Shown: one piece after another, positions 1 through 40,000 of the stretch | How positions within the stretch are numbered: position 1 is the stretch's first letter | Layout of the letters: every line of letters begins with the position of its first letter | Assembly (NCBI GenBank): GCA_964392245.1 | Contig: CAYMOX010000024.1 | Span: forward strand, 1 to 40,000 | Direction: 5' to 3' | DNA from: an uncultured bacterium | Lineage (GTDB): Bacteria; Cyanobacteriota; Cyanobacteriia; Thermostichales; Thermostichaceae | Length of the DNA stretch: 40,000 bases | Translations under genes and position numbers: made by a program | The notes under the pieces: model-generated | What the model saw: the letters and a program-made list of their open reading frames with translations, nothing else | The model's database searches: none | What the model was told of the DNA's origin: nothing

Positions 1-347
1 ATCTCTTCAATTCTACCAAAAAACTCCCATTATCAATTAATCGAAGTCCCCTAAATATTCTGAATGAGGCTCTAGCTTTTTCCGCCATAGGATCAGGTAT
101 TTTTAGAGAGGCGTTCAGGTATTATTTCCTCCATATACACCTCAAATTGACACAAGAGATCCTTCTCTCCCAAGGATCTGAACCTGAGTAGAAGAAATTG
201 TAAAGTGTACTCATCGGAACTTGTCCATAGATGTCAATAACGTTTAGTAATATCAATAAAGGCGAAATGGCTATTTCCTATACAGATTGCCAGGATATAC
301 CTTATATTTGTATCAATCACTGCAAGAAAACCCGCTTTCGATCGGGA

Positions 348-583
348 GGGATGAGTGCATCAAAGAAACCCGTTTAGATCGCTCAGATCCTTCTGTAGAA
401 GTCTATTGAGAGAAGAGAGACTGAGTACATATCACTTGTTCCCCTATTTAGAAATACTCAATCCGTAGCGAAGAAATAATAGACCCACCTACACCATATT
501 TTTTCTGGGGTTGTTCTGACTCTGATCCAGAGGATGAGTACACCGTCAATAATCCAATCACTCTGAGGGGTATGAGTACTCAT
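348..583 (+). promoter_or_regulatory. nifB upstream region with iterated (A/C)TGAGTRC motif and a perfect 12-bp palindrome; candidate activator-binding sites
   Basis: TGAGTGC lies at 352-358 and TGAGTAC at 422-428, 535-541 and 573-579. All copies are in the same orientation and each follows a purine-rich GAGG/GAGA stretch. The last copy is the centre of the perfect palindrome ATGAGTACTCAT (572-583), about 60 nt upstream of the nifB ATG. The binding factor cannot be assigned from sequence alone. Confidence 0.3.
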
Positions 584-642
584 TGGTAACTTTCAGGCGG
601 CTGATATAACGACCTATAACGAAACGCCAGCCTCCTACCCCA

Positions 643-2136
643 ATGACAATGACCCCGATTAAACCCTCTCATAAAACAACCCCTTCTCAGGCCAGGGAGA
701 GCAGGGCTGCTAGTCAAGCATCCAATTGTGGCTGTAGCAGCACTTCTCCTAACGACACCCTGAGTGAGTCCCTGAAAAAGCGGATCGAGCAACATCCCTG
801 CTACAGCGAGGAAGCCCATCACCATTATGCGCGGATGCATGTAGCTGTGGCCCCAGCGTGTAATATCCAGTGCAATTATTGCAATCGCAAATTTGACTGT
901 GCCAATGAAAGTCGCCCTGGAGTTGTCAGTGAGCTATTAACTCCTGAAGAGGCTGCCCATAAGGTGCTGGTGATCGCGGGGAAGATTCCCCAAATGACGG
1001 TTCTGGGCATTGCCGGACCCGGGGATCCGCTAGCCAACCCCAAGGCGACATTTCGCACCTTCGAGCTGATTGCTGAACAGGCTCCAGATATTAAGTTGTG
1101 TCTTTCCAGTAATGGCTTGATGTTGCCAGACTATGTTGATGAAATTAAAAGGCTGAATATCGACCATGTAACCCTGACCATCAACATGGTGGATCCTGAA
1201 ATTGGGACCAGGATCTATCCCTGGATTCGCTGGAATCGCAAGCGCATTACCGGAATCGAAGCGTCGAGGATCTTGCTAGAACGGCAAATGGAAAGTCTTG
1301 ATGCGCTGCGGGAAGCAGATATCCTCTGCAAAGTCAATTCCGTCATGATTCCTGGGATCAATGACCAGCATCTGCAGGAAGTTAATGAAGTGATCCGCTC
1401 CAAAGGCGCTTTTCTGCACAACATCATGCCCCTGATTTCAGCCCCTGAGCATGGTACCTACTTTGGATTGAATGGCCAACGGGGTCCCACACCCAAAGAG
1501 CTGAAGGCCCTGCAGGATTCCTGCTCTGGCAATATGAAAATGATGCGTCATTGCCGCCAGTGTCGTGCCGATGCCGTGGGCTTGCTGGGAGAGGATCGGA
1601 GTCAAGAATTCACTAAAGATAAGTTTCTAGAGATGACTCCTGAGTATGATCCTCAAAAGCGCAGACAGGTTCATGAGGGGATCGAGAAATTCAAGGCAGA
1701 ATTGGAAGCTGCTAAAGCCAGGAAAGCTGCTGTAAAACAGAAAACCTTTACCCCCAACATCCTGGTGGCAGTTGCAACTAAGGGGGGCGGGATGGTGAAT
1801 CGGCACTTTGGACATGCCAAAGAATTCATGATCTATGAGGTGAATGCTGACGAGGCTAAGTTTGTCGGGCATCGGAAGATCGAGCAGTACTGCCACGGGG
1901 GTTATGGTGAAGATAATAATTTAGACGGCATCATTCAGGCCATCTCCGATTGCAAAGCTGTTCTGGTCTCTAAGATCGGGGATTGCCCAATGAAGCGTCT
2001 GCGGCAGGCTGGGATTGAAGTCGTCGAAGCCTATGATGTCATTGAAACGGTGGCCATGAAATATTATCAAACCTGGCTCAGCAACCAGACCGTTGAGATC
2101 AATCCACACCAGCCTGTGGCAGTACACCACCCATGA
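643..2136 (+). CDS. nifB: FeMo-cofactor biosynthesis radical SAM protein NifB with C-terminal NifX-like domain
   Basis: 497-aa ORF. It has the CX3CX2C radical SAM motif [12 protein letters not shown] and a C-terminal NifX/NafY-like segment ([23 protein letters not shown]). It is the first gene of the nif operon. Confidence 0.95.
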
Positions 2137-2220
2137 CAGTCAACCTAGTTGGGTTCCCTCATCTCAATCTAAGTTTCAACCCATTGAATTAGCCCACTCT
2201 CAATACTCGAAGGTCTCATT

Positions 2221-2514
2221 ATGGCGCAACTCACAGGACTGACTCGTGGTGGAACAACCTGGGTTCCTCAATTCATTGAAAGTATTGATATCAGCCGTTG
2301 CATAGGTTGTGGCCGCTGCCTCAAAGCTTGTGGCCGTGGAGTCTTAAATCTGATGGCCTTGAATGAAGAGGGGGAATTTGTTGAGGACGAGGAAGAGGAT
2401 GAAATTGAACGCAAGGTCATGGTAATTGCCCATGGGGATCTGTGTATTGGCTGCGAGGCCTGTGCCAGGGTTTGCCCCAAGAATTGCCAGACTCACAACC
2501 CCCTATTGAATTGA
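2221..2514 (+). CDS. fdxN: 2x[4Fe-4S] bacterial-type ferredoxin FdxN
   Basis: 97-aa ORF with two cluster motifs, [11 protein letters not shown] and [12 protein letters not shown]. It sits between nifB and nifS, the conserved position in cyanobacterial nif clusters. Confidence 0.85.
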
Positions 2515-2618
2515 TCACGGGTGAATTTGCGGATCCGATTATCGCCTATTGTCTTGACTGCCTCCATGAGGCTTGCACTTACTTCAATAACACGCTTTGG
2601 ATTCCCTCTGGAGTTGAA

Positions 2619-3821
2619 ATGAGTCAGATTATCTACCTGGATAACAATGCCACCACAGCAGTCGATCCAGCTGTATTGGAGGCTATGCTCCCTTACCTCA
2701 CCACCCTTTACGGCAATCCCTCCTCAATGCATTCCTTTGGAGGTCAGGTTGGCAAGTCATTGAGGGCAGCTCGTGAGCAAGTTGCTCATCTACTGGGGGC
2801 GGATCCCACCGAGATCCTGTTCACCAGCTGTGGCAGTGAAGGCAACAACGCCGCCATTCGTGCTGCTCTGCAGGCTTTACCGGAAAGGAAGCACATCATT
2901 ACAACACAGGTTGAACATGCAGCGGTGCTGAATGTCTGTAAACAAATGGAGAAACAGGGTTACCGTGTCACCTACCTCTCCGTTGATCGGCAGGGGATGC
3001 TGGATCTATTGGAGCTGGAGGCAGCCCTCACAGGCGATACAGCCCTTGTCACCACCATGGCCGCCAACAACGAAACGGGGGTTCTCTTCCCCATTGAACA
3101 GATCGGGGCTCTGGCAAAAGATTATGGGGCAATCTTCCATGTGGATGCTGTCCAAGCGGTGGGCAAGATCCCTTTAAACATGGACAGCAACACTATCGAT
3201 TTGCTTACTCTTTCTGGACATAAACTTCATGCTCCCAAAGGGATTGGAGCACTGTATATTCGCCGCGGTGTTCGCTTCCGGCCCTTGTTAATAGGAGGTC
3301 ACCAGGAGCGGGGTCGGCGAGCCGGAACTGAGAATGTTGCCGGGATCATTGCTCTGGGGAAAGCCGCTGAAATCGCTCAATCTCACCAACAAAGTGAGGG
3401 GGAAAGACAGCTAAGGGATCGTCTGGAGGAGGGTTTACTGGCTCGGATCCCCGATTGTGAAGTCAATGGCCATCCTGTCCAACGCCTGCCCAATACCAGC
3501 AACATTGGCTTCAAATATATTGAAGGAGAAGCGATCCTCTTCTGGCTCAACCAGCATGGCATCTGCGCTTCGTCTGGATCTGCCTGTACTTCTGGTTCTC
3601 TGGAGCCTTCCCATGTACTGCGGGCCATGGGGCTTCCCTATACCATTCTGCACGGCTCAATTCGCTTTAGTCTCTCTCGTTTCAATACTCCCGCAGACAT
3701 TGATCAAGTGTTGACCGTGATGCCTGAGGTGGTGGCAAAGTTAAGGGCGATCTCTCCCTTTAATAGCGATGCCGCAGATTGGCTTCAGGGTCGCGAACAG
3801 GAACTGGCTCTACATCGCTAA
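2619..3821 (+). CDS. nifS: Cysteine desulfurase NifS
   Basis: PLP-lysine context SGHKLHAPKG and active-site loop SSGSACTSG. The ORF-track start at 2442 overlaps fdxN. ATG 2619 (MSQIIYLDNNATT) matches the conserved NifS/IscS N-terminus, so it is preferred. Confidence 0.9.
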   Translation: MSQIIYLDNNATTAVDPAVLEAMLPYLTTLYGNPSSMHSFGGQVGKSLRAAREQVAHLLGADPTEILFTSCGSEGNNAAIRAALQALPERKHIITTQVEHAAVLNVCKQMEKQGYRVTYLSVDRQGMLDLLELEAALTGDTALVTTMAANNETGVLFPIEQIGALAKDYGAIFHVDAVQAVGKIPLNMDSNTIDLLTLSGHKLHAPKGIGALYIRRGVRFRPLLIGGHQERGRRAGTENVAGIIALGKAAEIAQSHQQSEGERQLRDRLEEGLLARIPDCEVNGHPVQRLPNTSNIGFKYIEGEAILFWLNQHGICASSGSACTSGSLEPSHVLRAMGLPYTILHGSIRFSLSRFNTPADIDQVLTVMPEVVAKLRAISPFNSDAADWLQGREQELALHR

Positions 3822-3850
3822 ATCACCCGATTACAAACAAGGATCAGACA

Positions 3851-4747
3851 ATGTGGGACTACAGCGAAAAAGTTTTAGAACTCTTCTACAATCCTAAAAA
3901 CCAGGGGGTGATCGAGGATCTCCAGGAAGACGGCATCCGGGTGGTGACCGGGGATGTAGGCAGTATTACCTGTGGCGATGCCCTACGTCTACACCTCAAA
4001 ATCGATGTCGCCGCCGATCGGATTCTGGATGCCAGCTTTCAAACCTTCGGCTGCACCAGTGCGATTGCCTCCTCCTCTGCTTTGACTGAATTGCTCAAGG
4101 GGTTGACCCTGGATGCAGCGTTGAAGATCACCAACCGCGAAATTGCAGCTTATCTCGGGGGGTTGCCGGAAGCCAAAATGCACTGTTCCGTCATGGGGCA
4201 AGAAGCTCTGGAAGCGGCGATCTTCAACTACCGTGGTATTCCACTGGCAGCTCACGACGACGATGAAGGCACCCTCCTCTGCACCTGTTTCAGTATCAGT
4301 GAAAGCAAGATCAGGCGTGCGATCCTTGAAAATGGCCTTACAGACGCTGAGCAAGTCACCAACTACATTAAAGCGGGTGGCGGCTGTGGAACCTGTCTTG
4401 CCCAGATTGATGATCTAATCCTCGAGGTCAGAGCTGAACAGAACCAGGAAAAATCAGTTAAACAATCGGCGGATCCCATTCATGCCAGCGTCCAAAAGAT
4501 CTCTAGAACCCTGACCAACCTCCAGAAAATCAACCTGATCCAGCAGGTCATTGAAGAAGAGATCCGGCCTGTACTGATTGCTGACGGTGGTGATGTTGAG
4601 ATCTTTGACATTGATGGCGATCAGATCAAAGTACATCTGAAAGGAGCCTGTGGATCCTGTGCTTCCAGCACTGAAACCCTTAAGTTTGCGATTGAAGCGC
4701 GCCTACAAGAGCGTGTCCTGTCCACCCTGGTTGTTGAAGCCGTTTAG
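3851..4747 (+). CDS. nifU: Fe-S cluster scaffold NifU (IscU-like, central 2Fe-2S and Nfu-like domains)
   Basis: The N-terminus MWDYSEKVLELFYNPKN is typical of NifU/IscU. A central Cys-rich segment is present (CTCF...GGGCGTC) and the C-terminal Nfu motif GACGSC. ATG 3851 is preferred over the ORF-track start at 3779, which overlaps nifS. Confidence 0.93.
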   Translation: MWDYSEKVLELFYNPKNQGVIEDLQEDGIRVVTGDVGSITCGDALRLHLKIDVAADRILDASFQTFGCTSAIASSSALTELLKGLTLDAALKITNREIAAYLGGLPEAKMHCSVMGQEALEAAIFNYRGIPLAAHDDDEGTLLCTCFSISESKIRRAILENGLTDAEQVTNYIKAGGGCGTCLAQIDDLILEVRAEQNQEKSVKQSADPIHASVQKISRTLTNLQKINLIQQVIEEEIRPVLIADGGDVEIFDIDGDQIKVHLKGACGSCASSTETLKFAIEARLQERVLSTLVVEAV

Positions 4748-4879
4748 AAAGCGATGATTTCCCAATGATGCAAATCACAGTTCATCAACCCTTTTCTGTC
4801 GAGAGGGCTCCCCCAACTCTCTTGAACCCGAGGATCTGAAACCTACTCTCTGGATCAGTTCTTCCCCCGACCCATTTGA

Positions 4880-5791
<912 letters not shown>

Positions 5792-5807
5792 GTCCTAATG
5801 ACTTGGA

Positions 5808-5846
5808 GTGGCTGTTCTCTGGTCAAGTTGCGCTCAGAACAGCCAT
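5808..5846 (+). other. Intercistronic stem-loop between nifH and nifD
   Basis: GGCTGTTCT (5810-5818) is the exact reverse complement of AGAACAGCC (5836-5844). The stem extends by a T-A pair (5809/5845) and a G-U pair (5808/5846). The loop is 17 nt. No T-tract follows. Confidence 0.4.
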
Positions 5847-5890
5847 CCACTGCCTGTATCTCTCTACCTACTCCATTCGAGAGGAAGATT

Positions 5891-7330
5891 ATGACAACTG
5901 TAGAAGACAAGAAAAAGCTGATTGATCAGGTCCTGGAGGTTTATCCAGATCAAGCCAAGAAAAAGCGGACCAAACATCTAAACGTCTATGAAGAAGGCAT
6001 GGCGGATTGTGGTGTCAAATCCAACATCAAATCTGTCCCGGGATCCATGACCACTCGTGGTTGTGCCTATGCCGGATCAAAAGGGGTGGTGTGGGGACCA
6101 GTTAAAGACATGATTCACATCAGTCATGGCCCTGTGGGTTGTGGCTACTACTCATGGTCCGGTCGCCGCAATTACTATATTGGCACCACAGGTGTAGATA
6201 CCTTCGGCACGATGCAATTCACCTCTGACTTTCAGGAGAGGGATATTGTCTTTGGTGGGGATAAAAAACTGGGGAAATTGATCCATGAGCTGGAAGAACT
6301 CTTTCCCCTCAATAATGGGATTTCTATTCAATCTGAATGTCCCATCGGCCTGATCGGAGATGATATTGAAGCAGTTGCCAGAAAAACTAGCAAAGAAATC
6401 AACAAGACAGTTGTTCCGGTCCGCTGTGAAGGATTTCGTGGTGTTTCGCAATCTTTGGGTCACCACATTGCTAACGATGCTATTCGTGACTGGGTATTCC
6501 CCAAAGCTAAAAAGACTGCTGAGGAACTGGGATTTCAGTCCACTCCTTACGATGTAGCCATCATTGGTGATTACAATATCGCTGGGGATGCCTGGTCTAG
6601 CCGGATTCTACTGGAAGAGATCGGCTTGCGGGTGATCGCCCAGTGGTCAGGCGACGGCACCTTAAAAGAGATGGAGCTCACCCCCTTGGTGAAGTTGAAT
6701 CTGGTCCACTGTTACCGTTCAATGAACTACATTTCTCGCCACATGGAGGAGACCTACGGTATTCCCTGGATCGAGTACAACTTCTTTGGTCCTACCCAGA
6801 TCGCTCAATCCCTGCGCAACATTGCTTCCCATTTTGATGAAACCATTCAGGCTAAGGCCGAAGCGGTGATTGCTAAGTATCAACCTCAGGCAGATGCCGT
6901 AATCAATAAGTTCAAGCCCCGTTTAGAAGGGAAGAAGGTGGCCCTCATGGTAGGGGGTCTGCGTCCCCGTCACGTCGTGCCTGCTTTCGTCGATCTGGGC
7001 ATGGAGCTGGTCAGTACAGGCTATGAGTTTGGTCATAACGACGACTACAAACGCACCACCCATTATGTCGAGGACGGCACCGTCATCTATGATGATGTCT
7101 CCGGCTATGAGTTTGAACAGCTGATCAAAGAGCTCAAGCCTGACCTGGTGGCAGCAGGGATCAAAGAGAAGTATGTCTTCCAGAAAATGGCTCTTCCCTT
7201 CCGTCAAATGCACTCCTGGGATTACTCCGGCCCTTATCACGGTTACGACGGCTTTGCCATCTTTGCCAGAGATATGGATCTCGCCCTCAACAGTCCCACC
7301 TGGGATCTGATCAAAGCTCCCTGGAAATAG
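5891..7330 (+). CDS. nifD: Mo-nitrogenase MoFe protein alpha chain NifD
   Basis: FeMo-co ligand contexts [10 protein letters not shown] (Cys) and [11 protein letters not shown] (His). ATG 5891 ([10 protein letters not shown]) follows GAGGAAG (5881-5887). The ORF-track start at 5798 adds an unsupported extension. Confidence 0.97.
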
Positions 7331-7481
7331 ATGCTCTTCAAGTTATTCCATTGGGATCCAGCCTGCGTAGCCCCACAACAGTTCTTGTCATCGATCAACT
7401 TCAGTTGCCTGTCATCACCAATCACGTGCTTTGAACCCAGGGGATCCCTTCGTCCTACCCCATCCCTCAAGGAGAATTACC

Positions 7482-9017
7482 ATGCCTCAGAATGTGGAGA
7501 ATATCAAAGATCACGCGACACTGTTCCATGAGCCGGAATATCAAACCCTATTCGCCAACAAGCGTGAGTTTGAGGGAATGGCTGATGCCGATGAAGTCGC
7601 CCGCGTTGCTGAGTGGACCAAGACCTGGGATTATCGCGAAAAGAATTTTGAACGTGAGGCCCTTACCGTCAACCCTGCCAAAGCCTGTCAGCCACTGGGT
7701 GCGATCCTGGCTGCTGTCGGTTTTGAAGGGACACTTCCCTTTGTTCACGGATCTCAGGGATGTGTGGCTTACTTCCGCACCCACTTGACCCGCCACTTCA
7801 AAGAGCCCTTCTCTGCCGTATCTTCTTCCATGACTGAAGATGCTGCTGTCTTTGGCGGCTTAAAGAACATGCTGGAAGGCCTGGAAAACAGCTATGCCCT
7901 TTACCAACCCCAGATGATCGCTGTCTGCACCACCTGCATGGCTGAGGTGATCGGGGATGATCTTTTTGCTTTTATCAGCAATGCTAAAACCGAAGGCAGG
8001 ATCCCCAGAGAGTTACCTGTTCCCTTTGCACATACCCCCAGTTTTGTGGGTTCTCATGTGACTGGCTACGACAACATGCTCAAGGGGATACTTCAAGACC
8101 TGACCAAAGGGAAGAAAACTGACAATACCAACGGTAAGTTCAATGTGATCCCAGGGTTTGAAACTTACATCGGTAATCTGCGCGAGATCAAGCGGATCTT
8201 TTCCCTCTTTGATATCCCGCTGACCTTGCTGGCGGACAACTCCGACTATCTGGATTCCCCCAATGACGGCGAGTTCCGCATGTATCAGGGGGGCACTCCT
8301 CTCCAGGAAGCTGCAGATGCGATCAATGGTGAGGCAACATTTTCACTACAGCGCTACAGCACCGTCAAAACTCGCGCCTTTATTGAAGAAACCTGGGAAC
8401 AGTCCACACCCGTTTGCCGACCGATCGGAATTCGGGGCACGGATGCCTTGTTAATGGAGTTGTCAGAACTGACTGGCAAGCCGATCCCCCGGCAGCTGGA
8501 AATTGAGCGGGGTCGTGCGGTGGATGCCCTTACCGATTCCCAAGCCTGGATCCACGGCAAACGGGTCGCCCTCTACGGTGATCCGGATCTAGTCATGGGT
8601 CTGTTGAGTTTCCTGCTGGAAGTGGGGGCAGAGCCAGTGCATATCGTAGTCACCAACAGCAACTCCGAGTTTGAAGCCGAAGCCAAAGAATTGCTGGAAT
8701 CCAGTCCCTACGGCAGTGAAGCCACGGTTTGGGGGGGTAAAGATCTCTGGCATCTGCGCTCCTTGTTATTTACCGAGCCTGTTGATCTTCTGATCGGCAA
8801 CTCCTACGGCAAATACCTCTGGCGGGACACCCATACGCCTCTGGTGCGGATTGGCTATCCCATTTTTGATCGTCATCACCTACACCGTTATTCCATTTAC
8901 GGCTATGAAGGTACAATCAACCTGCTGAACTGGATCGTGAATACGATTCTGGATGAGTTGGACCGCAACACGATCATTCCTTCAAAAACCGACATCTCCT
9001 ACGATTTAATCCGTTAG
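7482..9017 (+). CDS. nifK: Mo-nitrogenase MoFe protein beta chain NifK
   Basis: P-cluster Cys contexts GSQGCVAY and [15 protein letters not shown] 7482 ([11 protein letters not shown]) follows SD AAGGAGA (7469-7475). No G-subunit gene lies between D and K, so this is the Mo type. Confidence 0.97.
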
Positions 9018-9098
9018 GAACCCATGCTTTCAGGCGATTGATCTTTAACAACGATTGATCGCCTCAACCAACTCCTTTTGAAGATTAAGGAGATTTAT

Positions 9099-10229
9099 AT
9101 GTCCAGGATCCGAATTAACGACACCACACTCAGAGATGGGGAACAGGCTGCAGGGGTGGCCTTTCAACTCCAGGAAAAAGTTGCCATCGCAACGCTACTG
9201 GATGAAATAGGAGTGCCAGAGATTGAAGTGGGCATCCCCGCTATGGGAGATGTGGAAGTCGAAGCGATCCAGGCGATCCTCAATCTGGGACTCAACGCAG
9301 ATCTACTGGGATGGAATCGTGCCGTCCGCTCGGATCTAGTAGCCTCTTTACGGTCTGGATTGCAACGAGTCCATATCTCTGTACCTGTGTCCACGATTCA
9401 GATTGCCACTAAATTTAAAGGCAATCCCCGACAGATGATGCAGCAATTGCAGGAGAGCATTGAGTTTGCCCTTGATCATGGGTTGTGGGTTTCGGTCGGG
9501 GGAGAGGATTCTACCCGTGCAGATCCACTCTTTCTGGTGGAAATTGCCCTCATGGCCCAGGAACTTGGAGCTTCTCGGTTTCGCTATTGTGATACGGTCG
9601 GGATCTTAGATCCTTTCAGGACGTATGAACAGGTCCGTCATTTGGTGCAGAGCCTACAAATTCCGGTAGAGATGCACACCCATGATGACTTGGGAATGGC
9701 CACTGCCAATGCACTAGCAGGTCTACGGGCTGGGGCAACGTCTGTCAACACTACCGTGAATGGTTTAGGGGAACGGGCAGGTAACGCTCCCCTCGAGGAG
9801 ATCATTATGTCTTTAAAAATGATTGAGGGCATTGATCTGGGGATTGATACTCACCGCTTGCGGGAACTCTCACTTGAAGTTGCAAAGGCCTCTGGGAGTT
9901 CGCTCCCACCCTGGAAGGCGATTGTGGGTGACAATAGTTTTGCCCATGAATCAGGGATCCATACGGCTGGAGTCCTACGAGATCCCAGAACTTACGAACC
10001 GTTTAGTCCAGAAGAAGTAGGGGCCACCCGCCACTTCGTGATCGGCAAGCATTCGGGTCGAAATTTATTAAAGGAACTTCTGCAAGACCACTCAACCCCA
10101 CCAGATACAGGCGAACACATGGCGATCCTGCAGAAAGTCCGCCTAGCAGCGATGCAAAAGAAACGGGGTGTTACTGTCGAAGAACTAAAACAACTGATCA
10201 ATCAGGAGGATCTAAGCTATGCGAGTTGA
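9099..10229 (+). CDS. nifV: Homocitrate synthase NifV
   Basis: HMGL-like N-terminus RINDTTLRDGEQ. ATG 9099 follows SD AAGGAGA (9087-9093). The ORF-track start at 9078 is a TTG. Confidence 0.85.
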   Translation: MSRIRINDTTLRDGEQAAGVAFQLQEKVAIATLLDEIGVPEIEVGIPAMGDVEVEAIQAILNLGLNADLLGWNRAVRSDLVASLRSGLQRVHISVPVSTIQIATKFKGNPRQMMQQLQESIEFALDHGLWVSVGGEDSTRADPLFLVEIALMAQELGASRFRYCDTVGILDPFRTYEQVRHLVQSLQIPVEMHTHDDLGMATANALAGLRAGATSVNTTVNGLGERAGNAPLEEIIMSLKMIEGIDLGIDTHRLRELSLEVAKASGSSLPPWKAIVGDNSFAHESGIHTAGVLRDPRTYEPFSPEEVGATRHFVIGKHSGRNLLKELLQDHSTPPDTGEHMAILQKVRLAAMQKKRGVTVEELKQLINQEDLSYAS

Positions 10230-10365
10230 AATCGAATCTTTACATCTTCACAGTCAAGCTATCTTGCGTACAGTACATCAAGAATCATTGTCACGCATGC
10301 GTGGGTTGACCACCAGAGAGATCTTACATCTACTAAAAAATGGGGTTAGTCATGATGGCATCTGA
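10219..10365 (+). CDS. Hypothetical 48-aa small ORF bridging nifV and nifZ (unverified)
   Basis: ATG 10219 sits 8 nt after a strong SD, AGGAGGA (10204-10210). It translates to MRVEIESLHLHSQAILRTVHQESLSRMRGLTTREILHLLKNGVSHDGI, with stop TGA at 10363-10365. It overlaps the nifV 3' end and the nifZ 5' end and is below the ORF-track length cut-off. I recognise no homology. Confidence 0.2.
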   Translation: MRVEIESLHLHSQAILRTVHQESLSRMRGLTTREILHLLKNGVSHDGI

Positions 10366-10618
10366 TGAGTTGGAATTAGATCTTCCTCCTGTATTTGAGA
10401 TTGGAGAAAAGGTGCAAGTCCGCATACTGATCCGCAATGATGGTACATTTCCAGGCAAGGAGATTGGCGAAACTCTAGCGAAAAAAGGGGAAATTGGTTA
10501 TGTCGTTTCCATAGGAACATTTCTGCAATCATCCTATATCTATGCTGTCCATTTTCTGGAAACAGGCTATGTAGTAGGATGCCGCAAGAAAGAACTAGAA
10601 CTAGCTGGAGCAAACTGA
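10340..10618 (+). CDS. nifZ: Nitrogenase maturation protein NifZ
   Basis: NifZ signature FEIGEKVQVRILIRNDGTFPGKEIGETLAKKGEIGYVV. Alternative starts exist at ATG 10352/10355. The stop TGA overlaps the nifT ATG (TGATG at 10616-10620). Confidence 0.85.
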   Translation: MGLVMMASDELELDLPPVFEIGEKVQVRILIRNDGTFPGKEIGETLAKKGEIGYVVSIGTFLQSSYIYAVHFLETGYVVGCRKKELELAGAN

Positions 10619-10824
10619 TGAAAGTGATGTTACGCCGTGCCTCAAACGGACACCTCCTGGCTTACGTAGCCAAAAAAGATTTAGAAGAAGAAGTGGTTGA
10701 TGAGCAGATAGAAAATCAGAATACAATCCTTACGCTAGCAAACGGCTGGAGGTTATTTGTTGTTGATCTTATTCATCCTTTGCAGCTTCCACAGACAGTC
10801 GAAGCTAGACGTTTAAGTGATTGA
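10618..10824 (+). CDS. nifT: NifT/FixU family protein
   Basis: MKVMLRRASNGHLLAYVAKKDLEEEVV matches the NifT AKKDLEE core. ATG 10618 is coupled to the nifZ stop. The ORF-track start at 10579 lies inside nifZ. Confidence 0.85.
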   Translation: MKVMLRRASNGHLLAYVAKKDLEEEVVDEQIENQNTILTLANGWRLFVVDLIHPLQLPQTVEARRLSD

Positions 10825-10841
10825 AATGCTGCTTCAGATCT

Positions 10842-12671
10842 TCACCTGCTGATCACACCTTGTCCTCGCATTCTTTCAGCAAGCCAGGGACCAACCACCT
10901 CACCCTTCTGGGGTCTGGAAAGAAAATAACCTTGAGCCATTTCACAGCCAATGATCTTTAAGATCTCCTGTTGGGCTGCTGACTCTACTCCTTCTGCCAC
11001 AACGCTGATCCGCAGGCTATGAGCCATCGCGACAATCGCGCGCACGATCTCCAGCTTCTCCGTTTCCTCCTCAATGCCTTTGACAAATGACCGATCGATC
11101 TTGAGGGTACTGACCGGAAAGCGGTGCAAGTGGCTGAGGGAAGAGTAACCAGTACCAAAATCATCCAGGCAGATCTGGATCTGAAGCTCTTGAAGTTTCT
11201 GCAGCAGTTGTTGAGCCGTTTCCACCTGGGCAAACAGGGCAGTTTCAGTCACTTCCAACTTCACCTGAGTCCCCTCAAGCTGGAATTCTCTTAAGGTTTG
11301 GTGAATAAAGTCCAGCAAATTGGCTTGTAACAGCTGGCGTGGAGACAAATTGATATTCATAAACAGGGATTGGTGCTGATCCCAGGTGAGTTGCCAGGAT
11401 CGTAATTGCCGACAGGCTTCTCGAAAAACCCATTGGCCCATCGGTATGATTAAGCCAGTCTCTTCCGCCAGCAGAATAAAATCGCCGGGAGAGATCATTC
11501 CCCGTTCCGGATGCTTCCATCGGATCAGGGCTTCAACCCCCACGGGTCGGTTCATGGGCAGGTCTATAATCGGTTGATAGTGGAGGACAAATTCCTGCCG
11601 TTCCAGGGCAAGCCGGAGATCGGTCTCCATCAGATGTTCCTGCAGAACCTGAAAATGCATTTGGGCTTCAAAGATCTGATAGCATCCTCTCCCACGGTGC
11701 TTGGCTTGATACATGGCGGTGTCAGCATCTCTTAATAAGGCTTCTGGTTGGCCATAGCCACGACTAAGCACAATGCCCATACTGAGGTTGATGTAAATCT
11801 GCTGTCGTTCAATCTGAAAAGGCTGTTGAAAAGCCTGGACCACCGATTCGGCAAACCGGGTGATCTCCTGAATCTCCTGCACCTGATCCACAACGATCAG
11901 GAACTCATCTCCTCCCAGACGACCCAAGGTACTGTTCGGGCTCTGTTGCAGGCAGGATGTTAGTCTTTCAGAAACGGCAATCAAGAGCTGATCTCCCATC
12001 CAATGCCCCAGGGAGTCGTTGATCACTTTAAATCGATCACAATCAATAAAGAGAAGCGCAAATTCAACATCCGGGTTTTGAGCAGAGCGCGTCAGGTAAG
12101 TTTGCAATTGCTCAAAAATATATCGGCGGTTGGGTAGGCGGGTGAGGCTATCGTGATTGGCCTGATAAACCAGTTGATCCTGAGCTTGTCGCCTCTCTTC
12201 AATTTCCCGCTGCAGTTCCAGGGTTCTTTGCCGTACCCGCTCCTCAAGACGTTGGTTCATCTCCTGCAACTCCTGATGCAACTGTCGCAGTTGTAAATGA
12301 TTGCGCACCCGGGCGATCACCTCCTCCATCTGGAAGGGTTTGGTAATGTAGTCCACAGCCCCCAGGCTTAACCCCTTCACTTTGTCAGCAATTTCCGTCA
12401 AAGAAGTTGTAAAGATCACAGGAATCTCCTGCAACTGAGCATCGGATTTGAGTCGGCGGCAGGTCTCAAAGCCATCCATGTCCGGCATCATGACATCCAG
12501 AAGAATCAGATCGGGACGGGCATAGGCTGCTTGCTCCAGGGCACTCCTGCCATCCAGGGCTACCAGCACCTCTGCTCCAGCATCCTCCAGAGTGCAGGAG
12601 AGAACCTCCAGATTCGCAGGCAGATCATCAACAATCAGAATGACACTGGGGGGAAGAGTAAGGGGATTCAT
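10842..12671 (-). CDS. Response regulator with REC, coiled-coil, GGDEF and EAL domains (c-di-GMP turnover)
   Basis: REC (ILIVDD...[13 protein letters not shown]), GGDEF ([10 protein letters not shown]), EAL ([17 protein letters not shown]). The ATG overlaps the upstream kinase stop (ATGA at 12668-12671). Confidence 0.9.
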
Positions 12672-15426
12672 GGGTGTTGCAAACCTCGCTGGATCAACTC
12701 CCGGATCGGCTGTAGTCGAAAACCCCGGGCCAGTTCCTGCACCTTGCCTGCAAAGGGAAGCAGATCAGGATCCTCGATCGCCAAACGCTCCATCCGTCTG
12801 GAGATTTCCCGCAAATTGCCCCGCAATGCCAGATCTAAAAGGACTTCGAGCGTAGATGAATCAGGATAGCTCCATTCCTCAGAAGTCAAGGCCCAGGGGA
12901 TCGAATGCTCCAGGGTCGGTTTTGTAACTGAAGACTGTTCGCCCCCAGAATCATAGATCCAATGCAGATCCAGCAGCCGATAGAGTTGAAACAGAAGTTC
13001 TTCTCGCTGAACAGGTTTGGGCAAAAAATCATCCCCCCCCGCTTTGAGGCTCAAACGTTGATCCTTCTCAGACACACTGGCGGAAGAAACCAGGATCTTC
13101 ACGTCCTCCCCCCCCAGGGTGCTCCGAATCTGGGTGATCAACTCATAGCCATCCATGTTGGGCATTACCAGATCAGTAATCACCAGATCGACTGTCTGAT
13201 GGTGACCAGAGTCATCCACTTGATTCCAGAGTTGCAGAGCTTCCAGGCCATCGGCAGCTTCTACAATCGAGAATCCCAGAGGTTGTAGCATTTCTCGCAG
13301 TACAGAACGATTTTCCCAGCGATCATCAACCACCAGGATGCAGCGTTGCGGTCCCTCATAGCCAATGATCAAACGGCCATCCAAACCAGCGGCTAGTCCT
13401 TTTTCATCGAGAACCTCTGGTAAGGTCAGATCAAACCAGAAACGGCTACCTTGGCCAGGAGTACTTTCCACCTGAATCTGACTATCCATCAATTCGGCCA
13501 ATCGCTGACTGATCGCTAGACCCAGTCCAGTTCCCTGGGAACGCAGCCGCTGATCCCCTAACTGTTCAAAAGGTTGAAAGATCTGTTCCACCTGTTCCGG
13601 CTGCATGCCGATCCCCGTATCCACCACCTCAAGCCGTAGACAACGATTCCCTTCTCTGGCGGATAACGTTTCAACTTGCAAAGAGACCTGTCCGTGATGC
13701 GTAAACTTAATGGCATTGCCCAGTAAATTCACTAGGATCTGGCGCAGACGTTTTTCATCCCCATACACCCGCAGGGGCAGATCGGAGGGCACCTCTAAAT
13801 GAAATTCAAGCCCCTTTTGCTCGGCTCGCAGAGTGCACATCTCCGCCACTCCCCGCAGAAACGCTGGCAGGTGAAAATCTTGAGGGGTCAGTTCCAGTCG
13901 ACGGGCCTCGATCTTTGAAAGATCCAGAACATCTTCGATCAGGGTGAGCAAATGATGCCCCGATTGATAGATGATGTCGATCCCCCGCAGATCTCCCTCC
14001 TTCAGACTCTGGGAACGCTCCAGGATCTGGGCATAGCCCAGGATGGCGTTGAGAGGGGTACGCAGTTCGTGACTCATATTAGCTAAAAACTCACTTTTGG
14101 CCTGATTGGCCACATCTGCAGCTTCTTTTGCCGCTTTCAATTCCTGCGTTCGTTCAGCCACCCGTTGTTCCAGCACCGCAAAGGATCCTCGCAGTTGTTG
14201 GGCCATGCGGTTAAAGGATTGGGCCAGGGTCCTCAGCTCACGGATCCGCTTGACTTCCACCTGTTGATTTAGTTCCCCGGCAGCAATGGCACTGGCGGCC
14301 CGACTCAATCTCCAGATCGGTTGCAGAATCAAGTTTGACGTGTATAAACCCATCAGCAGCGCCAGGATCAGCGCCCCCAGACAGAGCAAAATTGTGTTTC
14401 GGGTATTGGCATTGATCTGAGCTAAAAAGTCTGTTTCCGGTACAACAACAGCAATCAACCAGTCCAGCCCAAAGTTATCTCGGTAGGGCACCACCTGCAG
14501 AAACTGCCGCTCTCCCAGAAGGGTAAATTCCAGTTGATGCTGATCGTGAATCCCCTCCAGCCCCTGGGAACTTTCCACTAAAGTCCGAGCAGCTGCCTGA
14601 ATTAAAGGATCTGGGCTGTTAATGGCCTCAAGGCGTTGATTGTCTGGGGTAAAGGGCTGAGAACCCGAGCTGGCCACCAGCAAGCCATTGCGCTCCAGAA
14701 TAAAGGTACGGCCCTGTTGACCCACCTGCAGGGTATCTAGAAACTCAGTAATCGTCGGTAGGGTCAGATCTGCTGCAATCACCCCTTGTAATGTCCCCTC
14801 TGCATCAAAATAGGGCTGTCCGAAAGTGATCCCCAAAGCGGGAGGAGCCAGATAAGAATAAATCTCGGTCCATGTTGGTTTGCCAGCTTCCACGACTGTC
14901 TGGTACCATCCCCGTTGCCGAGGATCATAATGATCAATTTGCTCCAGATAAGTCTGGGGCCGTCCCTGATCATCCAGGCGATACTGAATAGCAGCGCCGT
15001 CCGTAAACGCATCCTTGATGTGAAAGACAAAAGATCCGTCCTCTCGTTCATCACCCCCACAAATTCAGCTGTTTCGGTCCCCGCCGAGAGATAAGCGGTC
15101 CCATCAAAAATCTGGATCTGCCGCCAGAAGTGAGGTAGCCAGTCCCGCACCTGATCAAGATCTAAATGCCCCACCTCCAGTGCCGACTGATTCACCTGAT
15201 TGACCAGGTTGGGGGTTCCCATGTACATATCCAATTCCTGGTGAATGCGATTACTGATCTCCGTCTGCAATTGACCCACCAGATCCCGCACTGTCTGCCG
15301 ACCATTCCAATAGGAGAGGCCAATTGTGATCCCCTCCACCACCAGGAGTTGAACGATAAACGGTGCCACCAGAATCAGCCGCAGGGGCCACTGCTGAGAG
15401 CTTGACTCAGAGGAGGATGCGGACAT
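12668..15426 (-). pseudogene. Hybrid sensor histidine kinase (TM-Cache-TM-HAMP-HisKA-HATPase-REC-C-terminal helical domain) interrupted by a 1-nt frameshift
   Basis: Two overlapping ORFs (15426->14779 and 14893->12668) encode the N- and C-terminal parts of one Cache-domain kinase. The H-box is SHELRTPLN, the G-box is GTGLGLAIS, and the REC domain contains [12 protein letters not shown]. The downstream frame is already open from 15064 and reads [63 protein letters not shown]. Adding one G to the minus-strand G5 run (plus-strand C5, 15054-15058) fuses the frames as ...[15 protein letters not shown].... Confidence 0.8.
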
Positions 15427-15553
15427 TGAAATGATTTATACAGGGCTGCTCCTATGCTATGCCTCTACCCCGCTACCTTGGTTTAAACGAAACTTAAGGT
15501 CCCTTTATCTTTTTGGGGATGGAGGCTGAAATTCAGATGATCTCTGCAGGAGG

Positions 15554-15844
15554 CTACGGTTCCAGATAATCCAGCACTTGAACTTTAGGTTGATCCAGAG
15601 CCTGAAACATGGCAGCAGTCATCTCGATCCGTGCCAACTGTCCCAGTGCTCGACTGCAGGGAAACCCAAACTTAGCCTGGACTCGCTCACTGGCAATCTG
15701 CAGGGCCTCCCGCGCACGCCCCACAAACTCCGCAAGATCATAGTCATCTCCAGGGGTGAAGTACTGTTTGATCACCAGGGAAGGGGAATAGCAGGTCTCT
15801 TCTGAGCCATCTGGCCAGCGGATGCGGAAACAAATTTCAGGCAT
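15554..15844 (-). CDS. MSMEG_0570-family small protein of the Nit1C / nitrogen-starvation cluster
   Basis: 96-aa ORF (MPEICFRIRWPDGSEETCYSPSLVIKQYF...) at the distal end of the cluster. The ATG overlaps the glycosyltransferase stop by 8 nt. The family call rests on my recall of this conserved cluster. Confidence 0.75.
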   Translation of the reverse strand: MPEICFRIRWPDGSEETCYSPSLVIKQYFTPGDDYDLAEFVGRAREALQIASERVQAKFGFPCSRALGQLARIEMTAAMFQALDQPKVQVLDYLEP

Positions 15845-17024
15845 GGTGCATTTCCCTCAGGTGAGATCTGGATTGTAGAGTATGGTACTGCTGCTGCTGC
15901 AGTTGAGCCGATCGCTCCCAGGTGTAGTGGCGGATCACCTCCTGGCTGGCGGAGATCAAAGAACCTGCAACCTCAGGCACAATCAATTTCCGCATCGCCC
16001 CGGAAAGAGCAGAAACCTCCAGGGGATCCACCAGCAGCGCTTGATCGGGAGTCAGAAATTCGGTAAATGGCTCAATCCCCGATGTGAGCACAGGCAACCC
16101 TGCCGCCATCGCCTCCATCACCACCAATCCCCACCCTTCCTGGATCGACGGAAATACAAATCCATCCGCAGCATGGTAAAGAGCCACCAGCTCAGCATCC
16201 GTAACCACCCCAGTCAGGATCAGGGATTGGCCCAGCCGCATCTGCAGCTCCTCACAGGTGGCAAAAAATTGCTCTCGGTAGGCTGCGTAATCAAACAGCG
16301 TCATTCCCCCGGCGATCACCAGTTGAGCTTGCGGGTCAGTGGAAAGAACCTGATGAAAAGCCTGTAGAAGACGAATGGAATTTTTGCGAGGTTCAATCCC
16401 ACCCACGGTCAGATAAATAGGATCCCCGCTTAACCCATACTTCTGCTTGAGACTGGCAACTGCCTGGGGATCACAATCTTGAAATCGTTCTCTACAGATC
16501 CCATTCCACACCTGTGTTGACGATCTGCCGTACTCCCGCAACAGTTGTTCCTGTCCCTCACGACTGACACAAAAGCAGTGATCCACCTCCATCACCGAGC
16601 GCCGCTGACATTCCTGCAAAAAAGGACTGGTGAAGGGATCCAGATGATGCACTGTCCTGACGATCCATCCCTTCCCCATAGGACTCTGGGGAGCTTCCTG
16701 CCGCAGTCGCACCAAAGCATTGGCACTGATACAGTCCTGAGCATGGTAAATCTCAAAAGGTTGGGGATATTCACGAAAAAACTCCACATAGTCCTGGATG
16801 CGCTGCTGGATCAGCATTTCGGTGCCTGCGGGTGCGGGTTGGGTAGGGACCAGCTTCCATGCACACTTGAGGGGCCGACAAAACGCTTGTCCCCCTTTAT
16901 CCAGAGCGAAAATACAGATCTCATGACCCAGTTGATGCAAAGCCTCCGACAATTCCATGGCATGGATCACGCCTCCCCGTGGATGGGTGGAGTAGGTGAG
17001 CATCGCAATTCGCAACGGGGCCAT
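15837..17024 (-). CDS. GT4-type glycosyltransferase (MSMEG_0565 family) of the Nit1C cluster
   Basis: The C-terminal motif EGWGLVVMEAMAAGLPVL is typical of GT-B/GT4 enzymes. ATG 17024 (MAPLRIAMLTYSTHPRGG) overlaps the upstream stop (TAATG). The ORF-track start at 17072 lies inside the preceding gene. Confidence 0.85.
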   Translation of the reverse strand: MAPLRIAMLTYSTHPRGGVIHAMELSEALHQLGHEICIFALDKGGQAFCRPLKCAWKLVPTQPAPAGTEMLIQQRIQDYVEFFREYPQPFEIYHAQDCISANALVRLRQEAPQSPMGKGWIVRTVHHLDPFTSPFLQECQRRSVMEVDHCFCVSREGQEQLLREYGRSSTQVWNGICRERFQDCDPQAVASLKQKYGLSGDPIYLTVGGIEPRKNSIRLLQAFHQVLSTDPQAQLVIAGGMTLFDYAAYREQFFATCEELQMRLGQSLILTGVVTDAELVALYHAADGFVFPSIQEGWGLVVMEAMAAGLPVLTSGIEPFTEFLTPDQALLVDPLEVSALSGAMRKLIVPEVAGSLISASQEVIRHYTWERSAQLQQQQYHTLQSRSHLREMHHA

Positions 17025-17971
17025 TAAGGAATTCCTCCCCAGCCCGTCAGAGGATCCTGGCCCAGATCCCAAAACAGTAGGGATTCATCGCCGGACGTGA
17101 GGTGGAGCTGGCCATCAGCGGTCAACCAGCCGATCTCACCACACCAGATCTTGTGGGACTGAAAGAGATCCTTCACTTCTGTAGCTAACGCAGGGGCAAC
17201 GCTGAAAAGAAAACCGAAACTGGGGAAACAGGTGAGCCACTCCTCAAGCGCAAAATCTACCGGACAGGGAATCTGATCCAGCTCCAGAACTGCTCCACAT
17301 TGGGAGGTTTCCAGCAACATCAAAGTTGTTCCCAGGATCCCGCCCATGCTGATGTCTTTACCCGCGTGACAGAGACCCCGCTCCGCCAGGGTAGGCAAAA
17401 GATTGAGCTTCTGGCGCAGTTCCCCAGGATCCGCCTGAGTGGCTGCATTCCAGAAGCCATAGAGAGGATGGCGTTGCCCCTGCAAATCCACGGCCAGCAG
17501 CACTTGATCCCCGGGTTGGGCAGCGAAACTACTGATCAGATGGGACGCCCGGCCTAAAATCGCCACGGCTAAGGCCTGATAAGGACTCTGGGCATTGGTG
17601 TGCCCTCCCACAATGGGAACCTGATAAGCCGCCGCCGCCGCCTGCATCCCCGCCCATAGTTCCGTTTGAGAGTCCAGGCAACCACTCCAGATCACATCCA
17701 CCAAAGCCAGAGGCCGTCCCCCCATTGCGTAAATATCACTGACATTCACCATGACAGCGCACCAGCCCGCAAACCAGGGATCGGTATCCACGAGCGTGGG
17801 CCACATACCTTCCGCCGCCAGCAACAGGTAACCATCCCCATCCGGAATTGCGGCACAATCATCCCCCAGCAAAGGGGCTGAAGATCCCAGTCGCTGCGCC
17901 ACCCGCTGAATATCTTGCTTCTGTCGGATCCCCAGGGAATGCCGTAGATCCTGGATCCGCTGCCAGTCCAT
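17024..17971 (-). CDS. AIR synthase-like (PurM/ThiL/HypE superfamily) protein, Sll0787 family
   Basis: N-terminal GDDCAAIPDG motif and a PurM-like fold pattern. ATG 17971 overlaps the GNAT stop (TGATG). The ORF-track start at 17974 is a GTG. Confidence 0.85.
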   Translation of the reverse strand: MDWQRIQDLRHSLGIRQKQDIQRVAQRLGSSAPLLGDDCAAIPDGDGYLLLAAEGMWPTLVDTDPWFAGWCAVMVNVSDIYAMGGRPLALVDVIWSGCLDSQTELWAGMQAAAAAYQVPIVGGHTNAQSPYQALAVAILGRASHLISSFAAQPGDQVLLAVDLQGQRHPLYGFWNAATQADPGELRQKLNLLPTLAERGLCHAGKDISMGGILGTTLMLLETSQCGAVLELDQIPCPVDFALEEWLTCFPSFGFLFSVAPALATEVKDLFQSHKIWCGEIGWLTADGQLHLTSGDESLLFWDLGQDPLTGWGGIP

Positions 17972-18480
17972 CACGATACCTCAGCCCACTCCAGCATCGG
18001 TCGAGGTTGGATCTCAGGCGGATAGGCGGCCAGGTTGGCCTGCATAAGATGGTGCGGACGATCCAGAAGACGGATCTCCGAAAGGGTCTGCCAGTGAAGT
18101 CGTCGGAAGAAACGCACATTTTGCAGCTGAACTGTGGCCAGGAACTGTTTGCACCCCCAGCCGTGAGCAGTGGTGACCGCTTTATGGATCAGTCCCTTCC
18201 CAATCTGGCCCTGTCTCCGAAAGTCAGGATGCACCCCCAGCCGACCGCCGTACCAGATCCCAGGTTCAGTTTCATAGATGCGCACCACCCCTACCACCTG
18301 CACTGCTTTCCTGTCATCCAACTGAAGGGCCACAATTGGATAGGCCACGGGATCCCATCCATCCCGATCCGTCTCGGCAAAAAGCCCTTGCTCTTCACAA
18401 AAGATCTGGAACCGGAGATCGTAGTAGGCCCGCACCTGAGCTGGGGTGGTGGCCAGCATAAATGAGAAAGCGTCTTTCAT
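17971..18480 (-). CDS. GNAT N-acetyltransferase (Sll0786 / MSMEG_0567 family)
   Basis: 169 aa with the GNAT core GGRLGVHPDFRRQGQIGKGLI. It occupies the conserved position in the Nit1C cluster. Confidence 0.85.
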   Translation of the reverse strand: MKDAFSFMLATTPAQVRAYYDLRFQIFCEEQGLFAETDRDGWDPVAYPIVALQLDDRKAVQVVGVVRIYETEPGIWYGGRLGVHPDFRRQGQIGKGLIHKAVTTAHGWGCKQFLATVQLQNVRFFRRLHWQTLSEIRLLDRPHHLMQANLAAYPPEIQPRPMLEWAEVS

Positions 18481-18514
18481 AGCATTAAATCTCGGTTAAT
18501 GGGTTGATGCGAGA

Positions 18515-19612
18515 TCAAACAGCAACCCGTTCAAACTGGGACAGGGCTGAACAGGCTCCACATTTGGCACATCCCGCCTTCATGGCTGCTGAGGTCATCC
18601 CATACTTCTGCAGGAGCTGCCCAATCTGCTGATAGAGACCCAACATGAACTGACTATCGGGAGCAGGATGATGGGCCAGGGGGGTTCCCATCAGAGGTAC
18701 AAACGGCACCACAAACGGATAAACTCCCATCCGGATCAGGCTCTCACTGGTGGAGACAAGCACCTCCTGGCTATCCCCCAGTCCGGCCAGCAAATAGGTG
18801 CTCACCTGTCCCCAGCCGAAGATGTCTACTGCCCGTGCAAAGGCTTCAAAGTAGGTTTCCACATCCACAGCAGCCTTACCGGGCATGATCCGCTGCCGCA
18901 CCTCGGCTGAGACGGCCTCCAGATGCATCCCCAGGCTATCCACTCCTGCATTTTTCATCCGTTCTAACCAGATCAGGTCTGCAGGCGGTTCACATTGAGC
19001 TTGAATGGGCAGATCCACCTCCTGTTTTACCGCTCGGGCACATTCAGCCAGATAGGCAGCGCCCCGATCCGAGGTTTGGGGTGTGCCTGTGGTCATGATC
19101 ATGTGGGTGACACCATCCAACCTCACAGCCGCCGCCGCCACCTCGGCTAATTGAGCTGGAGTTTTGCGAGCAATTGTGCGGCCTGCCTCCAGAGACTGCC
19201 CAATGGCACAGAACTGACAGGCGGTGGCCCGATCCGTGTAGCGCATACAGGTTTGCAAGACCGTGGTGGCCAGCACGTTATGGCTGTGCAGGAGAGCAAT
19301 CTTCCAGTAGGGGATCCCCTCAGAGGTGCTCAGTCCATAGAATCTCGGCACATTTGGGAATTCTACAGCGGTCAGAGGTTCCCCATTGTGAGTTAGGAGA
19401 TGGGCATGCGAGTCGGGTTCAGAAGTCACCTGATAGGGGGAAGTGGCGGCGGCATCTGTATAGATGGGCACCATGATCGTTGTCCCCTGGATCGTGACAG
19501 CCTTGTGATCCGAGGGTCCGGCCCCTCCCTTTCGTCCTGCAGAACCGTGGGCAGGATCCACCAGGCGCAGGCCCTGAGTCTGTAAATCGGTGATCAGTTG
19601 CTGGGCATTCAT
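18515..19612 (-). CDS. Radical SAM protein (MSMEG_0568 family) of the Nit1C cluster
   Basis: Cys triad CMRYTDRATACQFC (CX9CX2C) plus C-terminal CAKCGAC. ATG 19612 (MNAQQLITDL) lies 4 nt after the nitrilase stop. The ORF-track start at 19720 overlaps the nitrilase. Confidence 0.82.
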   Translation of the reverse strand: MNAQQLITDLQTQGLRLVDPAHGSAGRKGGAGPSDHKAVTIQGTTIMVPIYTDAAATSPYQVTSEPDSHAHLLTHNGEPLTAVEFPNVPRFYGLSTSEGIPYWKIALLHSHNVLATTVLQTCMRYTDRATACQFCAIGQSLEAGRTIARKTPAQLAEVAAAAVRLDGVTHMIMTTGTPQTSDRGAAYLAECARAVKQEVDLPIQAQCEPPADLIWLERMKNAGVDSLGMHLEAVSAEVRQRIMPGKAAVDVETYFEAFARAVDIFGWGQVSTYLLAGLGDSQEVLVSTSESLIRMGVYPFVVPFVPLMGTPLAHHPAPDSQFMLGLYQQIGQLLQKYGMTSAAMKAGCAKCGACSALSQFERVAV

Positions 19613-19616
19613 AGAG

Positions 19617-20624
19617 TTAGATGGGTTCAACTGCGGCAATCGCATCGGGTTCAGCAGCCTGTCCGTTGTGGAATGCGGGGATCTTGGGAGAATCAAGGGG
19701 GGCAGCGAGAGGACGGGCATCCTGATTAAGCCTCAACTGCAGAAGATCCGGGCGAGCATAATGGCCGACAGAGTCCATCATGCGTTTCCGTTTGATGATC
19801 AGGCTCAAATCCAGATCCGCCACGGCCAGGCCTTCTCCTTCGGTTACAGGGGGGCAGAGATGGTTTCCTTCGGGACTGATAATGGCGGTGTTACATCCTC
19901 CACTCAGAACCCGCTGTAACTTCTCATCCTGAGTGATCTGATTCACCTGCTCCGGGGAGAGCCAGCTGGTGGCATTGACGACAAAACATCCAGACTCCAG
20001 CGCGTGATGGCGAATCGTCACCTCGATCTGATCTGCAAAAATCTGTCCCACCATCGATCCTGGGAATTGCGCACAGTGGATCTGCTCCCGTTGCTCCATC
20101 AGGGCAAAGCGGGCCAGCGGATTGTAATGTTCCCAGCAAGCGAGTGCACCCACCCGACCCACAGCCGTCTCCACCACCTTGAGCCCGGATCCATCCCCCT
20201 GACCCCAGACCATACGCTCGTGGTAAGTAGGAGTGATCTTGCGCCGTTTTAGCAGCAAAGTCCCATCAGCATCAAAGATCAGCTGCGTGTTGTAGAGGGA
20301 GCCTCCATCCACCTCGTTGATCCCCAGTACCACCACCATCCCGTGAGACCGCGCAGTCTGTCCAACCGCCTCGACCTCTGGCCCGGGAACCGTCACAGCC
20401 TCTTCGTAGAGTCGGAGATGCTCCTTGCCCATGGCCACCGGGGGTTGCACAAAAGAGAAGTAAGGGTAGTAGGGGATCAGGGTTTCGGGAAAGACAATCA
20501 GCTGAATACCGTCCTGGGCAGCACTGGCAATCGTCTCCAGCACTTTTGACGTGGTGCCCTCACGGCTAAAAAGCACAGGACTGATCTGGGCTGCTGCTAC
20601 CTTGATCCGAGCGGAAGTGGTCAT
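19617..20624 (-). CDS. Nitrilase, Nit1C (Nit6803) clade
   Basis: Carbon-nitrogen hydrolase triad contexts [10 protein letters not shown] (Glu), [10 protein letters not shown] (Lys) and [11 protein letters not shown] (Cys). Confidence 0.92.
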
Positions 20625-20655
20625 GTTCTCAGATCCTTGGGTTCAACTTCATTCC

Positions 20656-21138
20656 CTACAACGTCCAGGTATCCAGGATCAGTGCTCCCTCCTTCCGATG
20701 GATTAACACTAGATCCAGAACATCCAGGGGATTGATGGGTCGGATACCGGGGAGAAGAGCCGGTTCACCATGGCCGTAAAGAGCCTGCAGAGCAAAACGA
20801 CAGGCGTAGACCTTGCCCCCTTCGTTCATAAAGCGGGTGAGATTGTTGGCAAAGTTCTGGTGACCAGGAAAGGCTTCATCCCCAATTTTGGGAAACCCCC
20901 GTTGCACCCCCAACGTCACCCCTGGACCGTAGAGCAGGATAGAGGTCTCAAAGCCTTTCTTGAGCAGCCGCAACCCCTGCAGGATATTCACCAAGCCAAT
21001 CGATCCTTCAAAAGCAACCGTATGGAAGGTGACCAGAGCTTTTTCACCGGGTTCGGCTTTCACATCAGGGAAAACTTTTTCTTCGTAGTCAACAAAAAAA
21101 TCCCCCGTTTGATAGGCAGGAGCGGTTACTGCGGGCAT
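20656..21138 (-). CDS. Sll0783 / MSMEG_0572-family nitrogen-starvation response protein (first gene of the Nit1C operon)
   Basis: The ORF is open up to a GTG at 21174. ATG 21138 is preferred because GAGGA (21150->21146) lies 7 nt upstream. The sequence [22 protein letters not shown]...[22 protein letters not shown] fits the conserved leader gene of this cluster as I recall it. Confidence 0.78.
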
Positions 21139-21190
21139 GAATTCATCCTCGTAAAAATGGTTCTGATCGGTCACAACAAGCTTGAACGAC

Positions 21191-21232
21191 AGAATAGAAG
21201 TGCCCTTTCACTTTTCTTGTATCAACCGCCAC
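21191..21232 (-). promoter_or_regulatory. Candidate NtcA-type (class II) promoter for the Nit1C operon
   Basis: Minus strand: GTG-N8-TAC (21232->21219, 5 of 6 consensus positions), then exactly 22 nt, then TATTCT (21196->21191, TAN3T). This lies just upstream of the first cluster gene. Confidence 0.4.
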
Positions 21233-21497
21233 CATTTCTTCTTCTTTAGCAGAATCAGCAGAACACTAAATCAGCTAAAGGATGAACTCCAGCTTTTGTC
21301 ATGATCAACCTGTCGAAAGTGATAGGTAAACCCCTGCCTTGCCAGCCCTCGCCAGACATCTCCAGGAGGTTGCGGGAAGTCAATCGATCGATCAAGGAAG
21401 GATTCATCCCTAAATTGACAGTCCACCCCAGTTTTTTTGTGGCTGCTGATAGATAGGATCCTGTTTGCCTAACTAAACGATCAATCCTAAAGAATCC

Positions 21498-21539
21498 GTA
21501 TCAAGAACTACATAAGATCAACTTTTTAGTCGATAGGTT
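21498..21539 (+). promoter_or_regulatory. Candidate NtcA-type (class II) promoter for the flavin oxidoreductase gene
   Basis: Perfect GTA-N8-TAC (GTATCAAGAACTAC, 21498-21511), then exactly 22 nt, then TAGGTT (21534-21539, TAN3T). The ATG is at 21567. Confidence 0.5.
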
Positions 21540-21566
21540 GAGGCAAAGATTTCGAGAGTAGCGGAA

Positions 21567-22838
21567 ATGCAAAACCATCGGGGCGTGATCATTGTGGGGG
21601 GCGGACAGGCAGGGTTGGCCATGAGCTACTGCTTGAAAGAACGGGGAATTGATCATCTGATCTTTGAAAAGAACAAAATTGGCCATGCCTGGGAGAATGA
21701 GCGCTGGGATTCCTTTTGCCTGGTCACCCCCAACTGGCAATGCTGTCTGCCGGGGTTTCCCTACGCGGGTCCCGATCCGCAGGGCTTCATGAAAAAGGAT
21801 GAGATCGTTGAGTACATCCAGGCTTATGCTCGCTTTGTGGATCCCTCGATTCAGGAAGGGGTGGCCGTGGAGAAGTTAACTCGCCACGAAGACGGGGACT
21901 TTGTTCTGGAAACTTCCTCAGGCACCTACACCGCCAATCAGGTGGTGATCGCGACGGGAGGCTACCATCAACCCCGCATCCCTCGTTTTGCCGAACGTCT
22001 GCCCAGCTCCATTCATCAGATCCATTCCAGTCAGTACAAAAATCCAGAATCCCTCCCTGATGGGGATGTGATGGTGGTGGGCACCGGACAGTCGGGCTGT
22101 CAGATTGCCGAGGATCTGCACCTGGCTGGTCGGCAGGTTCACCTGAGTGTGGGCAGTGCCCCCCGAGCCCCTCGGCGGTATCGCGGCAAAGATGTGGTGG
22201 ACTGGCTAGATATGATGGGCTACTACGATCTGCCCATTGATCAGCATCCTCAAAAAGAACAGGTGCGTCACAAAACCAATCACTATGTCACCGGTCGCGA
22301 TGGGGGCCATGAAATTGATCTGCGCCATTTTGCCCTGGAAGGTATGAAGTTATATGGCCGTCTGGAAAGCATTGAAGATCCCCACATGACGATGCAGCCC
22401 AACCTGAAGCAAAATCTGGATCAGGCGGATGCGGTTGCTGAGAGCATTAAAAAGACCATCGATGGGTTTATTGTTAAGCATCAAATCGAGGCCCCCACTG
22501 AACCTGCCTATCAACCCGTTTGGGAACCGTCAGAGGAGATCCTGCAGCTCAATTTCCGTGAGGCAGGCATTGCTTCTGTGATCTGGTGTACCTCTTTCAG
22601 CACCAACTACCGCTGGGTTCATATTCCCGTGTTTGATGGCACAGGCTATCCCAGTCATGAGCGCGGGGTCTCTTCCGTCAGCGGTCTCTACTTTCTGGGG
22701 CTGCCCTGGCTTTACACTTGGGGATCAGGTCGTTTCTCAGGTGTGGCACGGGATGCTCAATACCTAGCGGACTACATTGTTACGCGGGAACGCCTCCGCT
22801 CCGCGACAGTCTTGAATACCGCTGTCCTGGGATCTTAA
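21567..22838 (+). CDS. Flavin-dependent oxidoreductase (MSMEG_0569 family), divergent member of the Nit1C cluster
   Basis: N-terminal dinucleotide fold VIIVGGGQAGLAMSYCL and a second GxGxxG (VVGTGQSGCQIAEDL), typical of FMO/BVMO-like flavoproteins. Confidence 0.85.
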   Translation: MQNHRGVIIVGGGQAGLAMSYCLKERGIDHLIFEKNKIGHAWENERWDSFCLVTPNWQCCLPGFPYAGPDPQGFMKKDEIVEYIQAYARFVDPSIQEGVAVEKLTRHEDGDFVLETSSGTYTANQVVIATGGYHQPRIPRFAERLPSSIHQIHSSQYKNPESLPDGDVMVVGTGQSGCQIAEDLHLAGRQVHLSVGSAPRAPRRYRGKDVVDWLDMMGYYDLPIDQHPQKEQVRHKTNHYVTGRDGGHEIDLRHFALEGMKLYGRLESIEDPHMTMQPNLKQNLDQADAVAESIKKTIDGFIVKHQIEAPTEPAYQPVWEPSEEILQLNFREAGIASVIWCTSFSTNYRWVHIPVFDGTGYPSHERGVSSVSGLYFLGLPWLYTWGSGRFSGVARDAQYLADYIVTRERLRSATVLNTAVLGS

Positions 22839-22847
22839 CGGCTCAAC

Positions 22848-24227
22848 CTAGATCCAGCCCTTCAGTGCCGCCTGATACACTGCCTGGTAACGGTTGCGGA
22901 CCTTCAGTTTCTGCACCGTGCTGTTGATGTGGAACTTAACCGTGCTCTCACTGATGTGCAGCTTCTGAGCAATGTCTCGATCCCGACTTCCCTGAGCTAA
23001 AAGTTGCATGACCTCCTGTTCCCGCTCGGATAACTTGATGGCATTCGAGATGGAGGGTAAGGTTTGACCGTGCTGCACCAGGGTGATCAGCTCCCGCAGT
23101 TGCTCAGCCTCGATCGTCAGATCAATGACAATCTCCGCCTGAAGAGGAACCGGGGTTGTGGGTGTCGACCGGATCCAGATCGCTCGGGGTGTTAAACTCA
23201 GCTGCTGGGGTTGATCGGTGATCAGGGTTGCTCCTGCATCTCCCTCATCGCAGATGATCAGGCCAGCCCGGTGAGCTAGTTGTGTGAAGGCCATTTGCAG
23301 AAGTGGAGCTGAACAAAGGATCCGCACTCTTCCGTTGGATAGCGATGGCTGTTGGGGAATTTGTAGACTGATCCAGCGCAATTGAGATTCAGAAAGCACC
23401 TCAATTTCCAGTTCGCCTCGCAAGCAAAAGCTAAGGCACCGCACCTCCTGCCAGATGCTTGCTTCTCTGTTCTGACCTTTAATGATTGCCTCCAGCCCGA
23501 TCCGCTCCGAGGTGTAAGTCAAACGGCAATACTGACATTCCAGCTCCTGCAGGATCTCTGCCGTGCGGCAAAACAAGCAGCTGGCCATGGTCGAGAGGGG
23601 AAACTCAGTGCCCACCAAAGTAAGTTGGGTCGGGTTCAGGATCTGAGCCAGGTGATCCGAGAGACTAGAGATCGGAACTACATTTACATCATGGGAAGGC
23701 TCTGTCTGTTTCTGTAATGCTGCATCCAACGCCACGGTGACCAGCATACACAGCACCTGCAAAACTTCCAGAAATTCGGATTCCAGGCTGTAATGACTGA
23801 AAAGAGCCAGAACCCCGATCACCCGTTGACCCACCTGCAGAGGGTAACCCGCAAAACCCCGGATCTGATGCTGCAGAGCCCATTCCCGATCCTTTACCCA
23901 GGGTTCTTCCGGCAGGTTGTTGCTGAGAAAAGGAACCCGATTCTGGGCGATCTTGCCCACTTTATAAGCCCCCATGGGAACCCGAGACATGGTGCCATTG
24001 GTACGGGTGTAAAGACCTGAGGACGCGATCAACCTCAGAGAAGATCGGTCGGGCTCCACCACCCAGATGCGGGCAAATGCAGAATTAAACTGTTCCACCA
24101 GACCATTGGTGGCCATCAGGGCAATGCTCTCAGGCCGAGACAAACCCGAAAACCCTTGAGCAATCTGGCTCACCTGCTGTAATCCCAACAGTAAGCGGGT
24201 TCCATCCAGAATTTTTGAGTCTGGCAC
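22848..24227 (-). CDS. GAF-domain LuxR-family transcriptional regulator
   Basis: N-terminal GAF-like region and C-terminal LuxR HTH (LSEREQEVMQLLAQGSRDRDIAQKLHISESTVKFHINSTVQKL). The start is a GTG at 24227. It converges on the flavoprotein gene with a 9-nt gap and is divergent from the PKS. Confidence 0.8.
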   Translation of the reverse strand: MPDSKILDGTRLLLGLQQVSQIAQGFSGLSRPESIALMATNGLVEQFNSAFARIWVVEPDRSSLRLIASSGLYTRTNGTMSRVPMGAYKVGKIAQNRVPFLSNNLPEEPWVKDREWALQHQIRGFAGYPLQVGQRVIGVLALFSHYSLESEFLEVLQVLCMLVTVALDAALQKQTEPSHDVNVVPISSLSDHLAQILNPTQLTLVGTEFPLSTMASCLFCRTAEILQELECQYCRLTYTSERIGLEAIIKGQNREASIWQEVRCLSFCLRGELEIEVLSESQLRWISLQIPQQPSLSNGRVRILCSAPLLQMAFTQLAHRAGLIICDEGDAGATLITDQPQQLSLTPRAIWIRSTPTTPVPLQAEIVIDLTIEAEQLRELITLVQHGQTLPSISNAIKLSEREQEVMQLLAQGSRDRDIAQKLHISESTVKFHINSTVQKLKVRNRYQAVYQAALKGWI

Positions 24228-24372
24228 TCATGCTCTTCCTGCAACTACCGCCTACTGTAAAAAGACTGGCCTCAAGATTTAGTGTCCCAGGTAACGAATA
24301 TCCGACTCTTCCTGCACACGATCCCGTCTTCTACAGGTAAGATCACGATCTTTGCGAGATCAGTAGTGGATC

Positions 24373-27300
24373 ATGGTTGAACCTCTGGCCATCGTCGGGA
24401 TGGGATGTCGATTTCCTGGTGGTGTAGATTCTCCTCAATCGTTCTGGCAACTGCTCAAGCACCGTGTTGATGCCATTACTGAGATCCCTCCTGCACGCTG
24501 GGACGCAGAGGCTTTTTATGATCCAGATCCTGGGGCCCCTGGCAAGAGCATCAGTCGTTGGGGAGGGTTTCTACAGGGAATCGATCTTTTTGATCCTCAG
24601 TTTTTCCAGATTAATCCACGAGAAGCCGAGGAGATGGATCCGCAGCAAAGGTTACTGCTAGAAGTCACCTGGGAAGCATTTGAGAATGCAGCCATTCCCC
24701 CTGACAGTCTGCAGACAAAGTCAGTCGGTGTGTTTGTCGGTGCGGCCCATCAAGACTACTACCGACTAAGGATCCAAGCTCAAAATCGAGAAACATTAAC
24801 GGGATACTCCTACACAGGTGGACGCGCAAGCTTAATCGCTGGACGGATCTCATATTTTTTTGGCTTTCATGGCCCAGCCTATGTTGTGGATACAGCCTGT
24901 TCGTCATCTCTGGTAGCTTTGCATAACGGGTGTCAATCACTCAGGAACCATGAGATCGACGTTGCTGTTGTAGGTGGCGTCAACATCATTCTGGATCCGC
25001 AGGTATCAATCCTGGCTTCTAAATTGGGAACTCAATCACCGGATGGAAGGTGCAAAGCCTTTGATGCCCAAGCTAATGGATTTGTTCGCTCCGAAGGTTG
25101 TGGGGTTGTGATTGTCAAAAGATTAAATGATGCAGTTCAAGAGCAGGATCAGATCCTGGCAGTCGTGTATGGGTCAGGCGTTAATCAGGATGGGAGAAGT
25201 GAGTGCTTAACAGCCCCAGATTCTTCAGCTCAGCAGAGACTGATGCATCAAGTGTTGAAAGCCAGTGAGCTGCAATCGGATCAGATCACTTATGTCGAAG
25301 CCCATGGAACTGGAACACCTGTAGGCGATCCTATCGAATTTAATTCCATTTTAAAAGTATTAAGGCCAGATCGTTCGGGTTGCCAGTCTCCGCTGATCAT
25401 TGGATCAGTAAAGACAAATATCGGCCATTGTGAAGCCGCAAGTGGAATGGCATCAATCATCAAAACCATTTTGGCCTTACAGAATCGATCTATCCCAGCA
25501 AATCTTCATTTTCATAGACTTAATCCTAAGATCAAGCGATCAGACTCTGCAATCATTCCTAACCAGGAAACCATCTGGAAAGCAGAGGGAAGTGGACGAT
25601 ATGCTCTGATTAATGCTTTCGGCATAAGTGGCACAAATGCATGTTTAGTCATCGGAGAACCTGATCAGATCACAAGCAATAGAACTCAGTTGGATACACT
25701 TCCTCCTGATCCTGAGGTGTTGAAACTTATAATCTCAGCCAGGACAGAGAAAGATCTGCGATCTCTAGCCCAAAGATACATCCTATTTCTACAACACACC
25801 CAAGAAAACTTGAGAGACATCTGTTATACGGCACTTTCTGGAAGAACCCAATTCCCTCACAGCTTGAGTTTCACAGGTGATAGTAAAGACCAGTTACGCA
25901 AAAAAATCCAGAACTATTTAGAGAAAGACGAGAAAGATCCTCACACACAAGAAATTGACTCTATATCCAAAGATCCAAAATGGACTAATCAAAGGAAAGT
26001 AGAACTACCGACCTATCCATTTGATCGGCAAAGATACTGGTCTGACTATGTGCTGATCCATTGCTCTCATGAGGTTACGAAACCTGAAAACTTAGATCAT
26101 CCTCTACTTAATATCAAGAGTTTGGATAAGTCTGACAATCAAGAAGCCTATAACATAGAATTCAATACTCCTGATCTTAGCTATCTTCAAGATCACAAGA
26201 TTGAAGACAGGATCATCTTTCCAGCGGCTGGATATATCGAGATTCTTCTAGCGATAATGGCTAGGAAACAGAATACGGCAATAGAACCCCCAATCAAAAT
26301 AACCAACCTCTATCTACCTGCTTCACTACCACTCAAAGATAAACAAAATATTCAAGTCATCATCTCAGATCAATCAAACCACTTTAGAGCAGAAATTTTC
26401 AGCCATGATGGCAGCAACAAGATTTGCCACGCTTCAGCACAGCTTCATAGAGCATATACTCAAGACAATACTCTTGATCCTATATCAATCCAGAAACATC
26501 TTCAGACATACCATGAAAAGATCTCTGCAGAAGACTATTACAACCAATTAAGTCAGACTTTTCTTCGCTATGAACCTCTATTCCAGGGAATACGTGAAAT
26601 ATGGCTAGATCAAGGCAAGACATTTGCACAAATTCAATTACCTGAGCCTCTTCGATCTGATCACGCCAAATACTACTTTCATCCAGTTCTCCTGGACAGT
26701 TGTTTACAAGCCTCTAGATTACTCAGCCAGAATCTTCCTACACCTTCTCCGATTCTTCCGGTTTATTTCGAGGAGATCATTCTTTACCAATCGCCTGGAG
26801 AACAGATCTGGTGCTTAGCGCAAACCTCACCTCATATCCAGAGTAACCAAAGACAGCCCAATGAGTACACGATTGATCTGGATATATTTAATCCTGAAGG
26901 TGATCTTATTGCCAGAATTAAAGGGGTAAGAAGGCAAGCAAGTATTCAAACTAACAATCAAGGCTCCAGAGCACCCCAGTATTTTCAGATTCAATGGCAC
27001 AAGGATGAGATCAACAAAAAAATAACAGATGAGTGTATCAAAAAACAGTTCACTGGGTCCACCATTGTCTTTCTGGCCTCGGATCAGTGTTTGCTTCTAG
27101 AAACATTTATAGAGGCCCTTAAGGTGGCGTGTTCCAATCTGATTCTTATCAATAATGGATCGGAGTTCAAAAAGCTATCGAGTTGTATTTATCAGATCAA
27201 TCCTATAGAAACAACCAATTATGAGCATCTTTTTTCATTGATCAATAAAGACTTTCCGGAAATCACCCGGATTATCTACTCCACAGATCTAGACTATCGA

Positions 27301-30300
27301 GGAACAAAAACAACAGGGAAATCCATAGAAGAATTAACCGAATATGCTTGCCTAAGCCTTCTAACTCTAATTCAAGCCCTAGTAAAAAATCAAGTTCATA
27401 CTTTAGATCTGTGGTTGGTTAGCTGGGGCAGTCAGAGTATTAAGGACCATTGGCGTCCAATCCATATAACCTCATCACCCCTATGGGCACTGGGTAGAGT
27501 CATTCGCTCTGAGCATCCAGAGTTTAATTGTCGTCAGATCGATCTTGATCCCTGGGATATCAGATCTGCCAAACACTTTCTAACTGAACTACTCAGCAAT
27601 GACCGAGAAGAAGAGATTGTATGGCGGAATCAAACACGATGGGTACCTAGGCTCATTCAGGTCAATTTAGATTCAACTATCGATCAAGAAGAAAGGCTGA
27701 TTATACCCAATTCAAACCAACCCTTCAGCCTGGAAATTGGCACACGAGGACTGCTCAATAGTCTTCAATATCACCCACTCCAGCAGGATACACCAGGATC
27801 AGGACAGGTAGAAGTCAAGGTGATCGCTGCCGGACTAAATTTTAGAGATGTATTAAACGCTTTGGGAACCTACAACGGAGACCTGGGACCGATCGGTGGC
27901 GAATTTGCAGGCTATGTGATCAATGTTGGGCCAGATGTGACCACTCAATGGCTTGGAAAAAGAGTCATGGGATTGGCAACCGGATCCTTTGCCTCTCATG
28001 TGATTACCAGCCAGGAGTGGATAATTGAGATCCCTTCACTTTTGAGATTTATAGAAGCAGCAACGTTGCCGATCAATTTTCTTACTGCTTATCATGCACT
28101 CATCAAAGTCTCTAATCTACAGGCAGGACAACTGATCTTAATTCACTCAGCCACGGGAGGAGTTGGATTAGCAGCAATACAAATAGCTCAAGCTGCGGGT
28201 GCTCAGATCTTGGCAACAGCTGGTTCAGATGAAAAAAGAGCTTATTTAAGATCCCTTGGTATCCAGCATGTCATGAATTCCCGAACTTTAGACTTTGTCC
28301 AAGAAACGCTGGAGATCACGGAAGGGGAAGGAGTAGATGTTGTGCTTAATTCCTTGATCGGTGAATCTTTATATGGAAGCCTAAAATTACTCAGGCCAGG
28401 AGGAATATTTATTGAGATTGGCAATAAAGAGATCCTGTCTCAGGAATATCTAGCAAATTATTTCCCAGGAATAAAATATTATCCTTTTCACTTAGGGCAA
28501 TATCGAGAATCGCATCCTCAAGAGATCCAGAAAATGTTTCAAATTCTTTTGGATCAACTTAATCGCGAAGAATTCAGGATTGTTTCTTATCAAGTTTATC
28601 CCGCCACAGATGCCATTCCTATGTTTCGCAAGATGCAGAGAGCGGAGCATATTGGTAAGCTTGTCCTAAAGATCGGAGATCGGTCTGAGTCAGAACTGAT
28701 TAGTCCAGACGGTACATATCTGGTGACAGGGGGACTAGGTGGCATAGGGATCAAGTTAATCCAATGGTTGGCAAAAAAAGGTGCGAAATTCATAGTAATT
28801 CTCACTAGAGATGTCTTTAATCAGGAAAAACAATCTTCACTTGATGCCATAAACCAGCTCAGAGAAATGGGTATTGACATTGAGATCAAACCCACTGATG
28901 TTTCGGTCTTTGAGGATCTCCAAAAAATAGTGGAGTGGATCCAGAGGAATCGACCCCCACTTCGAGGAGTTTTTCATGCTGCAGGTGAGCTTCAGGACAG
29001 CTTACTGATCAATCTAACCTCGGAACAATTCACCCACGGGCTGGCTGCGAAAGTAAAGGGTACATGGAATTTACACCATCTAACCAGAGAGATTTCCCTG
29101 GATCACTTTGTCCTGTTTTCCTCGATTACAGCAATAACCGCATCACCTGGGCGGGGAGTGTATGCTGCAGCGAATCAATTTCTCGATTCATTTGCTCATT
29201 ATAGAACACAGATAGGTTTACCCTGTCTATCGATCAACTGGGGAGCCTGGGATGGGATCGGAATGGCTAGAAAAATGAGCAACCATCCTGCCTCTCCACA
29301 AATTCAAGATCCTATTGATCCAGATCATGCTATCGAATCTCTTGAAAAACTGCTCGGCCATCAGATTACTCAAATAGGTGTATTTAACATTAATCGATCC
29401 CTGCTCTCACAAATATTTCAGAGCAGGAGAACTCCAGGAATCTTTGAATTGCTTCAGAATAAATCTTCAGATCAGACTAATCCCCTATCTAGCCCCGAAA
29501 TCCAGGTAGAATCAAACAGCTTTGCAGACTATAACGATCCTCTCGCACAAAAAATACAAAAAGGTCTGGAAAAGCTCCTTGGCTTACGAGATCCTGAGCA
29601 GCTTGATGTAGATGTAACCCTGGATCACTATGGTCTTGACTCCCTGATGAAAGTTGAATTGAGAAATTGGATCTCTCAGGCTTTTAAGGTTACCTTGCCA
29701 GCCCACTTTCTGATCAATCCGTTTACATTTTCTGACTTGTATAAATTTCTGGTAGATGATAAACGAGGATCAGCATCTGATTCCAGATCCGATTTCTCTC
29801 GTCACTCTGATAGAGCTTCGATTGCGACACCGATTCAATCAGCTCAGTCTGCTTTTGATCATCTTCACTCTCGACTGCAGAACCTGAAAAACCTGAACCT
29901 GGATCGCCAACCTATTCATCACCTCGGTTATCACGGATCACTTCTAAGACTTAATCAGCGCTGGCTGATCAACTTTTCCAGTAATGACTATCTGGGTCTT
30001 TCTCAAGAGCCGGAGATTAAAGCCGCAGCCATAGAAACTATAAACAACTGGGGTGCAGGAAGCGGAGCCTCTCGATTAGTCACAGGCAGCCTTGAGTTAC
30101 ATCATCAACTGGAAGTAACGATTGCCGAATGGAAGAAATCTGAAGCATCTGTACTCTTTAATTCCGGGTATCAGGCCAATCAAGGGATTTTCTCAGGACT
30201 ATGCCAGCAGGGAGATCAGATCTTTTTTGATTCACTTGTTCATGCGTCTATTCGAGATGGCATGATCCTTTCCAGCGCAAAGTCTTTTGAATTCCATCAT

Positions 30301-31002
30301 AATGATCTCAACCATCTGGAAACACTTCTACAATCACATTCTGGTTCTGGACTGAGAATTATCATTACAGAGAGTGTCTTTTCGATGGATGGGGATCTGG
30401 CCCCACTGCAACAACTTCTCCATCTAGCCGAAACCTATGACTGTCTATTGATCATTGATGAGGCACATGCTGTGGGAGTATTTGGACCAAAAGGAGCAGG
30501 TCGTTGTGCAGAGTTCAAGATCAACTCCCCTCGTCTAATTCAGATTGGTACCTGTGGAAAAGCATTGGGGAGTTTTGGTGCCTATATCGCCTGTGCCGAC
30601 GTCATTGCTCAGCTTCTTTTTTCCCGCGCCAGAAGCCTGATCTATACAACAGCTCTCCCACCTGCAGTTTTAGCAGCCACACAAGCAGCAATCAACTTTA
30701 TCCAAAACCATCCTGAACGTCAGTCTCAACTTCACAGGAATCTATCTTACCTGCGAGAACTTTCTCATCAATCGGTGATCAGTCAAATCCATCCAATCAT
30801 TTTGGGTGAAGAGACTCTCGTTCTAGACGCCTCACAAGATCTCATAAAACAGGGCCTCTGGGTCCAGGCGATCAGACCCCCAACGGTTCCAGTGGGCAGT
30901 GCGCGACTTCGCATTTCCCTCACAGCTCTCCATACCCAGGACCAGATCTCAACTTTGTGGAAGCATCTGCAACCCTGGATCTCCTCCTCCCCGCATCACT
31001 AA
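24373..31002 (+). CDS. Type I polyketide synthase (KS-linker without AT-DH-psiKR-ER-KR-ACP) fused to a C-terminal BioF-like 8-amino-7-oxononanoate synthase domain
   Basis: Domain coordinates are approximate.
- KS, 24379-25656: DTAC Cys176 (TGT at 24898-24900), HGTGT, NIGH.
- Linker, 25663-26040: ends in [12 protein letters not shown]. There is no GHSxG motif anywhere in the protein.
- DH, 26095-26937: His608, LLDSCLQ.
- ER, 27724-28677: [11 protein letters not shown].
- KR, 28708-29262: [18 protein letters not shown].
- ACP, 29536-29757: GLDSL.
- AONS, 29905-31002: [50 protein letters not shown].
- No thioesterase domain is present. Confidence 0.92.
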
Positions 31003-32015
31003 TGAGTCATCTCCACAAAGGCGGGTAGGGGCTTCAGTCCCATGTCCTCCAGAAATTGACGATCCTGATTCTGATCCGGATTGGCTGTGGTCAGTAATTT
31101 ATCCCCATAAAAGATGGAGTTAGCCCCCACTGTGAAGCAAAGCAGTTGGGCTTCCCGAGACAAAGCCGTTCTTCCAGCACTCAACCTTACTTTAGACCGG
31201 GGCATCAGGATCCTGGCAACGGCACACATACGCACCAGATCGATCGCATCCACCTGGGGTTGAGCATCTAAGGGGGTTCCCTCAATCGGGACCAAAGCAT
31301 TAATGGGAACACTCTCGGGATGAGGATTCATTGTGGCCAGGATCTGCAACAGGTGAGCCCGATCCAGCACACTTTCCCCCAGACCAATGATGCCCCCACA
31401 ACAGATCTGAAGACCTGCCTCTCTTACATGTTCAAGGGTGCGCAGACGATCCTCGTAGGTGCGAGTGCTGATGATCTGAGAGTAGTACTCTGGACTGGTA
31501 TCCAGGTTGTGGTTATAAGCTGTTAATCCTGCCTCCGCCAGTTGCTTGGCCTGATCTGGAGTTAACATACCTGCCGTGACACATACTTCCAGATCCAGAT
31601 CTTTAACTGCTCTGACCATCTCCAGCATGTCCTGAAAAGGTTTACCTTCTCGGATTTCTCGCCAGGCCCAACCCATACAAAAACGGGTAGCCCCTAAAGA
31701 CTTGGCCTCTCGTGCTTGCGCCAGAACCTGATCCACCCCCAGGATCGGCTGAGCTTTGACTGCTGTGGGATGATGAGCTGACTGGGAACAATACCCACAA
31801 TCTTCTCCACACCCTCCGGTTTTGACACTCAGTAAAGTCGCCAGCTGGACTTGATTGGCAGAATTGTAACGGCGATGGAGTGTTTGCGCCCGATAGATCA
31901 AATCCAGGATCGGTAAATTCAGTAGATCCGTTACCTCCTCAACTGTCCAATCAAAGCGAATGTCATGGGGGAGAGCAGTCATGAGTGGAGGATCCTGTGG
32001 CTTCATCTTGTTCAT
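30999..32015 (-). CDS. bioB: Biotin synthase BioB
   Basis: Radical SAM motif CGEDCGYC plus BioB-type downstream conservation. ATG 32015 is preferred because the ORF-track start at 32018 is a TTG. The stop TAG (31001->30999) overlaps the PKS stop TAA (31000-31002). Confidence 0.93.
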
Positions 32016-32097
32016 CAAGCAGCAGCTAGAGTATCACATAACTGCTGAGCGGATATAGGGATGCACAATCCGTATCACTTGGCGGATCCTTAGCTTT

Positions 32098-33729
32098 TCA
32101 TCTGATTGCGCCACTGGAGTCATTCCTGTCGAATAGTGTCGCCATCTCTTTCTTCCCTCCAGCCTCTCTCTGATGTAAGTATGCCTGCAATTGAGTATGA
32201 ATTTGGTCTCGTACCGTTTCACGAAAGTCAATGAAGTGTTCCGCTTGCGCACAAACTGACAAATAAAAGGCAGCCACATTGGGGTATCGCCAAAGAATAA
32301 TGGCCAGGTTGCTCCAGAAACGCCAACGGGTTTTACGCACAATCCCCTGTCGCCAGGCAATGATCAATAAAGCACGAATCGTAATCCAATTGATCTCGGG
32401 TCCAGGACTGCCTGTGGTCTGACGTCGCCCTTGAAAGGATTGTTTTTGGCCTTCTCCCAGCTGAGAGAAATGTCGGAATGTTCGATTCAGAGCTGTGAGG
32501 GGATCATAGAGGGTCCAGAAAGCTTCCACATACTCATGGGCTATATCTTCAACAGGACGAGTCGGGACAAAATTCATTAGGGTAATCTGATTTGCATCGG
32601 CACTTTCAGTCAATAAGCGGCCTTCTTTTTGGAGACGATGCCAGAGAGCAGTATCTGGTAAAGCCTGCAACATACTGAACATCGCGGTCGGAATTGAGGT
32701 CTCTTCCACAAACCGGACCACCCGTTGCCCAGCCCCTTGCTTTTCACCATCAAAACCAATGATAAATCCTGCCATGATGCGAAGCCCGGCACGGGTAATT
32801 GCTTGCACGGATTCCGCTAAAGGATCTCGCAGATTTTGAAATTTACGAGTGAGACCCAGGCTATCATCATCGGGAGTCTCAATCCCCAGAAAGACCGAGC
32901 CAAAGTTACAGTCCACCATCATCTGCATTAGCTCAGGATCCTGGGCCAGATCCACGGAGGCTTCGGTAGTGAATGAAAAGGGGTAGCAACGCTCCTCCAT
33001 CCAGGGTTTTAAAGCTGCCAACAGCCTTTTCACATTGCGCTTGTTGCCAATAAAGTTGTCATCCACCATAAAGATGCTGCGCCGCCAGCCTAAATCATAG
33101 AGATACTGCAGTTCAGCCAGCAGTTGTTCGGGTTCTTTAGTGCGTGGTTTCCGGCCATAGAGCACAATAATGTCGCAAAACTCACACTGAAAGGGGCAAC
33201 CGCGTGAGAACTGAACCGACATCTCCGCATAGAATTCCAGCTGCAGCAAATCGTAACGGGGAATGGGAGTGCTAGTGATGGCAGGTTTCTCCCCATTTGC
33301 GCGGAAGATCCCCTTTCGATCTCCTCGCTCCACTGCCTCCACAAACAGGGGTAGAGTGATCTCCCCTTCATCCAAGATCAGGAAATCCGCTCCCTCTGCT
33401 GCTGCCTCTTGGGGAAGGGAGGTTGGATAAGGCCCCCCTACTCCAACCAGTTTACCGTGTGCTTTTGCAGCCTTGATGCTGGCGATGAAGTCGGGTTTTT
33501 GCACAATCATGGCCGAAATAATCACCAGATCAGCCCATGCCCATTCTGCTTCGGTAACACACCTGAGATTACGGTCTACGAGTTTGTAGGCCCAGGACTG
33601 CGGTAGAATTGCGGCTACAGTTACCAACCCCAGGGGGGGAAGCTGTGCCTTAAAATTGACTAGCTCCAGTACTTTATCAAAGGACCAAAAGCTTTTGGGG
33701 AAGGCTGGATATATTAGGAGGATATTCAT
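32098..33729 (-). CDS. B12-binding-domain radical SAM protein (class B, DUF4070-like C-terminus), function unknown
   Basis: N-terminal cobalamin-binding-like domain (MNILLIYPAFPKSFW...LGLVTVAAIL) and radical SAM motif GCPFQCEFC. It lies between bioA and bioB on the same strand. Confidence 0.85.
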   Translation of the reverse strand: MNILLIYPAFPKSFWSFDKVLELVNFKAQLPPLGLVTVAAILPQSWAYKLVDRNLRCVTEAEWAWADLVIISAMIVQKPDFIASIKAAKAHGKLVGVGGPYPTSLPQEAAAEGADFLILDEGEITLPLFVEAVERGDRKGIFRANGEKPAITSTPIPRYDLLQLEFYAEMSVQFSRGCPFQCEFCDIIVLYGRKPRTKEPEQLLAELQYLYDLGWRRSIFMVDDNFIGNKRNVKRLLAALKPWMEERCYPFSFTTEASVDLAQDPELMQMMVDCNFGSVFLGIETPDDDSLGLTRKFQNLRDPLAESVQAITRAGLRIMAGFIIGFDGEKQGAGQRVVRFVEETSIPTAMFSMLQALPDTALWHRLQKEGRLLTESADANQITLMNFVPTRPVEDIAHEYVEAFWTLYDPLTALNRTFRHFSQLGEGQKQSFQGRRQTTGSPGPEINWITIRALLIIAWRQGIVRKTRWRFWSNLAIILWRYPNVAAFYLSVCAQAEHFIDFRETVRDQIHTQLQAYLHQREAGGKKEMATLFDRNDSSGAIR

Positions 33730-33903
33730 TGATTTTTCTGATATCTGTCATCCTATGCTGATTAACTCAATTCAGCAATACACAGATCCATTGCATCTAG
33801 TAGGACATTCTCGGTACAAAGCTATCATGGCAGGCGTTTGTCGATCCAGAAGTATCCGTAATCTGTTTGCAAGGGGCTGGAACAGCTTTTACCAGAAGAT
33901 GAG

Positions 33904-35190
33904 CTAGAGTGCAAGAATCTCCTTTAAGATTTGATTGATCCCCAGATAGATCTGAATGAGTTCATCCTCAGTTATACAGTAGGGAGGCATCACATAAAGG
34001 ACATTCCCGAGAGGTCGTAGCAACAAACCTTGTGCGATGGATCGTTTTCTAATCTCTAGTCCAACTTGATTTAGATAGCCTGAAGCTTCTGATGTTTTTA
34101 CATCCATGGCTGCAATTGTCCCCGTCACACGCCAATTCGAGATCCGGTCATGATCCAGGTACTGTGCATAGCAGCGCTGATGAATCATTTCCATAGACTT
34201 AAAAATATCCTCATTTTCAGTCAGCAACTCCAGCGAAGCTAACCCTGCTGCACACCCGAGAGGATTGGCTGTATAACTATGTCCGTGGAATAGAGTCTTT
34301 AACAGATCATCACTATAAAAAGCCTGGTAAATCTCTTCAGTACAGACCGTAACCGCCAGAGGTAAAAAACCTCCCGTAATCCCTTTTGAGAGGCAGATAA
34401 TATCAGGTGAAACCTGAGCTCGCAGAGCTGCAAACCAATCACCTGTACGTCCAAATCCTGTCATCACTTCATCGAAAATGAGCAGGCTGTCATAGGTTCT
34501 TGCCAGTTGATCCAGCTTCTGCAAGAACAAAGGCCGACACATCCGCATCCCCCCTGCCCCCTGCACTAGAGGTTCAATCATGATCCCTGCACAACAATCT
34601 GGATCAGTGCTGAGGATCTTTTCCAACTGCAACAGTGTCCTTTCTTCCTGTTCTTGAACATCTGGATCTCCCTGGTAAGTGCATGGAAAGGGAACATATT
34701 TCACATCAAACAGTAGATCTGCATAAACCTGAGAGAAGATTGAGCGAGATCCGACTGACATAGCCCCAAAGGTGTCCCCGTGATAAGCTCCCTCAAAAGC
34801 AATAAAAGTAGTTCTCTGTTGATCTCGATTTCGCCAGTACTGATAGGCCATTTTTAAGGCGACTTCGACCGCTGTCGATCCATCATCAGAATAAAATACG
34901 CGGGTTAAGTTCTCAGGCAATTTATCAACTAATGCTTCAGCTAACTTCTCAGCAGGATCGTGGGTAAAACCTGCAAAAATAATATGCTCTAGTTGTTGAG
35001 ATTGCTCAAAGATCGCCTGAGAGATTTTGGGATGACAATGCCCGTGCAGATTCACCCACCAGCTGGAGATACAGTCCAGGATCCGCCGTCCATCCTCCAA
35101 CTCGATCCAGATCCCCTCTCCTCGCTTAACTTTCAAGGGTTCAGGAGATAATTTGGCCTGAGAGAATGGATACCATAGATGAGGATGCAT
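33904..35190 (-). CDS. bioA: Adenosylmethionine-8-amino-7-oxononanoate aminotransferase BioA
   Basis: Class III aminotransferase with the BioA N-terminus HLWYPFSQ and PLP-lysine context ICLSKGITGGFLPL. Confidence 0.93.
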   Translation of the reverse strand: MHPHLWYPFSQAKLSPEPLKVKRGEGIWIELEDGRRILDCISSWWVNLHGHCHPKISQAIFEQSQQLEHIIFAGFTHDPAEKLAEALVDKLPENLTRVFYSDDGSTAVEVALKMAYQYWRNRDQQRTTFIAFEGAYHGDTFGAMSVGSRSIFSQVYADLLFDVKYVPFPCTYQGDPDVQEQEERTLLQLEKILSTDPDCCAGIMIEPLVQGAGGMRMCRPLFLQKLDQLARTYDSLLIFDEVMTGFGRTGDWFAALRAQVSPDIICLSKGITGGFLPLAVTVCTEEIYQAFYSDDLLKTLFHGHSYTANPLGCAAGLASLELLTENEDIFKSMEMIHQRCYAQYLDHDRISNWRVTGTIAAMDVKTSEASGYLNQVGLEIRKRSIAQGLLLRPLGNVLYVMPPYCITEDELIQIYLGINQILKEILAL

Positions 35191-35200
35191 GATTAACCTG

Positions 35201-35866
35201 CTAGTTTGATTCCGGCTGAGTTAACTTTTGGAAAGCTCCCAGCAATGTTTCAGGATTCACCGGATTGAGAATATCAACCTCTCCTAAAATTGTCACCTGC
35301 CCATAGTGGGCAATGGCCTCCCGATTGGATCGGTTACTAGGTCCATTGAGAATCACGCCCCAGATCGGAATTTCAGCCTGACGCAAGGCCGCAAGAGACA
35401 GAAGTGTATGGTTAATCGTTCCCAGTGTACTTCGAGCCACCAGACAAACCGGCAGACCAAGATACCGGATCAGGTCAATGATCAGATCTTTTTGATTGAG
35501 GGGAACCAGCAACCCTCCTGCCCCCTCAACCACAAGATAAGGTTTGGAGTGAGAAGGGATCAGGAAGTCCTCAAGCTTGATATTCACACCATCAATTGCG
35601 GCAGAAGCATGGGGAGAAAGGGGCTGAGAAAGTCGAAATCGTTCAGGCATAAAATGACTGGGATCCAGCTGAGTAACCTGCCTTACATACTCTGTATCTG
35701 TTAAAGGCAATAAACCAGACTGAACGGGTTTCCAGTAAAGGGCTCCTAATCCTAAAGTTAACAATGCAGAAATAACTGTTTTGCCAGCATCGGTATCTGT
35801 TCCTGTAACAAAGATCTGTTTGGGGGGATTGAACTGGATCGATGAGGAATCCTTAAATTGCTGCAT
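35201..35866 (-). CDS. bioD: Dethiobiotin synthetase BioD
   Basis: P-loop FVTGTDTDAGKT and a length of 221 aa. It ends 10 nt upstream of the bioA start. Confidence 0.9.
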   Translation of the reverse strand: MQQFKDSSSIQFNPPKQIFVTGTDTDAGKTVISALLTLGLGALYWKPVQSGLLPLTDTEYVRQVTQLDPSHFMPERFRLSQPLSPHASAAIDGVNIKLEDFLIPSHSKPYLVVEGAGGLLVPLNQKDLIIDLIRYLGLPVCLVARSTLGTINHTLLSLAALRQAEIPIWGVILNGPSNRSNREAIAHYGQVTILGEVDILNPVNPETLLGAFQKLTQPESN

Positions 35867-35887
35867 ATCAAACCGATGGGAGGGGGA

Positions 35888-36586
35888 TCAATGTTCACAA
35901 CGGATCTCGTTCAAGGTGCGCATCAATAGATCCAGCGCCACCACCCCGATTAACCCTCCGACCAGCAATCCTGTGAGGCCATCCACCCAGATCCAGCCCC
36001 ACTGACCGATCCCCAGGGCTGCGAGCAACACCCCAATAGCCCCACAGGCATCCCCAGCCATATGCATACACACAGCTCTCACGGAATGATCCTCATGGCT
36101 GTGATGGAGAAGCAACCAGGCACTCCAGCCATTCACCCCCAGATTCATGACTGCTGCAGTCATCATGGGCAAACTCAAAATGGCCGTGGGAGGATGATAG
36201 AGACGTAGACAAGCCTGACAGACAATCGCGACCCCAATACAGAGCAACAGGATCACACTGCCAAAAGCCACACACCGCTCCAAACGCCGATGCACTTGGT
36301 GGGTCAGACGATGGGTTAGAGAGGCGATTAACAACATGAAGCCCAGCAGCCAGGCATCCGAAAAAAGGTGACCCGCGTCCGCCAGCACCGCCAAACTATC
36401 GCTCCAGATCCCTAGAGTGATTTCCATTCCCGCCACCAGCATCAAACTGGCAAAGGCCAATCCCAGCGCCCTGGATTTGGGGTGTCCCGGTTCCTTACAA
36501 CGCTCCTCATGGGAAAAAGCAATGGGCGGGGCAGAGGGGTGAAGGATCTGCATCTGAAAACTCAGTAACGGCGATGGATAGCCCAT
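35888..36586 (-). CDS. Cation diffusion facilitator-type transporter, membrane domain only
   Basis: CDF-like HxxxD motifs in TM helices (HLFSD, HMAGD) and about 6 hydrophobic segments. The protein ends right after the last TM helix, so the usual cytoplasmic C-terminal domain is missing. Its stop is 21 nt from the bioD ATG. Confidence 0.55.
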   Translation of the reverse strand: MGYPSPLLSFQMQILHPSAPPIAFSHEERCKEPGHPKSRALGLAFASLMLVAGMEITLGIWSDSLAVLADAGHLFSDAWLLGFMLLIASLTHRLTHQVHRRLERCVAFGSVILLLCIGVAIVCQACLRLYHPPTAILSLPMMTAAVMNLGVNGWSAWLLLHHSHEDHSVRAVCMHMAGDACGAIGVLLAALGIGQWGWIWVDGLTGLLVGGLIGVVALDLLMRTLNEIRCEH

Positions 36587-36869
36587 CCGCTCCCCCAGCT
36601 TATCGGGGACAGTTCCTTTCCGGGTTTACGTTTGAACTCATTCGTGTATTGAGATGTAAATGACTGTTAATAATTGTTTGCCGGACTCAGCTGCGACTTG
36701 TGATCGAAAGCAGGTGAGAAATTCTGCGCACTGCCAAGATCTCTTCTGAACACTGCATCGAGCACAGCCCTCCCTTTACCCTGGACAAGGGGAAATTTGG
36801 GAAAAAGGAGGATCTTTTCTTTACAAAGTTTTAAGATTTAATCAGGATCTCGCTAGGCACGGGAAGAGG

Positions 36870-38033
36870 ATGCAAGGTATGAACATGACACGTTGGGGTT
36901 TACTGGCAGGTGGTCTGGTGCTAGGGGTTGGACTGGGTAGCCTCGGCATGAACTGGCTGAGTATGGGGCAGGCTCAGGATAGTGAGATCCCACCGGAGCC
37001 CGTTATGGCCACACCGCAAGCCTTTGTGGGAGCATTGGGCCGGATCGAACCTGCTGGAGAGGTAATCAATATTAGTGGTCCGCCCGGGGAACGCATTGGA
37101 GAATTACTAGTTGACAAGGGAGACTGGGTCACAGCAGGCGACGCCCTGATCCGTTTAGAGACTTATGAAGAGCGCCTTGCGGAGCGGAATTATGCCGCTA
37201 GTCAGCTCGAGGAAGCTAAACAACGCCTGTCTGCAGAAACCCGATACGCTGAAACCCAGATCCAGGAAGCCCGTACCCGTGTGAACCAGGTGGATCAGCC
37301 TCGCGCCCTGGAGATTGAAGCTCAGGCGGCTACGGTGCGTCAGATTCAGGCTGAACTGGAGGACGCCGAAACCGATCTGGAGCGATTTGAAACCCTCTTT
37401 GCAGAAGGGGCCATCTCCCAGCAGGATCTGCAAAAAAGTGAGTTGCAGGTGCAGCAAAAACAGGAAGCCCTCAGCAACGCAGAGGCCACCCTGCGCAGAC
37501 TCCAACAGACCAGGACAGCCGATCTAGAAAATGCCACCCAACAGGTGGAAACCGCCGAAGCCAATCTGGATCTTGCCCGCAGTCAAATTCAGGTGGAGTC
37601 TCTGGCCCGCAACCTGGAGCTAGCGGAAGCACGGCTGGAGCGAACCTTGATCCGGGCACCCCGCGAGGGTCAGATCCTACAAATTCTGGCCTACCCTGGT
37701 GAAGCCATTGAGAGCGAAACGGGGATCTTACAGCTGGGCAATACTCAACAGATGATGGTGGTTGCAGAGATTTACGAAACAGACATCACTAGAATTCAGG
37801 TGGGACAGGTTGCCGACATCTCCAGTCAAGCTCTGCCCCAGGAACTCCAAGGAACCGTGGAGCAAATTGGCTTGCAGATCAACAAAAAAGATGTTCTGGA
37901 TGAAGATCCGGCATCGGATGTGGATGCCCGCATTGTGGAGGTGGATATTCGTCTGGATCCCGAAAGCAGTCAAAAGGTGGCGGGTCTAACCAATCTGCAG
38001 GTTGATGTTTCCATTGCTACTCAAGGAAGCTAG
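36870..38033 (+). CDS. devB: HlyD/DevB-family membrane fusion protein of an ABC exporter
   Basis: N-terminal TM segment, a long coiled-coil (EAKQRLSAE...LEDAETDLERFE) and a beta-barrel C-terminus. An alternative ATG at 36879 has better SD spacing (GAAGAGGA). Confidence 0.8.
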   Translation: MQGMNMTRWGLLAGGLVLGVGLGSLGMNWLSMGQAQDSEIPPEPVMATPQAFVGALGRIEPAGEVINISGPPGERIGELLVDKGDWVTAGDALIRLETYEERLAERNYAASQLEEAKQRLSAETRYAETQIQEARTRVNQVDQPRALEIEAQAATVRQIQAELEDAETDLERFETLFAEGAISQQDLQKSELQVQQKQEALSNAEATLRRLQQTRTADLENATQQVETAEANLDLARSQIQVESLARNLELAEARLERTLIRAPREGQILQILAYPGEAIESETGILQLGNTQQMMVVAEIYETDITRIQVGQVADISSQALPQELQGTVEQIGLQINKKDVLDEDPASDVDARIVEVDIRLDPESSQKVAGLTNLQVDVSIATQGS

Positions 38034-38071
38034 ATCCTTTTCTCTCCGCGTCTGACTTTGAGGGTCCCAAG

Positions 38072-39238
38072 ATGAACTGGTTCAAGCCCAAAATTCCTCT
38101 GGCCTGGTTACAGCTCACCCGTGAAAAGATCCGTTTGGTGGTGGCGCTGGCAGGGATCAGCTTTGCCTGCATTCTCATGTTTATGCAACTGGGGTTTCAG
38201 GAAGCTTTGTTTGACAGTGCCATTCTGTTTCACCAATCCATTCAAGGGGATGTGTTTCTGATCAGTCCCCAGTCCAATGCCCTGATTGCCATGGCCACCA
38301 TCTCCCAGAGGCGTCTCTACCAGGCTCTTAACTTTGCCGAAGTGGAATCGATCAGCCCCATGTATCTGGGATTTGCCCTCTGGAAAAACCCGGAGAATGG
38401 CCGCACTCGTAGCATCTTTGTCGTGGGCATTGATCCTACAGACGACATTCTCGATCTCCCCCAGTTCGAAGCAGCAGATCTAGACCGGATCAAGCGGCAG
38501 GATGTGGTCATTTTTGATCAGGCCTCTCGACTGGAGTTTGGTCCTATTCCGGAATGGTTTAACCAGGGGCGTCATGTTACCACTGAAGTCGGAGGCAGAC
38601 AGGTCACCGTAGAAGGCCTCTTTCAGATGGGAGCAACCTTTGGGGCCGATGGCAATATTATTACCAGTGATCTTAATTTCCTGCGTATCTTTGAACAACG
38701 GCAAGCAGGAATCATTGAGGTAGGAGTGATCAAACTGCAACCTGGGGTAGATCGGGAAAGTATCCTGACCAGGATGCGAGAATTTTATCCAGCAGATGTC
38801 AAGGTCCTTTCCAAGGATGAATTTGTCGAGTTTGAACGCAGCTACTGGGCTGAAAGTACTGCCATTGGCTTTATTTTTGGGCTGGGGACGATGATGGGCT
38901 TTATTGTTGGTATTGTGATCGTTTATCAGATCCTCTACACCGATGTCTCGGATCATCTAGCGGAGTATGCCACTCTTAAAGCCATGGGCTACGCCGATCG
39001 CTACCTGCTCGGGGTTGTGTTTCAGGAATCGATTATTCTCGGGGTGCTGGGATACATTCCTGGGTTTAGTCTCTCGATCCTGCTCTATGACCTGACCCAA
39101 AATGCCACGTTGCTCCCCATCGTCATGACATTTGAGCGTGCTTCCTTTGTCTTTGCCCTGGCCCTGAGTATGTGTTTTCTTTCTGGTGCCATTGCCGTTC
39201 GCAAACTGAGGGCTGCCGATCCCGCTGACATTTTTTAG
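38072..39238 (+). CDS. devC: FtsX-like/DevC-family ABC exporter permease
   Basis: 388 aa with an N-terminal TM segment, a large periplasmic loop and a C-terminal FtsX-type 3-TM bundle. It occupies the devB-devC-devA position. Confidence 0.8.
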   Translation: MNWFKPKIPLAWLQLTREKIRLVVALAGISFACILMFMQLGFQEALFDSAILFHQSIQGDVFLISPQSNALIAMATISQRRLYQALNFAEVESISPMYLGFALWKNPENGRTRSIFVVGIDPTDDILDLPQFEAADLDRIKRQDVVIFDQASRLEFGPIPEWFNQGRHVTTEVGGRQVTVEGLFQMGATFGADGNIITSDLNFLRIFEQRQAGIIEVGVIKLQPGVDRESILTRMREFYPADVKVLSKDEFVEFERSYWAESTAIGFIFGLGTMMGFIVGIVIVYQILYTDVSDHLAEYATLKAMGYADRYLLGVVFQESIILGVLGYIPGFSLSILLYDLTQNATLLPIVMTFERASFVFALALSMCFLSGAIAVRKLRAADPADIF

Positions 39239-39278
39239 CCGTTCTAACTGTTCCCAATCTGATGTTGAGAGGAAACTG

Positions 39279-40000
39279 ATGCTCAAGCACTTATTTGTTG
39301 CAAAAGAATCCAAGATGATGCCGCCTGCACCCATTATTTCCATTACGGATCTCAAGCACTTTTATGGCGAGGGATCACTGCGCAAACAGGTGCTCTTTGA
39401 CATTAACCTCACCCTTGAACCAGGAGAGATTGTCTTGATGACAGGCCCTTCGGGATCCGGGAAAACCACATTGCTGACCCTGATGGGAGCCCTGCGATCG
39501 GTGCAGGAGGGAAGCTTGAAAGTATTAGGGAAAGAACTGAGAGGCGCATCCAAGCACGAGTTAATCCGGATCCGTCGTCAGATTGGATATATCTTTCAGG
39601 GTCACAATTTGCTCAGGTTTCTCACCGCAGTCCAGAATGTGCAGATGTCGCTAGACCTGCATGATGATGTCAATGGATCACTGGCAAAAGCCAGGGCCGA
39701 AGAGATGCTGCGAGCTGTGGGTCTAGGAGAACGGATTAATTATCTGCCAGAAAAACTTTCTGGTGGACAAAAACAGCGGGTGGCGATTGCGCGGGCCCTC
39801 GTCAGTCATCCCAAATTGGTGCTGGCGGATGAGCCCACGGCAGCTCTAGATAGTAAATCGGGTCGAGAAGTCGTGAACCTCATGCAACGATTAGCCCGCG
39901 AGCAGGACTGTGCCATCCTCATGGTGACCCATGATCACCGCATTCTCGATATTGGAGACCGGATCGTCCATGTGGAAGATGGATATCTACATCATGATGT
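39279..40000 (+). CDS. devA: DevA-type ABC transporter ATP-binding protein, 3'-truncated by the window end
   Basis: This ORF is not in the ORF track because it has no stop in the window. My own translation gives Walker A GPSGSGKTT, the signature LSGGQKQRVAIARAL and Walker B LVLADEPTAALD. Alternative in-frame starts are at 39315/39318. Confidence 0.85.
   Translation, partial: MLKHLFVAKESKMMPPAPIISITDLKHFYGEGSLRKQVLFDINLTLEPGEIVLMTGPSGSGKTTLLTLMGALRSVQEGSLKVLGKELRGASKHELIRIRRQIGYIFQGHNLLRFLTAVQNVQMSLDLHDDVNGSLAKARAEEMLRAVGLGERINYLPEKLSGGQKQRVAIARALVSHPKLVLADEPTAALDSKSGREVVNLMQRLAREQDCAILMVTHDHRILDIGDRIVHVEDGYLHHD

Follow-up and report, generated by a model that had tools for sequence, protein, structure and literature searches.

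Nit1C is a well-known, widespread and curated gene cluster, yet it is biochemically unsolved. It was defined from nitrilase comparative genomics (PMC1199592), and what it makes or consumes has yet to be defined (PMC7815647). In Synechocystis sp. PCC 6803, nitrogen starvation activates the sll0783 promoter, to which NtcA binds, with two NtcA ChIP-seq peaks lying within this bidirectional promoter (PMC5714215), and an sll0783 mutant fails to raise its NADPH/NADP ratio under nitrogen starvation (PMC3901256). The gpr cluster of M. smegmatis (MSMEG_0565-0572) is strongly induced by nitrogen starvation, with GlnR-dependent induction exceeding 500-fold, and raises NADPH (PMC6039565). The homologous Pseudomonas operon, nitBCDEFGH, is ammonium-repressed and linked to the acquisition of nitrogen (PMC7815647, PMC11049912), including growth on cyanide via cyanohydrin; its purified nitrilase was poor on cyanide and modest even on its best substrates, and its authors doubted that the function ends with nitrile hydrolysis (PMC7815647). 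Marine picocyanobacteria of low-nitrogen niches (Synechococcus, Prochlorococcus and Ca. Regnicoccus) carry the cluster as nitHBCDEFG (PMC10119275, PMC9716671). The original prediction for the locus described here had named the nitrilase-based definition, the nitrogen-starvation induction of sll0783-sll0787, the link of the Pseudomonas version to cyanide assimilation and the undefined small molecule, all of which agree with these publications, the second for the sll0783 promoter (PMC5714215) and the third to the extent that the cluster is needed for cyanotrophy (PMC7815647, PMC11049912).

We analyzed a window of 40,000 nucleotides, in which positions 15554-22838 almost certainly represent a complete and intact eight-gene, glycosyltransferase-containing Nit1C cluster, as judged from sequence, and one that is probably functional (Table 1). 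Each of the eight open reading frames exceeded the curated cut-off of its NCBIfam/TIGRFAM model (TIGR04042-TIGR04049) in profile searches, and given that E-values ranged from 1e-38 to 1e-207, chance is excluded for these family calls. The gene order is nitH <> nitB-nitC-nitD-nitE-nitF-GT-nitG, with nitH divergent on the plus strand. Reading the sequence directly, we found gaps of 31 nt (nitB/nitC), 4 nt (nitC/nitD) and 34 nt (nitD/nitE), followed by stop-start overlaps of TGATG (nitE/nitF) and TAATG (nitF/glycosyltransferase gene) and an 8-nt overlap between the glycosyltransferase gene and nitG; the minus-strand operon has translationally coupled junctions. The original prediction had claimed a full set of members and had given this order and these six junctions, as well as the model numbers; all were correct, and the models placed all eight frames. 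True starts lay inside the longest open reading frames for four genes (21138, 19612, 17971 and 17024), and the nitB ATG at 21138 is preceded by GAGGA. As a representative of the known Nit1C family the cluster is an ordinary one, and homologues number in the thousands.

Table 1. Features of the Nit1C cluster, its predicted promoters and its neighbours (window coordinates; bits are scores against the family model, with the curated cut-off in brackets).
Feature	Coordinates	Strand	Properties
nitB, Sll0783/MSMEG_0572-family protein	20656..21138	-	160 aa; first gene of operon; TIGR04044, 280 bits (110)
nitC, Nit6803-type (subfamily 1) nitrilase	19617..20624	-	335 aa; TIGR04048, 572 bits (503)
nitD, MSMEG_0568-family radical SAM enzyme	18515..19612	-	365 aa; TIGR04043, 592 bits (304)
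nitE, MSMEG_0567/Sll0786-family GNAT acyltransferase	17971..18480	-	169 aa; TIGR04045, 234 bits (68)
nitF, sll0787-family AIR-synthase-like protein (PurM superfamily)	17024..17971	-	315 aa; TIGR04049, 437 bits (321)
MSMEG_0565-family GT4 glycosyltransferase, optional eighth gene	15837..17024	-	395 aa; TIGR04047, 460 bits (260)
nitG, MSMEG_0570-family small protein	15554..15844	-	96 aa; TIGR04042, 131 bits (80)
nitH, MSMEG_0569-family flavin-dependent oxidoreductase (FMO-like)	21567..22838	+ (divergent)	423 aa; TIGR04046, 688 bits (498)
Predicted NtcA-activated promoter, nitB operon	21191..21232	-	GTGGCGGTTGATAC (21232-21219), 22 nt, TATTCT (21196-21191)
Predicted NtcA-activated promoter, nitH	21498..21539	+	GTATCAAGAACTAC (21498-21511), 22 nt, TAGGTT (21534-21539)
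GAF + GerE (LuxR-type) transcription regulator, candidate cluster-associated	22848..24227	-	459 aa; Pfam GAF_2, GerE
Hybrid histidine kinase, downstream neighbour	12668..15426	-	Pfam dCache-HAMP-HisKA-HATPase-REC
REC-GGDEF-EAL response regulator, neighbour	10842..12671	-	Pfam; stop codon marks synteny break with nif

The individual proteins retain the hallmarks of their families. The closest solved structure to NitC is Synechocystis Nit6803 (3WUY; 540 bits, E 1.6e-161), and the catalytic Glu-Lys-Cys motifs FPE (E47), RRK (K129) and CWE (C163) are present. In NitD, both the CX9CX2C motif (C122/C132/C135) and a C-terminal CX2CX2C motif (C348/C351/C354) are invariant across 18 of 18 orthologues. 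NitB shares 77-99% identity with orthologues of other cyanobacterial loci, and a search for a solved homologue returned none. NitE shows weak Pfam resemblance to the FeeM N-acyl amino acid synthase and to Acetyltransf_5; NitF has AIRS and AIRS_C domains, with ThiL, PurL, HypE and SelD as distant solved relatives; NitH matches Pyr_redox_3, FMO-like and Lys_Orn_oxgnase. NitG has two cysteines, C18 and C63, that are invariant in a 41-sequence alignment, and its AlphaFold model (pLDDT 95.6) matched no solved fold.

Synechocystis sp. PCC 6803 encodes the same families in sll0783-sll0787 and neighbouring genes, with a common core order of Sll0783, nitrilase, radical SAM, GNAT and AIRS-like proteins. 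Unlike Synechocystis, our window has a GT4 gene between the AIRS-like and MSMEG_0570-like genes, and its host has nif. This insertion was originally described only in Burkholderia and Rubrivivax (PMC1199592); of the 25 Nit1C loci inspected here, about 15 had a glycosyltransferase gene separating nitF from nitG. All eight families, including the MSMEG_0565 glycosyltransferase, also occur in the M. smegmatis gpr cluster, whose gene names the NCBIfam models bear. However, its gene order differs, it is controlled by GlnR, with a SoxR box, and not by NtcA, and its GNAT and AIRS-like domains form one MSMEG_0567 protein, judging from model names, in contrast to the separate genes with a 1-nt overlap seen here. 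The Pseudomonas cluster has seven genes, without the glycosyltransferase, with nitH at the 3′ end on the same strand and the sigma-54-dependent NitA as regulator, whereas the window has eight genes, a divergent nitH, predicted NtcA boxes and an adjoining GAF-LuxR regulator. The marine picocyanobacterial form is likewise cyanobacterial and has nitH first, but differs in its seven genes, co-directional nitH and non-diazotrophic hosts.

The 428-bp region between nitB and nitH holds two canonical predicted NtcA-type promoters, one for each transcription unit, resembling the Synechocystis bidirectional promoter with its two ChIP peaks (PMC5714215). Both are predicted to be of class II, and cyanobacterial orthologous loci conserve the same arrangement of NtcA box, 22-23 nt spacer and TAN3T. 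All 8 of the cyanobacterial loci examined, and none of 9 other metagenome loci, had an NtcA-type box with a -10 element upstream of the Sll0783 gene, and the nitH promoter was kept in every cyanobacterial locus carrying the flavoprotein gene. The 40 kb contain just four perfect GTAN8TAC sites, of which the nitH box is the sole intergenic one. Given that this layout is conserved in 8 of 8 cyanobacterial loci, it supports control by nitrogen starvation, and NtcA control of both Nit1C units is likely on these sequence grounds.

The reading that best accounts for the locus, and which we regard as likely, is an intact, NtcA-controlled Nit1C nitrogen-starvation cluster whose proximity to nif is lineage-specific. 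By analogy with orthologous clusters, exhaustion of combined nitrogen would lead 2-oxoglutarate-activated NtcA to turn on both units; a nitrogen-containing compound would then be routed via a nitrile (a cyanohydrin in cyanide-exposed Pseudomonas), from which NitC would free ammonium for salvage, and cluster activity would also increase the NADPH/NADP ratio. This nitrile-salvage chemistry is plausible but tentative, and in its simple form it does not account for five types of accessory enzyme that are usual in biosynthesis. A somewhat less probable alternative is that Nit1C is mainly biosynthetic, building a small molecule that would be N-acylated and, where the eighth gene is present, also glycosylated, and that may be a redox-active or signalling metabolite, with the nitrilase processing a nitrile intermediate and with ammonium release and cyanide use as side effects. 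The enzyme set is indeed typical of natural-product or cofactor assembly (a radical SAM enzyme with an auxiliary cluster motif, a weakly FeeM-like GNAT, an ATP-using PurM-like enzyme, a GT4 and an FMO-like flavoprotein), and the gene set stays together across phyla (PMC1199592; loci inspected here). The invariant NitG cysteines, the alteration of NADPH pools rather than nitrogen supply upon cluster loss (PMC3901256, PMC6039565) and the poor catalytic efficiency of the nitrilase, for which its authors proposed a biosynthetic metabolon (PMC7815647), point the same way. However, such a product has been detected in no organism, the cluster is genetically required when cyanide is the sole nitrogen source (PMC11049912), the cluster is enriched in low-nitrogen ocean regions (PMC10119275), and its control by three unrelated nitrogen regulators (NtcA, GlnR and sigma-54 NitA) fits nitrogen acquisition better.

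Dedicated detoxification of cyanide or nitriles, shielding metalloenzymes from the cyanide of the host or its neighbours rather than feeding the cell, was the original suggestion (PMC1199592) and was kept open for marine picocyanobacteria (PMC10119275), which also cites Jones 2018 for induction of the Pseudomonas cluster by cyanide. We consider it unlikely, as the conserved NtcA-type promoters denote a nitrogen signal and not a cyanide signal, and nitrogen starvation without cyanide induces the M. smegmatis cluster (PMC6039565).

The nif operon of the window (nifB, nifS, nifU, nifH, nifD, nifK, nifV, nifZ, nifT) ends at 10824, 4729 nt from Nit1C, with just the kinase and the REC-GGDEF-EAL regulator in between, as originally described (about 4.7 kb and a two-component c-di-GMP pair). 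The two operons are convergent with separate promoters, and no perfect NtcA box (GTAN8TAC) lies upstream of nifB or nifH in the window. Contig L081 matched the window at 90.3% nucleotide identity over 10849-20264, keeping Nit1C, kinase and regulator, but its homology ends at 10849, at the regulator's stop codon, beyond which genes for an HTH_5 protein and a short-chain dehydrogenase take the place of nifT. Contig L001 (87.5% identity over 15537-22189) has no kinase, regulator or nif beside Nit1C. Both are short metagenome or MAG contigs, in which breakpoints may be misassembled. No other locus in our small sample (about 10 cyanobacterial loci, taken irrespective of nitrogen fixation) had nif within 10 kb of Nit1C, and according to Podar et al. 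the flanks of Nit1C vary from one species to the next (PMC1199592). The adjacency is probably incidental, a lineage-specific outcome of genome rearrangement and not a conserved functional unit, and the "nitrogen-stress island" initially proposed was not upheld, since the adjacency recurred neither in the two closest relatives nor in any other Nit1C locus examined. That Nit1C, the c-di-GMP pair and nif form a selected, co-regulated island in which Nit1C aids diazotrophy, be it by clearing away cyanide or nitriles that inhibit nitrogenase, through NADPH supply or in some other way, is very improbable: physical proximity, the fact that in other organisms both gene sets respond when nitrogen is short (PMC5714215) and the lower NADPH of Nit1C mutants of two species (PMC3901256, PMC6039565) favour it, but the junction is unconserved, the promoters are separate and, at nifB and nifH, without a perfect box, the intervening kinase has a broken frame, and the cluster also occurs in organisms that do not fix nitrogen, among them Synechocystis 6803 and marine Synechococcus (PMC10119275).

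Compared with its closest homologue, the intact 900-aa kinase of L081, the kinase of the window has a 1-nt deletion, and its frame is broken near 15052; L081 is the only other examined locus that retains the kinase beside Nit1C; the REC-GGDEF-EAL regulator has intact GGDEF, EALIR and DDFGTG motifs. On the other flank, the GAF-LuxR regulator adjoins Nit1C in 4 of 8 cyanobacterial loci, being absent in L082, L083, L085 and L170, and a Leptolyngbya KIOST-1 homologue sits in an unrelated gene context. Synechocystis sp. PCC 7509, ENA contig L086 and Pseudanabaena sp. PCC 6802 each have an orthologue, 46-51% identical, next to Nit1C. This gene may be a ninth, regulatory member, in which case the cluster may extend as far as 24227.

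All eight ORFs at 15554-22838 exceeded the curated cut-off of their own family when the ORF listing was searched with the eight NCBIfam/TIGRFAM models made for the Nit1C/MSMEG_0565-0572 cluster (see table). This profile search, run against TIGR04042-TIGR04049, placed every ORF in a Nit1C-associated family and confirmed the original prediction that an eight-gene Nit1C cluster is present in full. Gene order agreed as well: the Sll0783/MSMEG_0572-family gene (nitB) lies directly 5' of the nitrilase gene (nitC), the GNAT gene (nitE) is followed by the sll0787-type AIR-synthase-like gene (nitF), and the MSMEG_0570-family gene nitG, whose product is 55-94% identical to 40 family members, takes the final invariant position of the operon, while the flavin oxidoreductase gene (nitH) is divergent from nitB, 428 bp apart. 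The optional MSMEG_0565-family glycosyltransferase (GT) gene is present between the AIRS-like and MSMEG_0570-like genes, giving the eight-gene form; among the matches listed, GT occupied the same position in about 15 of 25 Nit1C loci inspected, making the GT-containing form the commoner one in this sample. Direct reading of the minus strand returned junctions identical to those first described, namely gaps of 31 (nitB-nitC), 4 and 34 nt, then TGATG (nitE-nitF overlap), TAATG and an 8-nt overlap, and four genes have their true starts inside longest ORFs (21138, 19612, 17971 and 17024). Nit1C here is a standard, automatically annotatable instance of an already known, curated cluster type.

Features of the Nit1C locus, its predicted promoters and the adjoining regulatory genes (positions in the window)
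Feature	Position	Strand	Evidence
REC-GGDEF-EAL response regulator	10842-12671	-	REC, GGDEF, EALIR and DDFGTG motifs intact
Hybrid kinase, dCache-HAMP-HisKA-HATPase-REC	12668-15426	-	all domains present
Small protein (NitG)	15554-15844	-	TIGR04042, 131 bits vs cut-off 80
GT4 glycosyltransferase (GT)	15837-17024	-	TIGR04047, 460 bits vs 260
AIR-synthase-like (NitF)	17024-17971	-	TIGR04049, 437 bits vs 321
GNAT (NitE)	17971-18480	-	TIGR04045, 234 bits vs 68
Radical SAM (NitD)	18515-19612	-	TIGR04043, 592 bits vs 304
Nitrilase (NitC)	19617-20624	-	TIGR04048, 572 bits vs 503
Sll0783 family (NitB)	20656-21138	-	TIGR04044, 280 bits vs 110; 160 aa
Predicted Sll0783-operon promoter	GTGGCGGTTGATAC 21232-21219, 22 nt, then TATTCT	-	NtcA-type box
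Predicted nitH promoter	GTATCAAGAACTAC 21498-21511, 22 nt, then TAGGTT	+	perfect GTAN8TAC box
Flavin oxidoreductase (NitH)	21567-22838	+	TIGR04046, 688 bits vs 498
GAF + GerE (LuxR-type) regulator	22848-24227	-	directly after flavoprotein gene

The 2005 definition of Nit1C covered seven genes, to which some beta-proteobacteria (Burkholderia and Rubrivivax) add a glycosyltransferase gene between ORF5 and ORF6 (PMC1199592). The window shares its eight-gene form with these organisms and with the M. smegmatis gpr locus, an eight-ORF version that GlnR induces more than 500-fold in nitrogen-starved cells and that gives peroxide resistance and raises NADPH (PMC6039565). In a Synechocystis sll0783 mutant, NADPH/NADP was not raised and PHB was not accumulated (PMC3901256), and nitHBCDEFG occurs in marine picocyanobacteria of low-nitrogen waters (PMC10119275, PMC9716671). 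Pseudomonas Nit1C has been tied to growth on cyanide via a cyanohydrin hydrolyzed by NitC (PMC11049912); the purified Pseudomonas nitrilase was poor on cyanide, and its physiological role was called unclear (PMC7815647). The roles proposed in nitrile or cyanide assimilation or in NADPH balance come from genetic work on Pseudomonas, Synechocystis and M. smegmatis (PMC11049912, PMC3901256, PMC6039565), and our literature search found no paper defining the metabolite of the pathway. The background given with the original prediction, comprising the definition by nitrilase comparative genomics, induction by nitrogen starvation in Synechocystis and the cyanide link in Pseudomonas, is right according to the literature (PMC1199592, PMC5714215, PMC7815647, PMC11049912).

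The nitrilase is closest to the crystallized Synechocystis Nit6803 (3WUY, 540 bits) and keeps the catalytic Glu-Lys-Cys motifs FPE (E47), RRK (K129) and CWE (C163) of a Nit6803-type, subfamily-1 enzyme. In the best-supported model, NtcA would activate a nitrogen-salvage pathway in which NitC would free ammonium from a nitrile, and this salvage activity would have consequences for NADPH; the model leaves the accessory enzymes unexplained. A serious rival is that Nit1C is biosynthetic and that its product would be an acylated, glycosylated small molecule. The AIRS-like protein, with more than 6,600 homologs at E <= 1e-40, is distantly related to ThiL, PurL, HypE and SelD, a kinship that would fit an ATP-dependent activation step. 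In the radical SAM protein, the non-canonical CX9CX2C and the C-terminal CX2CX2C cysteines were invariant in 18 of 18 orthologs. Two cysteines of NitG (96 aa) are invariant, one (C18) within a CYSPS motif and the other (C63) within a PC motif, and the AlphaFold model of NitG reached a pLDDT of 95.6. Given that the best Foldseek match of this model in the PDB had an E-value of only 0.38 and a TM score of 0.36, so that no solved analog was found, NitG function is not inferable from its fold. Single-sequence AlphaFold gave no usable model of NitB (pLDDT 40.6), and PDB sequence searches with NitB, NitG and the radical SAM enzyme returned no match.

Two predicted NtcA-type class II promoters, one facing each Nit1C unit, lie in the 428-bp divergent intergenic region. 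Perfect GTAN8TAC boxes numbered four in the 40 kb, the nitH box being the sole intergenic one. A box with a -10 element 22-23 nt downstream preceded both Nit1C units in all eight cyanobacterial loci examined, and these loci kept the paired-box layout whether the flavoprotein gene was divergent or co-directional; the layout was absent 5' of the Sll0783 homolog in nine more distant metagenome loci. The bidirectional sll0783 promoter of Synechocystis has two overlapping NtcA ChIP-seq peaks (PMC5714215), which the two predicted boxes of the window match. Given the conserved paired NtcA-type promoters and this agreement with the Synechocystis peaks, nitrogen-starvation control of Nit1C in the window is well supported as a prediction. 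A sigma-70 promoter and terminator scan of the window gave no excess over shuffles, and an Rfam search of the window returned no match.

On the low-coordinate side of Nit1C, the + strand carries nifB, nifS, nifU, nifH, nifD, nifK, nifV, nifZ and nifT. The end of nifT (10824) lies 4729 nt from Nit1C, and between them stand two signaling genes oriented like the Nit1C operon. Coordinates and domain content therefore agree with the neighborhood first described, in which nif was about 4.7 kb away with a two-component c-di-GMP pair between. The hybrid kinase is split into overlapping ORFs at 12668-14893 (741 aa) and 14779-15426 (215 aa) by a 1-nt deletion near 15052, as judged against an intact 900-aa homolog in the JGI metagenome contig L081, and this frame break could reflect a pseudogene or a sequencing error. 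Within the nif operon, a 97-aa ORF (2221-2514, +) lies between nifB and nifS, at what we take to be the place of fdxN in comparable nif operons.

The further reading of this neighborhood as a 'nitrogen-stress island' was not supported. L081, which has 90.3% DNA identity across window positions 10849-20264, contains Nit1C as well as both signaling genes, the kinase intact, and homology ends at the close of the REC-GGDEF-EAL gene; beyond it, where the window continues with nifT, L081 has genes for an HTH_5 protein and a short-chain dehydrogenase. The break and the REC-GGDEF-EAL stop codon are only a few bases apart (window 10825-10849, L081 9425-9450), and that stop is 17 bp from the nifT stop. 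In the nearest named relative, the MAG 'Synechococcaceae cyanobacterium SM2_3_1' (87.5% identical over 15537-22189), no kinase, regulator or nif gene was found in the 9 kb downstream of the small gene, and a 76-bp remnant was all that represented the kinase region. A genome-contig scan with the GT4 protein as query returned this MAG contig as the one true ortholog plus 79 generic GT4 genes, and a metagenome scan with a 37-sequence AIRS-like alignment returned at least about 24 true Nit1C loci, most of them distant and many short. The other loci compared had no nif gene within 10 kb of Nit1C: Leptolyngbya 'hensonii', Nodosilinea nodulosa, Synechocystis sp. PCC 7509, Pseudanabaena sp. PCC 6802, Leptolyngbya sp. 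SIOISBB, two long contigs (JGI and ENA) and the about 24 metagenome loci listed. The adjacency thus failed to recur in any locus examined, and no sign of shared transcription or shared regulatory sites emerged: the nif and Nit1C operons are convergent on opposite strands with separate promoters, and the 40-kb window scan found no perfect NtcA box upstream of nifB or nifH.

It is very unlikely, in our view, that selection in this lineage brought Nit1C, the GAF-LuxR regulator and the kinase/c-di-GMP pair to nifBSUHDKVZT, with Nit1C serving diazotrophy, in which case the cluster could clear cyanide or nitriles that inhibit or compete at nitrogenase, or could raise NADPH. Given the synteny breaks in L081 and the SM2_3_1 MAG, the lack of nif elsewhere, the convergent operons and the observation by Podar et al. 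that conservation between species stops at the borders of Nit1C (PMC1199592), we conclude that, in this small sample with short metagenomic contigs, the adjacency is probably the outcome of local rearrangement. The break in homology between the window and L081 resembles the boundary of an inserted or deleted segment carrying the nif operon; the junction showed neither repeats nor mobile-element genes, and a repeat search around Nit1C did not find mobile-element boundaries.

A NifH-like/Oxidored_nitro pair in Oscillatoria sp. FACHB-1407 was considered as a second nif link and rejected, the NifH-like gene having only 37% identity to NifH of the window and the pair a chlL/chlN-like layout; judging from this gene layout, the pair is probably chlL/chlN. 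Near this pair, a lone MSMEG_0570/NitG homolog (locus L168, 10001-10288; 66% identity) lies away from any Nit1C and adjoins cyanophycin synthetase and cyanophycinase genes.

Among cyanobacterial loci with a visible flank, a GAF-LuxR gene was found beside Nit1C in four of eight, the window included, in differing orientations, and was absent in the other four. The orthologs adjoining Nit1C, at 46-51% identity, occur in Synechocystis sp. PCC 7509, Pseudanabaena sp. PCC 6802 and an ENA contig. The family is wider than Nit1C, with 1,063 matches at E <= 1e-30, and one 50%-identical homolog stands in an unrelated gene context. The link with Nit1C is suggestive, and the GAF-LuxR protein may be a Nit1C-associated regulator. 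It could even serve the cyanobacterial Nit1C pathway as its dedicated small-molecule sensor, in which case its ligand would identify the long-sought metabolite.

Among conserved bacterial clusters with chemistry yet to be solved, Nit1C is one of the more widespread, and because it is switched on under nitrogen starvation in cyanobacteria, mycobacteria and pseudomonads, solving this chemistry would matter. The observation made in the window is confirmed, with cluster identity and background right and the 'island' unsupported; this copy brings the chemistry no closer than thousands of others, and its sole distinctive trait, the adjoining nif operon, is not conserved. The modest gains are the predicted paired NtcA-type promoters at every cyanobacterial Nit1C locus examined and the GAF-LuxR gene beside Nit1C in four distant cyanobacterial lineages, which, if the association is real, would offer a ligand-binding handle on the metabolite.

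Cyanobacterial Nit1C operons tolerate insertions. A PemK toxin-antitoxin pair (11097-11631 of L083, Nodosilinea nodulosa) and an opposite-strand aminotransferase gene (11045-12277 of L086) each lie between the AIRS-like and GT genes, and a SnoaL-like gene (8010-8426 of L084) lies between the nitrilase and radical SAM genes.

Elsewhere in the window, a 2209-aa PKS-like protein (24373-31002, +) has KS, DH, ER, KR and ACP domains and ends in a class I/II aminotransferase (BioF-like) domain; Pfam matched no AT domain. Beside its gene are bioB (30999-32018), a B12-binding radical SAM gene (32098-33729), bioA (33904-35190) and bioD (35201-35866). The PKS-like ORF may encode a megasynthase for the pimeloyl/KAPA part of biotin; its GC content is about 0.42 vs about 0.52 in the flanks, and the literature searched held no description of it. 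A CDF-family cation efflux gene (35888-36586, -) follows, and then the ABC-exporter genes devB (36870-38033) and devC (38072-39238) on the + strand.

Follow-up and report, generated by a model that had tools for sequence, protein, structure and literature searches.

The BioC/BioH route of E. coli, together with its BioG, BioK and BioJ variants, supplies BioF with a pimeloyl thioester on ACP by hijacking the housekeeping FAS, in which a methyl-esterified malonyl primer undergoes two reduced malonyl extensions. In alpha-proteobacteria the dedicated condensing enzyme BioZ, a stand-alone KAS III, uses glutaryl-CoA from lysine catabolism and provides BioF with a C7 diacid thioester, reduction being left to the FAS. 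A FAS-like pathway encoded in the bio cluster of Desulfovibrio was reportedly predicted by Rodionov in 2004. In Desulfovibrio vulgaris, which has neither bioC nor bioH, a dedicated ACP, KAS, KR and DH of the bio cluster are needed for biotin prototrophy, with RB-TnSeq evidence for a pathway composed of DVU2560-DVU2563 and the dedicated ACP (PMC10102598). An earlier, sequence-only reading of the locus described here had invoked such FAS-like genes as a predicted precedent; the precedent holds, but "predicted" understates it, since genetic support exists (PMC10102598). BioF itself takes part in natural fusions, among them BioW-BioF (PMC9544090) and the BioD-BioF and BioF-BioA proteins found in our protein comparison. 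In all three it is joined to the enzyme of an adjacent pathway step, a small single-enzyme partner that supplies neither the whole chain nor an ACP of its own. Assembly lines with an alpha-oxoamine synthase (AOS) domain are also familiar from saxitoxin SxtA and fumonisin-type systems. In such PKS/NRPS lines, represented in our comparison by P0139, an ACP-bound chain is released by PLP-dependent decarboxylative condensation with an amino acid, but the AOS domains are not BioF orthologues and the products are secondary metabolites.

Architecture of the PKS-BioF fusion

The window, by which we mean the whole 40-kb stretch analyzed out of a 59.7-kb contig, carries one open reading frame encoding a 2209-aa protein in which KS, DH, ER, KR and ACP domains precede a terminal AONS domain, with no TE (Table 1). 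The sequence-only reading had proposed this anatomy, and the Pfam scan and residue checks agree on it. The protein gave no Pfam match to Acyl_transf_1 (PF00698) or to a thioesterase, and the 145 residues between KS and DH are too few for an AT, which is therefore absent. Motif checks found all KS catalytic residues in place (C176, H311 and H352), as well as those of the DH (H608 and D775, with the HxxxxxxxxP and DxxxQ motifs kept in 4/4 orthologues) and the KR (K1560, S1584 and Y1597). The phosphopantetheine site of the ACP is S1757 within YGLDSLMK, and the NADPH motif of the ER, HSATGGVG, is intact. The residues that define a type I fully reducing PKS module are thus present in KS, DH, KR, ACP and the ER NADPH motif, whereas the integrated AT of such a module is missing.

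Table 1. Positions of the fusion gene, its domains and the neighboring genes in the window.
Feature	Position	Strand	Residues	Models and remarks
GAF-LuxR regulator	22848..24227	-		Pfam; divergent from PKS gene
PKS-BioF fusion gene	24373..31002	+		KS, linker remnant, DH, psiKR, ER, KR, ACP, BioF; Pfam and NCBIfam
KS domain	24379..25662	+	3-381	PF00109/PF02801, E = 2e-97
CurL/RhiE-type KS-AT linker remnant	25726..25926	+	452-518	PF22621/PF22336
DH domain	26098..26940	+	576-856	PF21089/PF14765
psiKR (structural pseudo-KR subdomain)	27103..27597	+	911-1075	PF21394
ER domain	27742..28674	+	1142-1432	PF08240/PF00107/PF13602
KR domain	28711..29253	+	1447-1627	PF08659, E = 3e-61; LxD motif, B-type
ACP domain	29551..29721	+	1727-1783	PF00550/PF23297
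BioF domain	29935..30969	+	1865-2198 (Aminotran_1_2, E = 3e-52)	TIGR00858
bioB (biotin synthase)	30999..32018	-		TIGR00433, 383.5 bits vs cut-off 225
B12-binding radical SAM/DUF4070 gene	32098..33729	-		Pfam; no NCBIfam model passed
bioA (KAPA to DAPA aminotransferase)	33904..35190	-		TIGR00508, 547.9 vs cut-off 405
bioD (dethiobiotin synthase)	35201..35866	-		TIGR00347, 121 vs cut-off 83

The terminal domain was examined for its place among the oxoamine synthases. In isolation it scored 437.6 bits with the bioF equivalog TIGR00858 (cut-off 426.45), the only AOS-family model that it passed; the KBL, SPT, ALAS and CqsA models all remained far under their own cut-offs. Its best PDB matches are AONS entries and its nearest proteins are stand-alone cyanobacterial BioFs (57-61% identity), that of Synechococcus sp. 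PCC 7336 being 58% identical. In a neighbor-joining tree without bootstrap, four fused BioF domains form a monophyletic group that is sister to the PCC 7336-type cyanobacterial BioFs. All 60 columns conserved in at least 90% of 255 stand-alone BioFs are kept in the window protein (60/60), including the N-terminal Arg, N47 and R349 in verified E. coli numbering. Residues N47, H133, D204, H207, T233, K236, R349 and R361 of E. coli BioF correspond to N1871, H1957, D2029, H2032, T2060, K2063, R2168 and R2180, of which K2063 is the PLP lysine. By comparison P0139, a 1741-aa non-BioF PKS-AONS protein that falls as outgroup in the same tree, keeps 45 of the 60 positions and is without N47, R349 and the N-terminal Arg. 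The equivalog cut-off, the phylogeny and the conserved positions together mark the terminal domain, as judged from its sequence, as a genuine BioF and not a generic oxoamine synthase. The BioF-like character first suggested for it is upheld on all three counts, the motifs quoted in its favor are all found in the translation, and the tree groups it with bona fide BioFs and not with non-BioF oxoamine synthases.

The closest relatives of the PKS part are P0060 and P0070 (KS 55% identical, DH-to-ACP 39% identical), both single-module KS-AT-DH-ER-KR-ACP proteins with a C-terminal, PlsC-like release acyltransferase. They resemble the fusion in the KS signature and in the psiKR motif, a stretch of 26 letters that is kept in the orthologues and in P0070, but they retain the AT, end in the PlsC-like domain without BioF and are unlinked to bio genes. 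In P0070 the AT sits between the KS-AT linker and a PTYPF..RYW post-AT motif, a place that is empty in the fusion; in the divergent orthologue P0002 even the linker is gone. Among solved structures, the reducing region that comes nearest belongs to mycocerosic acid synthase (MAS), an iterative and fully reducing enzyme that has neither kind of release domain (PlsC-like or BioF). These relationships fit an iterative, FAS-like ancestor from which the AT would have been deleted and in which the release domain would have been swapped for BioF. Descent from a trans-AT PKS was considered and rejected. The KS is nearer to cis-AT CurL (483 bits), the closest solved KS, and to MAS (444) and DEBS (413) than to PksL/PksJ (~366-370), and a 652-bit match to 7ZMA adds together the scores of two KS domains. 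Judging by these comparisons, the protein would work like a trans-AT module while descending from a cis-AT one, and no AT gene, hence no dedicated trans-AT, was found among the ORFs of the 40-kb window.

Two catalytic domains show peculiarities. In the ER, whose closest solved counterpart is CurK, the usual Lys/Asp pair is replaced by N1351 and H1373 in 4/4 orthologues. These replacements set the fused family apart (among 90 comparator ERs, the Lys is found in 88% and the Asp in 59%) and, since the pair is altered, ER activity is not assured. The KS carries a family signature, R151/A215/T220/Q221/G269, for which the aligned FabF positions are I138/F202/A207/L208. With Ala, Gln and Arg at the equivalents of FabF F202, L208 and I138, its pocket is predicted to be less hydrophobic and to hold an added cation. 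The same polar, Arg-containing signature is present in P0060 and P0070, sister PKSs without BioF, and hence is not specific to the fusion.

Genomic neighborhood and distribution

The fusion gene converges on bioB, the last gene of a bioD-bioA-rSAM-bioB run, and the two stop codons overlap (TAA at 31000-31002 and CTA at 30999-31001); bioD lies 10 nt upstream of bioA. This linkage, noticed from the sequence alone, is confirmed by the coordinates and by the equivalog models passed. A scan of all ORFs of sufficient length in the 40-kb window likewise bore out the reported lack of a stand-alone bioF and of known pimelate-supply genes: it found no second bioF, methyltransferase, alpha/beta-hydrolase or AT, no thioesterase or alternative release domain, no BioG-, BioK-, BioW-, BioI- or BioZ-like protein and none of the signature genes of the BioC/BioH, BioW/BioI, BioZ and BioE routes. 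The radical-SAM gene is less securely placed. Its position is as described by the sequence-only reading, which counted it in the bio run, but a part in the pathway is improbable. Orthologues with 69-83% identity span cyanobacterial orders and do not lie beside bio genes in four other cyanobacteria (L018, L019, L021 and L022), and the GC3 of the gene looks native. It is a core cyanobacterial gene and probably a passenger rather than a pathway member. The GAF-LuxR regulator also looks native (GC3 0.61); it occupies the same position in L004 and is not found upstream of P0002.

Among described systems, the Desulfovibrio bio-cluster pathway is the closest precedent. As in that pathway, the locus combines dedicated KS, KR, DH and ACP functions with bioF, bioA, bioD and bioB and, within the window, lacks bioC and bioH. 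The Desulfovibrio pathway consists of discrete type II proteins with a separate BioF and no obvious ER and belongs to anaerobic Desulfobacterota and Chrysiogenetes, whereas the fusion is one type I polypeptide that includes ER and BioF and belongs to oxygenic cyanobacteria. The two are set apart by architecture and are not homologous as systems; by analogy, the fusion would be the type I counterpart.

The fusion is known from two lineages only, in four or five assemblies that are all cyanobacterial. It was found in 2 of 185,579 species representatives and, outside the query family, in a single 50%-identity cluster representative among 1.84 billion. Its orthologues are the PKS of L004 (85% identity), that of L005 and P0002 (43%). 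Co-occurrence with bio genes is seen in three close relatives (L003, L004 and L005), where the fusion is linked to bioB, bioA and bioD: the bio-linked layout is shared by L004 (90.6% nucleotide identity), L003 and L005, the convergent, overlapping arrangement with bioB recurs in L004 and L005, bioA is conserved in L003 and L005, and bioD in L003. The contig of P0002 stops 249 bp past the gene, so its downstream context is missing and linkage to bio genes extends to one lineage. Nevertheless, all catalytic motifs are kept across two lineages that are just 43% identical to each other. The fusion gene is under purifying selection, with a dN/dS of 0.27 overall, 0.25 for the KS, 0.12 for the AONS and 0.09 for the ACP domain; the PKS part is less strongly constrained than bioB, bioA and the radical-SAM gene. 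Codon composition sets the PKS gene (GC3 0.39), bioA (0.43) and bioD (0.43) apart from the surrounding genes (0.50-0.64). This common low GC3 suggests that the three arrived jointly as one functional set, which would cover the steps from malonyl-CoA through dethiobiotin.

Candidate route to KAPA and competing readings

With a PKS module fused to BioF and placed beside bioB, bioA and bioD, assembly of the seven-carbon arm of biotin and its joining to alanine are probably the work of a single protein. From domain content and gene linkage we regard it as fairly probable that the fusion is a self-contained KAPA synthase megaenzyme for biotin. It is in equal measure probable that it acts as a dedicated, iterative, methyl-ester-free megasynthase for pimeloyl-ACP, off-loaded as KAPA by its own BioF domain. 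The fuller proposal, a single polypeptide turning malonyl-CoA, NADPH and L-alanine into KAPA as an iterative type I PKS that leaves the primer carboxylate free and has BioF as its sole exit, stands slightly below an even chance, and the malonyl-primed iterative sub-mechanism specifically is more tentative still. A fusion-based pimeloyl route has not yet been described. Overall, the anatomy, the BioF identity and the bio linkage of the initial interpretation stand and the radical-SAM gene probably drops out of it; as for the chemistry, we infer in-trans loading, a carboxylate-retaining primer, two iterations, a pimeloyl-ACP intermediate and KAPA as product.

In the proposed sequence of events, S1757 of the ACP would be phosphopantetheinylated and then loaded with malonyl in trans by the housekeeping malonyl-CoA:ACP transacylase, since the AT of the ancestor is gone. 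C176 of the KS would be primed with one malonyl unit whose free carboxylate is retained, and the KS would extend this primer twice using malonyl-ACP. With full reduction of the beta-carbon by KR, DH and ER after every condensation, the chain would pass from malonyl through glutaryl to pimeloyl-S-ACP, and no methyl ester would mask it on the way. Primer, number of extensions and ACP-bound product would match those of the E. coli route, but a dedicated synthase would do the work, and the window holds no methyltransferase or esterase. The fusion would likewise resemble BioZ in bringing a dedicated condensing enzyme to the C7 diacid thioester, but here that enzyme is the KS domain of a type I PKS, equipped with a reducing loop of its own. 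The BioF domain, with PLP on K2063, would take the C7 diacid thioester only and would thus be off-loading device and chain-length gate in one. Decarboxylative condensation of the pimeloyl thioester with L-alanine would give KAPA and free ACP. BioA and BioD, whose genes seem to have come in with that of the PKS, would take KAPA on towards biotin, and BioB would complete the conversion.

The demanding step is the priming. Malonyl primers are commonly decarboxylated to acetyl by KS domains and we know of no type I PKS for which carboxylate retention on the primer has been proven; such retention is chemically demanding and counts against the main model. Alternatively, KAPA for biotin would be reached in a single pass, with the KS primed by glutaryl-CoA in the manner of BioZ and one malonyl-ACP extension followed by full reduction to pimeloyl-ACP. 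We consider this unlikely: neither the window nor related loci contain a loading domain, CoA-ligase, CoA-transferase or lysine-catabolic gene, and we know of no glutaryl-CoA source in cyanobacteria. Once the AT is gone, malonyl delivered by FabD is the one evident source of acyl units, and the closest PKS relatives look iterative, although a single module normally acts once and the carbon count fits. The remodelled, more polar KS pocket with its Arg could bind a C5 diacid, and BioZ gives a precedent for glutaryl-CoA priming (PMC7645780). On balance malonyl-primed iteration is weakly favored over glutaryl priming.

The same decarboxylating habit of KS domains would suit a secondary-metabolite synthase, in which an acetyl-primed saturated chain is condensed with alanine to an alkyl 2-amino-3-ketone, such as a sphingoid-like lipid or signal. 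We rate this as decidedly improbable, and give as little credence to its corollary that adjacency to bio genes is coincidental or a trace of where the BioF domain came from. PKS/NRPS lines that end in an alpha-oxoamine synthase do exist, P0139 being one, and the fusion gene is compositionally foreign, very rare and, in its PKS domains, under looser constraint than its neighbors. But the odd composition is common to bioA and bioD, and the genes that stay with the fusion are bioB, bioA and bioD, with none for tailoring, export or resistance among its companions. Moreover, the domain passes the bioF equivalog cut-off, groups with housekeeping BioFs and retains every BioF-conserved position, including those missing in P0139. 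Most remote of all would be a biotin analogue or antimetabolite, altered for example in chain length or by a methyl group, or else a second, redundant route to biotin in addition to a canonical one encoded elsewhere in the genome. A parallel is offered by Streptomyces clusters that include BioF-like enzymes and make alpha-methyl-KAPA and related antimetabolites (PMC13336041), and the gene run includes a B12-radical-SAM gene from a family rich in C-methyltransferases. That gene, however, is the widespread, elsewhere bio-unlinked one described above, there is neither a streptavidin-like nor a resistance gene, and bioA, bioD and bioB all pass their equivalog cut-offs.

Returning to the fusion as a KAPA synthase for biotin, its extreme rarity fits an accessory trait, and for the same reason the fusion does not explain pimelate supply in cyanobacteria at large. 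If the fuller proposal is true, no earlier type I PKS would be known whose dedicated task is to make an essential cofactor, here biotin, and the number of independent solutions to the pimelate problem would rise to five or six.

Architecture of the fusion and identity of its terminal domain

The domain account of the PKS-BioF protein given by the sequence-only reading was confirmed by Pfam matches and catalytic residues, and every motif quoted there was found in the protein. Neither an acyltransferase (AT) nor a thioesterase was matched by Pfam, and a hidden AT between the KS and DH domains is impossible because the gap is only 145 residues long. A chain on the ACP can leave only through the BioF domain.

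Features of the PKS-BioF protein and its genomic context (residues refer to the protein, other positions to the window)
Feature	Position	Strand	Evidence
PKS-BioF gene	24373..31002	+	single unbroken ORF, 2209 aa
KS	residues 3-381	+	Pfam; C176, H311, H352 present
KS-AT linker remnant, CurL/RhiE-type	residues 452-518	+	Pfam
DH	residues 576-856	+	Pfam; H608, D775 present
Structural pseudo-KR	residues 911-1075	+	Pfam
ER	residues 1142-1432	+	Pfam; NADPH motif HSATGGVG
KR	residues 1447-1627	+	Pfam; K1560, S1584, Y1597; LxD (B-type) motif
ACP	residues 1727-1783	+	Pfam; S1757
Class I/II aminotransferase fold (BioF)	residues 1865-2198	+	Pfam; PLP lysine K2063
bioB	30999..32018	- (convergent)	above NCBIfam equivalog cut-off
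B12-binding radical-SAM/DUF4070 gene	32098..33729	-	above no NCBIfam cut-off
bioA	33904..35190	-	above NCBIfam equivalog cut-off
bioD	35201..35866	-	above NCBIfam equivalog cut-off
Nitrogenase cluster nifB, nifS, nifU, nifH, nifD, nifK, then directly a homocitrate-synthase-like gene	643-10229	+	

Judged by its sequence, the terminal domain is a BioF, and three independent tests (profile models, nearest relatives and tree, conserved positions) agree on this assignment. In isolation, it scored 437.6 bits against the bioF equivalog model TIGR00858 (cut-off 426.45) and fell far below every cut-off of the sister models for KBL, serine palmitoyltransferase, ALAS and CqsA. Its best solved relatives in PDB are AONS structures. 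The nearest proteins are stand-alone cyanobacterial BioFs with 57-61% identity, including that of the cultured Synechococcus sp. PCC 7336, and beyond this cyanobacterial group identity is 50% or lower. A phylogeny, which the sequence-only reading had suggested as a check, placed the fused domains beside the cyanobacterial BioFs: in a neighbor-joining tree the four fused BioF domains form one clade, sister to the nearest cyanobacterial BioF clade, with a 1741-aa non-BioF PKS-AONS protein (P0139) as a distant outgroup. As reference columns we used 60 alignment positions showing conservation of 90% or more across 255 stand-alone BioFs, with E. coli BioF numbering checked against PDB 1BS0. All 60 are kept in the window protein and 57/60 in all four orthologues together; P0139 keeps 45/60 and is without N47, R349 and the N-terminal Arg. 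The BioF-like character proposed earlier was thus borne out by the TIGR00858 cut-off, the tree and the conserved columns. No paper confirming the BioF residues responsible for binding the pimeloyl carboxylate came out of a literature search.

Relative to 258 PKS KS domains, the KS of the fused family carries a signature of R151, A215, T220, Q221 and G269, positions occupied in other KS domains by Ala, Leu/Phe, Met, Leu and Ala, respectively. The signature positions align with I138, F202, A207 and L208 of E. coli FabF (sequence verified); in FabF and FabB, the acyl pocket is presumably lined by F202 together with the partner subunit's residue 138. The same Arg/Ala/Thr/Gln/Gly combination is present in P0060 and P0070, two sister single-module PKSs without BioF, and is therefore not specific to the BioF fusion; Arg151, Thr220 and Gln221 were for this reason downgraded as proof of carboxylate binding. 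In the ER, all four PKS-BioF orthologues carry Asn/Leu/His at the positions of N1351, L1355 and H1373 (window 28423-28491). Most PKS ERs, including those of CurK, JamJ, CurF and MAS, have Lys/Trp/Asp at these sites, within an 'EIGK..W...FD' motif, and the closest non-BioF sister PKSs are without the Asn/Leu/His change. We take the Lys/Asp pair to be the proposed proton-donor pair of PKS and FAS ERs; a literature search returned no paper on its role. Being conserved across two divergent lineages, the altered ER residues are probably functional, as a retuning or a weakening.

Gene content of the bio locus and the window

The stop codon of the PKS-BioF gene (TAA, 31000-31002) overlaps that of the convergent bioB. 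A scan of all sizeable ORFs in the window showed no second bioF, methyltransferase, esterase, BioW/I/Z/E-like protein or AT, and the earlier claim that a stand-alone bioF and the known pimelate genes are absent holds within the window. The remaining ORFs of relevant size comprise nif genes, signalling proteins, a small GT/GNAT/radical-SAM operon, a GAF-LuxR regulator, an FMO-like protein, a CDF transporter and an efflux pair. The window belongs to a diazotrophic cyanobacterium resembling Leptolyngbya. No Rfam matches were found in the window, and promoter and terminator matches between 22.7 and 37 kb were at chance level.

Two further observations concern the surroundings. A tightly overlapping operon of high GC (~0.57) on the minus strand at 15837-20624 encodes a GT4 glycosyltransferase, an AIR-synthase-like protein, a GNAT protein, a radical-SAM protein and a carbon-nitrogen hydrolase, and could serve as a compact cassette for modification or biosynthesis. 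The CDF metal transporter (35888-36586, minus strand) lies 21 nt upstream of bioD; it is missing from the closely related locus L003, where two tiny ORFs (L003 8967-9320) take its place, which points to a recent indel bordering the bio genes.

The gene order bioD-bioA-radical SAM-bioB was as previously read, but membership of the radical-SAM gene in the pathway was rejected. Its orthologues (69-83% identity) are found in Leptolyngbyaceae, Nodosilinea, Pseudanabaena, Halomicronema, Calothrix, Gloeomargarita and others, across most cyanobacterial orders and without conserved neighbors, and bio genes lay next to the orthologue in none of the four genomes examined. The gene is best read as a core cyanobacterial enzyme whose position in the bio run is incidental.

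Distribution, conservation and origin of the fusion

At 90% identity the PKS-BioF protein clusters with no other. Elsewhere among 1.84 billion cluster representatives (50% identity), the ACP-BioF arrangement was found only in P0002, a divergent orthologue of 2078 aa that is 43% identical overall and 57% identical across ACP and BioF. When 185,579 species genomes were scanned for the pattern, two carriers emerged, both metagenome-assembled genomes: Synechococcaceae cyanobacterium SM2_3_1 and the genome carrying P0002, the latter read as cyanobacterial on account of a nearby protochlorophyllide-reductase-type gene (PF00148 and PF08369). No further fusions were detected in a scan of metagenome contigs, and none at useful identity among PLSDB plasmids. 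One plasmid record there matches 80% or more of the ACP and BioF query at less than 60% identity, and we read it as some other carrier-protein-AONS fusion. The rarity of PKS-BioF fits an accessory, horizontally moving trait.

Two closely related loci, L003 and L004, were located via neighboring genes in JGI sample 3300035633. L004 is 90.6% identical to the window at the nucleotide level, its PKS protein is 85% identical, and the two share the gene order FMO, GAF-LuxR, PKS-BioF, bioB, radical SAM; the SM2_3_1 locus is 81-87% identical in nucleotides. Conservation is domain-shaped, with 91% identity in KS and BioF, 87% in ER and KR and 64-81% in linkers. Between the window and L004, dN/dS was 0.27 for the whole PKS-BioF gene (BioF 0.12, ACP 0.09, KS 0.25); the comparison genes bioB, bioA and radical SAM gave 0.10, 0.11 and 0.07, respectively. 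Together, the conservation pattern and these ratios indicate that selection maintains PKS-BioF, with a weaker hold than on the neighboring genes. The SM2_3_1 copy carries one frameshift in KR (~6220-6280 of that locus, L005) and is called as parts of 1119 aa and 690 aa; given the 3.35x contig coverage and two halves that are otherwise open, the most likely cause is misassembly, not decay to a pseudogene. Linkage of PKS-BioF to bio genes is seen in one lineage only, the P0002 contig ending 249 bp past the gene.

Among solved structures, the KS is best matched by the cis-AT cyanobacterial CurL KS (483 bits), followed by MAS and DEBS. For the reducing region the nearest match is mycocerosic acid synthase, and for the ER the nearest are CurK and JamJ. 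An origin from trans-AT PKSs was rejected: the 652-bit score of the 7ZMA bimodule is a sum of two KS matches, and per-domain scores are higher for CurL, MAS and DEBS. The closest full-length relatives are P0060 and P0070, members of an uncharacterised family with a single KS-AT-DH-ER-KR-ACP module and a terminal PlsC-like acyltransferase. They are 55% identical to the window PKS in KS and 39% from DH to ACP, and share with it the psiKR motif and the post-AT motif 'PTYPF..RYW'. The window protein has retained the KS-AT linker and lost the AT, and in P0002 the linker is gone too. On these comparisons, the simplest history would be a FAS-like single-module PKS ancestor in which the AT was deleted and the release domain swapped for a cyanobacterial BioF. 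The nearest stand-alone BioFs (four loci) are solitary, in housekeeping surroundings with neither a PKS nor a bio cluster, and thus offer no 'split' intermediate with a PKS beside bioF.

Base composition is uneven across the locus. GC3 is 0.39 in PKS-BioF and 0.43 in both bioA and bioD, compared with 0.52 in bioB, 0.51 in the radical-SAM gene and 0.50-0.64 in the rest of the window. The result is a mosaic over 24373-35866, in which low-GC3 PKS-bioF and bioA/bioD flank a native-looking bioB and radical-SAM gene. The P0002 genome has 44% GC, and P0002 looks native there in composition. We infer that PKS-bioF, bioA and bioD arrived together from a lower-GC cyanobacterium.

A candidate route to the pimeloyl moiety

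BioF converts a pimeloyl thioester and L-alanine to KAPA and CO2. With no AT, loading module, ligase or CoA-transferase nearby, malonyl supplied by the housekeeping FabD appears to be the only plausible acyl supply. In the proposed mechanism, FabD would bring malonyl to PKS-BioF, a malonyl primer would pass through two extension rounds, with no methyl ester, to a pimeloyl thioester, and the BioF domain would serve as chain-length gate and release domain, giving KAPA. A single pass by a KS primed with glutaryl-CoA is possible, but no gene supports it. Three points favor the malonyl-primed iterative scheme: no additional genes are required, the most closely related PKSs appear to be iterative, and a genetic precedent exists in Desulfovibrio vulgaris. 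In that species a dedicated set of an ACP, a KAS, a KR and two FabZ-like proteins of the bio cluster is required for biotin-free growth and the genome is without bioC and bioH; less hydrophobic active sites were suggested by the authors for this system (PMC10102598). The Desulfovibrio pathway follows the same logic, the window version differing as a megasynthase joined to BioF.

The earlier interpretation was supported in part, in its anatomy, BioF identity and bio context within the window, while its pimeloyl-ACP and KAPA chemistry stays a prediction. We regard it as reasonably probable that the PKS-BioF protein makes KAPA for biotin, and put forward the specific malonyl-primed iterative mechanism more tentatively, as somewhat doubtful. 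Should the proposed role be right, PKS-bioF, bioA and bioD would cover all steps from malonyl-CoA to dethiobiotin, leaving BioB alone.

The pimeloyl arm is the variable part of the biotin pathway across bacteria and is incompletely solved. Known routes comprise BioC/BioH and variants, BioI/BioW, BioZ, BioE (2025) and the Desulfovibrio FAS-like set, and the pimelate source in cyanobacteria such as Synechocystis is given as undetermined (PMC7133116). Fusions of BioF with BioW, BioD and BioA exist, as do PKS lines with terminal non-BioF oxoamine synthases; a literature search turned up no account of a bio locus in which a bona fide BioF is joined to a type I PKS. Rare and confined to two lineages, PKS-BioF is not a general answer for cyanobacterial biotin. 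If the proposed role is true, a single gene, aided by a PPTase and FabD, would lead from malonyl-CoA and alanine to KAPA, which would be attractive for biotin engineering. The family would then represent a further independent solution to the pimelate problem, with a megasynthase able to handle free omega-carboxylate intermediates and a BioF serving both to gate chain length and to release the product.
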